Position numbers and translations under genes: made by a program
In this document: positions 1 through 52,701 of the stretch, one piece after another
Layout of the letters: each line of letters starts with the position of its first letter
Numbering within the stretch: position 1 is the first letter of the stretch
Notes under the pieces: generated by a model
The model's input: the letters and a program-made list of their open reading frames with translations, nothing else
Told to the model about the DNA's origin: nothing
Database searches by the model: none
Assembly: GCA_052168235.1 (NCBI GenBank)
Contig: JBQLZK010000053.1
Span: 1-52,701 of the forward strand
Source of the DNA: Thainema sp.
GTDB taxonomy: Bacteria > Cyanobacteriota > Cyanobacteriia > Phormidesmidales > Phormidesmidaceae
Reading direction: 5' to 3'
Length of the DNA: 52,701 nucleotides

Positions 1-95
1 TTGAGAAAGCCTTCATGTATGGTTACTGTTCATGTCCTGTTTGAGTTTGCTGTAGGCGTAGTGTGCCTATCCCCACAGTATTAAAACCTTATGGA

Positions 96-500
96 TTATC
101 GCGATGGAGGATAGGTTTGTTGAGCCGCTTTCGCGTCTGCATCTTCGTCTAGATTCAAATTATCCTTCATCGTTTCGGTAATCTCATCAAGATTGAGTCG
201 TTCTCGCAACGTTTCGTTGTCTGCATTTTCGCCATTAACCTCACGGCTGCCAGAGACACGGCTTTGCCATTCGCGGCGTTGCTCCATCTTTTCGCTGTAC
301 GCCTCTTTGCCCAGGGGGTTGTCGGACGTGGTATCTGCTGCACCCAACACCACAATAGATGGAGTAACGGCATGGAACGATGCGGCCAATGCGGCTGGTT
401 GAGTGAAGCTAAACAGCATGGCAACGCCAGCCAGCAACACGAAAAAACGTTTGGCGATCGCCCGTAATGAAAGAAATACTTGATTTGTCATAAAATCCAC
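96..500 (-). CDS. Hypothetical exported protein
   Basis: 134-aa ORF with a hydrophobic signal-peptide-like N-terminus (FFVLLAGVAMLFSFTQPAALA) and a charged C-terminus. Confidence 0.6.
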   Translation of the reverse strand: MDFMTNQVFLSLRAIAKRFFVLLAGVAMLFSFTQPAALAASFHAVTPSIVVLGAADTTSDNPLGKEAYSEKMEQRREWQSRVSGSREVNGENADNETLRERLNLDEITETMKDNLNLDEDADAKAAQQTYPPSR

Positions 501-628
501 CGTTCAAGTAAATAAATTGAAGTCAGAAATTGTAGGGATACAACTTCAGCAGCATAAACAAATGCTTACGCGCTTACTTCTCTCATAAGACATAAACGGA
601 AGGTATAGACTACATTATGCTGAGATCG

Positions 629-1270
629 CTACGACCGACGTTCCAAAATCTTTCGAATATTAGGAAGAGCGGCTTCAATTGCTTCGGGACTAGCAATCGT
701 TTGCTGCCAACTCTTTCGCTCAGTCAGCCGCTCTGACCAAGCCTTTAAGTTTGGATAATCTTCCAAAGGAAGGGAAGGCACTAATGTTCCAGCCACAACT
801 TCTGCCAATGTAAACTTATCTCCTGCAAAGTACGTCTGTTCATTGAGTAACTCTTCAAAGAAATGCAAGATACTTGTTACTCGTTGTTGGGCCACCTCAA
901 ACTTTTGAGGGTCAACTTCTAGGCCGACCAAAGGCCGAGTTAAAGGAATCGTAGCAGGTTGAAGTTCAACAACTGTAATTGTTTCAATCATCCGCACAAC
1001 AGCGACTGCTTCAGGTTCGCTAGGCATTAATGATGGAGTTGGATACTTTGTCTCTAGATAGTCCAAAATTGCTAGTGACTCAACAACTCGCAATCCGCCA
1101 TCTACGATTGCAGGAACTCGCTGCAGCGGATTAACTGCTGTGAAATCGTCATGAAACTGATCTCCATTTAAGTTCACCAAAATCGGCTCAAAGGGAACTT
1201 GCTTTTCCAGCAATGTGACCCAAACTCGACGAGCATTAACAGAAACCGGATTGTAATAAAATTTCAGCAT
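629..1270 (-). CDS. Glutathione S-transferase family protein
   Basis: GST N-domain motifs (NPLQRVPAIVDGG, VVESLAILDYL) and C-domain YFAGDKFTLAE. Confidence 0.93.
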   Translation of the reverse strand: MLKFYYNPVSVNARRVWVTLLEKQVPFEPILVNLNGDQFHDDFTAVNPLQRVPAIVDGGLRVVESLAILDYLETKYPTPSLMPSEPEAVAVVRMIETITVVELQPATIPLTRPLVGLEVDPQKFEVAQQRVTSILHFFEELLNEQTYFAGDKFTLAEVVAGTLVPSLPLEDYPNLKAWSERLTERKSWQQTIASPEAIEAALPNIRKILERRS

Positions 1271-1473
1271 TAAACCTCCTATTCTTCAATTAAAAAAGAT
1301 CATTTGATAACTACATTAAATTGATTATGCGTTTCTCAGAAATAACCATAAAAATACTTCTTAAGCATCTCAGACTATCTTAATTGCTTCACATTGGCAG
1401 GCAAACTTTAAGTAACAACTTTGCCAAGGAACAAGCGGTATAACGACTGTTTAGAAGAAAACAGTCTACCTCA

Positions 1474-1745
1474 TCAATTAGAAACGAAAAGGAAAGGAAA
1501 GGAACCACATACAACCACTACCAGGCCCAGCTTGAACGTGCCAGGATACGGCTCAAACTGATCGAATACGTCTGCGATCGCACTAGCGGCTACCGCATCC
1601 ATCGCCAGCAGCGTATCAAGCAGTTGGGGAAGCCCATTGGATTCAGTACGACCTGCGGAGGCAGCTCAAGATCCGAAGTATCCGCATTGATCATGATTTC
1701 AAGATAAATGCGAATCTTGCTCCTACTCAAACTGTGAGGAATCAT
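1474..1745 (-). pseudogene. Possible frameshifted fragment of a conserved hypothetical protein
   Basis: Two adjacent frames join near 1630 into a protein-like sequence (YLEIMINADTSDLELPPQVVLNPMG / LPQLLDTLLAMDAVAASAIADVFDQFEPYPGTFKLGLVV); family resemblance is from memory only. Confidence 0.3.
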
Positions 1746-1838
1746 TCCAGACCTTCTACCTTTTACTAGATGCGCTTTCCTCTCGCTAGGCAATAATATA
1801 AAGCCTGCTTTTAGCAAAAACGGCTTGGCTTTATACCC

Positions 1839-3029
1839 ATGAAAATAAATTTCAGCGCGATTCTGAATCAAAAGCGTGACACGCTGATTGAGCGATGGGT
1901 GGAGGCCGTTTTTGACGATCAACAGATTGAAGCGACCGACGAGTTAACGTTTAATGCGGTGCGGGATAGCCTGCCAAAGGTGTTGGATTCTCTGGCTATG
2001 ATGCTAGTTCCCGATCAGCATGAGACTTTTCAGGCCATTGATGAAGCGAGCTTAGAACATGGGGTGCTGCGGGCCGAGCAGGGGTTCGAGCCAGCCGAAA
2101 TTGCCCGCGAGTATCGTCTGCTGCGGTCTGTGATTTTCTCAGAACTGGAGGCTGATCTACTACAGGCGTCTGCGGAGGATGTGCTGTGGGCGACACGGCT
2201 AATTGATACGGTAGTTGACGAAGCGATCGCAAATTGCTTTAACAGCTATACCCAAGGCCGCATCGAAGAGTTTGAAAAGCTGAAAGCCCAGTTGCAGCTG
2301 ACGAATCAGGAACTGACTCGCCTGGTCTGGGCTAGCCACGACAACATGCTGAAGCTGACCCACGAGCTGAAAACGCCGCTGGCCTCGATTATTGGCTATG
2401 CCGACTTGTTTCTGCGCCAGCAAGAAATTGACCCGAACGAGTCTTACACCCATCTAGAAAGCATTGAGCGGGTATTACGCAGTGGACGACTGCTGCTGCG
2501 GCTGATTAACGATACATTGCAACTCCAGCAGTCTACGGGGCAGATCACGCTGCAGATCGTATCGATGGCTCCGGACGATCTGATTCAGTCGGTGATTGAA
2601 ATTGTGGAACCGCTGGCCCGTAATAAAAAATTGGAGCTGAAGGTAAACTGCGATCGCGCTCCCCAGATCGTGCAAACCGACCCGCTGCGCCTCCAGCAAA
2701 TTCTCACCAATCTACTGAGCAACGCCATTCGCTATACCGAAAGTGGCTATGTCACTGTTTCTGTTGAAACCCTTGAGGATCACCGCTGGTCAATTGCCGT
2801 CAGCGATAGCGGTATTGGTCTGACTCAGGATGAGCAAAAACAGATTTTTGAACCCTATTTTCGCGTGGGCGACGTTCCGCTTGCCGAACATGAACAGGGT
2901 ACAGGATTAGGACTGGCCGTTGTTTCACAACTGGTGGATTTAATGCAGGGTGAAATTCTGGTGTCCTCCCAATCCGGCCAAGGCTCAACGTTTACAGTAA
3001 TCTTTCCCATTAAACAAGCAGACCTGTAG
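1839..3029 (+). CDS. Cytoplasmic sensor histidine kinase with an RsbRD_N-like N-terminal domain
   Basis: H-box THELKTPL, N-box QILTNLLSNAIRYT, G1 DSGIG, G2 GTGLGL; N-terminal EHGVLRAEQGF motif. Confidence 0.92.
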   Translation: MKINFSAILNQKRDTLIERWVEAVFDDQQIEATDELTFNAVRDSLPKVLDSLAMMLVPDQHETFQAIDEASLEHGVLRAEQGFEPAEIAREYRLLRSVIFSELEADLLQASAEDVLWATRLIDTVVDEAIANCFNSYTQGRIEEFEKLKAQLQLTNQELTRLVWASHDNMLKLTHELKTPLASIIGYADLFLRQQEIDPNESYTHLESIERVLRSGRLLLRLINDTLQLQQSTGQITLQIVSMAPDDLIQSVIEIVEPLARNKKLELKVNCDRAPQIVQTDPLRLQQILTNLLSNAIRYTESGYVTVSVETLEDHRWSIAVSDSGIGLTQDEQKQIFEPYFRVGDVPLAEHEQGTGLGLAVVSQLVDLMQGEILVSSQSGQGSTFTVIFPIKQADL

Positions 3030-3063
3030 CCATCAAACTTTGTTGGAAATAAAGTTTTTGGGG

Positions 3064-3114
3064 TCAGAAATTATTTTGTAGCGCGGCTCCGCCGCGCTAC
3101 AAAATAATTTCTGA
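3064..3114. repeat. 24-bp perfect hairpin between convergent genes (REP-like or bidirectional terminator)
   Basis: TCAGAAATTATTTTGTAGCGCGGC-tcc-GCCGCGCTACAAAATAATTTCTGA. Confidence 0.8.
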
Positions 3115-3262
3115 TAAAATCTATCGTCATTGGGGTTGAGACTTTTACACAATTGGTTCAAACGATTTAAACGCGTTAGGGGCAAGCCCGTCGGCTCACC
3201 CCTACTGTTGTGATCTTTGCTGCGATCTTTGCGATAGCTATGCACAACTGCGTTACCAGAGA

Positions 3263-3886
3263 TTACTGATAGATTTCTTGCACACCCAAGCGGGATGCCA
3301 GTGCATTTTGCAGTGTTTCAGGTAGGAGAACCCGATTCACAGCATGAATGACGCCGTTGCTTGCCTGGATATCAGCATTGACAACGCTGGCATTGTTAAC
3401 AATGACCCGACCATCATCGGTGACGAGGACGGCTAATCCGCCACCAACGGCCTCGACTGGCCCACTGGTGATTTCGCTAGCCGTTACTTCACCGGGAACC
3501 ACGTGGTAAGTAAGAACCTGCTGGAGCAAGTCTTGATTTTCGGGCTGGAGCAAGTAGTCTAATGCACCATCCGGCAGTTGGCTAAAGGCTTCATCGGTCG
3601 GTGCAAAGACAGTGTAAGGTCCTTCACCAGATAACGTATCCACTAGTCCGGCTGCCTGTGCAGCCTGTACTAGCGTGTTGAATGATTCACTACCAGACGC
3701 CACGTCTACGATCGTGTTAGACGCTGTAGTGTCGGACTGATTCATCTCCATCTGCTGCACGGTGCTGGATGAACCAGATGAACTCGTATGATTGTCGGCT
3801 AAGGTAGGAGCAGTCATCAGAACACCTGAACCCGCCACACCTGCAATCATCGCTAGCCTTACGGCTGTTTGAGTTAAAAATTTCAT
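3263..3886 (-). CDS. Fasciclin (FAS1) domain protein, secreted
   Basis: YTVFAPTDEAF, VLTYHVV and SNGVIHAVNRVLLP motifs; signal peptide. Confidence 0.95.
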   Translation of the reverse strand: MKFLTQTAVRLAMIAGVAGSGVLMTAPTLADNHTSSSGSSSTVQQMEMNQSDTTASNTIVDVASGSESFNTLVQAAQAAGLVDTLSGEGPYTVFAPTDEAFSQLPDGALDYLLQPENQDLLQQVLTYHVVPGEVTASEITSGPVEAVGGGLAVLVTDDGRVIVNNASVVNADIQASNGVIHAVNRVLLPETLQNALASRLGVQEIYQ

Positions 3887-3990
3887 ACTGAATTGTTGCT
3901 TAATCTTCAGTATTAAGATTAGTAAACAAAAATTCAGAATTCCTCTTTCTATCTGACTAGATTTGCGAAATTAGCTTTGTTCAGTTGATG

Positions 3991-4605
3991 CTATCGAATT
4001 AGGCGAAGACCAGAATTGTATTTTTCAAAAATTGGCAGCATTTTGGTTTCATCAGCACACAAAAATCCTTCTGCTTCTTCAGGTCTACCGCCCTCTTCTT
4101 CATCTACTTTTCCGATATAATAAGCTCCAGATTCACAGTATTCAGCAAGCGTGAGCATCATATTTGTTAAACTTGTGTACATTAGCTCTAGATCACCTTC
4201 AGCTGCAATGTCGATGACGGGTGAATGAGTTTGTTGTTCTTGATCTAACAAAACCGCACAAAAAGAACAGTTATTTCGTAGAAACGGAAACAGCATTTTC
4301 CCTTCAAATAAGAATGGATGCTCTTCACCAAATCCCTTTAGAATGCCTTTACATACTTTGACTGCTTCATCCAGCGGATCAAAACCCAAAGCAGGATATA
4401 CAACTACCTGAATATCTTCTTCGCTCGCACCGTTTCTCCACTGATAGAGTTCGTACATTTCTTCAGGTAAGTTTCCCGGTAACCCAGAGACTTTTGCCTC
4501 AATTTCTTCTCGGGACAAACCAGGCAAAAATGTATCTGCATAATCAGGCTTATACTGCTTTAGCCAAACCAGAATTTTATCTAGAGCTTCAGTTAGTTCA
4601 GACAT
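3991..4605 (-). CDS. SMI1/KNR4 (SUKH) family protein
   Basis: PGLSREEI...LPEEMYELYQWRNG pattern; probable ATG start at 4605 (MSELTEAL). Confidence 0.82.
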   Translation of the reverse strand: MSELTEALDKILVWLKQYKPDYADTFLPGLSREEIEAKVSGLPGNLPEEMYELYQWRNGASEEDIQVVVYPALGFDPLDEAVKVCKGILKGFGEEHPFLFEGKMLFPFLRNNCSFCAVLLDQEQQTHSPVIDIAAEGDLELMYTSLTNMMLTLAEYCESGAYYIGKVDEEEGGRPEEAEGFLCADETKMLPIFEKYNSGLRLIR

Positions 4606-4728
4606 ATCAAGCAGCACAGCTACTGCTGGCAGAAACTTTCAACCTTAGTTTAAGTGCCAGAAATAATTTAGTGCAAGCATACTAAGCTGAACAACCAGCT
4701 TAGATGACTGACTGAAAATGTAAGAGAG

Positions 4729-5694
4729 TTAAGACGCAAATTTCCACATGACTGGATCTTGATCAAGCTGATCCGTCACTAGACGGCTAAACCGATCCAT
4801 TTCTGCCAAATCTTCATCAGACAGCTTGATGTTAGCCGCTTTGGCGTTTTCGGTTGCCTGCTCCGGTTTGCGGGCACCAACGATTGCATTGCTGTTGGGC
4901 TGAGCGATTAGCCAAGCTAAAGCCAAACACGTGAGGCTGGTGTCGTACTTTTCGGCGATAGGTCGCAGTTGATCCAAAGCCTGCTGCGCTTTTTGGTAGG
5001 TTTCGCCCTGGAAAAGCTTGTTTTTGGAGCGGATATCGTCTTTTTCAAATTTGTGGTCAGGGCCAAATTTACCCGTCAGTAAGCCTTGCGCCAGCGATGA
5101 GTAGGCAATGATTGAGATGCCGTGATCGATACAGTAGGGCATCGCATCCTGCTCAAACTGTCGCCAGAATAGAGAATAAGGCGGCTGGATGCTGTCAATT
5201 TGGCCGTACTGAGCTGCTTCCGTAATCTGATCGCGCGAGAAGTTGGAAACGCCGATGGCGCGAATTTTGCCGTCGTCTTTCAGCTTATTCAAGGCGCGCA
5301 TGGTTTCTTCGACAGGCACAACATCACTATTGAATGAGCCGGAGGGCCAGTGGATTTGGTACAGGTCAATATAGTCGGTCTGTAAGCGCTTTAGCGACCC
5401 TTCACAGGCTTCAATCACTTGGTCGTATTTGAGATGGTTGGCAAATACTTTGGTGGCGAGAACAACGCGATCGCGCACGTCCGACAGCGCTTTGGCGACC
5501 AGTTTTTCAGAATAGCCATCGCCATAAACCTCAGCCGTATCAAACGTGGTGACACCCGCATCAAACGCGGCCTTCATCGCATCAATCACGGGTTGGTCTT
5601 CTACCCCTACCCAGCCGGACTTGCCCGCCTGCCAGGTACCCATGATGATCGGCGTGATTTGGATGTCGGAGTGTCCCAGCGATCTCAGTTCCAT
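4729..5694 (-). CDS. Aldo/keto reductase
   Basis: FDTAEVYG, IDLYQIHWP and GKIRAIGVSNF motifs. Confidence 0.96.
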   Translation of the reverse strand: MELRSLGHSDIQITPIIMGTWQAGKSGWVGVEDQPVIDAMKAAFDAGVTTFDTAEVYGDGYSEKLVAKALSDVRDRVVLATKVFANHLKYDQVIEACEGSLKRLQTDYIDLYQIHWPSGSFNSDVVPVEETMRALNKLKDDGKIRAIGVSNFSRDQITEAAQYGQIDSIQPPYSLFWRQFEQDAMPYCIDHGISIIAYSSLAQGLLTGKFGPDHKFEKDDIRSKNKLFQGETYQKAQQALDQLRPIAEKYDTSLTCLALAWLIAQPNSNAIVGARKPEQATENAKAANIKLSDEDLAEMDRFSRLVTDQLDQDPVMWKFAS

Positions 5695-5911
5695 GTTGGC
5701 CCTTCCTTATATCAGCAATAGTTTCTATTGTGCTGAGATTGGCTGCGATCGCAACTCTATCGCGGGATAGTCTCCCTTTTCTGTTCATCAATAAATTTTG
5801 GGATACATTCCGCGATTTTACGGTTGCTGGTGGGAATTCTGATGTCGCGGGTTCATCTAGACAGTCAGTCCCAATCGGTCAGCATACCCCATCACGCTAG
5901 GAGTTAGAGCC

Positions 5912-7678
5912 ATGACGGTAGTTGCCAAGCCGCAGCGGCAGATTTCCATTGGCCTCAAAATTTTTGGTATTGCAACCAGTCTTTTAGGACTGTTGCTGCT
6001 GGTGGTTTACGTATCGTCGAATCGGCTGCGGCGAGTCAATGAAGAAATTTCTGGCATGGCTGACTACGTGATTCCGATTACGGATCTGGTAGCAACCATT
6101 GACGTACATGCCCTGGAACAAGAACTGCACTTTGAACGAGTCTTGAAACTGTACGAAATTGAACCAGCCGACGGAGAAGCACTACGGCACAGACGGCATA
6201 TTTTCATGGAGCGTCAGCGGTTTGAAGAGCGAGGACAGCTTGTTGATCAGGAATTAGCCAAAGCTGAAGCCTTGATGAAAGATGCGATCGCACATGCCCA
6301 CCTGGCGACCAATCGGCAAGAATGGCTCAAACTAGAACCTCGAATTGAGCAAATCGAGCAGGAACATCAAGACTTTCACGACCACGCCATTCGACTCCTA
6401 AAGCTTTATGACCGCAAACCTGAAAAAGCTCGCGCTTTTATTAGTCAACTGCAAACCGAGGAAGCCGATTTTAACCGCGAAATTGAAGAAATTTTGCTGG
6501 AGCTAGAAGCCTTCACCGTCGAAGCGGCCCGTTCCGGCCAATCTCACCAGCAAATTGTCCAAAACCTCAGCTTGTCCGTCGCCATGATTGCCACTGTGTT
6601 TGGCTTGTTCTACGCCTCCGCCGTAACGCTTGGCCTGGTTCGCCCCGTACGGAAGTTAACCCACAGCCTGCAAAACATCCGGGCTGGCGACCTCGATACC
6701 GACCTATCCATTTCGACCCGTGATGAAGTTGGCATCCTGGCCCAGTCGTTCAGAGCAATGGTGGCAGAACTGCGGCTGAAGCAGAATCTACAAGACACCT
6801 TTGGCAAATACGTTGACCCCCGCGTCGTCCAGCGCCTTGTCAATCCCAGCGACCTGACAACAGCCCAGGGTGAACGCCAGGTCATGACCGTGTTCTTTGC
6901 AGACGTAGAAGGATTTGATGCGATCGCAGCTACCCTATCCCCATCCCAACTGGTAAAGCTGACCAACCAATATCTCACCCTGATGTCCGCGCCCATCTCA
7001 GATCATGCCGGCGTCATCGACAAATTCATCGGCACAATAATCATGGGCTTCTGGGGTGCTCCCTTCACCAGCGAAACCGAACATGCGATCGCAGCTTGCA
7101 AAACCGCCTTAGCCCAAATCAACAAGCTGCCTGTACTCCGCGAATTTGTCAGCCAATTCTGTCCCGACAGCGCCATTCTCGATGCACTCGACCTGCACAT
7201 CGGCATCACCACAGGTTCCCTCGTCGTCGGCAACATGGGTTCAGACTCCTCCAAGTCCTACACCGTCATGGGCGACACCGTAAACACCGCCTCCCGCCTC
7301 AAAGGAGCCAGCAAGCAATACGGCGTCCGTATTCTCATTACCCAAGAAACCCGCAACCAGCTTACAGACGAGTTCATTACCCGCGAACTCGATCGCATCC
7401 AAGTCGTCGGCAAACAAGAACCCATCCAGATTTACCAACTCCTCGGCTCGCAAGACTCCATAACCGACCAGCAACATTCTCTAATCGAGACATTCCAAAG
7501 CGGCCTATTCGCCTACCGCCAGCGAGACTGGGACACCGCCCAACAGCACTTTGAACACTGCCTAACTCTCCAACCCACCGACCAACCCAGCCAAATCTAT
7601 TTGGAACGACTGTACGTTTTACGCGAGTCCCCACTAGATGAAGATTGGGACGGTGTTTGGCAATTAACCAGCAAGTAG
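5912..7678 (+). CDS. Membrane class III adenylate/guanylate cyclase (TM-periplasmic helical sensor-TM-HAMP-cyclase-TPR-like tail), lacking the second metal Asp
   Basis: FFADVEGF, DKFIGT, GNMGS, YTVMGDTVNTASRL; HAMP motif RDEVGILAQSF. Confidence 0.92.
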   Translation: MTVVAKPQRQISIGLKIFGIATSLLGLLLLVVYVSSNRLRRVNEEISGMADYVIPITDLVATIDVHALEQELHFERVLKLYEIEPADGEALRHRRHIFMERQRFEERGQLVDQELAKAEALMKDAIAHAHLATNRQEWLKLEPRIEQIEQEHQDFHDHAIRLLKLYDRKPEKARAFISQLQTEEADFNREIEEILLELEAFTVEAARSGQSHQQIVQNLSLSVAMIATVFGLFYASAVTLGLVRPVRKLTHSLQNIRAGDLDTDLSISTRDEVGILAQSFRAMVAELRLKQNLQDTFGKYVDPRVVQRLVNPSDLTTAQGERQVMTVFFADVEGFDAIAATLSPSQLVKLTNQYLTLMSAPISDHAGVIDKFIGTIIMGFWGAPFTSETEHAIAACKTALAQINKLPVLREFVSQFCPDSAILDALDLHIGITTGSLVVGNMGSDSSKSYTVMGDTVNTASRLKGASKQYGVRILITQETRNQLTDEFITRELDRIQVVGKQEPIQIYQLLGSQDSITDQQHSLIETFQSGLFAYRQRDWDTAQQHFEHCLTLQPTDQPSQIYLERLYVLRESPLDEDWDGVWQLTSK

Positions 7679-7711
7679 TGTGAGCATGCTTGATGCTTTA
7701 TTTGAGGATAT

Positions 7712-8145
7712 TGAAAACCCCGTTTGTGGGGGCGCTTGCCCCCACGCCCCCGCTGGAGGACGGTTGCGTCCCCCAGACCCCCTCCAAAAAAGCTAACGTG
7801 TTGAGTTGCAACAGCATTCTGTTACGTTCAATAGGTTTGGCGTTCCGCCAAACCCCAACAATAACACCCGATCCACCCCAGCAAAGCGAAGCGATTAAAC
7901 ACCACCCACCGATCACCTCGTCCGTGGGGGCCTGGGGCGACGGCACGCACCAGTGGGGGAGCCTGAGGGGGCTAGTCCCCTCAGAAGCAACCTTCCAACT
8001 CTAATTAAACAAACTTCCTGTTTAACCACACAATCTTTCTTAAACTACAAAATCCCGCATCGGGCGAATACCATTCACCCCTACAAATAAAAAACGCCCT
8101 AGGCAAATGCCTTTTACCCCTACAAAACCAAAACATTCACCCTAC
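7712..8145. repeat. Cluster of GC-rich REP-like palindromic elements between the two cyclase genes
   Basis: GTGGGGGCgcttGCCCCCAC, GAGGGGGctagtCCCCTC and several degenerate ...CATTCACCCCTAC-like copies. Confidence 0.6.
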
Positions 8146-8153
8146 AAAAAACC

Positions 8154-9905
8154 ATGACTCACCCCCAACCCCGATTCAAAATCCCCATCGGCCTCAAAAT
8201 CTTCAGCGTCGCTACCAGCATGCTTGCCCTCCTCCTCAGCGTCGCCTACCTCAACTACAGCCGCATCAAACGCGTCAACGACGAACTAATTGACATCGCC
8301 GAATACCTCACAACCCTCACCGAAGCCGTTGCCGCCATCAACATCCACGTCCTCGAACAAGAAATCCACTTCGAACGTGTCCTCCAACAATACGAAATGG
8401 ACACCCCCAACCCCATCCAGATTCAGCAAGAAATCGACGAATTTGAACAACGAGGACAGCAAGTTGATCAAGATATCGAACATGCGATCGCACTTGCCCA
8501 AACCGCTGTCGAGAATGGCCGCACCACCGAAGACGTGATCGAATTTGCCCGCATTCAGCCCCTACTGGAAATCCTCGCAGCCGATCACCAAAAATTTCAT
8601 GACCACAGCCTGCAAATCGTTGATTTACTCAAATCCGGCAACAAAGCTAACGCCGAGCTGCTAGATGAACGCCTAGAAGAATATGAAGATGACTTCGATC
8701 AACGCGTGCAAAGCATCTTATTTGAACTCGGCGCTTATACCGAAACCTCCGCCAAACGAGCCGAACGCCACGAACAAGAAGCCGTTCGCGCCAGTTGGGT
8801 TTTGGCCGGAGTTGCCACAGGCGTCGGTGCTGTTTTTGCCTCGCTCGTTACCTTCGGCCTGATTCGCCCCATTCGTCGCCTCGTCAAAGGCACCCGCCAA
8901 GTCGAACAGGGCGATTTCACCATTCAAGTTCCCGTCGATACCCGCGATGAGATCGCCACCCTCACCCAAGCCTTCAACGCCATGGTGAACGACGTGCGGG
9001 AAAAAGAAGCGATCAAAGCCGCTTTTGGTCAGTACGTCGATCCGCGCATCGTCGATACGCTCATGCAGCAATCGGGCGAAAACCCAATCAGCAAGCAAGA
9101 AATGACCGTTTTCTTCTCCGACATTGCTGGCTTCAGCGCCATTAGCGAACTGCTGACGCCCGAAGGACTCGTTCGCTTAATCAATCAGTACTTAACCCTC
9201 GCTTCAGAACCGATCCAGCAGCATCAGGGTGTAATTGATAAGTTTATTGGCGATGCCGTCACCGCTTTCTGGGGGCCGCCATTTGTAGCTGACACTGACC
9301 ATGCCAAACTCGCCTGCTACGCCGCCTTAGAACAATCGGCTCAGCTCACTAAGCTCCAGCGACTGATGCCCGACATCATGGGCATTCGCAAAGGCTTACC
9401 CGACATCAACATTCGCATTGGTCTTGCAACCGGAGAATTAGTCGTCGGCAACATCGGTTCCGAGCAGTCCAAGTCTTACACCGTTTTGGGTTATCCAGTA
9501 CAACTGGCCGAACAGTTAGAAAGCAGCAATAAGCACTACGGCACGACAATTCTGATTACTGAAGCAACTAAGCAACAAGCTGGAGACGTCATTGAAACCC
9601 GCGAAATAGACTGGATTGCTGCTCCCGAAAAAGGAACACCTATTCGAATTTATGAACTATTAGGCTATGGCGGTACTCTTGATGATGCAACGATGCAGTG
9701 GCGAGATACCTTCGAAGCGGCGTTACGAATGTATCGACAACAAGACTGGCAGCAAGCTCAGGAATTATTAGAAATCTGTCTGCGATCGCACCCAATCGAT
9801 CGGCCAACACAAATCTATTTAGAGCGTATTAATTACTTTCTACAAAGCCCGCCGCCCCCCAACTGGGCCGGATTATGGGATAGCTCTTACATCAGACAAA
9901 CGTAG
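8154..9905 (+). CDS. Paralogous membrane class III adenylate/guanylate cyclase, lacking the catalytic Asn/Arg
   Basis: FFSDIAGF, DKFIGDAV, GNIGS, YTVLGYPVQLAEQL; same architecture as 5912-7678. Confidence 0.92.
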   Translation: MTHPQPRFKIPIGLKIFSVATSMLALLLSVAYLNYSRIKRVNDELIDIAEYLTTLTEAVAAINIHVLEQEIHFERVLQQYEMDTPNPIQIQQEIDEFEQRGQQVDQDIEHAIALAQTAVENGRTTEDVIEFARIQPLLEILAADHQKFHDHSLQIVDLLKSGNKANAELLDERLEEYEDDFDQRVQSILFELGAYTETSAKRAERHEQEAVRASWVLAGVATGVGAVFASLVTFGLIRPIRRLVKGTRQVEQGDFTIQVPVDTRDEIATLTQAFNAMVNDVREKEAIKAAFGQYVDPRIVDTLMQQSGENPISKQEMTVFFSDIAGFSAISELLTPEGLVRLINQYLTLASEPIQQHQGVIDKFIGDAVTAFWGPPFVADTDHAKLACYAALEQSAQLTKLQRLMPDIMGIRKGLPDINIRIGLATGELVVGNIGSEQSKSYTVLGYPVQLAEQLESSNKHYGTTILITEATKQQAGDVIETREIDWIAAPEKGTPIRIYELLGYGGTLDDATMQWRDTFEAALRMYRQQDWQQAQELLEICLRSHPIDRPTQIYLERINYFLQSPPPPNWAGLWDSSYIRQT

Positions 9906-10435
9906 TTGCCATCTCTCGCAGGGATGGACTAAACAGCTTCATCAAGTTAGTTTCTGCCTCATTTCTTATATCTAGATCTATCAAGAAAGGCGGGCAAACA
10001 CTAGCTCCAAACTGGTCTGGTAACGACGGTTCCGCCATCACAGGCACACGCTATCAATCATTTTCTACCTCGTAGAAGCTCGCATTAGCGACAACTCTAA
10101 AATCAATAAGTCTCAACAATCCTTGTAAATTTCAATGAAGTTTTAAACTGATTCTCAATATATTCACTTATATTTAACATTACCGGGGGAGTTCCTATCC
10201 TGTGGTGTGTTCTGCTAAGTGTGTTTTGTCATGCTGTTTATTAGATTGACAAGGTGATTGTCGAGTTATTGATAAAGCGCTCTTGCTATTTGGGATGTCT
10301 CCCCATGCAAATTTAGAATTCATCACTTAATCGAATAGTTCGCAGCTAGAAAACTCAGTCGCTCATTTTGCGATCGCTGTTTTTTCTAATTCGTGCAATC
10401 CTCTAACACCTTTGAAACTTTGGAGAGTAGAACTT

Positions 10436-10807
10436 ATGACGTTTGCTAATCAGCAAGTCGTTGAGAATACAACGCTTTTAGACACACTTAAAAGCTTTTT
10501 GATGTGGGTTCTCATCCTAGAAGTTAGCTTTCTAGTGGTTGGATTTCCGCTGGTGACAATCATCGTAGCGGGAGCAGCATTACTAGCTGTAACGCTTCAG
10601 TCCTTCATGGCTAGCGCAGTGCTAATCGTTGCCACTGGCCTAATTGGTATTAATCTTTTAGCCGTATCTATCGCATCAGGTTTACTGGTTAGCCGAGGGA
10701 TTTACCCCCACGAAGTTAGCTGGCTCGATTGGCTCAAGTCCGATACCGATCCACTCAACCAACCCATCTATGCCTCTTGCCCCCTAACTTGCGATATCCA
10801 CCATTAA
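10436..10807 (+). CDS. Hypothetical membrane protein
   Basis: About three hydrophobic segments, GGAG RBS upstream of ATG 10436, C-terminal YASCPLTC motif. Confidence 0.75.
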   Translation: MTFANQQVVENTTLLDTLKSFLMWVLILEVSFLVVGFPLVTIIVAGAALLAVTLQSFMASAVLIVATGLIGINLLAVSIASGLLVSRGIYPHEVSWLDWLKSDTDPLNQPIYASCPLTCDIHH

Positions 10808-10835
10808 AAGCCGTCCTACGTTTCTACTAAGAGAA

Positions 10836-10865
10836 CCTGGTCTGCAGTCAGACCAGGCTTTTTTT
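10836..10865 (+). terminator. Rho-independent terminator
   Basis: CCTGGTCTG-cagt-CAGACCAGG followed by a T-tract. Confidence 0.75.
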
Positions 10866-10907
10866 ACTCTCCAAAAAAGTACAAAGTTAGAGATATGCCA
10901 AGCGTAA

Positions 10908-13900
10908 TTACGCTGCTTGCCAGCCCGAGGAAGCATTGTAAGTATAAAGACTTCCACCAACCTTAAATTTCATCGATCCACTGGAACCATAGTAATCATT
11001 GACATCAATGGAACCGTTGGAAGCTAGACCTAAGGTTAGGCTACCACCACTTGTACTTGCAGTAATATCTGAGAACGTGTAATCACCTAAATCAAGAATG
11101 TCATCAGAACTAGTTAGATTATATGTATCCAGTCCAGTTAATGTATCTTTGCTATAACCACTAAAGACATTGCTTACAGAGTTGGCGAAAACAGTATCAC
11201 TCCCACCAGAGTTCACTAGATTTTCAATTATGGTTCCATACGCAATAGATGTCCCGAATGACGATGTACGATATTGAGATCCTTCGCTGATATCATCACC
11301 GAGATTAGAATCCTGTGCTCTATCGTAGTAATAAGACCCATCGTATGCTGATACAGTCGTTAGCATCCCACCTTGATTCAGATCGAAGTGATATTCATCA
11401 GTGCTGGATAAAATGGAAAAATTTAATGTATCGATGCCATCACTGTCCCAGAGAGCTTGCTTGACCGAAATTGCCGAGCTACCAAAAAATTCGCCACCAG
11501 TCTCGTACTCATAGATACTACTGAAAGAATAGTCGGTTGCATCTGACTGGTATATTTTTGAGCCATACAAATACTGTAGAGCCCGAATATCATAGGGCAT
11601 AGCAGTAATTGCCTTTTTACCACCACTATCAGCACTTGTATATTTCGTATCACCGCCAACTGAGTTGTAAGTCATAACTGTATTAGTATTGTTGTCTTCT
11701 TCGGGTGATAAGAAAATTCCTTCCTCATTATCATAGTTACCAGAGTGTTTCAGTCCCAGCGCATGCCCTATTTCGTGGATTATTGTTTCATAGCCATGAG
11801 TACCAGCTTCTCCTGAAAAGCCACTATATGAACTGTCTGCATAATCGGGGTTTAAGCGGACATCTCCTGCTCTAAGCGTGTAGCCAGGATAGGAAGCCTG
11901 CGCGTAGCTAACTCCATCAGAAAACATAAATCGCATAACACCAAAGCTATCAACTGTATCGTTGACTTCGACAAAGTCAATATCGATATACCGCTCTAGC
12001 ATCTCTAAGATTTCCCGAACATTTTTCTTAATAGATTCAGTGAGTTCAGAGAAAACCTCACTATTTTGACCTGCTTCGCTGGTGTAGCTACTAGCTGCTG
12101 AGCTATCCAAGAAGCTGAAAGTCATGATGCCGCCGTTGGAACTGGTATCCCATTTTCTTAAACTTTCATGGAGTAGGGCATCAATAGCGTCATCTCCAGA
12201 AAGTTCAGATGTTGTCACGCCAGGATCGATAACTTCTCCAATGCTGAAGAATGTGTCGCTGAAATCAGTTACGTTGCCATCATCGAGGCTAGTAATTCGG
12301 ATCTTATAGTCATTACCTGTGGCCAGATCCGTTGGCAATGTCCAAAGATAACTACCATCACTTTCAGTTGAGTTAATAACATCTTGGATTTTGACACTAC
12401 CCTTGTAGAGTTCAATCTTGACATTGCCACTAATATTGTCATCCCAAGTCAGATTATAGTCTTGACCAGCGTTAAACGTATCGCCACCATTCGGTGAGGT
12501 AATTGTTACGTAAGGTTCTGGTTCAACGGTGATAGCTTGAGCAACGACGTTATTGGTTTCATTCGTCTCAGAGACACTATCATTACTATCTGCTACGAAC
12601 AGAATGTATTGAGGGTCAAGACCCCAGCTAGCGTCATAAACGAAACTGTCAGAAATAGACTCAGAACCACCAGCGCTGAGATTCCCCACCGCAATAGAAC
12701 CAACCTTGATATCACCACTATCCAAAATTGCATCATCAGACAGCCAATAGGTGAAGGTGCTGGCACCTGCTGGATCAGTCCCATTATTCAATACATCGGC
12801 ACTAACTGTAACGCTTTCACCTACGGTAATTGAACTAGGTACAGACTGGTTGGTTACCGTCAAATCAGGTTGGGCTGGTGCCGTTATTGAAAATGTTCCG
12901 CCATCATCATATAAATCGGGATCAGACGTGCTGCTGATGCGAATTGTGTAATTACTGCCAGGTTCTAAATTCGCTGATAACGACCAGTTATATTCACCAT
13001 CGCTGATAGTAGACGACTCAATAGTTTGAGCAAAGCTACCATCTTGATACAAGTCAATTTGGACATTCTCATCAATATTGTCACTCCAGGTGATTGAATA
13101 GGAAGTCCCTGCCTGTAAAGTACTGCTACTGGTTGGAGAAGACACATGTATCGTTGGCAAATCAATCAGAATACCAGTCGTCACGACATTGTTGAATTCG
13201 TTAGTTTCATTGAATTCATCTGAGCTATCAACTTTCAAACCCAAGTAGTACTTGCGGCTCCCTCTAATTGTTGATTCACCAAATTGATTCCAAAACTCAT
13301 CGTCTTGTCCTGGCAAGTTCAGCCCTGATACAAGATATTCTATGTAACCAGCATCAATGTTCAGGTTTGCCCATCCAAAAACTTTATCATTCTCGCTAAA
13401 TGTTGTGTCAGTAGAGATGAAGAAGCTAACATCTATCCTGCCAAAGTCAATATCCTCGGAGAGTATAATGCGGGGAACTATTGACTCACCAAGACTAAAT
13501 GGTTGAACTTGCCCCGATTCATCCAGTTTAATTGAATACGAAATTCCATCTGCTGTAATGTCGCCCGTTGAGGAGATGATGGCAAAAGTTTCACTACTGT
13601 CAAATAGACTGGGATCTGTGAAGCTACTAATCTGAATCCTATAATCGTTGGCAGGGTCAAGTCCATCCAGGTTTTCCCATGTGAAGCTACCATCGCTTTC
13701 TGTTGAAGAAGCGATAGTTTGAATAAATGTTCCACCTCTGTAAAGTTCAATTGTGACATTTTCACCAATGTTGTCATCCCAAGTAATGTCATAGCTTTGA
13801 CTAATTTGGAGTGACTTATAGTTATTGGGTGCAATAACTGTAATGTAAGGCTCCGGCTGCACAGTAATAGCATGAGCAAAAACGTTATTGGTCTCGTTGC

Positions 13901-16469
13901 TTTCTGCTACAACATTGCTACCGTCTACTTTGAACAGAATGTACTTAGGCTCTAATCCCCAACTGGATTGATATGTAAAGCTATGAGAATCAGTTTCAGA
14001 GTTTCCAACACCTAGAGTCCCTACGGCATCGGATCCAAGGAAAATATCATTATTGTTTAATACGCTGTCATTGGACAGCCAGTACTTAATAACGCTCGTG
14101 CCAGCAGCAGCAGCGCCACTGTTTAAAGTATCTGCACTGATAGTGACGGTATCACCAATCGTAATTGAACTTGGCGCAGACGCATTAGTTACAACCAAAT
14201 CTGGCTGATCTGCGGCTGTTATTGTGAAGAAGCCATCACTATCGTCAAACAAACTCGGATCAGCCTCACTGCTGATGCGGATTTTGTAATTGCTTCCTGG
14301 GGTTAAATTGGTTGGAATAGTCCAGGTATATTGGCCATCGCTACCTATGGAAGACTCGATAGTTTGAACCACACTGCCATTCTGAAGCAGGTCAATTTTG
14401 ACATTTTCACCGATATTGTCATTCCAGGTAATTGTGTGAGATGTCCCTGCTTGTAGCGTGTTACCACCGTTGGGCGAAGCTACGGTAATATTTTCAACTG
14501 ATACAAAATCAAAGTAAGGACTTGATAAGCTTAACCCTTGAACCCCTTTGATGAGGCCGACCAGATCTCCGTTGCTAGCCAAGCGGATTTCGGTATCTTG
14601 ACCAACTTCTGCTAGATAGTATCCTTTGACATCAGTCGGTTCATTGTTAGCCCATGAAATACACTTGAGCTGAATCGTATCTTCTGAAGTGTTGAAGTCA
14701 GCAATTTCAGCGTAATCTAGGTCTCCGTTTTGGGTGTAGTAAGAATAAAACTTACTTCCCAAAATAAATAAATCTTGGCCTGTACCGCCTTCTAGTGAAT
14801 CTTGCTCAGTTATACCAAATCCATAGCCATCTAAGATGTCAAGGTCATGACCACCACTCAGCATATCATTGCCATCACCACCACTGAGGTAATCGTTTCC
14901 TGTTTCCCCATGCAGTATGTCATTGCCTAGCTGACCATACAGAGTGTCATTTTGGGAGCCACCCTCAATGTAATCATTGCCACTGCCACCCTCAATTGTG
15001 TCATTACCAGAAGCTCCATAGAGGAAATCATGATCATTGCCACCACTGAGAAAGTCCGCTCCCTCATCACCATTTAAGTTGTCGTTACCATCACTACCGT
15101 AAAGAAAATCATCACCAGCTCCCCCACTCAGAATATCGTTACCTAGATCTCCATTGAGTTTATCTACGCCCTCACCGCCCTGAAGATTGTCATCGCTATC
15201 TCCTCCATAAACCTCGTCATTGCCTGTTTCGCCATATAAGAAGTCAACGCCAGCACCACCGTAGAGGGTATCGTCTTGAGAACCACCGTAAAGAGTATCA
15301 TCTCCTGAATCACCCTGAATATAATCGTTTCCAGAGGCTCCATACAACTCATCGTTGCCAGCACCACCATATAGATAATCTACACCTGAATCTCCATTCA
15401 AATAATCATTCCCGCCACTACCATAAAGTTCGTCATTGCCAATGCCTCCACTTAGGAAGTCATTGCCCAGATCCCCATTCAAGAAATCAGCATCATCACC
15501 TCCATAGAGATGGTCATCATCATTGCCACCGTATAGTTGATCATTTCCAGCGTCTCCATATATGTCATCTATTCCAGAGTCGCCATAAATAATGTCGTTT
15601 CCGGTGTCCCCATAAATGATGTTTCGTTGGGAATCGCCACTGAGACTATCGTCATTCGGGCTGCCCTGAATATAGATATGACTCATTGAGGATTGAATAA
15701 GTGGTTTCCAACTCGTATTACTAACTGTGGGAAGAGCTGCCCCGCTTATTCGAGTTGTCCCATTCATTAGCCAGACAGTGTTGGCTCCAGTACTATAGTT
15801 GCGCCAGAGGAGATCAGTTTTACCGTCGGTGTTAAAATCACCCGTACCTTCAATTTGCCAGTTTACGTCGTTGACAGATTGTAGAGATGTACCACTCATG
15901 CGAGAGATGCCGTTCATGAACCAAACCGAATTGGCTCCAGTGCGGTAATTGCGCCAGAGAATGTCAGATTGACCATCACTGTTGAAGTCGCCTACACCCT
16001 CAATTTGCCAGTTTACGTCGTTGACAGATTGTAGAGATGTACCACTCATGCGAGAGATGCCGTTCATGAACCAAATCGAATTGACTCCAGTGCGGTAATT
16101 GCGCCAGAGAATATCAGTTTCGCCGTCTCCATTGAAATCGCCTGTACCCTCAATTTGCCAGTTCACGTTGTTGACACTAGATAAACTAGCGCTATAGGAA
16201 AATGAGGAATCGCTCATAAACCAAACATGATTTTCCCCTGTGTCATAGTTACGCCAGAGAATATCGGCTTCATTATCTCCATTAAAATCGTTGATTCCTT
16301 CCAAGTCCCAACCAGCAAAAGACGGCAAACTCGCATTGCCAATCTTAGAAATTCCGTCCATGAACCAAGCTGTGTTAGCTCCATTTCCACTGTGGTGCCA
16401 CAAAATATCAATACTGATATCGTCATTGAAGTAAGAGCCAACGGAACCACTCTGGCTATCAACTGTCAT
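10908..16469 (-). CDS. Large secreted protein: FG-GAP repeats, RTX Ca-binding repeats, Ser/Thr-rich Ig-like and CARDB-like domains, C-terminal M10/serralysin-like zinc protease
   Basis: GDFNGDGETDILWRN repeats; many GGxGxDxLxG nonapeptides; PDLVVT...ESNETNN; HEIGHALGLKH with Met-turn NTVMTY. Confidence 0.9.
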   Translation of the reverse strand: MTVDSQSGSVGSYFNDDISIDILWHHSGNGANTAWFMDGISKIGNASLPSFAGWDLEGINDFNGDNEADILWRNYDTGENHVWFMSDSSFSYSASLSSVNNVNWQIEGTGDFNGDGETDILWRNYRTGVNSIWFMNGISRMSGTSLQSVNDVNWQIEGVGDFNSDGQSDILWRNYRTGANSVWFMNGISRMSGTSLQSVNDVNWQIEGTGDFNTDGKTDLLWRNYSTGANTVWLMNGTTRISGAALPTVSNTSWKPLIQSSMSHIYIQGSPNDDSLSGDSQRNIIYGDTGNDIIYGDSGIDDIYGDAGNDQLYGGNDDDHLYGGDDADFLNGDLGNDFLSGGIGNDELYGSGGNDYLNGDSGVDYLYGGAGNDELYGASGNDYIQGDSGDDTLYGGSQDDTLYGGAGVDFLYGETGNDEVYGGDSDDNLQGGEGVDKLNGDLGNDILSGGAGDDFLYGSDGNDNLNGDEGADFLSGGNDHDFLYGASGNDTIEGGSGNDYIEGGSQNDTLYGQLGNDILHGETGNDYLSGGDGNDMLSGGHDLDILDGYGFGITEQDSLEGGTGQDLFILGSKFYSYYTQNGDLDYAEIADFNTSEDTIQLKCISWANNEPTDVKGYYLAEVGQDTEIRLASNGDLVGLIKGVQGLSLSSPYFDFVSVENITVASPNGGNTLQAGTSHTITWNDNIGENVKIDLLQNGSVVQTIESSIGSDGQYTWTIPTNLTPGSNYKIRISSEADPSLFDDSDGFFTITAADQPDLVVTNASAPSSITIGDTVTISADTLNSGAAAAGTSVIKYWLSNDSVLNNNDIFLGSDAVGTLGVGNSETDSHSFTYQSSWGLEPKYILFKVDGSNVVAESNETNNVFAHAITVQPEPYITVIAPNNYKSLQISQSYDITWDDNIGENVTIELYRGGTFIQTIASSTESDGSFTWENLDGLDPANDYRIQISSFTDPSLFDSSETFAIISSTGDITADGISYSIKLDESGQVQPFSLGESIVPRIILSEDIDFGRIDVSFFISTDTTFSENDKVFGWANLNIDAGYIEYLVSGLNLPGQDDEFWNQFGESTIRGSRKYYLGLKVDSSDEFNETNEFNNVVTTGILIDLPTIHVSSPTSSSTLQAGTSYSITWSDNIDENVQIDLYQDGSFAQTIESSTISDGEYNWSLSANLEPGSNYTIRISSTSDPDLYDDGGTFSITAPAQPDLTVTNQSVPSSITVGESVTVSADVLNNGTDPAGASTFTYWLSDDAILDSGDIKVGSIAVGNLSAGGSESISDSFVYDASWGLDPQYILFVADSNDSVSETNETNNVVAQAITVEPEPYVTITSPNGGDTFNAGQDYNLTWDDNISGNVKIELYKGSVKIQDVINSTESDGSYLWTLPTDLATGNDYKIRITSLDDGNVTDFSDTFFSIGEVIDPGVTTSELSGDDAIDALLHESLRKWDTSSNGGIMTFSFLDSSAASSYTSEAGQNSEVFSELTESIKKNVREILEMLERYIDIDFVEVNDTVDSFGVMRFMFSDGVSYAQASYPGYTLRAGDVRLNPDYADSSYSGFSGEAGTHGYETIIHEIGHALGLKHSGNYDNEEGIFLSPEEDNNTNTVMTYNSVGGDTKYTSADSGGKKAITAMPYDIRALQYLYGSKIYQSDATDYSFSSIYEYETGGEFFGSSAISVKQALWDSDGIDTLNFSILSSTDEYHFDLNQGGMLTTVSAYDGSYYYDRAQDSNLGDDISEGSQYRTSSFGTSIAYGTIIENLVNSGGSDTVFANSVSNVFSGYSKDTLTGLDTYNLTSSDDILDLGDYTFSDITASTSGGSLTLGLASNGSIDVNDYYGSSGSMKFKVGGSLYTYNASSGWQAA

Positions 16470-17030
16470 TCTGTAATTCTCCCAAGGGCAACTATCTTTT
16501 ATTTCTTATTCAGAAATAACTATTGAGATAGCTATTTGAGTTCAGGGAGACTATGTAACTAAGCATTTCAGTTGCCAAAGTTTTGTTGAAGAATTGATGA
16601 AACTTTCAAAATTGCTAAAATCTTGCCTGAGGAAAAAGGATAGCTGCTTATTTGATTATTGACTTTACAAATATAAATTTGGTATTCATTGAACACGTAT
16701 TAGTAGTGAAAACACCATATTTCACTTCAAGAAGGACAAAAGCCTGCTATTTTACCACTGGTGATTCGGCACTAATAACTAGCTCACCTCGCCTGCATTG
16801 CTTAGTTTTTCGGCAACAAGAGTAACGGTTTTGTTATCACCTTGTAGTTTCGGTTTTCACGCAATTCACGAACTCAGATCACTAGTAATATTGATTCATC
16901 TCCATCTGCCGCTTTGTTGAGTTGATACCAAATTAACAAAATCGCGATCTCAGTTTTGCGATCGCAACTCAAAATAGCATGTAGATTTTTACTTCCCTTC
17001 TGCAATTACCATTGTTGGCAAAGCCTCTCC

Positions 17031-18614
17031 TTATCCCAAATTAGAATAAGCTTGGCTGTAATTGACCTCATATCCAACATCATCCAGTATCGCCAGATCT
17101 AAGACTGTCGGTAGTTTACGGGTTCCTACAGTTAGAGTTGGATCTAATGCGTTTTCGCCCCAATTACCAAATTTATATCCATCCCGAATGTGGCTGCGCG
17201 TGAAATCCAGTGGAATGGGATTGCCGCCATTACGTGCGATCGCATTTGGGCCATAAAAATATTGACTGCTAACATACTGATCAAATGCACGATAGGAAGA
17301 TGAAACACCTAAAACATGCCCAATTTCATGTACGGCGACAGAAAGAAAATCATTCGCTTGATTGGGTATGTCATAAGCCGTGTTAGGTGTAGAGTCAAAA
17401 AACCAGTTTGCATTCCGATCAAAGCTGATATAGCCAGACCAGGGTTCAAACTCGGTTCCTTTCCACCGCGCTTCTAAACTGCTGCCTGTATACCACGTGC
17501 CAGATGCCCCTGCCATAGCCAGAGAAGCAATATCTTGGGAGCCCACGAAAATCAACAGGTCATCAATGTTCTGAGTAGAGTTGAAGTCTACAGACTGACC
17601 CGTTTCAGGATTAGGCATGTGCAGGGCAGTACCAGCCGGAACATCCTCGAACTCATCAAGGATCATGGCTTCCCAGATGTCTACAGCGGCCTCTAGCACT
17701 GCACGACGAGCAGGGGTGAACCAACCTTTTGTATCAAAACGGTAGTCAATCTCGATATTAAATTGAGGCTGAGATGTACTTGTACTGGAGGAACTAACCG
17801 AATTTGCAATCGGTAAAACCGATGATTGAACCAGCGGTTGCCAGTTTGTATCTTTGACGGTTGGCAATGCACTCCCACTAGCCCGAGCTGTGCCGTTCAT
17901 AAACCAGAGGGTATTAGCTCCAGTAACATCATTGCGCCAAACGATATCGGTTTGGCCATCAGCGTTAAAGTCGCCTGTTCCTTTGATCTGCCAGTTCACA
18001 TCACCGACCGTTTGCAGCGGACTACCGCCTGTACGAACCGTGCCGCTCATAAACCAGACGGTGTTGGCTCCGGTTTGATTGTTGCGCCAGAGGATGTCGA
18101 TTGCACCATCGGCATTAAAATCGCCCGTTCCTGCAATCTGCCAATTGACATCACCAACCAGCGGCAGCGGATTACTGCTAATGCGAACAGTGTCGTTCAT
18201 GAACCAAACCGTGTTGGCTCCGGTTTGATTGTTGCGCCAGAGAATGTCAGTTTCGCCATCGGCATTAAAATCGCCCGTTCCTGCAATCTGCCAAGCACGA
18301 CTGCTGACTCCAGCTAGATTGCTGCTGCTGACAAAGGTTTCATCATCCATGAACCAGACGCAATTTTCGCCAGTGGCATAGTTGCGCCAAAGAATATCGG
18401 CTTCACCATCACCGTTAAAGTCGTTGATTCCTTCCAGATCCCATCCGGGGAAAGAAGATAAACCCGCGTTACCAACTTTGGTTGCACCATCCATAAACCA
18501 GGCTGAGTTCGCGCCTGTTCCAGAGTGATGCCACAGAATATCAATGTTAGGGTCGCTATTTAGATAGGAACCAATTGAACCACTTTGACTTACAGAGCTG
18601 TCCATGCCGTGCAA
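17031..18614 (-). CDS. FG-GAP repeat protein with a C-terminal zinc metallopeptidase domain
   Basis: GDFNADGETDILWRN repeats; FLSVAVHEIGHVLG zincin motif. Confidence 0.88.
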   Translation of the reverse strand: MHGMDSSVSQSGSIGSYLNSDPNIDILWHHSGTGANSAWFMDGATKVGNAGLSSFPGWDLEGINDFNGDGEADILWRNYATGENCVWFMDDETFVSSSNLAGVSSRAWQIAGTGDFNADGETDILWRNNQTGANTVWFMNDTVRISSNPLPLVGDVNWQIAGTGDFNADGAIDILWRNNQTGANTVWFMSGTVRTGGSPLQTVGDVNWQIKGTGDFNADGQTDIVWRNDVTGANTLWFMNGTARASGSALPTVKDTNWQPLVQSSVLPIANSVSSSSTSTSQPQFNIEIDYRFDTKGWFTPARRAVLEAAVDIWEAMILDEFEDVPAGTALHMPNPETGQSVDFNSTQNIDDLLIFVGSQDIASLAMAGASGTWYTGSSLEARWKGTEFEPWSGYISFDRNANWFFDSTPNTAYDIPNQANDFLSVAVHEIGHVLGVSSSYRAFDQYVSSQYFYGPNAIARNGGNPIPLDFTRSHIRDGYKFGNWGENALDPTLTVGTRKLPTVLDLAILDDVGYEVNYSQAYSNLG

Positions 18615-18761
18615 GTCCTCCCAAGCTTTACATGTTTTATGTATCAGGGATAACTGTTAAGTGGGTTTAATCGGTTCGGAGATACTATTGAACTTTTTGA
18701 TCCCCGTGATCAGGGCTGCCCCGTAATAATATGCAACTTTAGACCTAAGGAATCTGTAAAT

Positions 18762-18862
18762 CTCACATCTTGCACCTTGCCAACTAAAGACCGCGAAGAG
18801 GTGATTTTGCCGCCGCGACGCGGCGGCAAAATCACCTCTTCGGGTTTGATGCAAGATATGAG
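18762..18862. repeat. MITE-like dispersed repeat: 15-bp imperfect terminal inverted repeats around a 24-bp hairpin
   Basis: CTCACATCTTGCACC (18762-18776) and GATGCAAGATATGAG (18848-18862) are 13/15 inverted; perfect stem 18794-18817/18819-18842. Confidence 0.65.
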
Positions 18863-18888
18863 TAAATTAAAACAAAGTTGACAGACTA

Positions 18889-21800
18889 CTAATCCATTAG
18901 CAGTTGAGTAATCAGCGGTTCGGTCAGTGCTTGATGCTTTTCCGCTAGGAGTAAGTCCAAATACTGCTGCAAACGCTCTCGCTGAGCGGGATTAGGGATA
19001 TACTGCTGACCTTTGCCCTTGTGAAATAGAGGCTGCACCAACAGCGCTTTATGCCGAGCCTGAGCCGCAGCGTGCGTCTGCAACGGAGAATGGGCACTCA
19101 TGGCCGGAACCAGTCCCGGCGGCAAGTGACCTTCCAACAGCGCCATGATGTGGAAATAGCAGGCTTGGGTGTTGATGCCAAAACGCTCAAGCTGCTGCAT
19201 CATTTGGTGAATAGTTAGCGGCTGCTGCGGGAACGATCGCAAAATTTCCAGCAGCAGGAAGTAATCGTTATATTGCTGACGGGCGATATCCAGCGCTTGG
19301 GGATAGTACACCAAGTTGACTAAACCGTAGGCAATCCGGCTGCAACTAGGCGGACGGTTGGCCGCATAGGTGTCTTGAATCACCGTGGCATTGGGCAGTT
19401 TTTGCCGTAGCCAACGTGCGATCGCAGGGAAAGATGCCGTGCCGCCCGTACAAATCGCCTGCCGGATTCCTTCTGTGGCAATGCCGGATTTACTGAACAG
19501 CGTATTCAGATGACGGTTGAGCAACTGCACATAGGGCAGCAGAATCTGTCGCTCAAAGTCCTGCCGCTCAATCACCCAGCGAATGTTATTGATGGCAATC
19601 GTCATTTGTGCCTGCTGTTGCAGCAAAATCTTCAGGTGCTGAGCAGCCTGTAGCAGGCTTTGCCCCAGCCGCGAAGACTGGAGGCGCTGCCGGAGCTGCT
19701 CTCGATGCTGCAGATCCGGTTCGCCCTGCCGGGGAAGCGCTAGCTGATCCAGCTCCAGAGCCTGCCAAGCGGAGACGAGATCGCCATCGTAGGTCAATTG
19801 GAAATCCCAATCCGAGGTCATGGTGCTGAGTTCAGCGTTGCCTGAATCCGAGCCCTCCGCATCTACACTGGAGCTAACCTGTCTGGTAGGCGTCAGAGCT
19901 GGCAGCAGCGGCTGATCCGGCTGAATTTGCTGCATGGCTTGCGGATAGAGCAAATAGCAAACGATATCTTGATCTAACGCGTCACCGCCGTAGGCAATGC
20001 TGCGCAGATCAAATGCGTCAAAGCTCAGCTCCGACAGGGGATCGGGCAGTTCAACCAGCCCAAACTCAGACGTGAGCGCCCCAGCACTGAGCACCAGCGT
20101 ATTGCCTGACTGTACGGTTTGCGGATGGGCCTGAATCACGCCCACATCTAGCTGATGAGCCGTGTTGGGGTGAGGCAAAGCCGAGAGCAACGCTGCGATC
20201 GCATTATCGACAAAGAAAATCTCAGCGGGATCTTCAACAAGCTGCGCCTCCAGAATGGCCTCACGGATATTGAAACTGTAGGTATCTGGCCAGTTCGTTG
20301 GATAGCTCACAATAACGCCGCTCAGCACCCGCAACACCGTATACAGCGTATGCTGAGACAGATCAACCGCAGAACAGCAAAGCGGTGCTTCTGCCGATTG
20401 AACCGTCAGCGTTTCCAGCAGTACCTGTAGCCCCTGTTGCAGGTGAGCCAGCGGCAGCGTTTGCTCCGCCGACCAGCGAACGCTCGGCTCCAGCGTGAGA
20501 ACGGCTTCTCCCTGCTCCGGCTCAGCCGGACTGAGATAGGGCACACCGTACTTTAGGAACGGCTTGAGTCGATGCAGTTTAACCGCCGATTGCGCAGATG
20601 GCGCGGAATCAACAGGCGCGATCGCAGATTGAATAGACGAAGCGGACAGTCCAGCCAGATCAAAACAAAGGCCAACGGGCTGTAAATCCGGATGATTAGC
20701 AGTCTGGTGAGACGGAGCCGTGTACTGTACGGTATTCGGCAACCGGAAATATCGCTGGGGTCGCTCAGCCAGATGGGTTTCAGTCGTTGTCCAGAATAGG
20801 GGATGCTGCGCTTGGGTCTGCCGATTGAGCAACACGGCAGAGATGCCCGTCGCCCCAATATCCAAACCGAGATACCATTCTTGATCCTGGGCCTGTGGGT
20901 CAAGCGTCAGCGGCTTGGGTGTCGCGGGTTCTAGCTCTGGCTCATCCAGCGTCATTAGGGCCGTAGCGGCTTCATTGGCTACCGCTTCAGGATGATCAAT
21001 CGGGGTTACAGGCTTGATGTCAGTTTTGAGTACAGGTGCGATCGCATCTGTACTCAAGTCATTATCCAGCAGACTAGAGTCCAACAAATCAGCTGTGAGG
21101 TCGGGAACCACATCGCCCGCCAACTCCTCATCGCTGTTGCTTTGCCAGTCCAGTGGCTCAATCTTACCCAGTGATTCATGCTGATCGAGTTCATCCAGCC
21201 GGTGATGCCCAGATTGTTCAGTCCCTAGCCCGTTGAACAAATCGGTCGGATCGTCCTCTGTCGCATCAACAGGTTGATCTGTGGCCCGATCAGCATCGTT
21301 AGCCGCATCGTCAGCACGAGTATCTTCTGTCGGATCAGTAGCGGAGTCAGAGGCGTTAGCCTGATTGGTCGGCGTCGATGAGACAGCGGGTGCATCCGGT
21401 ATTGCAAAGTCCCCAAAGACTCCATCAATCGTCAGCGTTTGGGTATCGGTTTCAGACTTGGGTGAAGCACTGTCTTGAAACAGGCGATCTAAAACCTGAT
21501 CCGTCAAGGATTCGTTTTCTGCGTCACCCTCATCGTCAATCTTTTCGCTAGCGGTTGCTGACGGAGAAGTTACCGAGCTTACCGCGCTATCTGTATCAGC
21601 ATCATCAGCATCAATCCTTGCGGCATCCGCAGCATCTGCCTTGCTGCCAATGGCTTGACCAAACTCGTCTAGCGTAACGCCGCTATCGGTATCATCGACA
21701 TTGATATCGACATTGATATTCTCTGATTCCTGCTCCGCCTGATTGAGGTTGAAGAACAATCGATCAATGATGACCTCCATTGTTTCCGTCGATTCGGTAG

Positions 21801-24642
21801 GCTCTGGCTCAGAGGGAGCTGGCCCAGACGGGATGACGTTTGTATCGTCTAAATCTGCCGCAAAGTCCTCCAGACGGGCCGATTCATCCTCAACTGGCAT
21901 CGGCGTATCGGCATCAGAGGTTGGGAAATCAGCCCAGAACCGATCGAGCGTTACATTGTCACCCATATCACTTGGCTCACTCTCGCGGGCTGCAGGAGTG
22001 CTTTCCGCGTCAGTGAAAGGAGAATCATCAAAATCTGCTGTGAACTCGGCCAGTGTATCATCCGCTTCCGCTTCCGCCTCGGCTGAGGACTCAAATACAT
22101 GAGGCCGAGTGCTGCTATCCCTGGTCTGAGCGGTATCATCGGTTTCCCGCCGACGAGCATCATCTGACACATCAAAATCGGCACTGAAATTGGCCAGCGA
22201 CGCCGCATCGGGATCGACATCTTCTAAATTTTCAACGCCTTCCAGTTCCGACAAATCGGCACTCAACTGCTGTAGCGTATCGTCATCCAAAATAAAGTCG
22301 AGCGGCTGCACCGATGGCTTGGCAACAGGCTCAGCCAATAGGTCTTCGATGTAGCTTGCTGAAGCTGGTGATTGATCTGAAGACGGCTGATTTGGTGTAA
22401 AAGATGAGAGTTTGGTATCGGTTGGAATCAGGTCTACCGATTCATCTGCGATCGCACTTATTCCATCACCCTCAGCAACAGGTGCAACCGCAGACTCGTC
22501 GCGAACGATTTCTTCAATTGTTTCTTCCGAAATAGGTGCCGTTTCTGCCGTTACACCTGCATCCGCATCATCAGCCCAATCAAAAACAGCATCGCTCTCA
22601 GAGGTTTGCTCCGCTATCTGATCGGTCACCGGCTCAACTTCCGCTACCTGATCAACCTGATCTACCTGATCTACCTGATCGATTTGATTTATCTGATCTA
22701 CCTGATTTATCTGGTCTATCTGATCGGTTTGGCTCGGCTCGGCCACTGGCTCAACGGGTACTGGCTCGACGGGTCGAGATTCCGAACTGGGTTGGGCCTG
22801 TTCTAAGTCTGCGTTCTCGATAGGTTCAACATGTTCAACTGACGGAGCTGCTGGCTCCTCAGCCGTATTCTGCACAGCGACATCAGCCTGCTGAGCATAT
22901 TCCAACGCGGATAACTCTGCCTGCTGCAGGGCATCGTCAATCGCCTGCTCCAGATCGGTATCCAAGTCCACCTGATTCAGCAACATTTCCGTCGCTTCAT
23001 AGTCTGTCGCAGAAACTGCCTCTTCCAGGCTAGGAGCATTATTTTGGCCGAGGAGACTGGCGTAAAATTCGCCTAGCGCTTGCTGAATTTGCGGTGCGGT
23101 ATCGGTGCCGATAAACGATTCGAGCTGATCGAATGGGTCAGTCGATTCAGTCTCCTCAGCGAAATCAACGGCTTCAGGTGCGATCGCATTGGCTTCACCC
23201 ATCTCCGCGTCTGCTTCTGCTTCAGACATTTCTTCTATTTCTTCAAATATCGCGTCTGATGGAGCTACCGCAGGCGATGCAGTTAATGATGTATTTGTAT
23301 CAGTTTCATCAACTTCATTAACTTCTGTATTAACTGGCGATACATCTTCCAACGACGGCAGCTCTAAATCGAGTGAGGCCAAATCTAGACTGGTTACTTG
23401 TGAGGCTTTTCCCGTATCCTCTAAAGCCGCCGATTCAGGTGGTATGGGCATTACCAGTGCCTGATGGGTCAGGGCATCAAACTGTAAATCATTAGATTCT
23501 AGAGAATTCAGAAACTCCAGAGCCCGAGCTTGGACAGATTCCGCAATGACGATGTCCTCATCTAGGCTGCTGCTCTGATCGGCAGTGGTACTCGCTGTGG
23601 TTTCAAGCGGAACGACCGGGGTATCAGCATCAGCTGCCGCGATCGCACTACCAGACACATTCAAATCAACCCGTGGCTCTGTCCCTAGGAAGTCTCCCGT
23701 CGGCTCATCTGAGGTTAATAGCGTTGCGATCGCATCTAAATTCTCAGAATCCGCCAAGTCCGCATCCGTCGGTTGCCAAGGTAGCACAGACTGCAAATAG
23801 GCCGAGGTTTCTCGACCAAGCTGCTGCGCCAGATGACTGACCAGCACATTAATTAACGGTTCACCCGATGCGCCCAGACTTTGCACCGTGTCCAAACCCT
23901 CCGCCAGAGAAGTCTGGTAACTCTCCACATTTTGCTGAAGTGAGGCAGAAAGGGTCGTCAGCGTCACATCCAGCTCCTGCATCAACTGGTCAATCCGCTG
24001 CTGAAGCTGCTGAAGCTTGGCCAGACGCTGTTCCGGCGAAAGGGCTGCCGTTTCTGGTTCAGAAGCCGACGCTGACGCCGACAACAAGGGGGTAGCAGCC
24101 GACGTGAGCTGGGGCTGAATTTGGCTAACAGCGTGCTGAAGCTGAGCCGACAGCGACTGCTGCATTTCACTAATCAGCGCTTCCAAAAACTCGGCAATCG
24201 ACTGCTCACTGGCAGAACGAGCAGGCGAAATTGCGCCAGCACTTGTCTCCGGTACAGCAGACACAATAGACGGTGCAACTTGTTCAATTTCTCCCATCAG
24301 CCGCTGTCGCTGTCGCTGAAGATCGTCGATCTGCGATCGCATCGGCTGCATGACGTTGGTGCGTAAATATTCCACTTCTTGCAGCACGGCTTGGAGCACC
24401 TGCTGAGCGGTTTCGGCAGGCACCTCCGCCAGTCCAAGTTGGGACGATGAGGCATTGGGCAAGGCAGCACTGGTCCCTTGGGAGCGCTGCAGATCCACCA
24501 GATACTGACGGGTGCGCTCCAGAAGCTGACGCTGTTGCGAGGTTTCATGGGATGCCACCCAAGGTAGGCGTGGACTCGCCTGACTCAACAGCGTATCAAT
24601 TTCTTGAATGATGGCTTGAACTTGATTGTCTTGGGAAGTCAC
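18889..24642 (-). CDS. Giant protein: N-terminal coiled coil, long acidic low-complexity region, C-terminal Hsp70/actin-like ATPase-fold domain
   Basis: WYLGLDIGATG, SYPTNWP, GGDALDQDI and ICTGGTASFP motifs; probable GTG start at 24642 after an AGGGG RBS. Confidence 0.8.
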   Translation of the reverse strand: MTSQDNQVQAIIQEIDTLLSQASPRLPWVASHETSQQRQLLERTRQYLVDLQRSQGTSAALPNASSSQLGLAEVPAETAQQVLQAVLQEVEYLRTNVMQPMRSQIDDLQRQRQRLMGEIEQVAPSIVSAVPETSAGAISPARSASEQSIAEFLEALISEMQQSLSAQLQHAVSQIQPQLTSAATPLLSASASASEPETAALSPEQRLAKLQQLQQRIDQLMQELDVTLTTLSASLQQNVESYQTSLAEGLDTVQSLGASGEPLINVLVSHLAQQLGRETSAYLQSVLPWQPTDADLADSENLDAIATLLTSDEPTGDFLGTEPRVDLNVSGSAIAAADADTPVVPLETTASTTADQSSSLDEDIVIAESVQARALEFLNSLESNDLQFDALTHQALVMPIPPESAALEDTGKASQVTSLDLASLDLELPSLEDVSPVNTEVNEVDETDTNTSLTASPAVAPSDAIFEEIEEMSEAEADAEMGEANAIAPEAVDFAEETESTDPFDQLESFIGTDTAPQIQQALGEFYASLLGQNNAPSLEEAVSATDYEATEMLLNQVDLDTDLEQAIDDALQQAELSALEYAQQADVAVQNTAEEPAAPSVEHVEPIENADLEQAQPSSESRPVEPVPVEPVAEPSQTDQIDQINQVDQINQIDQVDQVDQVDQVAEVEPVTDQIAEQTSESDAVFDWADDADAGVTAETAPISEETIEEIVRDESAVAPVAEGDGISAIADESVDLIPTDTKLSSFTPNQPSSDQSPASASYIEDLLAEPVAKPSVQPLDFILDDDTLQQLSADLSELEGVENLEDVDPDAASLANFSADFDVSDDARRRETDDTAQTRDSSTRPHVFESSAEAEAEADDTLAEFTADFDDSPFTDAESTPAARESEPSDMGDNVTLDRFWADFPTSDADTPMPVEDESARLEDFAADLDDTNVIPSGPAPSEPEPTESTETMEVIIDRLFFNLNQAEQESENINVDINVDDTDSGVTLDEFGQAIGSKADAADAARIDADDADTDSAVSSVTSPSATASEKIDDEGDAENESLTDQVLDRLFQDSASPKSETDTQTLTIDGVFGDFAIPDAPAVSSTPTNQANASDSATDPTEDTRADDAANDADRATDQPVDATEDDPTDLFNGLGTEQSGHHRLDELDQHESLGKIEPLDWQSNSDEELAGDVVPDLTADLLDSSLLDNDLSTDAIAPVLKTDIKPVTPIDHPEAVANEAATALMTLDEPELEPATPKPLTLDPQAQDQEWYLGLDIGATGISAVLLNRQTQAQHPLFWTTTETHLAERPQRYFRLPNTVQYTAPSHQTANHPDLQPVGLCFDLAGLSASSIQSAIAPVDSAPSAQSAVKLHRLKPFLKYGVPYLSPAEPEQGEAVLTLEPSVRWSAEQTLPLAHLQQGLQVLLETLTVQSAEAPLCCSAVDLSQHTLYTVLRVLSGVIVSYPTNWPDTYSFNIREAILEAQLVEDPAEIFFVDNAIAALLSALPHPNTAHQLDVGVIQAHPQTVQSGNTLVLSAGALTSEFGLVELPDPLSELSFDAFDLRSIAYGGDALDQDIVCYLLYPQAMQQIQPDQPLLPALTPTRQVSSSVDAEGSDSGNAELSTMTSDWDFQLTYDGDLVSAWQALELDQLALPRQGEPDLQHREQLRQRLQSSRLGQSLLQAAQHLKILLQQQAQMTIAINNIRWVIERQDFERQILLPYVQLLNRHLNTLFSKSGIATEGIRQAICTGGTASFPAIARWLRQKLPNATVIQDTYAANRPPSCSRIAYGLVNLVYYPQALDIARQQYNDYFLLLEILRSFPQQPLTIHQMMQQLERFGINTQACYFHIMALLEGHLPPGLVPAMSAHSPLQTHAAAQARHKALLVQPLFHKGKGQQYIPNPAQRERLQQYLDLLLAEKHQALTEPLITQLLMD
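22645..22725 (-). repeat. Intragenic 9-bp tandem repeat encoding (D/N)Q(V/I) units
   Basis: About nine degenerate copies of ACCTGATCT, encoding DQIDQINQVDQINQIDQVDQVDQVDQV. Confidence 0.85.
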
Positions 24643-25241
24643 CGTAAAACCCCTGAATGCACTGCGGTCTCCGACTAAAATACGCCCTAGCGGATGTGAT
24701 CCGTTGAAGCGGAATGATATCGAATATTGAGCAAAAGGTATCGTTATCTCAACACAGCGATACGTGATTGGGTAATTAAGAGCATGATTTGTGTTGTGTA
24801 GGCGCGGCCCGCGCAACACAAAATTACCGTTTGAACACTACCCGTGATTGGTGATAGCACAAATTAATCAAGATGAATCAACATCTGCTGATTTTTCCTA
24901 ATTTTCACTGAGAGCTGGACAATCCAACCAACAAGTTTAGTAAACCTGGCAGTTTACTAAACCGCCACGGTTAAAACGGTCAAATTTCCCGATCTGGGTT
25001 TTGATGCAAGATGTAAGTGTTTCAAAAAAGTGAGTTATGCTATCCTGTGTCTGCTCTTGAATGTTGTAAGTCTGGCCAAATTTGTAACCTAGATTTAGCT
25101 ATTCTGATTCGGAGGCAACAGACGAGACAAAAGTGGCAAGATAAAAGTAGATGCTCCAGATTTGCCTAAATTCCGCCGCTTGTGGAATTTGAGTAGGTTA
25201 CTGGGGCTTTGACCCATATGACTTGATGGTGCAAACACCTC

Positions 25242-25946
25242 ATGGACGATCGATATAATTCTCGCGATGCTAATTCCGGTAAAGAGCTGATTCGCTCAGC
25301 TCCATTTTTTGCTGACTTGCCAGAAGAAGCCGTCGAGCGAGCAATTTTCCATGTGGTGATGCGCAGCCATCCTGCCAACCAAGTCATCCTGCTGGAAAAT
25401 GACTGGGGCAGCTCCGTCTACTTCATCCTAGAAGGCTGGGTCAAAATCCGCACCTATAATCTAGACGGCAAAGAAGTCACACTTAATATTATTGGTAAAG
25501 GTGAGCTGTTCGGCGAAATGGCTCCGCTAGATGAAGTACCCCGCTCAACGGATGTAATCACCCTCGCTCCCACGGTGATTGGCAATATGCCCGCTCAAGA
25601 TTTCGTCCATCTCATTCACTCGGAGCCGCTAGCCGGTATTCGATTGGCTCAGTTAATGGCGCGTCGTCTCCGTCAGGTCAACCGACGGCTACGACTGCGG
25701 GAATCGGACAGTATGTCGCGGGTCGCCGATATCATTCTGTTTTTGGCGGATGGTCAAGGCAAACAGGGAAATGAAGGGGTGGAAATTCCCAATCTGCCGC
25801 ACCGTGAACTCAGCAGCTTGAGTGGTCTAGCGCGCGAAACCGTCACCCGTGTCTTGAGCAAGCTAGAGAAAAAAGGCTTAATCACCCGCGATCGCGATAT
25901 CCTCTGCATTCCAAATATCGACGCCCTAGAGCGCCTGCTGGTCTAA
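25242..25946 (+). CDS. crp: CRP/FNR family transcriptional regulator, probably a cAMP receptor
   Basis: cNMP pocket FGEM...PRST; HTH ARETVTRVL. Confidence 0.88.
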   Translation: MDDRYNSRDANSGKELIRSAPFFADLPEEAVERAIFHVVMRSHPANQVILLENDWGSSVYFILEGWVKIRTYNLDGKEVTLNIIGKGELFGEMAPLDEVPRSTDVITLAPTVIGNMPAQDFVHLIHSEPLAGIRLAQLMARRLRQVNRRLRLRESDSMSRVADIILFLADGQGKQGNEGVEIPNLPHRELSSLSGLARETVTRVLSKLEKKGLITRDRDILCIPNIDALERLLV

Positions 25947-26088
25947 CGAGATTGCTGATTGTGATTAATCATCAAGAACTGTAGAGAGGCGTGAATATCT
26001 CTCAGCAACGTGCGATAGCGTTAAGTTAGAGGGTCGAATTCTCCCTCTCTTCGCCACGGCTGATGTTGCTATAGGGAGTAACGTCATT

Positions 26089-26625
26089 ATGGAAATCAAC
26101 CGGGTTTTGGTTGCGCTCGACCAGTCTAATCAAGCGCAGACGGTGTTTGAAGAAGCATTGAAATTAGCAACGAGTAACAATGCGGCTTTATTGATCTTTC
26201 AGTGTATTCAAGATGAACTCAGCTCCTATTCGATTGGGCTAACCGAGCAGTTCGGTATGTCGCCTCATCTGTTTGAGCAGGCGTATCAAACCCGCGCGGC
26301 TCAGGTTGAGCAGCAGGTGCAGGCAACACTGAATGTCCTGCGATCGCACCAGCGCACTGCAACGGATGCTGGACTGATTGCGGAATTTGATTACAAGATG
26401 GGCGACCCCGGTAGCTGGATCTGTCGGATGGCGAAACAGTGGAACGCCGATGTGATTGTGATGGGACGGCGGGGTCGCAGTGGTCTAACCGAAGTCTTCT
26501 TGGGCAGCGTCAGCAACTATGTGCTGCATCATGCTCCTTGCTCAGTGTTTATCGTGCAGCCGCCACCAGTTGTTGAATCCCCTAATCACAATATTGAGTC
26601 AACTGAGACAGCATCTGTTGGTTAA
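26089..26625 (+). CDS. Universal stress protein
   Basis: ADVIVMGRRGRSG...LGSVSNYVLHHAPCSV. Confidence 0.95.
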   Translation: MEINRVLVALDQSNQAQTVFEEALKLATSNNAALLIFQCIQDELSSYSIGLTEQFGMSPHLFEQAYQTRAAQVEQQVQATLNVLRSHQRTATDAGLIAEFDYKMGDPGSWICRMAKQWNADVIVMGRRGRSGLTEVFLGSVSNYVLHHAPCSVFIVQPPPVVESPNHNIESTETASVG

Positions 26626-26692
26626 CGACCTGCGATAGATTCATCAAAACGGCATTTTTCCTACAATCGGGGCGATTCTCACAGATTTAGGT

Positions 26693-27685
26693 ATGAATGC
26701 CGAAAATTCCGTAACAACAGCTTGGGACAAGGCTCAAGCCATGTTTGATGGTTTGGTGCTGCTTTTGCCCAACATCATCATTGCACTGGTTGTTTTTACT
26801 TTATTCTTTTTCATTGCGATCGCAATCCGGCGGGCGGTTCGGCGGCTGACCCGGCAGCGACAGCAGGGACGCAACCTGGGATTAGTACTGGGGCGGCTTA
26901 GCCAGGGATTGATTCTACTCGCTGGCTTATTTGTTGCCCTCTCCATCGTTTTTCCCTCCTTCCGCGCCGATGATTTGGTGCAGCTTTTAGGAATTAGCGG
27001 AGTCGCCATTGGCTTTGCCTTCCGCGACATTCTACAGAACTTTCTGGCCGGGATTTTGATTCTGCTAACTGAGCCGTTTCAGATCAACGACCAGATTATT
27101 TTTAACGACTTTGAAGGCACGGTCGAAAATATTGAAACTCGCGCTACCACGATTCGCACCTATGATGGCCGCCGCGTCGTAATTCCCAATGCGGAACTGT
27201 TCACCAACTCCGTCACGGTGAACACCGCATTCGACAATCGTCGCCTGGAATATGACATCGGCATTGGCTACGGAGACGATATCGCCACGGCTAAGCGACT
27301 GATTTTAGAAGCGATTCGCAGCGCTCCAGATGTGCTGAGCGATCCGGCTCCAGATGCCCTAGTCGTCGATCTAGCGGAAAGTACCGTGAACATTCGAGCC
27401 CGCTGGTGGATTCGGCCACCGCGTCGCGCTGACTATCTGGATGCGCAGGATCAGGTGCTAACTGCGATCTCAGAAAAGCTAACGGCCAACGGCATCGACA
27501 TGCCCTTCCCGACGCAGCAAATTCTCTTCCACGACCAGACCGAAGAAACCGATGGCGATCGCACGCGTCAGCGTGAGGGTTGGCCTGCGGGTTCGGGCAA
27601 GGCACCCCGGCCCCGCTCAATTAGCGACGGGCTGCATCAGCTCGCCTCAGTGAGTGAAGCAAACGGCAATGGTAATGGGAGTTAG
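26693..27685 (+). CDS. Small-conductance mechanosensitive channel (MscS family)
   Basis: IGFAFRDILQNFLAG, PFQINDQI, EGTVENI and IPNAELF motifs. Confidence 0.93.
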   Translation: MNAENSVTTAWDKAQAMFDGLVLLLPNIIIALVVFTLFFFIAIAIRRAVRRLTRQRQQGRNLGLVLGRLSQGLILLAGLFVALSIVFPSFRADDLVQLLGISGVAIGFAFRDILQNFLAGILILLTEPFQINDQIIFNDFEGTVENIETRATTIRTYDGRRVVIPNAELFTNSVTVNTAFDNRRLEYDIGIGYGDDIATAKRLILEAIRSAPDVLSDPAPDALVVDLAESTVNIRARWWIRPPRRADYLDAQDQVLTAISEKLTANGIDMPFPTQQILFHDQTEETDGDRTRQREGWPAGSGKAPRPRSISDGLHQLASVSEANGNGNGS

Positions 27686-27750
27686 CGGCGTAAACGGCAT
27701 GGGAACTTTATCAGTAGCTAGAGCTTAATAAATTTCCCGCCGTTTCCCTC

Positions 27751-29937
27751 ATGAACCCACAGCAGTCTCCCAAACACAAAGCGTTTCCACTCCAGCTTGT
27801 GCTGGTTGTTCCCTTCGTCCTCCAGACCTTTGCAGTCGTTGCTTTGGTTGGCTTCCTGTCGTTCCAAAATAGTCAGCAAGCGGTTAATAACTTGGCGGAT
27901 CAGCTCATTAGTCGCACCAGCGATGTCGTCAATGAACACCTAACGTCCTATCTGGCCGTTCCGCAAACGCTGAATCAGATCAATGCTGATGCGATTCGTA
28001 GAGGTTTACTGGACGTGCGCGATCGCGAAGCTGTGGGTCAATACTTCTGGGATCAGATGCAGGCCTATGACCTGACGTACATCGGCATTGGGTTAACCAC
28101 GGGTGAAGGACTGGGAGCCGCCCGGTACGACGGCAAAACGATCACAGTTGAGGACTGGACGGCAACGCTGCCCAACAACGTGACCAACTATGCCGTTGAC
28201 GATCGGGGCAATCGGGTTCAAGTAAACGGCAACTGGGATTGGGATAATTTCAATGAGCCTTGGTATCTCGAACCCGTAGCCGCAGGTAAACCGATTTGGG
28301 CCGAGGTGGTTACGGCCAACTTTCCCACCGGCCCCTACATCACAGCCTCGGCGAGTCGCCCCATCTACGATGGACAAAATCGTCTGCTGGGCATGATCGC
28401 CACGGATATTCACCTCCTAAAGCTGAGCGATTTTCTAGAGAACGTAGCGACTAACCAGAGCCAGTCTGGCCAGATCTTCATCGTTGAGCGGGATGGCAAC
28501 TTAATTGCAAATGCCGGGACAAAAAAGCCGTTTACGCTCATTGGTCAAGACATCCAGCGGTTGCAGGCGGTTGACAGCCCCGATCCGGTTATTCAGACCA
28601 TTGCCAAACATATTCAAAGCTCTGACGGTTTTCAATCGATTGCTCAGGGCACCGACTTCCATATTGACGTGCAGGGAGAACCCTATTTTGTCCGGGTAAA
28701 TCCGTGGCAAGACCAGCATGGACTTGATTGGCTAGTGGTGACCAGCGTGCCGGAAAGCGCCTTTATGGCTCAGATTAATGCCAATACGCGCACCACCATC
28801 CTGCTCTGCATCGGGGCATTGGTCGTTGCTTCGGTGATGGGTGGGTTTACCTCCCGCTGGATTGCCCGTCCGATCTTGCGCCTGAATCAAGCTAGTAAAG
28901 CAATGGCAGCAGGCGATCTCGATCAAACAGTTGAAACCAGCCAGATTCAGGAACTCAACACCCTGTCCAGTTCCTTTAATCACATGACGGGGCGACTCAA
29001 CGAGCTGTTTACCGCGCTGGAGCGCAGTAAAGAAGAACTCGAAGATCGGGTCGAAGAGCGTACCGCAGAGCTGAAAACGACGCTGGCGGAGCTGCAGCGG
29101 ACGCAGTCGCAGGTAATTCAAAGCGAAAAAATGTCGAGTCTGGGGCAGTTGGTGGCTGGCGTTGCCCATGAAATCAATAATCCGGTCAATTTCATTCACG
29201 GCAACCTGGCCCACGTGCAGACCTATACCCAGGACTTACTTAGTTTTATTCAGCTCTATCAGCAGCGTAATCCCCATCCGGATCCCGAAATTGACATAGT
29301 GGCTGAGGAGATTGATCTGGAGTTTGTGCGGGACGATCTGCCCAAAATGCTGGCCTCGATGAAGCTGGGCACCGATCGGATTCGTCAGATCGTGCTGTCC
29401 CTGCGCAACTTTTCTCGTATGGACGAAGCAGAGTATAAGGCGGTTGATATTCACGAAGGTATCGACAGCACGCTGCTGATTTTGCAGCATCGCCTCAAAG
29501 CCCACCCGGAACGGCCCGAAATTGAAGTGATTAAAGACTACGACCCGCTGCCGCTGGTGGAATGCTATGCCGGACAGCTTAACCAGGTGTTTATGAATAT
29601 CCTGGTAAATGCCATTGATGCTATCGACGAACAGATTGCTCGACGTACCTATCAAGAGCGGAAGGATCATCCGGGTCGAATTACCATTCGCACATCAGTT
29701 GTGGATGCCACCTGGATCGAAATTGCGATCGCAGATAACGGCGGCGGCATTCCAGCAGCGGTGCAGCAGCGCATCTTTGATCCGTTTTTCACGACGAAAC
29801 CTCTGGGCAAAGGAACGGGCATGGGCATGTCAATCAGCTACCAAATCGTCACCGAGCGCCATAACGGCAAACTAGAGTGTTTCTCAACTCTTGGGGAAGG
29901 GACGGAATTTGTTGTTCGCATTCCACTGCGGCAGTAG
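27751..29937 (+). CDS. Membrane sensor histidine kinase (Cache-HAMP-HisKA-HATPase)
   Basis: Two TM segments, VAHEINNP H-box, QVFMNILVNA, FDPFFTTKPLGKGTGMG. Confidence 0.94.
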   Translation: MNPQQSPKHKAFPLQLVLVVPFVLQTFAVVALVGFLSFQNSQQAVNNLADQLISRTSDVVNEHLTSYLAVPQTLNQINADAIRRGLLDVRDREAVGQYFWDQMQAYDLTYIGIGLTTGEGLGAARYDGKTITVEDWTATLPNNVTNYAVDDRGNRVQVNGNWDWDNFNEPWYLEPVAAGKPIWAEVVTANFPTGPYITASASRPIYDGQNRLLGMIATDIHLLKLSDFLENVATNQSQSGQIFIVERDGNLIANAGTKKPFTLIGQDIQRLQAVDSPDPVIQTIAKHIQSSDGFQSIAQGTDFHIDVQGEPYFVRVNPWQDQHGLDWLVVTSVPESAFMAQINANTRTTILLCIGALVVASVMGGFTSRWIARPILRLNQASKAMAAGDLDQTVETSQIQELNTLSSSFNHMTGRLNELFTALERSKEELEDRVEERTAELKTTLAELQRTQSQVIQSEKMSSLGQLVAGVAHEINNPVNFIHGNLAHVQTYTQDLLSFIQLYQQRNPHPDPEIDIVAEEIDLEFVRDDLPKMLASMKLGTDRIRQIVLSLRNFSRMDEAEYKAVDIHEGIDSTLLILQHRLKAHPERPEIEVIKDYDPLPLVECYAGQLNQVFMNILVNAIDAIDEQIARRTYQERKDHPGRITIRTSVVDATWIEIAIADNGGGIPAAVQQRIFDPFFTTKPLGKGTGMGMSISYQIVTERHNGKLECFSTLGEGTEFVVRIPLRQ

Positions 29938-29982
29938 GTTGCTTAGGACTGCGAATTAAATAGCCTGTAAACCGTTCCATCC

Positions 29983-30011
29983 GTAGGGACACGGCAATGC
30001 CGTGTCCCTAC
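29983..30011. repeat. GTAG-type REP-like palindrome between convergent genes
   Basis: GTAGGGACACGGCA-a-TGCCGTGTCCCTAC. Confidence 0.8.
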
Positions 30012-30048
30012 CCCAAATATTGCACCTTATTGAATCCACGCTCCTGAA

Positions 30049-33000
30049 TTAACTCCAGTTTTCCAACTCCTCACCCCAGTCTTGTACTAAGCTAGCCACC
30101 TGCTCTCGGCGTGTCTCAAAGGTTGCCGCGATCCAAATGAGCAGACTGCCTACCCCAATACCAATCAGCCACTTTACAAACGGATAGATGCTATTCAACA
30201 CAATTAGCTGATCGATTACCGTTAGCCCCAGGAACAGCGTGCCCGCATAGAGCCACGCCCGCGTTCGCAGTGCTAAGCCAGCAAATACCGCTAATAGGCT
30301 AGCAATGCCGAGGGGCAGGCCGCTCCAGGGTTCGTTGAAGAATGCAGTGATGAAGACAATGCCAATGCCAGCTAGCCGCAGGAGGTGGCGTATGATACGG
30401 CGACCGGGTGATTGTAGGGCCGGATCAATTTGAGCGACATAAATCAGCGAGAGTCCGACAGGCAAAACATAGGCCAGCGGATCGTCAATGGCAGCGCGAT
30501 CGCACTGTCGCCAAATCAGCCAGTCAATCAGCGCCACCGATAAGTAGGTCAGCCGGATGCGTTCCGCTTGGCGGGCCAGCAGGACATAGCTAGCGGCTGA
30601 GATCGCTAAACTAACCGAGTGAATTACCTCTGCCGTGGTGATCACCATGCCAACTGGAAAGAGCAGCGCAAAGCGTCGCCAGGGAGTTTCCGACCAGCCC
30701 CAGCGCCGCCAGCTACCGCTGTAGATCAGAATGGCCAGTACACCTGCGATCGCGCCTAGCCAAGGCTGAAGAATCCGCAGTTCGGGAGCCATCAGCCGAA
30801 TATCAACTCCGAGTCCCACTAGGGCAACCAGTCCGGCATAGACCCAGAGTTCATCCAGCGGTACTGTTGCATTGGCAGGATTGATGTCGTAATCTGCTCG
30901 ATGCACCAAACGGCCTTGTTCCAATGCATAGACGACCAGAGCTAGGCCAACTGCGATCGCAAGTCCACGCAGTTGAATGCCAGATTCCATCACAAATCCG
31001 GCGGACAGGATCATCAGCAGAATTCCGACCACCCAGTGCAGGTGCGCGAGCAACTGAATATCGACTCGCTCCATCGCCAGCCAGCGCGCCAAGCCCCGTT
31101 TCAGTAAGCGATACAGCCCCATGATGACCACTACCACTAACGCCAGAATCACCATGCCATCGGCAGGAGAACCGCCTTCAGCTAGAGAAAGCTGATAGAA
31201 CACCAACTCATACCAGCCCAGCGTCAGTCCAATCAGCGCTACCCACTTCAGCCAGCGGTAGTTTAACTGCCGTCCGACACCGACGCCAATTATGGCAGCG
31301 ACCACTGTGAGCCAACCCGTCCAGGCCGTGAAATCTTCTGACCTCAGTGCGATCGCAATCAGCGCAAACAGCAGCGGCGGCACAAAGCGCGATCGCGCTT
31401 GCACTCGCATTCCCTGTTGCCCGACAATAGAAAAAACAATAAATAGTACGCTGCCCAACACGCTATTTGCGATCGCTAAATCCAGTATGTCGCCGCCGCC
31501 AATATGCACCAGTCCCGCCAGCAGCAGTTCACCCGCCCAGCTCATCACGTAAGGCGAAACGCTCCACGTTTCCCGCCAGGTACGCCCAATGATCGCAACT
31601 AGCAGGATTAGAAACGCCGCCACATAAGTCAGCGAATCACCACGCTCACCCAGATACAGCCAAGCCGCATCGGCGGTTCCCATGAGCAATAGCACCCCGC
31701 TGAGGCCGATTGCCCAGAGGTCAACTGCGATTCCATAAACCTGTAGCTGTAGACCGACCGGACGTTCAGCCCAACGGATTGCCCAGCGCTGAACCGCAGC
31801 CCAGATCAGCCAGAAGAAACCAACTGCGATCGCACCCAACAATACCCAGATTGGCCGAGCCGTAATCTGATCCCACAGAACGCTGATACCAAAGGCTAAG
31901 CCAAAGCCCACCGTCAATCCAGCCGCCCAGCGGGAGGCCAACCAAACGGTGTTCATAATCATCAAGCCTGTGGCAAAGAGGAGAGACTGCGATCGCGTTT
32001 CGGGAAATTCAAACGTCAGTAGCGGCAGTAGAACAACGGCCAATGTGCTTGCCAATGCCCAGCGATGTCGATATTCTGGCCTTTCTCGCACAGCTAATGT
32101 CGTCAAACTAAAGGGAATCACGAGCCAGAGAAGTTGCCATTGGGGAGCTAAATCCGTCGCTAATAGCAATATCTCTCGCCGAACCCACAGTAATAGGTAA
32201 CTGATGATAGCTAATGCAGCACCAATTCCTCGGCTACTGCGTCGCCACTCCAAATAGTTGCGGCCTTGGCTCCAAATCCACTCAAGGATAGCTAGGCTCA
32301 AGTATAGGGCAATCCACTCTACCTCGGGTAGCTGCGGCTCAAGATAGTTCACCAAACTGATAATCGCTAGAACACCGACAATCTGGGTAGTGTAGATACC
32401 AAGCTGATAGGCAGCAGTTTGGCGCTGAGTGATGATGCCCAGGAGCAGCGTGGAAACAATTAAGTTGATGGCTAGAGTTAACGGATCAAGCAGGCTGATG
32501 AGCGTTAGTAGCCCGCCCAAACCAATCGCAAACCAATCAGCCACTGGAACCAAATGCTGATGCTGCCGCCGTTTTAGCCAGCGGCCTGCTCCGACAATTA
32601 GCGCGACGTATGGCAAGTAAACCACACCCAGCAGCGCAAAGGCATAGTCAACCTGCGTTAATTCAACTAGGGTGTCTCTGATGCTGATTTGAACTGGATC
32701 AGGAACGCACTGCCAGATTAGGATCGGCAGTTGTAAACCAATCAGCAGCAAGAAAATCAAATCCCGCCGTGCCCAAGTTAGGCGAAGCGATTGGACAACC
32801 AAGTGTAAGCCGAATCCGCTGATTACAACTGCTTGCCAAGGCAACTCTTCAACCGCCATACCCCAGGACAGCAAAAGGATTATGCCGCTGATCAAGCCCC
32901 AGAGCTGGATAGAGCTAGGTGATCGGGATGGAGGAGCAAGAGAGGCAGCAGATGAAATTGTATCTTCTTGCCCCCTTTCTTCCCCGCTCCCTCTCTCCCC

Positions 33001-34179
33001 TGCTCCCTCTCTCCCTCTCTCCCCTGCCTCCGCTACTGCTACCTTCAACACCTGCGTCTCATGCACCAGCCAGCCCAAACCCCAGCCCACAATGCCCAGT
33101 GCCAAGCTAATCTGCTGAATCTCTACCGCTTGAGTTGACAGAACGCGCAACACCAGTAAGCCCAAAGCATAGAGCAGGATCAGCGTGATCCGGTTCAGGG
33201 GTGAAACGGCGATCGGCGATGGTGCAGGCGGTTCTCGGTTAAGACTTGTGCTAGAAGTTGGTGATTGGCGAACCGTGCGAATGAGCGTCAACGTACCCGC
33301 GATCGCACCTCCGTAGACGGCCAACAGGGGAATACGCTCCACCTGCCAGCCCCACTGCAATAGGCAAAGCCCCAAAACGACGATAGTGCAGGCCAAAGGA
33401 GCCTGTAGCTTGTGTCGATACAGGTAAATCACCACAGCGGAAAGGATGACAGTTGCGATCTCAATTGTGCCAAGTCCCAGCACGCTCTGCCAAAGGTTGA
33501 GCTGATCCATTGCCCAGAAGTTGACGGGCACCAGCAGCAGCGTTAGAAACAACAGCGTGCGCGACGTGAGCTGCAAACTAGCCTGTCGGCTCGTCCAGTA
33601 GTAGCTGCCCCCAAGCACCAGCGTATAGGCCAGCAGGACGGCGTACTGACCCGCTGCACTAAACTGAGACCACTGACTAGCGGCGAGTAGAGCCGAAGAC
33701 AGCACCACCAGCACCACACCAATGCACAGCAGCCACACGACGCTCAGTTCAGCCATCAGGGACTGGGTAATCTGCGCCCAGCGGGGTGGTTGAATCGGCT
33801 GGATCTGCGATCGCGCCTGCTCTGCACCAGCATCTGAACCAGTTGATCCAGCAATCAGTTTCTGACGGCGACGGTCACGCCTGAAGCGTCGGGCGGATTG
33901 AGGATCTGGCTCATCGACAATAAATTGCCCACCGACTGTCGTTGCTGCCTCCAACTCCGCTGCGCTGAGCACTAAGACGTTATCGACATCCTCGACACTT
34001 GCCGCTTGAGCGATTGGCACAGGACAGGATAGCTGCGTAGCTGCCAGTTGCCGTAGCTCTGTCTCTGAGATCCAGCTCAGCTGAACCAAAGTATCCAGTC
34101 CAGCCAACAGCGATGGATCATCGGCTTCTACGGATAGTTCCAAACGAATCAGCGGGGAAGAGCCTGAGGAGAACGCCAT
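30049..34179 (-). CDS. Large polytopic membrane protein (DUF2157-like)
   Basis: Very many TM segments; ELSVVWLLCIGVVLVVLSS and C-terminal LLIWIAATFETRRE patterns. Confidence 0.8.
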   Translation of the reverse strand: MAFSSGSSPLIRLELSVEADDPSLLAGLDTLVQLSWISETELRQLAATQLSCPVPIAQAASVEDVDNVLVLSAAELEAATTVGGQFIVDEPDPQSARRFRRDRRRQKLIAGSTGSDAGAEQARSQIQPIQPPRWAQITQSLMAELSVVWLLCIGVVLVVLSSALLAASQWSQFSAAGQYAVLLAYTLVLGGSYYWTSRQASLQLTSRTLLFLTLLLVPVNFWAMDQLNLWQSVLGLGTIEIATVILSAVVIYLYRHKLQAPLACTIVVLGLCLLQWGWQVERIPLLAVYGGAIAGTLTLIRTVRQSPTSSTSLNREPPAPSPIAVSPLNRITLILLYALGLLVLRVLSTQAVEIQQISLALGIVGWGLGWLVHETQVLKVAVAEAGERGREGAGERGSGEERGQEDTISSAASLAPPSRSPSSIQLWGLISGIILLLSWGMAVEELPWQAVVISGFGLHLVVQSLRLTWARRDLIFLLLIGLQLPILIWQCVPDPVQISIRDTLVELTQVDYAFALLGVVYLPYVALIVGAGRWLKRRQHQHLVPVADWFAIGLGGLLTLISLLDPLTLAINLIVSTLLLGIITQRQTAAYQLGIYTTQIVGVLAIISLVNYLEPQLPEVEWIALYLSLAILEWIWSQGRNYLEWRRSSRGIGAALAIISYLLLWVRREILLLATDLAPQWQLLWLVIPFSLTTLAVRERPEYRHRWALASTLAVVLLPLLTFEFPETRSQSLLFATGLMIMNTVWLASRWAAGLTVGFGLAFGISVLWDQITARPIWVLLGAIAVGFFWLIWAAVQRWAIRWAERPVGLQLQVYGIAVDLWAIGLSGVLLLMGTADAAWLYLGERGDSLTYVAAFLILLVAIIGRTWRETWSVSPYVMSWAGELLLAGLVHIGGGDILDLAIANSVLGSVLFIVFSIVGQQGMRVQARSRFVPPLLFALIAIALRSEDFTAWTGWLTVVAAIIGVGVGRQLNYRWLKWVALIGLTLGWYELVFYQLSLAEGGSPADGMVILALVVVVIMGLYRLLKRGLARWLAMERVDIQLLAHLHWVVGILLMILSAGFVMESGIQLRGLAIAVGLALVVYALEQGRLVHRADYDINPANATVPLDELWVYAGLVALVGLGVDIRLMAPELRILQPWLGAIAGVLAILIYSGSWRRWGWSETPWRRFALLFPVGMVITTAEVIHSVSLAISAASYVLLARQAERIRLTYLSVALIDWLIWRQCDRAAIDDPLAYVLPVGLSLIYVAQIDPALQSPGRRIIRHLLRLAGIGIVFITAFFNEPWSGLPLGIASLLAVFAGLALRTRAWLYAGTLFLGLTVIDQLIVLNSIYPFVKWLIGIGVGSLLIWIAATFETRREQVASLVQDWGEELENWS

Positions 34180-34343
34180 AGGGCAATTATGTGACGAAAT
34201 ATGTCAGCAAATGGGAACATTGTGCCCCCAATCATGCCCTGATTTTCCTCTGACGGCTTATCTTATCTGTGCCAATTTAACAATTGTGTGGATTATCCCG
34301 CTCTGGTCAGTGCAGCTCTATAGCGCTAGCCAGTTCGGTAGTT

Positions 34344-36116
34344 CTACATTCGCTCCAGGGTTGGAATGCCCAGCAGCGAAAGCCCCAGCTTCAACGTTTT
34401 TGCCGTTAGGTGACAGAGCACCAAACGCGAGGTGCGCTGCGGTTCGTCAGCCTGAAGGACAGGACAGCGATCGTAGAACTGGTTAAACTTCTGGCTCAGC
34501 TCAAAGAGATACTGGCACAGGCGATTGGGCAGCAGTTCTTCTTCCACTAAGGCCAGCACCTCATCCAGTTGCAGCAAATGCCGCGCCAACGCAAACTCAG
34601 TTTCATCTTCTAGCTGAATCGGATAATCCTCTGGCAGCGCCGCAAAATCAATCTCGCCCTTGCGGCTAATGCTCTGAATTCGCGCATAGGCGTAAAGCAT
34701 ATAGGGCGCAGTGTTGCCCTGGAGCGCCAGCATTTTGTCATAGTCAAAAATGTAGTCCGTTGTCCGGTTTTGGCTGAGGTCAGCGTATTTAACCGCGCCG
34801 ATACCAACCGTTTCAGACACCTGCTCGATGAATTCTGGCGATTCTTGGCGTTCTTCAGCTTCGATCCGCTGCTGTAGATCCTGATGGGCATGTTCGACGG
34901 CTTCATCGATTAAATCCTTTAGCCGCACCGTATCGCCAGCACGGGTTTTGAACTTCTTGCCATCCTTACCGCGCACCAGACCAAACGGGACGTGAATCAG
35001 CTCAACGGATTCTGGCACCCAGCCTGCTTTTTGGGCCACTTGGAAAACTTGAGCAAAGTGATTGGCTTGACCTGCATCTACCACATAGATAATCCGCTCA
35101 GCACCGTCCTGCTGAGTCCGATAGCGAATGGCGGCCAAATCCGTCGTTGCATAGTTGTAGCCACCGTCCGACTTTTTGATAATCAGCGGCAGCGGATCGC
35201 CTTCCTTATTAGTAAACCCGTCCAGAAAAACGCACATCGCGCCCTGATCTTCTACCAGCAGTTCTTTCTGCTCTAGATCCTCGACAACATCAGCCAGCAG
35301 TGGGTTGTAGAACGATTCGCCCCGTTCCTGTAACTCAATGTCCAAACGGTCATAGATGTCCTGAAATGCCTTGCGGGACTGTTCACAGAGAATCTGCCAA
35401 GCCTGATTCGCTTCTTCGTCACCGGACTGGAGCTCAACCACTGCCTGCCGCGATCGCAACTGAAAATTTTCATCTTCGTCAAAGCGCTTCTTGGCTTCTT
35501 TGTAGAACGCAACCAAGTCACCAATGTCAACGGCTTCCGGTGATGTCAATGCCTGCGGGCACACGTCCCGCAAATGGGTGATCAACATACCGAACTGAGT
35601 GCCCCAGTCGCCGACGTGATTGAGCCGCAGAACATCGTGACCGACAAATTCCAGTGCTCGTGCGATCGCATCGCCGATAATCGTCGAGCGCAGGTGGCCG
35701 ACGTGCATTTCTTTAGCGATATTGGGGCTAGAGAAGTCTACGATTACCTTCTGCGGCTGCTTTGTGGGTGGAATGCCCAGACGTTCACTCTTGAGCAGAT
35801 TTTGCAGCTGGCTGACCAGATAGTCCGTCTTGAGCGTTAGATTAATAAACCCTGGCCCCGCAATTTCCGGCGGTTGGCAGCAGTCGCTGACATCGAGATT
35901 TTCGACAATCGCCTGAGCAATATCGCGTGGCTTTTGCTTCAGCGGTTTCGCTAATGACATGGCCACATTGGCCTGATAGTCACCAAATTTGGGATCTTTA
36001 GTGGGCACCAAAATCGGATCGGTTCCGGTCAGTTCATCGCCAAAGGCCGCAACGAGAGCTTGCTCAATCCGATTTTTCAGCAGCGCAAGGGTGGATAACA
36101 TAGAGCTTTGATTCAA
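34344..36116 (-). CDS. argS: Arginine--tRNA ligase
   Basis: [18 protein letters not shown] (HIGH motif), [29 protein letters not shown]-terminal LERM. Confidence 0.98.
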
Positions 36117-36188
36117 CAGGTCACTAGCAGAACACCGTCCATCATATTAAAACGTTGGTTAGACATCTTCCGCTACTAAAAACCAATA

Positions 36189-36737
36189 ATGAAGCTATCG
36201 AAACCGACTAAAGCCGATTTAGCTGCTGCCTATGGTCAAACGTTGCCAGATATCATTGCACCCAACTTAAACGTGTTGTTTTGCGGCATTAATCCCAGTG
36301 TATATAGCGTCGCGGTGGGTCATCATTTTGGTCGTCCCGGTAATCGCTTTTGGAAAAGTTTGCACGCCGCTGGCTTTACCGATCGGCTGTTGTCTCCAGC
36401 GGAAGACGGTGATTTACTCTCCTGGGGCTATGGGCTAACCAATGTGGCCGATCGCGCCACTGCCAGAGCCGATCAGCTTGATCTGCAAGATTTTCAGCAA
36501 GGCCGAAAAACGCTCACGGCCAAAGTCAAGCGCTATCAGCCAAAGTGCCTCGCCATTCTGGGCATCACCGCCTACCGCGCCGCCTTTGAACAGCCTAAAG
36601 CCGTCATGGGACAACAAGATGTAACCATCGGTGACACCATCATCTGGGTCTTACCCAATCCTAGCGGCCTCAATGCTCACTACCAACTTGACGACTTGAA
36701 ACGAGTATATGGAGAATTACGGCTAGCCATAGAGTGA
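36189..36737 (+). CDS. mug: G/U mismatch-specific DNA glycosylase
   Basis: GINP, HHF..PGNRFWK and LPNPSGLNAH motifs. Confidence 0.94.
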   Translation: MKLSKPTKADLAAAYGQTLPDIIAPNLNVLFCGINPSVYSVAVGHHFGRPGNRFWKSLHAAGFTDRLLSPAEDGDLLSWGYGLTNVADRATARADQLDLQDFQQGRKTLTAKVKRYQPKCLAILGITAYRAAFEQPKAVMGQQDVTIGDTIIWVLPNPSGLNAHYQLDDLKRVYGELRLAIE

Positions 36738-36746
36738 TATCAGTTC

Positions 36747-37223
36747 ATGAAAACCAACGCCGCTCGCCTCCTAGACACGCTCAGCATCGAATACGAAATC
36801 CTTGAATACGAAGTCGATCCGGATGATCTAGCCGCAGAAAGCGTGGCCGAGAAAGTGGGGCTACCGCCGGAGCAGGTATTTAAAACGCTAGTCGTGCGGG
36901 GCGATCGCAACGGAATTTGTTTCGCTGTCATTCCCAGCAACACGGAACTCGATTTGAAGGCATTAGCAAAAGCCACGGGCGATCGCAAAGTGGAAACCGT
37001 TTCACTCAAAGAAGTGCAGCCGCTGACGGGCTACATTCGTGGCGGCGTGACGGTACTGGGCGCAAAAAAGAACTATCCAGCTTATGTGGACGAAACGGTG
37101 TATTTATTCGACAAAATCGCCGTTTCCGTCGGTAAGCGAGGCGGCATGCTGTACCTGTCGCCGGATGATTATCTGCGGGCAACGGAGGCGAAGACAGGTG
37201 CGATCGCACGTGAAAAAGGGTAG
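36747..37223 (+). CDS. ybaK: Cys-tRNA(Pro) deacylase
   Basis: KTNAARLLD, VFKTLV, TGYIRGGVT and SVGKRG motifs. Confidence 0.94.
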   Translation: MKTNAARLLDTLSIEYEILEYEVDPDDLAAESVAEKVGLPPEQVFKTLVVRGDRNGICFAVIPSNTELDLKALAKATGDRKVETVSLKEVQPLTGYIRGGVTVLGAKKNYPAYVDETVYLFDKIAVSVGKRGGMLYLSPDDYLRATEAKTGAIAREKG

Positions 37224-37398
37224 CTTTACGTTTCTTGTTGCGCTCAATAACCTTTGCTAAAGCCATTCATCACAATTTGTGAGGAATTGAATGCGAACTT
37301 GATCCCGATTCGGTAACAAGACTCGGTAGAATACTTCAATAAGTCTGCTATTAGCCTGACTTATTAATCTGGCTTGCTGCATAGGGAAATATTCTGGC

Positions 37399-38235
37399 AT
37401 GGAAAAATTAGTTGAAGGGTTGTGGAAGTTTCAGCAGGGCTATTTTTCAGCGCACAAGGATATGTTCGAGGAGCTGTCCCAAGGGCAAAATCCTCGGATT
37501 TTATTCATTTGCTGTTCCGATTCGCGCATTGACCCCAACCTGATCACCAATGCCAATGTGGGCGAGCTGTTCGTCATCCGCAATGCAGGCAATATCATTC
37601 CGCCGTTTGGGGCGGCCAATGGTGGCGAAGGCGCAGCGGTTGAATATGCGCTACAGGCTTTAGACATTCGACACGTGATTGTGTGCGGCCATTCCCACTG
37701 CGGTGCCATGAAGGGTCTACTCAAGCGCAGCAGCCTGGAAGAAAAGATGCCACTGGTTTATCAGTGGCTGGAACATGCTGAAGCGACGCTGAAGCTGATT
37801 CGCGAAAACTATAGCGATCGCACTGGCGAAGATCTGCTGGATCTGACCATTGCTGAGAATGTGCTGACTCAAATTGAGAATCTTCGCACCTACCCGGTGG
37901 TGCGCTCCAAGATTCACCGGGGGCAACTGGCGCTACACGCCTGGATCTTCAGCATTGAAACAGGTGAGATTCTGTCCTACGACCCGCAGACTCATACCTT
38001 CACCTATCCCTTCAGCCAGATTGAAGAATATTCAGCGGATGAACGGCCTTACCGCGAGAAATTCTTAGTGTGGCAGAAGAATTTCACGACGCCATCGGGA
38101 CAAGCGAAAGAGGCAGAACGAGAAGCCGCTAAAGCGGCACAGAAAGCAATCACGCCGGAAGATGAAAAAGTTTTGCCCGGAATTAGTCGGTTGCCGCGTG
38201 AGCAGGCTCGGCGCATTTATCAGGGATCGTTTTAA
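37399..38235 (+). CDS. ccaA: Beta carbonic anhydrase, carboxysomal type
   Basis: CSDSR, RNAGN and GHSHCGAM motifs; C-terminal extension LPREQARRIYQGS typical of CcaA. Confidence 0.9.
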   Translation: MEKLVEGLWKFQQGYFSAHKDMFEELSQGQNPRILFICCSDSRIDPNLITNANVGELFVIRNAGNIIPPFGAANGGEGAAVEYALQALDIRHVIVCGHSHCGAMKGLLKRSSLEEKMPLVYQWLEHAEATLKLIRENYSDRTGEDLLDLTIAENVLTQIENLRTYPVVRSKIHRGQLALHAWIFSIETGEILSYDPQTHTFTYPFSQIEEYSADERPYREKFLVWQKNFTTPSGQAKEAEREAAKAAQKAITPEDEKVLPGISRLPREQARRIYQGSF

Positions 38236-38247
38236 GAACTTAACGTT

Positions 38248-38312
38248 AACCCAGACTATTGAGGGCTGAGAGGTAGGCAATGCTTGTCTTTCAGCCCTCA
38301 ATAGTCTGGGTT
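38248..38312. terminator. 22-bp inverted repeat after ccaA
   Basis: AACCCAGACTATTGAGGGCTGA...(21 nt)...TCAGCCCTCAATAGTCTGGGTT. Confidence 0.65.
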
Positions 38313-38532
38313 TCAAGATTTTACAGGCGATTCAAAGCGGTTCAAATTGAAACAAATTTACCGATGCAAAACAAAATACAAAACGAACGGATGGATATTT
38401 TGACGAATTTTTCGATAGGGTTGAGGAAAGATGAATCGGTTAGCGACCGTGCTGACGTATCGCAATGAGCAGAGGGATAACACCAAACATGATGGCTGGC
38501 AGAACACGACCGTTGGACTGTGACACCCAAGA

Positions 38533-40248
38533 TTGACATTACGCATGATTGCCCCGTCCTTTTCTGCGATCGCACAAGCTTCGTTTCCCCAACTGACAGG
38601 CTCAGAAATCCTCACACGCCTGTTTGCCGTCATTTTGCTGATTAGCATCAATGCGTTTTTCGTCACGGCAGAGTTTTCGATTGTGTCGGTGCGGCGAACT
38701 CGGATTAACCAGTTAGCTTTAGTTGGCGATGTGCAGGCCAAGACTGTCCAGGGTCTCCAGCAAAGCATCGATCGGCTGCTCTCGACTACGCAGCTCGGCA
38801 TTACCTTATCGAGTTTGGCGCTGGGCTGGATCGGCGAGAGCACAATGGCGGTGCTGATTCTGTACCTGATCGGCCAGCTGCCGCTGCCTCAAGCCACGCT
38901 GGAAGTCATGGCGCACTCGATTGCGCTGCCGCTAGCCTTTTTCATGATTGCCTATCTGCAAATTGTGTTGGGTGAGCTGTGTCCCAAGTCGGTAGCGCTG
39001 ATGTACTCCGAGCAGTTAGCCCGCTTTTTAGGGCCACCCAGCCTTGCGATCGCACGTTTTTTCAATCCGTTTATCTGGATTTTGAATCAGTCCACCCGCT
39101 GGCTGCTGCGACTGGCAGGCGTTCAATACACGGGGCAAAGCTGGTATACCCGCGTCACCCCGGAAGAACTGCAGTTGATCATCAGCACCTCCAGCGAGTC
39201 GATTGGTTTGGAAGCGGAAGAGCGGCAGTTGCTCAACAACGTGTTTGAGTTCGGCGAAGTCACCGCTGGCGAGGTGATGGTACCCCGGACGAGTATTATT
39301 GCGATCGCAAAAGACGCGACGTTTCAAGCGCTGCTGACGGAAGTGGCCACTTCAGGGCACTCTCGCTATCCCGTGATTGGTGAATCCTTTGATGATGTTT
39401 GCGGCATCATTCATTTCAAAGAGCTAGCAGAACCGTTGGCCAAAGGCGAACTCAATCCCGCAGTCAGGATCGAGACTTGGGTTCGTCCGGCTCGCTTTGT
39501 GCCAGAATATATGCCGCTAAATGAACTGCTGCACCTAATGCAGCGTTCAGGGCAGGCAATGGTGATGGTCGTGGACGAATTTGGCGGCACGGCGGGTTTA
39601 ATCACGCTCAAAGATGTTGTGGAAGAAATCATCGGCGATTCCTCGGAGCCGGAAAGCGATGAAGAACCGGTTGTGAAAGTGCTAGACGAGCGCACCTTCG
39701 TCGTGCAGGCTCAAATCGATATCGAAGAAGTCAATGATTTGCTGAACGTCGAATTACCGATCGCCGAAGACTATCAAACCCTAGGCGGTTTCTTGATCGA
39801 CCAAATGCAAAAAATCCCCAACGAAGGCGAAGCGCTGCACTACGGTTCGCTAGAATTAACCGTCATATCGGCGACCGGCCCCCGCCTAAACACTATTCAA
39901 ATCCAACGACAAGAAGAATCAGCCGATGACCTAGTGTTGGAGGCCGAACTATTGGATGACATTGCCTTAGCGGATGCTGTCGATCGTGAGCAGGACGAAC
40001 AAGAGGGCTTGTCTTCAAACACGATGCCTTCACCGCTGCACACCCATGCCTGGATTGATGACCCAGCAGAGCAGGCCAATGAGCGCTCAGCTGATCACGT
40101 GAATGATCGCTCCAGTGACTATCTAGACCATTTCAGTGAAGACTTCAACGACAACTCAACTGATCACCTGACTAATCACCGAACCAATCGGCCCAATCAG
40201 CCATCCACCGACAATCAGCCTGAATCTGCTAACGAAAATCTGTTTTAG
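38533..40248 (+). CDS. HlyC/CorC (CNNM-CBS) family transporter
   Basis: NAFFVTAEFS, QLGIT, GELCPK, VMVPRT, HSRYPV and VDEFGGTAG motifs. Confidence 0.94.
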   Translation: MTLRMIAPSFSAIAQASFPQLTGSEILTRLFAVILLISINAFFVTAEFSIVSVRRTRINQLALVGDVQAKTVQGLQQSIDRLLSTTQLGITLSSLALGWIGESTMAVLILYLIGQLPLPQATLEVMAHSIALPLAFFMIAYLQIVLGELCPKSVALMYSEQLARFLGPPSLAIARFFNPFIWILNQSTRWLLRLAGVQYTGQSWYTRVTPEELQLIISTSSESIGLEAEERQLLNNVFEFGEVTAGEVMVPRTSIIAIAKDATFQALLTEVATSGHSRYPVIGESFDDVCGIIHFKELAEPLAKGELNPAVRIETWVRPARFVPEYMPLNELLHLMQRSGQAMVMVVDEFGGTAGLITLKDVVEEIIGDSSEPESDEEPVVKVLDERTFVVQAQIDIEEVNDLLNVELPIAEDYQTLGGFLIDQMQKIPNEGEALHYGSLELTVISATGPRLNTIQIQRQEESADDLVLEAELLDDIALADAVDREQDEQEGLSSNTMPSPLHTHAWIDDPAEQANERSADHVNDRSSDYLDHFSEDFNDNSTDHLTNHRTNRPNQPSTDNQPESANENLF

Positions 40249-40391
40249 GAATTTCCTCGTCTGTCAATTGTCATTCAGGTTTTATACTTCTGTCATAGGT
40301 TTGTCAACTCGGCTGCTTATTCTAGGAAGCGTAGGGAAAAAGTGCAGGACAAAGACGCACTCTACCAATTCCATAGCCCCCTACTTACCTA

Positions 40392-41672
40392 GTGATTAAG
40401 CAACCGGACACACACATGACTAACGATATTCATTCCCGTAAGACAGCTGCTTGGAAAAAGCCTGTAACCTATCTGTCGTTGATGCTGATGGGGGCAGGCA
40501 TTGCTACGGCTGGCAGCATTGCCGCTAATGAATATAGCTCTGGCACCAATGTGGCTGTAGCTCAAGAAGCTGTTGAACCTGAAACGGCTGAACCTGGAAT
40601 TGAGGTGGCTCCTGCGCCCTCTACGAGTCAAGGATTAGGTGCGATCGCAGCCAGTGGTTCCAACTTTATTAGCGATGTCGTCGAGAAAACTGGCCCTGCG
40701 GTTGTACGAATCGATGCGACTCGCACGGTGCAGTCTCAGGTGCCTGAAGCTTTCAGTGATCCGTTTTTTGAGCGCTTCTTTGGCTCTCAGGTGCCCATGC
40801 CGCCCCAAGAACGAGTACAAAGCGGCGTCGGCTCCGGCTTTATCATCAGTGACGATGGTCATATCATCACGAACGCCCACGTCATCGATGGTGCAGATCG
40901 AGTGAGCGTCACGCTCAAAGATGGCCGCACGTTAGATGGCGAAGTATTAGGAACTGACCCGGTAACCGACGTGGCCGTGATCAAAGTCAACGGCGAAGAA
41001 AACCTGCCCATCGTTAAGTTGAGCAATTCCGACCAGCTTCGGCCCGGTGAATGGGCGATCGCAATTGGCAATCCCCTCGGTTTAGACAATACCGTCACTG
41101 TGGGGATCGTCAGCGCTACTGGGCGCTCCAGCGGTCAGGTCGGTGTACCGGATAAGCGAGTCGATTTCATTCAAACCGACACGGCCATCAACCCTGGTAA
41201 CTCTGGTGGCCCGCTGTTGAATGATCGCGGTGAAGTGATTGGCGTGAATACCGCCATCATCCAAGGCGCACAAGGCATTGGCTTTGCCATCCCAATCAAC
41301 GAAGCCAAGCAAATTGCTGAAGAACTAATCACCAATGGCACGGTTGAGCACGCTTACTTAGGTGTGCAAATGGTCACGCTCGATCCCCAGGTGAAGTCTG
41401 AGATCAACAGCAATCCCAACAGTAACCTGTCTGTTGATGAAGATGAAGGCGTTCTCATTGTGAAAGTAATGCCGAACTCGCCAGCCGCTAAAGCGGGTAT
41501 CCGCGCTGGCGACGTGATTCAGGGCATTGACGGTGAAGCGGTTGAAGATTCAGAATCGCTCCAGCAGTTGGTATCCGAGAAGCGAGTTGGCGATCAGTTA
41601 AATCTTGATGTTCGCCGCAACCAGCAAGATGTTGAGCTTTCGGCCCGGTTAGAGTCGATGCCGAACCAGTAG
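40392..41672 (+). CDS. HtrA/HhoA/HhoB family serine protease with a PDZ domain
   Basis: TNAHV, TDVAV and INPGNSGGPL triad motifs; start may be ATG 40416. Confidence 0.95.
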   Translation: MIKQPDTHMTNDIHSRKTAAWKKPVTYLSLMLMGAGIATAGSIAANEYSSGTNVAVAQEAVEPETAEPGIEVAPAPSTSQGLGAIAASGSNFISDVVEKTGPAVVRIDATRTVQSQVPEAFSDPFFERFFGSQVPMPPQERVQSGVGSGFIISDDGHIITNAHVIDGADRVSVTLKDGRTLDGEVLGTDPVTDVAVIKVNGEENLPIVKLSNSDQLRPGEWAIAIGNPLGLDNTVTVGIVSATGRSSGQVGVPDKRVDFIQTDTAINPGNSGGPLLNDRGEVIGVNTAIIQGAQGIGFAIPINEAKQIAEELITNGTVEHAYLGVQMVTLDPQVKSEINSNPNSNLSVDEDEGVLIVKVMPNSPAAKAGIRAGDVIQGIDGEAVEDSESLQQLVSEKRVGDQLNLDVRRNQQDVELSARLESMPNQ

Positions 41673-41752
41673 ACTCCTAACGTTTGAGGATTCCTCTAAA
41701 GCTCATTATCATTACCGTTTCATTCACTCTCTATCTGTGGAAAGTACCTTGC

Positions 41753-41777
41753 AGCGCCCGTTATAGGGCGCTTTTTT
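41753..41777 (+). terminator. Rho-independent terminator
   Basis: AGCGCCC-gttata-GGGCGCT followed by a T-tract. Confidence 0.75.
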
Positions 41778-41945
41778 GTATCAGTTTTGGCATCGATTAA
41801 TGAATCAATCTAGCTTTCTGTAGTCAAATTAGATAGATAGTTACACGACTTGGCAAAGTTTAGTGAGATAAACCGAAGATGTGTCTCTAGGAGCGATCGC
41901 AATCAGCGATGATGCAGATAGTAGAGTTAAACACCGCAGAAACCG

Positions 41946-42030
41946 ATGCTTCCACTAGTCGGGATACCCAGCACGATTGAAGCCGGGATGGCGGCCTACC
42001 GAGATCTCTTTGCTCGTCAAGCCGGATTTG
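41946..42030 (+). mobile_element. N-terminal remnant of a transposase (IS701-like)
   Basis: Reads MLPLVGIPSTIEAGMAAYRDLFARQAGF and then runs into the antisense of the helicase; family resemblance is from memory. Confidence 0.5.
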
Positions 42031-43155
42031 CTCCTTCAGTCGTTCAATTTGATCTCGTACTTTACGCTCAAACTTGAGTAATCGGCGGATCGGCTCGCTT
42101 TCCCGCTCAGCCTGCGTCGTATCGAGCATCGTCCGTCGGCCTAACATGGCTTCTTCTACCTGAGCCGCAATCACTGGCCCCACCTTGCCTAGATCCTCTC
42201 GAATAGTGTTCACTTTCAAGGCTGCCCGTAGCAAAAACTCTAAATCACCATCTAAGTCACCCGGACGGACACCAGTTGCATCCTGCCCAGAATAGTTTTT
42301 GCCGACAAAGTGATAGATCATCACCTCATTGGCTTTTTGTCCGTGCCAATCAATCCTACCATTCCGCTGTTCCATCCGATTTGGGTTCCAGGGAGTTTCG
42401 TAGTGAATCAGATTAGAACAGTGGTTTTGTAAATCTAAACCTTCCGATGCCGCATCCGTTGCCAGCAAAATCCTGACATTGGAAATATCTGGCCCAGCCT
42501 GAAATGCCGCCTTTCCCCGTTTCCGCTCGTCTGAATTCATGCCGCCATACAGCGTCATCAAGCGCTCATCCTGAGCCAATCCTTGAATTGCTAGCAGGTC
42601 AAACAACCATTTCTGCGTTGTGCGATATTCCGTAAAGATAATGACTCGCTGATCTGACCACTGTCCATCCGGTCGGATGTGAGTGTTAATCCAATCTAAC
42701 AAAGCCTGCGCCTTGGCATCGGGACGTGTAGATGCCGTCTCAGCCCAACTTTGCATAAAGCGCAGTAAATCTTGTTCCTCTGCACTGAGGCTATGAAAGA
42801 GCTGAGAGCTAGATGCGATCGCATCATTGGTTGACTCTTCATAAATATCGTCATCGGCAAAGACTTCCTCAATCTGATCCAACTGACGGCGCAGGATTGA
42901 GACCGAAGGCTTTGAAAGCTGTCGATGCGATCGCGATTTTCCTTCTTTAACGGTCTTTTCGTGCTGCTGTAGAGTTGATAGAAACGCGGCTGGGGAGGGA
43001 AAACAGGCGTTTCTTTAAAAGCTTCAACACGAACTCTGTGGCGACCAGTTCTACCTTGTCATCTTTTGCTCCACTACACTGCAGCTCGGTATAACGCTTC
43101 AAGGCTTCATTCACTTCCTGCTCGGTATCGGTATAATCCACCGCTAATGCTTCTC
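42025..43155 (-). pseudogene. drmD: Truncated, frameshifted SNF2-like helicase (DISARM DrmD-like)
   Basis: EFVLKLLKKRLFS/SPAAF spans a frameshift near 42995; VIIFTEY, LATDAASEGLDLQ, PWNPNRMEQRNGRID(W)HGQ, IREDLGKVG; both termini missing. Confidence 0.78.
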
Positions 43156-43177
43156 ACGCCCGCCTTTTAGCGCTCAA

Positions 43178-43369
43178 GTTGCGATCGTCTTTCCGGCAAC
43201 GGAAGGGTTGAAAGCGTGTTTATCTAAGCAATGTGTCTGCTTTTCCGAGTTGCGATCGTCTTTCCGGCAACGGAAGGATTGAAAACACAGAGCAATTGTG
43301 TAAGCGACTATTAATCTATGAGATTAAAATCGTCTTTACAGAGAGTTGAAAGTACTTAAACTGGCCGGG
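43178..43369 (+). CRISPR. Mini CRISPR array with type V-K-like 37-bp repeats, a degenerate third repeat and a short terminal spacer
   Basis: GTTGCGATCGTCTTTCCGGCAACGGAAGGGTTGAAAG at 43178-43214; copy with two mismatches at 43249-43285; 34-nt spacer between them; degenerate ATCGTCTTT...GTTGAAAG ending at 43352; 17-nt spacer 43353-43369. Confidence 0.85.
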
Positions 43370-43479
43370 AACCAAAAATCAAATATGGTTACTCGGCTAG
43401 AAATTAAGGATCTTTTCTCGTTCGCTGAGATCTTTGAAACTATTTGGCTGCCAGTAAACTGGTCTGTATCGTTTTGGTG

Positions 43480-43543
43480 GACAAATAAAGTGACGCTGTG
43501 ACATTCAATTTGACGCCACGGACAAATAAAGCGACGCACCATA
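43480..43543. mobile_element. Putative Tn7-like (CAST) left end with three TnsB-site-like repeats
   Basis: GACAAATAAAGTGACG (43480), GACATTCAATTTGACG (43500) and GACAAATAAAGCGACG (43521), spaced 20-21 bp; exact terminus uncertain. Confidence 0.65.
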
Positions 43544-43558
43544 GGAGAATAACTGCAC

Positions 43559-43584
43559 AAAAAAAGCGGGGGCAGTTGCCCCCG
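43559..43584 (-). terminator. psaC Rho-independent terminator
   Basis: Minus strand CGGGGGCA-ac-TGCCCCCG-C-TTTTTTT. Confidence 0.8.
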
Positions 43585-43645
43585 GCCAGCTTAAGTACAC
43601 CAAGTTTGCAGAACACCAATACTAAATGTTTGGATCTGATGGATA

Positions 43646-44011
<366 letters not shown>

Positions 44012-44173
44012 TTACTGGTTTTTCTAGACTTGCACAAAACTTCAAGGAACGTAATAAGACTGTTGTGACGGTGTAACATGTCTCATTTGTGTTCCATCCT
44101 CACCAAAGCTTTGTCAGATAGGCTTTTTCAGCAATTTATGGGCTTTCCAACAATTGGAAAGCTCCTTAATTAT

Positions 44174-45070
44174 CTATAGATTTAGCTTTGCCAAAACCGA
44201 TCGAGTGGAAACAATATGTTTATCTAAGCCCAGCTCTTGCGGTGGAACTCCAACGGCTAGAGCCACGAGCTGCGAGAGATGCAGGACAGGTAAGCCCAAC
44301 GGTTCACCAATCACCCGTTCAACTTCCGGTTGGCGAGAGTCCAAATTCAGGTGGCAGAGGGGGCAGGGCGTAACCATGCAGTCTGCGCCAGATGCGATCG
44401 CAGCTTTGAGATGTTTACCAGCCATTTTGAACGACTGCTCTGTTGCGTAACTGGAAATGGGCCAGCCGCAGCATTGAGTCCGTCCCTCGTAGCTCACAGG
44501 CGTTGCGCCCACGGTGCGGAAAACGTTTTCTAACGCGACCGGATTAAACGGATCGTCGTAGGGCATGACTTCCTGCGATCGCAACAAGTAACAGCCATAA
44601 AACGCCGCACATTTTAGGCCAGAGAGTTTATGCACCACACGCTTTTGCAGTTCTTCCAGGCCGTAGTCGCTGACTAAGGCCCAGAGCAGGTGCTTTACTT
44701 CGGTTGTGCCTTTGTAAGGTGAACAGCCTTCTTGTTTGAGTAGACCGTTGATCTGGTTGAAGTAATCGGGATCGTTTTGCTGGGCGTCTTTTAAGCGCTC
44801 ATCTACGTGACCAATCACGCCCTGGCAGGTGCTGCAATGGGTCAGCAGCGGCAGATTTAGTTCCCCGGCCAGGGCAATATTGCGAGCGTTGACGGTGTCT
44901 TCCAGCAGGCGTGACTCTTCTTTGAATGTACCGGAGCCGCAGCAGGAGGCTTTCTTCAGTTCGATTAGATTGATGTCGAGGGCTTTGGCTAGAGCGCCCG
45001 TTGATAAATACAGCTCGCGGCAGGCTCCCTGAGCGACACAGCCGGGAAAATAGGCGTAGGTTAAACTCAT
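44174..45070 (-). CDS. hdrB: HdrB-family CCG-domain protein (cyanobacterial SDH-associated type)
   Basis: YFPGC, SCCG, YGCYLLR, QCCG and TPCPLCHLNLD motifs. Confidence 0.88.
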   Translation of the reverse strand: MSLTYAYFPGCVAQGACRELYLSTGALAKALDINLIELKKASCCGSGTFKEESRLLEDTVNARNIALAGELNLPLLTHCSTCQGVIGHVDERLKDAQQNDPDYFNQINGLLKQEGCSPYKGTTEVKHLLWALVSDYGLEELQKRVVHKLSGLKCAAFYGCYLLRSQEVMPYDDPFNPVALENVFRTVGATPVSYEGRTQCCGWPISSYATEQSFKMAGKHLKAAIASGADCMVTPCPLCHLNLDSRQPEVERVIGEPLGLPVLHLSQLVALAVGVPPQELGLDKHIVSTRSVLAKLNL

Positions 45071-45301
45071 GAATCGTTCTGTTGAATCGTTATGTGGCGA
45101 ACAGGTTGAGATCTACTTCTATCTTCCCTTGCAAATTTAGGATTGAGCTGAACTCCTTACACTCCTTTAAGCTCTGTGGCATTCTAGCCTCTCTTGTTTG
45201 CATAAACTCTTCTGGCTGTAGGATGCGAGAAAATGGGTCCAGCCTATAATTTTCAAGTGGTTGGTGCCAAAAATGTCCAAACAGCATGATGGGGGAAAGG
45301 C

Positions 45302-46225
45302 GTGCAGCTTAAGCAAGCGATTATCGTTCACAAAGCCGGAGATCATCAAAGCCATCGTTATGCGGAAGTCTGCGCCCAGCAGTTGGAGGCACGCGGCTGC
45401 CGTGTCTTAGTCGGGCCGAGTGGGCCAAAGGATAATCCCTACCCGGTGTTCTTGGCCTCGGCTCCGCAGCCGATTGATTTAGCCGTCGTTCTGGGTGGCG
45501 ACGGTACAGCTTTAGCTGCCGCGCGCCACTTGGCTCCTGAGAATATTCCTCTTCTGGCGGTTAATATCGGTGGTCATCTAGGTTTTCTAACCGAGTCGGC
45601 AGAGTATTTTCTAGATACCGAACACGTTTGGAATCGACTGGAATCTGACCATTTTGCCGTGCAGCGCCGCATGATGCTGAAAGCTCAGCTGTTTGAAGGC
45701 AACAATCGCATTGATGCAGAACCCGCCAGTGATACCTATCTGGCGTTAAATGAAATGTGCGTCAAACCCGCTTCTGCCGATCGCATGATCACCTCGATTT
45801 TGGAAATGGAAATTGATCAGGAAGTGGTGGATCAGTATCAGGGTGATGGTCTAATCGTCAGCACACCCACCGGATCGACTTGCTACACGGTGGCCGCCAA
45901 TGGGCCAATTATTCACCCCGGCATGGATGCGATCGCAGTTACGCCCATCTCACCCCTCAGTCTCTCCAGCCGCCCAATCGTGATTCCACCCGGCAGCATG
46001 GTCAGTATTTGGCCGTTAGCGGATCGGGAACTCAACACCAAGCTGTGGATGGATGGCGTGTTAGCAACAGCAATCTGGCCAGGACAGCGTGTGGATATCT
46101 GGATGGCCGACTGCATGGCCTCCTTTATTATTCTGAAGGAAAATCATTCCTACTATCAAACTCTGCGTGAGAAGCTGGATTGGGCAGGTGCCCGAATTCG
46201 CTACAGCAATAATCACCGCAACTAA
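45302..46225 (+). CDS. nadK: NAD(+) kinase
   Basis: GGDGT, GHLGFL, LNE and DGLIVSTPTGSTCY motifs. Confidence 0.96.
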   Translation: MQLKQAIIVHKAGDHQSHRYAEVCAQQLEARGCRVLVGPSGPKDNPYPVFLASAPQPIDLAVVLGGDGTALAAARHLAPENIPLLAVNIGGHLGFLTESAEYFLDTEHVWNRLESDHFAVQRRMMLKAQLFEGNNRIDAEPASDTYLALNEMCVKPASADRMITSILEMEIDQEVVDQYQGDGLIVSTPTGSTCYTVAANGPIIHPGMDAIAVTPISPLSLSSRPIVIPPGSMVSIWPLADRELNTKLWMDGVLATAIWPGQRVDIWMADCMASFIILKENHSYYQTLREKLDWAGARIRYSNNHRN

Positions 46226-46231
46226 ACATCT

Positions 46232-46278
46232 AAAAAAGTGATTGTGCGGCTGCAAGGCAGCCGCACAATCACTTTTTT
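46232..46278. terminator. Bidirectional terminator-like hairpin
   Basis: AAAAAAGTGATTGTGCGGCTGC-aag-GCAGCCGCACAATCACTTTTTT. Confidence 0.8.
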
Positions 46279-46377
46279 GTTATGTCAACGTTAGTTTTTG
46301 ATCAATTTGGGAATTCTATACCAAACGGCAATTTGCCGTCCATCAGGTTCATTTGTGTATCTACTAAATCCCAAACT

Positions 46378-46860
46378 ATGTCAAATTTAAAACCCGTTCA
46401 TATCGATCCAGACACCGTGATTTGGATTGAAGCTAATGATGCTGCAACTCCCGTTCCTGACATCGTTCCCGCTCGCACACCCGTCGGCGTTAGCAATGGT
46501 CATCCCGAACTGAATGGTGGCGAACCCGAACAGGGCCGCGTCTCAAAAGGTTGGCTGCCCTCACGCACCGATGCCTTGGGCCGGATGACCGACTTAATGC
46601 CGCCCACGACTGAACAATCTGCTGAATCTGACAACCCTCTTCAGCAAAGTCCAGCACTGGATCAAACGATTAAGTCCTACACCAAGTACGCACTGGGCGC
46701 GTTTCGCAATGACCAGGACATGAATGCTGTTAAGAAGGTGACGCTGGAGTTTGGCGTCAACCTCAGCGGCGTCGGCGGTGTGCCTTACATTGCCTCTGGC
46801 ACCGTCGGCTGCAATATCAAAATCACCGTCGAGTGCGACTTCTCCAAAGAAGACTCCTAA
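46378..46860 (+). CDS. Trypsin-co-occurring domain (Trypco1 / CU044_2847-like) protein
   Basis: C-terminal VKKVTLEFGVNLSGVGGVPYIASGTVGCNIKITVEC; probable ATG at 46378. Confidence 0.7.
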   Translation: MSNLKPVHIDPDTVIWIEANDAATPVPDIVPARTPVGVSNGHPELNGGEPEQGRVSKGWLPSRTDALGRMTDLMPPTTEQSAESDNPLQQSPALDQTIKSYTKYALGAFRNDQDMNAVKKVTLEFGVNLSGVGGVPYIASGTVGCNIKITVECDFSKEDS

Positions 46861-46887
46861 TCAATCTCAACGCTTCCCACAAAACCC

Positions 46888-46923
46888 AAAAGGGATTCTC
46901 CCACGATGCGGAGAATCCCTTTT
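46888..46923. terminator. Bidirectional terminator between convergent genes
   Basis: AAAAGGGATTCTCC-cacgatgc-GGAGAATCCCTTTT. Confidence 0.8.
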
Positions 46924-47562
46924 TTAAGTACCAGGACGCTGATCGAGTTCTGGGGGCAAGTGGCTGCGATCGCAATGTTTCATCAAGAGCGGCCCGTGAA
47001 CATCAAACTTGACGATGCTGACGGAGGCAACGGGCAGATTAATGCGATCGCGATAGCGGCCAATGTCAATTCCCAACAGGCTGCACAGAATAATTCGAAT
47101 TGTTGCCTTGTGCGACACGATTAGCACGTTGCCTGACGTGTATTTTTCCTCAATCTCCGCCATGACTAAATTAGCGCGACTGGCAATCTGAATCGACGTT
47201 TCACCACCCGTCGGCGGATTCCAAGCGGGTTCCGTTAGCCAGTGGACGTAATCCTCTGTATATTCTGCCTGTACCGCTTCCGGCGTCTTTCCTTCCCACT
47301 CGCCGTACTGAATTTCTTTCAGCCCGTCGCGCAGTTCCATGCTCATTCCCGTGGCGTCGCAGAGCGGTTTTGCTGTGGCAATGGTGCGCTTCATCGGACT
47401 GACGTAAATCGCCTGCCAGTTAAATGAACGATATTTGTCAGCGAACGCTTGCGCCATCTGGTGTCCTTCCGCCGTCAGATCGGGGTCAAGTGCCCCACAG
47501 TATCCGCCTGTCTGACTAGCGGTTGTTTCCCCATGACGGAGCAGATAAACACAAAGACTCAT
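46924..47562 (-). CDS. Histidine phosphatase (phosphoglycerate mutase) family protein
   Basis: LLRHGET, SPMKRT, EIQYGEWEG and VSH motifs. Confidence 0.94.
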   Translation of the reverse strand: MSLCVYLLRHGETTASQTGGYCGALDPDLTAEGHQMAQAFADKYRSFNWQAIYVSPMKRTIATAKPLCDATGMSMELRDGLKEIQYGEWEGKTPEAVQAEYTEDYVHWLTEPAWNPPTGGETSIQIASRANLVMAEIEEKYTSGNVLIVSHKATIRIILCSLLGIDIGRYRDRINLPVASVSIVKFDVHGPLLMKHCDRSHLPPELDQRPGT

Positions 47563-47602
47563 AGTAAGTTCTCAGCCAGCATCTGATATATCATTCGACT
47601 AT

Positions 47603-47660
47603 AAAACTAACCCTATGTGTTGAAAGAGGCATGCCTCTTTCAACACATAGGGTTAGTTTT
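47603..47660. repeat. Perfect 58-bp palindrome
   Basis: AAAACTAACCCTATGTGTTGAAAGAGGCA|TGCCTCTTTCAACACATAGGGTTAGTTTT. Confidence 0.9.
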
Positions 47661-47778
47661 CTCATATATTGCACCGACTAAAATCTAGGATCATCCTCAA
47701 AAGGATGACCGAAGCACCACTCCAAGTCCAGAAACTGAGAACTCAAAGTGATTTTAGTCCGTGCCAGTGTGAATGTGA

Positions 47779-47964
47779 CTACTTTGAACGACGTCTGCGC
47801 TGGCGATGCTTAGCCATTTCTTTTCGCTTTGCTTTTTCTGCAGGCGTTTCAAAGTAGCGCTTTTTCTTCATGTCTTGGAAGATGCCGGCCCGTGAAACTT
47901 GCCGCTTAAAGCGACGCAGAGCCGATTCAATTCCTTCGTTTTCGCCCACAGTAACTTGAGTCAT
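47779..47964 (-). CDS. rpsU: 30S ribosomal protein S21
   Basis: [15 protein letters not shown]...YFETP. Confidence 0.97.
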
Positions 47965-48158
47965 ATCGATGCCAAAATCTCCAAAGTTGTTGACTGTTCA
48001 TCCTGTTGCGATAAATGCTGAAATCCCCGACAGCTATGGCAATCACCTAAGCTTGCCGGGGCATTGAGTGACAAAAAAACGGGCTTAACCGTAAAATTCT
48101 ATTTTTCTTATCGAAAATGAATAAAGATCCACCCTTGCCAATTTTCTGTGGAACTGGC

Positions 48159-48449
48159 TTAGAAGCGACGTTTGCCTCTGCCACCACCAGAATTTGAATT
48201 GCGATTTTCGCGAGGCTTGGCTTTATTGACCCGTAGATCACGCCCCATCCACTCAGCTCCATCTAGAGCTTCAATTGCAGCATCCTCTTCGGTTTCAGAA
48301 CTCATTTCAATAAAAGCAAACCCCCGTAGCCGTCCGGTTTCACGGTCAGTGGGCATATGTACTCGGCTGACGGAGCCGTATTCAGCGAAGGTTTCTTCTA
48401 GATCTTGCTGAGTAATGTCGTAAGACAGATTGCCTACGTAGATCGACAT
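48159..48449 (-). CDS. rbp: RRM RNA-binding protein (Rbp, glycine-tail type)
   Basis: RNP2 IYVGNL, RNP1 RGFAFIEM, GRDLRVNKAKPR. Confidence 0.96.
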   Translation of the reverse strand: MSIYVGNLSYDITQQDLEETFAEYGSVSRVHMPTDRETGRLRGFAFIEMSSETEEDAAIEALDGAEWMGRDLRVNKAKPRENRNSNSGGGRGKRRF

Positions 48450-48455
48450 GGAGAA

Positions 48456-48560
48456 TCTCCAAGATTAAGGGTTTATAGAAGCGGAAATCCGGAGAAACGC
48501 CCCTTCAAATATTGAGATTGAAATATTGAGGTTTCAGAACCGAGCACCATCTTCACCGAC
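48456..48560 (-). promoter_or_regulatory. rbp 5' UTR conserved boxes (anti-RBS element)
   Basis: Minus strand GTCGGTGA (48553-48560), TCTCCGGA (48488-48495) and RBS TTGGAGA (48456-48462); resembles boxes described for cold-inducible cyanobacterial rbp genes. Confidence 0.5.
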
Positions 48561-48768
48561 TGACTATAACACAGGAGCCCAAGTGATAGGGGCGATTTGA
48601 CTATATCTGTTACAGAGTCCAACGATTGGGCAGCTTGTGTAAACAGATGACGTTGGTTTCAAAACTTGGTGCAAAACACTGCCACATCCAGCTCACATTT
48701 CAACGGACTCGGTGCTAAAGTGCTGAAGGATTATGTGACCTTATCTCTCACTTCAGGATTTGTCGATT

Positions 48769-49908
48769 ATGCCTCTCAATCGGCGCAACTTTTTAGTCCT
48801 CACGCTCAGCGGAACTGCAGCGGCGGGAATCAGTAGCTTGACCAGTTGTACCCGCAGTCGTTCGGCTGCAACTGAAGGACAAGCGACTCCGGCTGCTGAA
48901 TCGTCATCTCTCGTGGACGCAGCAGTTCCCCCTGTCCGTTCTTCTCCTGCTCCGGTGGGCATGAAATCGCCTGTTAAAGGTGATGTGCGACTGGCGGTCT
49001 TTAGCGATCTCAACAATGCTTATGGCTCAACTGACTACATTCAAGAAGTGACTGATGCCGTGCGCCTAATTTCAGAGTGGGAGCCAGATTTAGTGCTGTG
49101 TGCGGGCGATATGGTGGCGGGGCAGAAGCGATCGCTAACTCAAGCCCAAATTCAAGCCATGTGGAACGGTTTCGATCAGTTTGTTTATGCGCCGATTCGG
49201 CAGGCTGGACTGCCGTTTGCTTTTACGCTGGGCAATCACGATGCCTCTAGCGTGATCAGTAACGGCGGCTATGCCTATGCTTTGGAGCGGGATTTAGCCA
49301 AGGCATATTGGACTGATTCGAATCGTGAATTGGGCGTTGAATTTGTTGACCGCAGTGGCTTCCCGTTTTACTACAGTTTTGTGCAGAACGATATTTTCTA
49401 TCTGGTTTGGGATGCTTCTTCTGCAACTGTCTCGCCACAAGAAATTGCCTGGGCGGAACAAAGCCTAGCGAGTGAAGCGGCGCAGCAGGCTAAGCTGCGG
49501 CTGGTGCTGGGACATCTGCCGTTTTATGCGATTTCACAAGGACGCGATACGCCCGGAGAGTTCCTGACGGATGCTGAGCAGTTGCGATCGCAACTGGAAT
49601 CCTACAATGTCCACACCTATATTTGTGGCCATCATCACGCTTACTATCCGGGACGGGTGGGCAATCTCCAGTTTCTGCACTGTGGAGCGTTAGGTAGTGG
49701 GCCGCGCACTTGGCTGGGATCAACCGCCACCGCTATTCATACATTAACTATTATGGATATTACGTTTGACGAGACTGCACTTAATGGGGCTTCAGTTGTC
49801 TATACCACTTATGACATGACGACTGGAGAAGAGGTGCTACTGTCTCAGCTACCTGAAGCAATTAATGGGCCGACTGGCCAAGTGATCCGGCAGGGCGCGC
49901 TCGGATGA
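48769..49908 (+). CDS. Tat-exported calcineurin-like metallophosphoesterase, possible lipoprotein
   Basis: NRRNFL Tat motif, LTSC lipobox-like; SDLN, AGD, GNHD and GHHH motifs. Confidence 0.9.
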   Translation: MPLNRRNFLVLTLSGTAAAGISSLTSCTRSRSAATEGQATPAAESSSLVDAAVPPVRSSPAPVGMKSPVKGDVRLAVFSDLNNAYGSTDYIQEVTDAVRLISEWEPDLVLCAGDMVAGQKRSLTQAQIQAMWNGFDQFVYAPIRQAGLPFAFTLGNHDASSVISNGGYAYALERDLAKAYWTDSNRELGVEFVDRSGFPFYYSFVQNDIFYLVWDASSATVSPQEIAWAEQSLASEAAQQAKLRLVLGHLPFYAISQGRDTPGEFLTDAEQLRSQLESYNVHTYICGHHHAYYPGRVGNLQFLHCGALGSGPRTWLGSTATAIHTLTIMDITFDETALNGASVVYTTYDMTTGEEVLLSQLPEAINGPTGQVIRQGALG

Positions 49909-50031
49909 GGCTGGCAATGAGGTGAAATTTGGTTTAAGAAAGCCCAGATAGTATTTGTGAGCAGCACATGTCGTGTACTGCTCACAGAAGAAAAGCTATC
50001 TGGCTTCACGTATGGGTATCGATTAGGAAAT

Positions 50032-50175
50032 CTAATCTAGAAAACTTAAGATTTGAGAAGATACTGGCAGTGAACTGTTCGTCGCGGAGACAGTATCTTC
50101 TGAAATCCAAGATACGCCCAGTGTGAGATACAGCAAGAACGTCAAGATAGCGGCCTGAATAAACCGAATAGGCAC
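50032..50175 (-). CDS. Small 47-aa protein with one hydrophobic helix (not in the ORF track)
   Basis: AGGAGG RBS 4 nt before GTG; MPIRFIQAAILTFLLYLTLGVSWISEDTVSATNSSLPVSSQILSFLD. Confidence 0.6.
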   Translation of the reverse strand: MPIRFIQAAILTFLLYLTLGVSWISEDTVSATNSSLPVSSQILSFLD

Positions 50176-50402
50176 TACACCTCCTAATTTTGTTGTCTAC
50201 AAATTCCTTACTGTATAAATTATATTTATTAATTGGATCAAATTCAAGATTCCGCGCTACTCAAATCAGAATAAATACGGAATCTGCAATGCTCCATTGG
50301 ATAGATTTTAGCTAAGTCAGGGTTGGAGCCTCGTTTTTCTACTGAAAGGCAGCATCGTTTTGTTTCGATTTGTTCAGAAGGTTGAATTGGGAGACTGCAA
50401 GT

Positions 50403-50642
50403 TCAAGTTGGATCGAGGTTTGACTCTGGATACTCGACAGTGGCGGACGCTGGCGGGGACGCGAATTGTTGGGCTGGTGCGGCAAAGGCAACGAAGAATA
50501 GGGCATTGGGCATCAGGCGATGCACGGCAATCTGGTACATTTCGGCTTCGTTGCGGCGGCGAAAGCGGGCGATGGCAATGTTCTGACAATTGGGCAGGCG
50601 GCGATAGACCACCCACGGATGAAGCTGGTCGTGATATTGCAT
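50403..50642 (-). CDS. Small conserved cyanobacterial hypothetical protein
   Basis: QLHPWVVYRRLP...IARFRRRNEAE pattern; GAGGG-containing sequence lies nearby; divergent from the XRE gene. Confidence 0.65.
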   Translation of the reverse strand: MQYHDQLHPWVVYRRLPNCQNIAIARFRRRNEAEMYQIAVHRLMPNALFFVAFAAPAQQFASPPASATVEYPESNLDPT

Positions 50643-50791
50643 GGTCTTGTGAGGGTAAAATGAGATGCGAAAACTAGGGACAGCCAGCGCTACGAGGCGT
50701 TTGAGCTTCCCTAAATCTTATGTCTCATTTTGAGGCTTCATTCTGCATATGTCAATATGAGGCTTCGATTTGGGATGCTTACTGGTGTCTG

Positions 50792-51049
50792 ATGACTGAC
50801 GAAAGCAATCCACAAGAGCAACCCAAGGTTTCACCGATTGAGGCGTTACGTCTAGAGCGGACAGAACTGACTCAGGATGAGTTGGCGGTTCGCTGTGGGA
50901 TTCCCCGTTCAACGTATCAGCGCTGGATTGCTGGCAAAACCGAGGCGAAGTTAAGCCCGCTGCAATTTAAGGCGCTTTGTCGAGAGTTGGGGATAGAACG
51001 AGTAGAAGAAATACCGGATCATTTTTCAGCGGATAAGTTATCTAGGTAG
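50792..51049 (+). CDS. XRE-family helix-turn-helix regulator
   Basis: LTQDELAVRCGIPRSTYQRWIAG; probable ATG at 50792. Confidence 0.85.
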   Translation: MTDESNPQEQPKVSPIEALRLERTELTQDELAVRCGIPRSTYQRWIAGKTEAKLSPLQFKALCRELGIERVEEIPDHFSADKLSR

Positions 51050-51204
51050 AAGATTAGGTCTACTAATGTTCATTTCCTGCTTTTTTGGCTAGATTTCCAT
51101 TTGGAAAATTTATATTTTGCACTAGAAAAAATACGCTCTTCGAGATTCCATTTAATCAGTAACTTGAATAAAGCAAGAATGAAAAATAGTCTCAATAAAA
51201 TTTT

Positions 51205-52656
51205 CTAATTAAGCGTTTGAATAAAAGCGATGCTAAAAACGATGATCAGCCGACCTAATGCTATGCCTAAAACTACAATTATGACTAAGTTAATAACGCC
51301 CCATTTCGTGTGCGGATGACGCCATCCCAAATGTTTAGAGGCAATCTTTAAGGATTGAATTTGTAGAAGAATTGCTTTTATAAACTTCCACGGATTCAAT
51401 GTAGACATATAAAGCCCCGCCAGATTGTTGAGGCTGGTGGCGACAGAGGGATGCTCCTGGCCTAATAAGCGTTTCTGCATCTCTAAGGCTTGCAGATAGA
51501 GCGGTTCGGCCTCTCCATAGCGCCCTTGAGACTCATAGAGCCCCGCCAGATTGTGGAGGCTGGTGGCGACAGAGAGATGCTCCTGGCCTAAACGTAGTTG
51601 GCTTTGTTGTAGCCCATACTCACACCAAATTTGGGCATCATCATACAAACCTTGATTCCAATAGAATCGGCAAATCCCCTCAAATAAAGCTTCCAAATCT
51701 TGATCGGCTACCGAATCTAAGGACTCTTTTGCTATTGTTTCAAGGTGTGCAATTTCTAGACTTAATCTATCGATGTCGGCAAGACTAGCGCCTTCTGGAA
51801 CAGATTGAGCTGTTTCAATTAGAGCATCAACAAATGCCTGTTGGATTTGATTCGCTTCTGTAGCATTGCATTGCTTGAGCCGTAAAAACTCGTGAATCAG
51901 CGGATGTAGCTTAAATCCATCGGCTTCAGCCGTTTGAATCAGATGTAGCTGATAGAGCTGATGTTTCGCTTCATTCAATGCTTGAGAATTCCAATCTAAT
52001 TGCTCAGCAGCCCTTTCTACTAAGCACCAAGGAATCGTATCCTCTGCAAATAAGCTCAGCAACCGCCCTACATTTTGCGCTGGGGCGGTGAGTTCTTGCC
52101 AACTCAATTCAAAGGCAGATCGCACTCCTTGCTGAGCTGTCATCACATATTTATCTGATCGCTGATTCAGGGCTTGATCTCGCAGGTTGGTTCGTAACTC
52201 AGCCAATTTGAGAAACGGCTTCTCAGCCAAATAGCGACCAACCAGTTCAATGCCTAACGGCAAATGCCCCAAATCCCCGCATAGTTCCTCAGCGATTTTT
52301 GCTTCGGCTTGTACTCGCCTATCACTAATCAGTTCTACTAACAGATCTATCGCGGCTGCTGGAGATAAAACATCCAATGATAACTCAAAAAATCCAGCAT
52401 CTAACTGGCGACGGCGAGTCGTGATCAAAACTCGAAACCGTTTCGGTAACTGCTGCACCAAATTTTGAAAGTTGGACTGCTCTGTCACATCATCCAAAAT
52501 CACCAAAACTTGCCCTTTGGCTTTCCACTGTTGCAAGCACCAGCGCACCTGAGTTGGGGTATCTAATGCTTTGCCGCCCACTTCGTTGGGAACCACCATA
52601 TTCAGCTCAAACTGAACAAATTCCAAAAGCTGTGGAATCAGTTCTTCCGGGAGCAC
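51205..52656 (-). CDS. NB-ARC/STAND-type protein with TPR repeats and a C-terminal TM segment; N-terminally truncated (possible pseudogene)
   Basis: Walker B VLVILDDV, LITTR, LGHLPLGI, LHPLIHEF; TPR ATSLHNLAGLYESQGRYGEAEPLY; no Walker A before the in-frame stop at 52699-52701. Confidence 0.75.
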   Translation of the reverse strand: MLPEELIPQLLEFVQFELNMVVPNEVGGKALDTPTQVRWCLQQWKAKGQVLVILDDVTEQSNFQNLVQQLPKRFRVLITTRRRQLDAGFFELSLDVLSPAAAIDLLVELISDRRVQAEAKIAEELCGDLGHLPLGIELVGRYLAEKPFLKLAELRTNLRDQALNQRSDKYVMTAQQGVRSAFELSWQELTAPAQNVGRLLSLFAEDTIPWCLVERAAEQLDWNSQALNEAKHQLYQLHLIQTAEADGFKLHPLIHEFLRLKQCNATEANQIQQAFVDALIETAQSVPEGASLADIDRLSLEIAHLETIAKESLDSVADQDLEALFEGICRFYWNQGLYDDAQIWCEYGLQQSQLRLGQEHLSVATSLHNLAGLYESQGRYGEAEPLYLQALEMQKRLLGQEHPSVATSLNNLAGLYMSTLNPWKFIKAILLQIQSLKIASKHLGWRHPHTKWGVINLVIIVVLGIALGRLIIVFSIAFIQTLN

Positions 52657-52701
52657 GTCATCCGCTGAGGAGATGAAAATATAATGGAGTGAGTGCCCTT
52701 A

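Follow-up and report, generated by a model that had tools for sequence, protein, structure and literature searches.

A tandem pair of membrane-bound class III cyclases with complementary active-site losses, a probable heterodimeric adenylate cyclase in bacteria

In bacteria, class III adenylate cyclases have been described as homodimers. Two neighbouring cyclase genes, A and B, in the 52,701-nucleotide stretch of a Thainema sp. genome analysed here (the window) raise the question of whether such an enzyme can also be assembled from two different chains that each contribute half of the active site. The residue patterns of A, B and their homologues make it highly probable that the two proteins form a membrane-bound receptor adenylate cyclase that is an obligate heterodimer with one active site and is encoded as a two-gene unit.

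Architecture and catalytic residues

The genes, their domains and the spacer between them are located in the window as follows:

5912..7678, + strand: gene A, ORF of 588 aa, proposed C2-like subunit
6635..6775, + strand: HAMP domain of A (aa 242-288), PF00672, E 5.8e-14, 52.6 bits (cut-off 25)
6878..7441, + strand: class III cyclase domain of A (aa 323-510), PF00211 Guanylate_cyc, 72.3 bits (cut-off 21.9)
7679..8153, no strand: A-B spacer of 475 bp, containing a dispersed repeat of ~290 bp (about 7713-8000)
8154..9905, + strand: gene B, ORF of 583 aa, proposed C1-like subunit
8859..8999, + strand: HAMP domain of B (aa 236-282), PF00672, E 1.4e-14, 54.5 bits (cut-off 25)
9093..9662, + strand: class III cyclase domain of B (Pfam aa 314-474), PF00211, 54.1 bits (cut-off 21.9)

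A and B are 42% identical over 580 residues and are built alike: a helical periplasmic part lies between two hydrophobic segments, and HAMP, the class III cyclase domain and a C-terminal tail come after the second segment. Hydrophobic windows in A start at aa 10-19 and 215-226, and in both proteins the second one lies just before HAMP (aa 215-244 in A, aa 213-238 in B), the arrangement of HAMP-linked transmembrane receptors, in which HAMP directly follows the second transmembrane (TM) segment. The periplasmic part matches 4HB_MCP_1 in B alone, and weakly (16.2 bits vs a cut-off of 27), and some homologues carry a precomputed PF02203 label. Both proteins score above the curated cut-off of PF00211, which places them among the class III nucleotidyl cyclases, and the genome contains 16 further PF00211 matches, for a total of 18 cyclase domains. 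The best solved match of both proteins is Pseudomonas aeruginosa CyaB (3r5g; HMMER, E 1e-31 for A and E 3.9e-27, query aa 313-503, for B).

Residues were assigned to catalytic positions by the 3r5g alignment as well as by motif reading, with the key residues of A and B lying opposite the 3r5g stretches FSDIRGF, DKFVGD and YTIIGREVNLASRLE in the HMMER alignment. Read by script, these residues are D331, K371, T375 (DKFIGT), T451, N458 and R462 (VNTASR) in A, and D323, K363, D367 (DKFIGD), T443, Q450 and Q454 (VQLAEQ) in B, in exact agreement with the initial annotation, which had also given both ORFs their correct coordinates. A lacks the second metal Asp, having T375 there, and keeps K371, T451, N458, R462 and G500-K501; B lacks the transition-state Asn and Arg (Q450, Q454) and keeps both metal Asps and the phosphate-loop residues. 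Neither chain holds the six canonical residues of a self-sufficient homodimer, and the full set arises solely by combining the two domains, as in heterodimeric class III enzymes. The pair K371/T451 would assign A to subclass IIIb, as Lys and Thr at the two purine-specifying positions are said to mark adenylate cyclases of that subclass.

Complementary loss across homologues

The reciprocal losses recur throughout the family. A-orthologues in related genomes (complete or partial sequences) retain Asn and Arg in 14/14 cases and Lys in 12/14, and have lost the second Asp in all 14, with T or P instead; the first Asp has also been lost in 6/14 (Q, V, T or E). B-orthologues keep both Asps (12/12) and have lost Asn (12/12), Arg (11/12, the exception being L056, in which it is retained) and Lys (8/12). 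A wider set, 220 homologues with a length of 500 aa or more, comprises 93 A-type, 99 B-type and 28 intact proteins. Across 55 A-type sequences N458 and R462 are invariant, and K371 and T451 are conserved to at least 90%; across 59 B-type sequences D323 and D367 are likewise invariant. Three B-type proteins (P0169, P0170 and P0232) retain Asn.

Column entropy extends this pattern beyond the canonical residues. Positions conserved in B and variable in A are D323, F327, S328, S331, E332, G366, A368, P406, G410, R412, G414, P416 and R421, whereas D455, V457, N458, R462, G465, Q469, E492, V498, G500 and K501 are conserved in A and variable in B. Intact homologues keep both sets. In A-type proteins the metal Asps and the phosphate loop drift around an invariant Asn and Arg, and the reverse is seen in B-type proteins. 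With reciprocal losses in every orthologous pair examined and two clans of 93 and 99 members, the pattern is far beyond chance.

Gene pairing and co-divergence

Six loci were obtained by searching genome contigs with A; L021, L022 and L024, which match its catalytic half only, were left out of further analysis. A and B are adjacent and on the same strand in all 15 other loci with enough flanking sequence. These are 12 genome loci, in each of which A is upstream of B, and 3 metagenome loci, of which one has B first. For a further 36 A/B pairs, records of Desulfococcaceae, SAR324 and Spirochaetes among them, the longest contigs of the two partners are identical in length. No second cyclase gene accompanies an intact family member at 74 of 76 metagenome loci. 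Distance matrices of A and B are strongly correlated over 33 pairs (r=0.936, a value reached in 0/2000 permutations), and identity between A and B inside pairs is 40-47%. Adjacency and co-divergence are evidence of co-inheritance, which is distinct from physical contact. For ~10 A-type proteins on long contigs (e.g. P0017, P0105 and P0107), no partner was among the best 120 of 1551 matches, and these proteins may stand singly. Orthologues occurring singly or without the reciprocal substitutions had been proposed as evidence against heterodimerisation, and the outcome of this check did not refute heterodimerisation.

The spacer of 475 bp is long compared with those of 11 orthologous pairs (16-103 bp), and since A and B are parted here by the ~290 bp repeat, their co-transcription is not as certain as that of the orthologous pairs. 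Six near-full copies of the repeat (83-87% identity) and partial copies occur elsewhere in the genome. An Rfam search of 5600-10500 matched nothing, and a promoter and terminator scan of the same interval gave sites no commoner than in shuffled sequence and none informative for the spacer. A search for inverted repeats recovered only an 11-nt hairpin in the spacer and no terminal inverted repeats for the dispersed repeat.

Phylogeny and origin

A-type, B-type and intact proteins form three clean clans (FastTree support 100, 93 and 99). In an outgroup-rooted IQ-TREE analysis of 60 rows, A forms one clade (SH-aLRT 100) and B another (99), both nested among intact proteins, and A and B descend from intact single-gene relatives. 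A, B and two intact proteins form a polytomy in this rooted tree, which consequently gives no support for A and B as sister clades. Degeneration with pairing goes back to a single A clade and a single B clade, and is one evolutionary event rather than a series of independent ones. We rejected the reading of the pair as a young tandem duplication decaying into pseudogenes, since both frames are open at all loci and the complementary residues are invariant.

We would give roughly even chances to a scenario in which the pair is a natural and ancient counterpart, in prokaryotes, of the C1/C2 design: an intact single-gene 2TM-HAMP cyclase was duplicated once and the copies split the active site between them, after which the module spread and an asymmetric receptor resulted. 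The spread would have been partly by horizontal transfer, among Cyanobacteria, Desulfobacterota-like, SAR324, spirochaete and other lineages. The two subunits differ in their periplasmic half-sensor and HAMP helix pair, which would make the receptor intrinsically asymmetric, and a single composite ligand site would drive the single catalytic site.

Proposed mechanism and predicted complex

Catalytic domains pair head-to-tail in all class III cyclases, and those of A and B would do the same. In mammalian adenylate cyclases, the C1 domain reportedly contributes two metal Asps and the phosphate loop, and C2 the Lys, the purine-specifying residue, Asn, Arg and a late Lys. As the counterpart of C1, B would give the metal Asps D323 and D367, the phosphate-binding loop (F327, S328, S331 and E332) and R421, and A, as the counterpart of C2, would give the adenine-specifying K371 and T451, the transition-state residues N458 and R462, and K501. 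Together they would build one full ATP-to-cAMP site, the second, symmetry-related A/B site being degenerate and free to evolve. Each subunit would thread from an N-terminal TM segment through a helical periplasmic sensor part, a second TM segment and HAMP to the catalytic domain and a short tail. A-A and B-B dimers would each lack essential residues and probably be inactive.

The initial annotation had likewise proposed that both homodimers are incomplete and that A with B has one complete Lys/Thr (ATP-type) site. Sequence comparison strongly supports this probable split of the site, because the complementary sets of residues stay invariant in ~190 homologues and the dispensable ones drift, A and B are neighbours at every locus whose flanks permit a check, intact relatives are single genes and the paired lineages co-diverge. 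We infer from the same comparisons that A and B would heterodimerise in the cell and produce cAMP, with inactive homodimers, and that the single site would be controlled by a heteromeric periplasmic sensor/HAMP unit.

The heterodimer was also modelled, as suggested initially. The complex of A 290-515 and B 282-507 with ATP and 2 Mg was predicted with an ipSAE of 0.85 (best of 3 controls 0.00), run agreement of at least 93% and partner pLDDT of at least 83. This ipSAE mark is attained by 116/157 solved complexes and 2/215 mismatched pairs. The catalytic domains are hence predicted to dimerise, but the score does not separate heterodimer from homodimer and may be reached through likeness to solved cyclase dimers; as class III dimers have already been solved, the prediction is one of likeness only.

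Two further proposals are not supported. The degenerate pocket had been likened to the forskolin site of mammalian enzymes; the residues lining it are variable columns, with high entropy at D331 and 335-343 (phosphate loop) of A and at K363, 450, 454 and 493 of B, so nothing points to a conserved ligand pocket of the mammalian forskolin type. The two chains had also been viewed as a possible two-sensor AND gate. The periplasmic parts are helical and weakly 4HB_MCP-like, and modules of that kind bind their ligand at a dimer interface, which makes one composite, asymmetric A/B sensor at least as likely as two independent ones.

Comparison with known cyclases and alternative explanations

T375 in A and Q454 in B stand at the positions that we take to correspond to D300 and R376 of Mycobacterium tuberculosis Rv1625c. 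Single D300A and R376A mutants of that enzyme are inactive and together give an active dimer, according to PMC4821796, which cites Guo et al. 2001, and, as in A and B, one chain then lacks a metal Asp and the other the transition-state Arg. These are laboratory point mutants of a homodimer, whereas the A/B substitutions are natural, anciently fixed and found in several phyla. Mammalian adenylate cyclases are pseudoheterodimers of complementary domains, as the same source states (PMC4821796), and structures of AC5 C1 with AC2 C2 (1cjk/1azs) were weak matches in the solved-structure search. Like A/B, they form one site from two diverged class III domains with a degenerate second site, but C1 and C2 lie in one chain with two 6-TM bundles and a Lys/Asp substrate pair, whereas A and B are separate polypeptides from adjacent genes, each with a 2-TM sensor and HAMP, and would have a Lys/Thr pair. 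CyaB (3r5g) and the intact DKDTNR relatives, the latter with ~40% identity over the full length, share the fold and architecture of A and B, but have six catalytic residues per chain where A and B have half each.

Comparable in organisation are fungal NeoR/RGC and animal soluble guanylate cyclase (sGC) alpha/beta, which are likewise separately encoded paralogous sensor-cyclase chains. Both are obligate heterodimers, a likeness extended to A/B from sequence; they are eukaryotic, make cGMP and have rhodopsin or haem sensors, whereas A/B is bacterial, with Lys/Thr ATP-type residues and periplasmic helical sensors with HAMP. NeoR/RGC derives from one gene duplication, its genes are adjacent and its single subunits give no response, as reported in PMC10622942. 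Full-text literature searches gave no account of a bacterial class III cyclase that is naturally heterodimeric, although PMC2447327 (Shenoy et al. 2004), in which the word 'heterodimer' occurs three times, may already have suggested that mycobacterial cyclases heterodimerise.

The residue pattern could also be read as one subunit being the enzyme, with low or unconventional homodimer activity, and its paralogue an inhibitory or modulating pseudo-enzyme. The enzyme would then be B, or else A. In the window B has both Asps, K363 and T443, and some B-types retain Arg or Asn; one isolated cyclase module of fungal NeoR/RGC is active on its own and the other inactive (PMC10622942). Yet the columns for Asn and Arg in B, at 2.65 and 3.01 bits of entropy, rank with the most variable in the domain, Q or C replaces Lys in many B-types, and the (near-)invariant N458, R462, G500 and K501 of A would be purposeless unless a partner gave the metal Asps. 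Considering also that neither Rv1625c D300A nor R376A is active alone (PMC4821796), we regard a lone catalytic subunit as improbable.

It is more doubtful still that A and B are promiscuous, each pairing with other, intact cyclases of the cell, and that they lie side by side only because of a recent tandem duplication. The genome has 18 cyclase domains, and class III domains from different proteins can be made to heterodimerise (PMC4821796), but the duplication must be old, given the 40-47% identity within pairs and the deep clade formed by each type; adjacency at 15/15 loci and paired distances with r=0.94 also speak for a fixed partnership, and with an intact cyclase as partner there would be no relaxed selection on precisely the complementary half. 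That both proteins are dead pseudo-cyclases, serving as receptors, scaffolds or nucleotide-binding sensors and making no cyclic nucleotide, is hardly credible: a full residue set is absent from either chain and the 16 other PF00211 matches could supply cAMP, yet dead domains should not hold exactly complementary halves invariant at 40-60% identity across several phyla.

Implications

If A and B do form an obligate heterodimer, this family would represent a heterodimeric design that arose independently in prokaryotes, with a split traceable to a still-existing intact single-gene ancestor. It would provide a simple two-gene system for asymmetric signalling through a heteromeric sensor-HAMP-cyclase unit, and ~190 proteins now labelled 'HAMP domain-containing protein' or 'adenylate/guanylate cyclase domain-containing protein' would be re-annotated as half-enzymes. 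The pair would also be a tractable bacterial model of how the asymmetry of mammalian adenylate cyclases and sGC arose and how it signals.

Two tandem cyclase genes with complementary catalytic residues

The C2-like gene A and the C1-like gene B lie in tandem, separated by a spacer of 475 bp (7679–8153) that carries a dispersed repeat:

5912–7678, plus strand: gene A, open reading frame of 588 aa
~7713–8000, strand not given: dispersed repeat of ~290 bp, with copies elsewhere in the genome
8154–9905, plus strand: gene B, open reading frame of 583 aa

Both products contain a HAMP and a class III cyclase domain above the curated Pfam cut-offs and share 42% identity over 580 residues (34% in the periplasmic part, 49% in the catalytic domain). 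Hydrophobic windows (aa 10–37 and ~213–244) stand on either side of a helical part of ~180 residues in each, and the periplasmic part of B shows a weak likeness to 4HB_MCP_1 (16.2 bits, below cut-off). Together with the Pfam domains, the hydrophobic windows and helical part indicate the same predicted layout for A and B, namely transmembrane segment, periplasmic helical part, transmembrane segment, HAMP, cyclase domain and a tail of ~75 aa.

Script-based reading of the catalytic positions returned D331, K371, T375, T451, N458 and R462 in A and D323, K363, D367, T443, Q450 and Q454 in B, in exact agreement with the residues named in the initial annotation. Assignment to the six canonical positions rests on HMMER alignment to the solved catalytic domain of Pseudomonas aeruginosa CyaB (3r5g; E-values 1e-31 for A and 3.9e-27 for B), in which these residues stand opposite FSDIRGF, DKFVGD and YTIIGREVNLASRLE.

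The spacer repeat recurs elsewhere in the genome, on other contigs, as six near-full copies (83–87% identity) and about a dozen partial ones. No terminal inverted repeats were seen in it, only an 11-nt hairpin (7963–7984). Comparison with orthologous operons, in which the spacer is short, marks the repeat as an insertion; it resembles a small, non-autonomous mobile element that entered between the cyclase genes, where it could interrupt their co-transcription.

Elsewhere in the window, a minus-strand open reading frame of 1853 aa (10908–16469) encodes FG-GAP-like units (‘DILWRN...W’) and Ig-like modules, both in several copies, an extended series of calcium-binding GGxGxD-type repeats and, near the C-terminus, the zinc-protease motif HEIGHALGLKH; a secreted, serralysin-like protein of giant size is the probable product. 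The host genome (7.5 Mb, loci L001–L018) contains 18 class III cyclase domains above the Pfam cut-off, four of them scoring >220 bits.

Orthologous pairs in cyanobacterial genomes

A search with A against 173 genomes of the order identified orthologues in 13 other genomes (45–59% identity), with a B-orthologue directly downstream wherever the contig permits, and one further genome has only a B-orthologue, at the edge of a contig. A scan of genome contigs added two more cyanobacterial metagenome-assembled contigs, and a single genome (G174) came from an even, phylum-wide sampling of 400 others in Cyanobacteria. Within this phylum the pair is rare and patchy, occurring in ~13 of the order's 172 other genomes and in one of the 400 sampled across the phylum. 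Both genes are present at 12 genome loci, in the order A-to-B at all 12, with 16–103 bp between the A stop and the first ATG of B (measured at 11 of the 12). Six more loci (genomes G011, G016, G019, G026 and G034, and metagenome locus L138) run into a contig edge and are uninformative on pairing.

The catalytic losses are reciprocal and conserved across these orthologues. Those of A all keep Asn and Arg, and all keep Lys except two divergent sequences gapped at that position; the second Asp is lost in every case (T or P) and the first also in six (Q, V, T, E). Those of B all keep both Asps and have all lost Asn (Q, H, R, K, E), with Arg lost in 11 of 12 and Lys also lost (Q) in 8 of 12. In some lineages the losses have advanced further, as one would predict for chains that each depend on their own half-site alone.

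Distribution and history of the wider family

Searches with A and B against a collection of 5.8 billion proteins yielded 224 distinct proteins among the matches listed, of which the 220 of at least 500 aa were classified as A-type (missing one or both metal Asps, with Asn and Arg in place; 93 proteins), B-type (with both Asps, missing Asn, Arg or both; 99) or intact (DKDTNR, the six catalytic residues in chain order; 28). Their database names are generic. A FastTree phylogeny of all 220 resolved three clean clans (support 100, 93 and 99). A quick IQ-TREE analysis of 60 rows from the end of HAMP to the C-terminus, with four longer cyclases of related genomes as the outgroup, recovered A and B each as one clade (SH-aLRT 100 and 99). 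These two clades and two intact proteins form one clade (support 97) within a paraphyletic grade of intact proteins; the branching among A, B and the two intact proteins is a polytomy, and a sister relationship of A and B forms no part of the result. The simplest history suggested by these trees starts from an intact single-gene ancestor that duplicated once, with reciprocal loss following in the copies.

A few members depart from the usual pattern. P0102, in the A clade, lacks the first metal Asp and has the second (NKDTNR), the opposite of the usual loss, and its longest contig is the same size as that of a B-type protein; in the B clade, P0169, P0170 and P0232 have kept Asn and lost Arg and Lys (DQDTNE). 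Seven B-type proteins (P0204, P0205, P0208, P0211, P0214, P0219 and P0228) are 739–758 aa long, a length that implies an extra part.

Judged by the source names of family members, the pair extends beyond cyanobacteria. Longest contigs of identical size, a proxy for the same contig and not proof of it, link 39 A/B pairs in all, including records labelled Desulfococcaceae (P0058/P0170), SAR324 (P0098/P0226) and Spirochaetes (P0101/P0222); other A-type proteins are labelled Tectomicrobia, Deltaproteobacteria and Gemmatimonadetes, and one B-type protein Latescibacteria.

A metagenome scan with the A-type alignment provided 80 script-classified loci, whose counts indicate that intact members are solitary and degenerate members paired. 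Only intact DKDTNR members occur at 76 of the 80, as the sole cyclase gene of the locus in 74 of these 76. A-type and B-type genes lie side by side at three loci, among them L076:1191–4701, where B (DKDTGQ) is upstream of A (DKTTNR) in reverse order with overlapping frames, and L075, whose residue signatures are those of the locus in genome G109 and which may not be independent of it. At the remaining locus the contig, 2.3 kb with an A-type gene, is too short to show pairing. The association of degeneration with pairing goes back to a single origin on the tree and is one event long maintained, not many independent ones. Distance matrices of 33 contig-matched A/B pairs are strongly correlated (r = 0.936, reached by 0 of 2000 permutations), which shows stable co-inheritance and is no proof of contact.

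Conservation is divided across the catalytic domain

Column entropies over the catalytic domain of the A-type, B-type and intact groups reveal that the split between A and B reaches past the six textbook residues. Conserved in B and variable in A are the first Asp, the loop and helix start that come after it (F327, S328, S331, E332), G366 and A368 beside the second Asp, the loop P406-G410-R412-G414-P416, and R421; conserved in A and variable in B are D455, V457, N458, R462, G465, Q469, E492, V498 and the late G500-K501. Both sets are retained in the intact group. An alignment of 55 A sequences has N458 and R462 invariant and K371 and T451 at least 90% conserved, and D323 and D367 are invariant among 59 B sequences. 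We take the B-conserved set to be the metal- and phosphate-binding elements supplied by C1 in mammalian C1·C2, and the A-conserved set, late Lys included, to be the purine, ribose and gamma-phosphate contacts supplied by C2; these structural roles are reportedly those described by Tesmer and colleagues in 1997. By this reciprocal conservation, selection has held exactly one complete site per A+B pair and freed the other.

The residues of that second site fall in variable columns, so the analogy with the forskolin site drawn in the initial annotation is not supported. The two-sensor AND gate raised there is an unsupported possibility. At position 375 of the 93 A-type proteins, Thr nearly always takes the place of the lost second Asp, with Ser or Pro in a few; this non-random choice suggests that the residue still has a structural part to play at the degenerate site. 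In the B-type proteins the two residues preceding the lost Arg position are almost always Ala-Glu (A452, E453), against Ala-Ser/Ala in the A-type and intact groups, and this pair may have become fixed anew in the C1-like subunit.

A putative heterodimeric cyclase

A complex of A 290–515 and B 282–507, each with its own alignment, was modelled with ATP and two Mg. Three runs gave an ipSAE of 0.85 (best of three controls 0.00); 116 of 157 solved complexes attain that mark, as do 2 of 215 mismatched pairs. At least 93% of contacts agree between runs, and partner pLDDT is at least 83. The predicted interface takes in A 371–374 and 451–458 and B 363–367. Since class III cyclase dimers have been solved many times, this pass shows likeness to those dimers, and the same result cannot tell A-B from A-A or B-B.

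Class III active sites arise at the dimer interface. The residue sets of A and B are complementary and conserved, and their genes are linked. The nearest known systems are the mammalian C1/C2 adenylate cyclases, soluble guanylate cyclase alpha/beta, fungal NeoR/RGC and engineered Rv1625c mutant pairs. As recounted in a passage of PMC4821796 citing Guo et al. 2001, Rv1625c D300A and R376A are inactive singly and form an active dimer when combined, and a passage of PMC10622942 describes NeoR/RGC as obligate heterodimers encoded by adjacent genes from one duplication. Bacterial class III cyclases are presented in part of PMC4821796 as homodimers, a “fundamental difference” from the eukaryotic enzymes. 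In the full-text literature searched, no paper describes a bacterial class III cyclase that is naturally heterodimeric, and an earlier passing suggestion may exist; a 2004 survey (PMC2447327) mentions heterodimers.

The obligate heterodimer proposed in the initial annotation is strongly supported by the comparative evidence, its forskolin-like site and AND gate apart, and we consider it highly probable that A and B work in this way. The pair would have one site for conversion of ATP to cAMP, with the Asps and phosphate loop coming from B and Lys, Thr, Asn, Arg and the late Lys from A, and both A-A and B-B homodimers would be crippled. The differing periplasmic parts and HAMP halves of the two proteins would then form one heteromeric signalling unit.

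Follow-up and report, generated by a model that had tools for sequence, protein, structure and literature searches.

The segment between positions 43178 and 43559 of the DNA analyzed here, probably together with a drmD fragment that carries it on to about 42022, is very likely the decayed remnant of a type V-K CAST (the Cas12k type). All positions refer to the window, which is the complete stretch of 52,701 nucleotides from Thainema sp. (contig JBQLZK010000053.1, forward strand). An earlier note on this DNA had read the region as a case of V-K homing, and our analysis supports that reading: the non-coding features all fit the published V-K rule. In V-K elements, cas12k is followed by the tracrRNA, by an array with 37-nt repeats, and by a truncated repeat whose 17-nt spacer, termed "att" or "anchor," reads toward the left end (Hsieh & Peters 2021; Ziemann 2023), and the protospacer lies just outside the left end, on the opposite strand, next to a GTN PAM (Hsieh & Peters 2021; Ziemann 2023; Saito et al. 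2021, as cited in these papers). The window carries (i) 37-nt repeats ending in GGGTTGAAAG, (ii) a truncated repeat (R*) with a 17-nt spacer inside a left end, and (iii) a protospacer on the opposite strand outside that end, flanked by a GTN PAM. The assignment to type V-K is drawn entirely from such non-coding signatures, because neither a defining protein gene nor a tracrRNA nor a right end is present in the window. The remnant shares with published V-K homing its 37-nt repeats, the truncated repeat with its 17-nt spacer, the PAM, and a distance of about 190 nt between spacer and end. It differs in its target, since the guide matches the non-coding 3' region of psaC with the terminator and not a tRNA gene, in a PAM-to-tip distance of about 38 to 41 nt versus the 46 to 82 nt given by Ziemann (2023), and in the missing protein genes, tracrRNA, and right end.

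A mini-array that ends in a truncated repeat

Two complete repeats of 37 nt each lie on the plus strand at 43178 to 43214 (repeat 1) and 43249 to 43285 (repeat 2). They are separated by a 34-nt spacer (spacer 1, 43215 to 43248), and a 37-nt spacer (spacer 2, 43286 to 43322) leads from repeat 2 to the degenerate, shortened third repeat, R* (43323 to 43352), all in the same orientation. Both full repeats carry a hairpin and an 8-nt tail; repeat 1 folds into a 7-bp stem with a GCAA tetraloop, and its tail reads GUUGAAAG. Repeat 2 is identical to repeat 1 at 35 of 37 positions; it ends in GGATTGAAAA and has lost the terminal G. The degenerate repeat ending in GTTGAAAG that had been described earlier is real and proved to be a copy of these two full repeats: the three sequences share 21 invariant alignment columns, and R*, which has a 7-nt internal deletion, keeps both ATCGTCTTT and GTTGAAAG. 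The 3' arm of the hairpin is missing from R*, and no hairpin forms when it is folded.

The 3' end of the repeat, GGGTTGAAAG, agrees with the published V1 consensus wkrGGyGGGTTGAAAG at 13 of 16 positions, including every one of the last ten. Over its full length, the repeat is identical at 32 of 37 positions (counted by hand) to that of the V-K CAST of Geitlerinema sp. PCC 7407, as given in PMC12416283, and within the table of known V-K systems in that paper GGAAGGGTTGAAAG occurs in the PCC 7407 row only. The possibility that the repeat belongs to a CRISPR type other than V-K was thus not borne out, given this similarity to a published Cas12k-associated repeat. V-K repeats have been said to be without a Cas6-type stem-loop (Hsieh & Peters 2021). 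The hairpin and 8-nt tail of the window repeat resemble those of Cas6-processed (type I-D) repeats, and the same is true of the V-K repeat of PCC 7407, which has the same hairpin design.

The PCC 7407 element (Cas12k AFY67257.1; PMC12416283, Dataset 3) is listed as complete, with tnsB, tnsC, tniQ, and cas12k, and with a size of about 60 kb, unlike the remnant described here. Its target is a tRNA gene, with 72 nt from the start of the protospacer to the left end, and its anchor unit lies about 400 nt from the array. Like the guide in the window, which has one mismatch in 17 nt, its anchor spacer is not a perfect copy of the target (two mismatches in 17 nt). The same source lists it as "no tracrRNA."

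No convincing target was found for spacer 1. Its first 19 nt match the psaC coding sequence at 15 of 19 positions; the mismatches are all synonymous and there is no PAM, and we rejected this candidate. Matches at 15 of 20 positions are common in the 1.3 Mb searched, which comprised the window and 80 cyanobacterial loci. The best match of spacer 2 elsewhere, 17 of 20 positions in locus L013, was likewise regarded as chance. The 80 loci contained neither a copy of the repeat, even with 12 mismatches allowed, nor a cluster of end repeats.

The 17-nt guide and its target

Directly 3' of R*, on the plus strand, lies the 17-mer TACTTAAACTGGCCGGG (43353 to 43369), the putative anchor (homing) spacer. 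It matches TACTTAAGCTGGCCGGG on the minus strand (43597 to 43581), the putative protospacer or attachment target, in inverted orientation at 16 of 17 positions, just as the earlier note had described from reading the sequence. In a repeat search of the window, the inverted pair amounts to 17 of 18 positions once the preceding G is counted, and the match ends after 17 nt. The previously proposed PAM is also present: GGTG precedes the protospacer on the minus strand (43601 to 43598), which places GTG (43598 to 43600) directly 5' of it. The target points toward the element, and the Tn7-like end lies in that direction, again in agreement with the earlier note.

The 17-mer was then considered against its background. 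Allowing up to three mismatches, it has three matches in the window, which are the two sites just described and one site with three mismatches at 48044; in shuffled sequence the mean was 0.15 matches, and three matches were reached in 0 of 100 shuffles. The exact 17-mer was found in 1 of the 80 loci, L001, where it lies in the psaC 3' region of that locus itself. The 17-mer is hence not a common dispersed repeat in the window and the 80 loci; a dispersed one would have spoken against the guide.

We also scanned the window and the 80 loci, together about 1.2 Mb, in the style of Hsieh and Peters for any 17-mer after GAAA[GC] with its reverse complement downstream within 800 nt at no more than three mismatches. 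This retrieved 23 matches. At most one mismatch was seen in two of them (the window and L052), and a GTN PAM in four (L052, in a match with three mismatches; L017; L025; and the window). The combination of at most one mismatch, a GTN PAM, and the GTTGAAAG context was confined to the window. The L017 candidate (GGTTGAAAC, GTT PAM, three mismatches) is without end repeats and without a tRNA and was taken as chance.

The left end and its distance from the PAM

The segment from 43479 to 43559 has the features of a transposon left end, namely, about 20-bp units, with a degenerate one in terminal position, and the tip TGTGCAGT. The units begin about 110 nt beyond the anchor spacer and are closely packed at 43479 to 43496, 43499 to 43517 (weaker), and 43520 to 43537. 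The TnsB-like sequence GGACAAATAAAGYGACGC occurs at 43479 and 43520 and, at up to three mismatches, nowhere else in the window. Tn7-like ends finish with an 8-bp sequence ending in TGT/ACA, and their TnsB sites are closely packed at the end proximal to the attachment site. Of these Tn7-type features, the window shows the tip and, depending on whether the degenerate one is counted, three to four of the 20-bp units, at a single end only. A 5-bp target duplication also goes with such ends and would be visible only with both ends present. Read inwards from 43559, the tip agrees at seven of eight positions with the ShCAST and Myxosarcina tip tgtacagt; the ShCAST end primers read ...tgtacagtgac (PMC9527255), and the Myxosarcina left end starts with TGTACAGTGACA, directly after its tRNA (PMC12416283). 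The tip of the element is more likely to lie at 43556 to 43559 than elsewhere, because the similarity to L001 described below breaks off on TGTGCAGT, a Tn7-type tip.

With the tip at 43559, the distance from the start of the protospacer is 38 nt; measured to the break in homology, it is 41 nt. The outer edge of the last strong TnsB repeat (43537 to 43539) is 58 to 60 nt away, and the 14 to 20 nt between this last strong unit and the tip consist of the degenerate unit only. The earlier note had placed the TnsB-like cluster 54 to 56 bp from the PAM; this value needs correction, both for the edge of the last strong repeat (58 to 60 nt) and for the likelier tip (38 to 41 nt). According to Ziemann (2023), natural V-K PAM-to-left-end distances range from 46 to 82 nt, with one outlier at 147 nt, and the published averages are 62 nt for V1 and 54 nt for V2. 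From six V-K rows in PMC12416283, we computed 57, 62, 63, 65, 69, and 72 nt. The 38 to 41 nt in the window thus fall below both the published 46 to 82 nt and the 57 to 72 nt of these six rows, with the proviso that the papers may define the start of the left end differently. Among the distances in the window, only that to the first strong TnsB unit (43539), 58 nt, fits the published range of 46 to 82 nt. Either this lineage inserts nearer to the PAM, or the outermost end was remodeled later. The 190 nt between the anchor spacer and the tip are ordinary when set against the 152 to 279 nt of the same six rows.

A second transposon end was not found in the window at up to five mismatches. The motif TGTAGTCAAATT at about 41826 was considered as a candidate; it has no more than an 8-mer in common with the left end and was dropped as chance.

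The probable attachment site behind psaC and a relative with a putatively unoccupied copy

The gene next to the left end is psaC, which encodes the photosystem I iron-sulfur protein (43646 to 43894, minus strand; TIGR03048 PS_I_psaC, 181 bits against a cut-off of 130.65). Its intrinsic terminator occupies 43559 to 43584 on the same strand, with a stem-loop at 43584 to 43567, whose stem has seven G-C pairs, and a T-run at 43565 to 43559. The protospacer reaches 4 nt into the 5' arm of this stem, and the overlap noticed earlier is thus confirmed. ARAGORN detected no tRNA gene in the window.

Relatives were retrieved with a genome scan that used the neighboring HdrB-like protein (44174 to 45070) as the query. 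In 17 of the 80 loci, psaC lies behind the query gene, with a match of 90 to 100%, and all 17 have a terminator 55 to 95 nt past the psaC stop codon. PAM and protospacer together were present in only one of these 17 related psaC loci, L001. Since they occur in L001 alone, the attachment site is, as far as can be told by comparing these sequences, lineage-specific non-coding sequence, unlike tRNA genes. Neither htrA nor any of the other left-hand neighbors is found behind psaC in any other locus of the set.

L001 is the closest relative fetched (98% identity for the neighboring HdrB-like protein and 88.8% for the DNA over 4 kb; the next best has 81%). From the psaC stop codon to 43556, it is identical to the window at 87 of 92 positions, with PAM and protospacer unchanged; the stem of the psaC terminator is kept and the loop differs. 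Past 43556, identity drops to 74 of 152 positions, which is the level of shuffled sequence (mean, 0.50), and the L001 contig ends 138 bp further on. The similarity therefore stops sharply at 43556 to 43559 of the window, exactly where the window reads TGTGCAGT. Because homology to L001 breaks so sharply at a Tn7-type tip, this comparison indicates that the window carries an insertion beside an otherwise conserved site. L001 would then represent an unoccupied copy of the site, as seen in a single relative and over 138 bp past the breakpoint. It had been proposed that retention of 43323 to 43543 in relatives without the element would argue against an insertion; the segment is not retained in L001, a statement that holds for this one relative and for the part that could be compared, approximately 43418 to 43555.

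The earlier note had called the non-coding site behind an essential photosystem gene an atypical safe harbor. The site is indeed atypical in being non-coding and behind psaC, but V-K sites other than tRNA genes had already been published, among them mutS, mutL, ffs, a nuclease gene, and a putative sRNA (Hsieh & Peters 2021). The remnant has in common with V-K CASTs at mutS, mutL, ffs, and similar sites an RNA-guided site outside tRNA genes; it differs in that those sites are genes or functional RNAs, whereas here the site is a 3' untranslated region with its terminator. Full-text searches gave no report of psaC as a V-K site, nor, judged by title among the papers listed, as a Tn7 site; the site table of Hsieh and Peters was outside this search, and the statement is provisional. 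A parallel outside the V-K family is Tn7 at attTn7, the glmS terminator, where the element likewise inserts within the terminator, or directly behind it, and the gene, which is essential and highly conserved, remains intact. In Tn7, the protein TnsD reads the glmS coding sequence; in the window, an RNA guide would read the non-coding region itself.

Missing machinery, a drmD fragment, and an IS stub

What the window lacks of the published V-K order is cas12k, a tnsB-tnsC-tniQ operon beside a right end, and a tracrRNA with an anti-repeat. The window has 42 listed ORFs with a length of 110 amino acids or more. Pfam was used to scan 31 of these and one 64-amino-acid frame, 32 ORFs in all; the other 11 were judged to be overlapping frames and omitted. 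None of the 32 was Cas12k, TnsB, TnsC, or TniQ, and the scanned ORFs correspond to housekeeping, signaling, and surface-protein genes. The gap between the drmD fragment and repeat 1 measures 25 nt, so there is no room for cas12k at this place. The search for a tracrRNA anti-repeat was negative, as the only complements of the 3' end of the repeat are the repeats themselves. Rfam gave no match at the gathering threshold for the whole window and none at E values up to 1 for 41600 to 43700, and blastn of 43150 to 43565 gave no match in a plasmid collection.

Next to the mini-array, on the minus strand, lies an internal fragment of drmD, the gene of the DISARM helicase (42022 to 43153). It covers residues 362 to 738 of about 1053 and has a frameshift near 42990 to 43002; tblastn of the proteins P0003 and P0001 aligns it at 84 to 86% identity in two frames. 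It matches positions 392 to 708 of the 1021 of the NCBIfam profile DISARM_DrmD with 390 bits, the cut-off for the whole protein being 610. PADLOC named it DrmD, and it has named homologues. The fragment is probably left-over cargo. At 42022 to 42029, it is abutted by a stub of an IS transposase on the plus strand (41946 to 42029), of which the first 28 codons only are present; these are identical to residues 1 to 28 of P0121 and P0122 (100%, tblastn). Both proteins carry PF13546, and P0122 also carries PF01609; scans of the 48-amino-acid frame of the stub itself with Pfam and NCBIfam returned nothing. The stub marks a rearrangement junction. Beyond it lie the htrA terminator and then housekeeping genes.

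The DNA that would derive from the CAST thus amounts to about 1.5 kb, made up of the drmD fragment, two and a half repeat units, and the left end. On this evidence, the element is a fossil and not a working system. Decay is common among V-K elements, with tnsBCQ kept at only 152 of 282 cas12k loci (Hsieh & Peters 2021).

Alternative explanations

A variant of the V-K reading is that the relic is still used, with another V-K element supplying Cas12k, tracrRNA, and TnsBC-TniQ in trans, so that the guide directs insertions or the left end confers target immunity on psaC. In its favor, the state of preservation is fairly good for the repeats, the spacer (16 of 17 positions), and the TnsB units, repeat 1 has a promoter-like site 41 nt upstream (10 of 12 matches), and the literature suggests trans mobilization of degraded Tn7-like elements. 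However, five promoter-like sites were found in the region against 3.0 expected, which is no enrichment, repeat 2 is without its terminal G, the spacer has a mismatch, and the relic itself cannot move, as the second end is absent from the window. We therefore regard such use as improbable. Still less credence is due to a host array of the Cas6-processed kind (type I-D or III), or a type I CAST array, that happens to sit beside an unrelated Tn7-like end, with the 17-nt match as a partial self-targeting spacer. The structure of the repeat, with its 7-bp stem, tetraloop, and 8-nt GUUGAAAG tail, would suit such an array, and type I-D systems also have 37-nt repeats and a GTN PAM (Hsieh & Peters 2021). 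Against this, the match is exactly 17 nt long and starts right after the GAAAG of the truncated repeat, which is the V-K signature, while type I matches span about 32 to 37 nt; the direction of the target and its position relative to the end fit V-K; and the closest repeat in the one V-K table searched belongs to a Cas12k element. In addition, there are no cas genes among the window ORFs scanned and no full-length target match of about 35 nt. This explanation is very unlikely.

Two further readings can be given next to no weight. CRISPR-array-targeting Tn7-like transposons (Chacon Machado & Peters 2025) are known in cyanobacteria, in or next to arrays, and one of them could have landed beside an orphan array. 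Yet these elements occupy a fixed position inside a spacer and have the array on the outside, whereas here the array is on the inner side and the tip faces psaC. No tnsAB, tnsC, or tnsD was seen among the window ORFs scanned, and this reading does not account for the 17-nt match and the PAM beside its target. That the match arose by chance or as a by-product of the terminator hairpin seems equally far-fetched. Its G+C-rich part (GGCCGGG) does belong to the terminator stem, and L052 has another inverted 17-mer with one mismatch behind its own psaC; but only 4 nt of the protospacer are inside the stem, the observed count was not reached in any of the 100 shuffles, and the L052 pair has neither a PAM nor the repeat context, whereas the match in the window stands in the exact V-K context of truncated repeat, PAM, end, and orientation. 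A decayed V-K CAST is accordingly the reading that we retain.

Proposed history and implications

The history proposed for the V-K remnant takes its homing steps from the published V-K mechanism; the losses are visible as absences and breakpoints, and we infer the order of events. A short crRNA would have been made from the truncated repeat and the 17-nt anchor spacer, and Cas12k, guided by this crRNA, would have bound the protospacer and its GTG in the 3' untranslated region of psaC. Insertion by TniQ, TnsC, and TnsB would then have taken place on the side away from the PAM, with the left end leading, immediately beyond the U-tract of the psaC terminator, so that psaC and its terminator would have been left intact. 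Later, the right end would have been lost through deletions and an IS-associated rearrangement, as would cas12k, the tracrRNA, most of the cargo, tnsB, tnsC, and tniQ. What is left, namely, the mini-array, the left end, and the anchor unit with its present single mismatch, would be relics, immobile because the machinery and the right end are lost, and they could act only with proteins and a tracrRNA from another V-K element elsewhere in the genome.

The element described here is of a known kind, and it is the landing site that is unusual: V-K sites outside tRNA genes were known before, and psaC is provisionally new among them. The loss of all working genes limits the practical value. For annotation, the case illustrates that an orphan mini-array next to a Tn7-type end can be the fossil of a CAST and not a host immunity locus. 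We offer only as a tentative and rather doubtful generalization that V-K elements can re-anchor on lineage-specific non-coding DNA, in this case the 3' untranslated region with the terminator behind an essential gene that is highly expressed, a sequence shared by very close relatives only, in place of a gene conserved universally, and that the present lineage may insert about 20 nt nearer to the PAM (38 to 41 nt) than any V-K element described. If true, the closer insertion would imply a shorter Cas12k-TnsB spacing "ruler." The range of V-K attachment sites would be widened by a natural guide that reads the non-coding terminator region behind psaC, in an RNA-guided parallel to the strategy of Tn7 at glmS. 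Finally, the site is kept in 1 of 17 related psaC loci, and attachment guides can therefore be narrow and recently acquired, which agrees with the "dynamic" usage of attachment sites noted for V-K elements.

Similarities of spacer 1 to genes of the window

Spacer 1 (43215-43248, plus strand) lies between CRISPR repeats 1 (43178-43214) and 2. Its first 19 nucleotides (43215-43233) are identical at 15 of 19 positions to the psaC coding sequence at 43699-43681 (minus strand); across the 1.3 Mb that the search covered, chance often produces 15/20 matches. None of the four mismatches alters the encoded peptide, which is R-V-Y-L-S-N in both sequences, and the similarity stops after 19 nucleotides; at this psaC match a GTN PAM is absent, its place being taken by ATC. 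A 13-nucleotide exact match to spacer 1 (TGTTTATCTAAGC) is found at 44217-44229 (plus strand), within the HdrB-like gene (44174-45070). This match has no PAM and is probably due to chance; the 13-nucleotide stretch is also present in L001, the closest relative among the 80 fetched loci.

Sequences around the array and behind psaC

The broken gene for the DISARM helicase DrmD (42022-43153, minus strand) is fused to an IS transposase stub (41946-42029, plus strand), which comprises the first 28 codons and is 100% identical to two database proteins with DDE transposase domains. Within the drmD fragment, 41 nucleotides upstream of CRISPR repeat 1, there is a promoter-like site, TTCACT-16-TATAAT (43110-43137, plus strand; 10/12 matches), and such sites are not enriched across the surrounding region as a whole.

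Another fetched locus, L052, contains two inverted 17-mers that differ at one position (12967-13045), about 180 nucleotides behind its psaC; as for this pair, since it has neither a GTN PAM nor a repeat context, a hairpin is the probable explanation. In L001, a long imperfect hairpin (11535-11591; 57 nucleotides, 84% self-complementary) directly follows the empty psaC site, shortly before the contig end.

Other genes of the window and the PsaC sequence

Three very large ORFs, all on the minus strand, are located at 18889-24819, 30049-34179, and 10908-16469 and encode, in this order, proteins of 1976, 1376, and 1853 amino acids; the first has no Pfam match, the second only a weak SxtJ match, and the third corresponds to a surface protein of the RTX, FG-GAP, CARDB, and metalloprotease type. 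The genes for a STAND-type NB-ARC and TPR protein (51205-52656, minus strand) and a Trypco1-domain protein (46282-46860, plus strand) are possibly defence related and lie outside the CAST finding.

PsaC of the window (43646-43894) and of L001 (11179-11421) contains the segment RVYLSNAE, and the 16 other fetched psaC genes encode RVYLGAE, their products being one residue shorter. The additional residue is a lineage marker.
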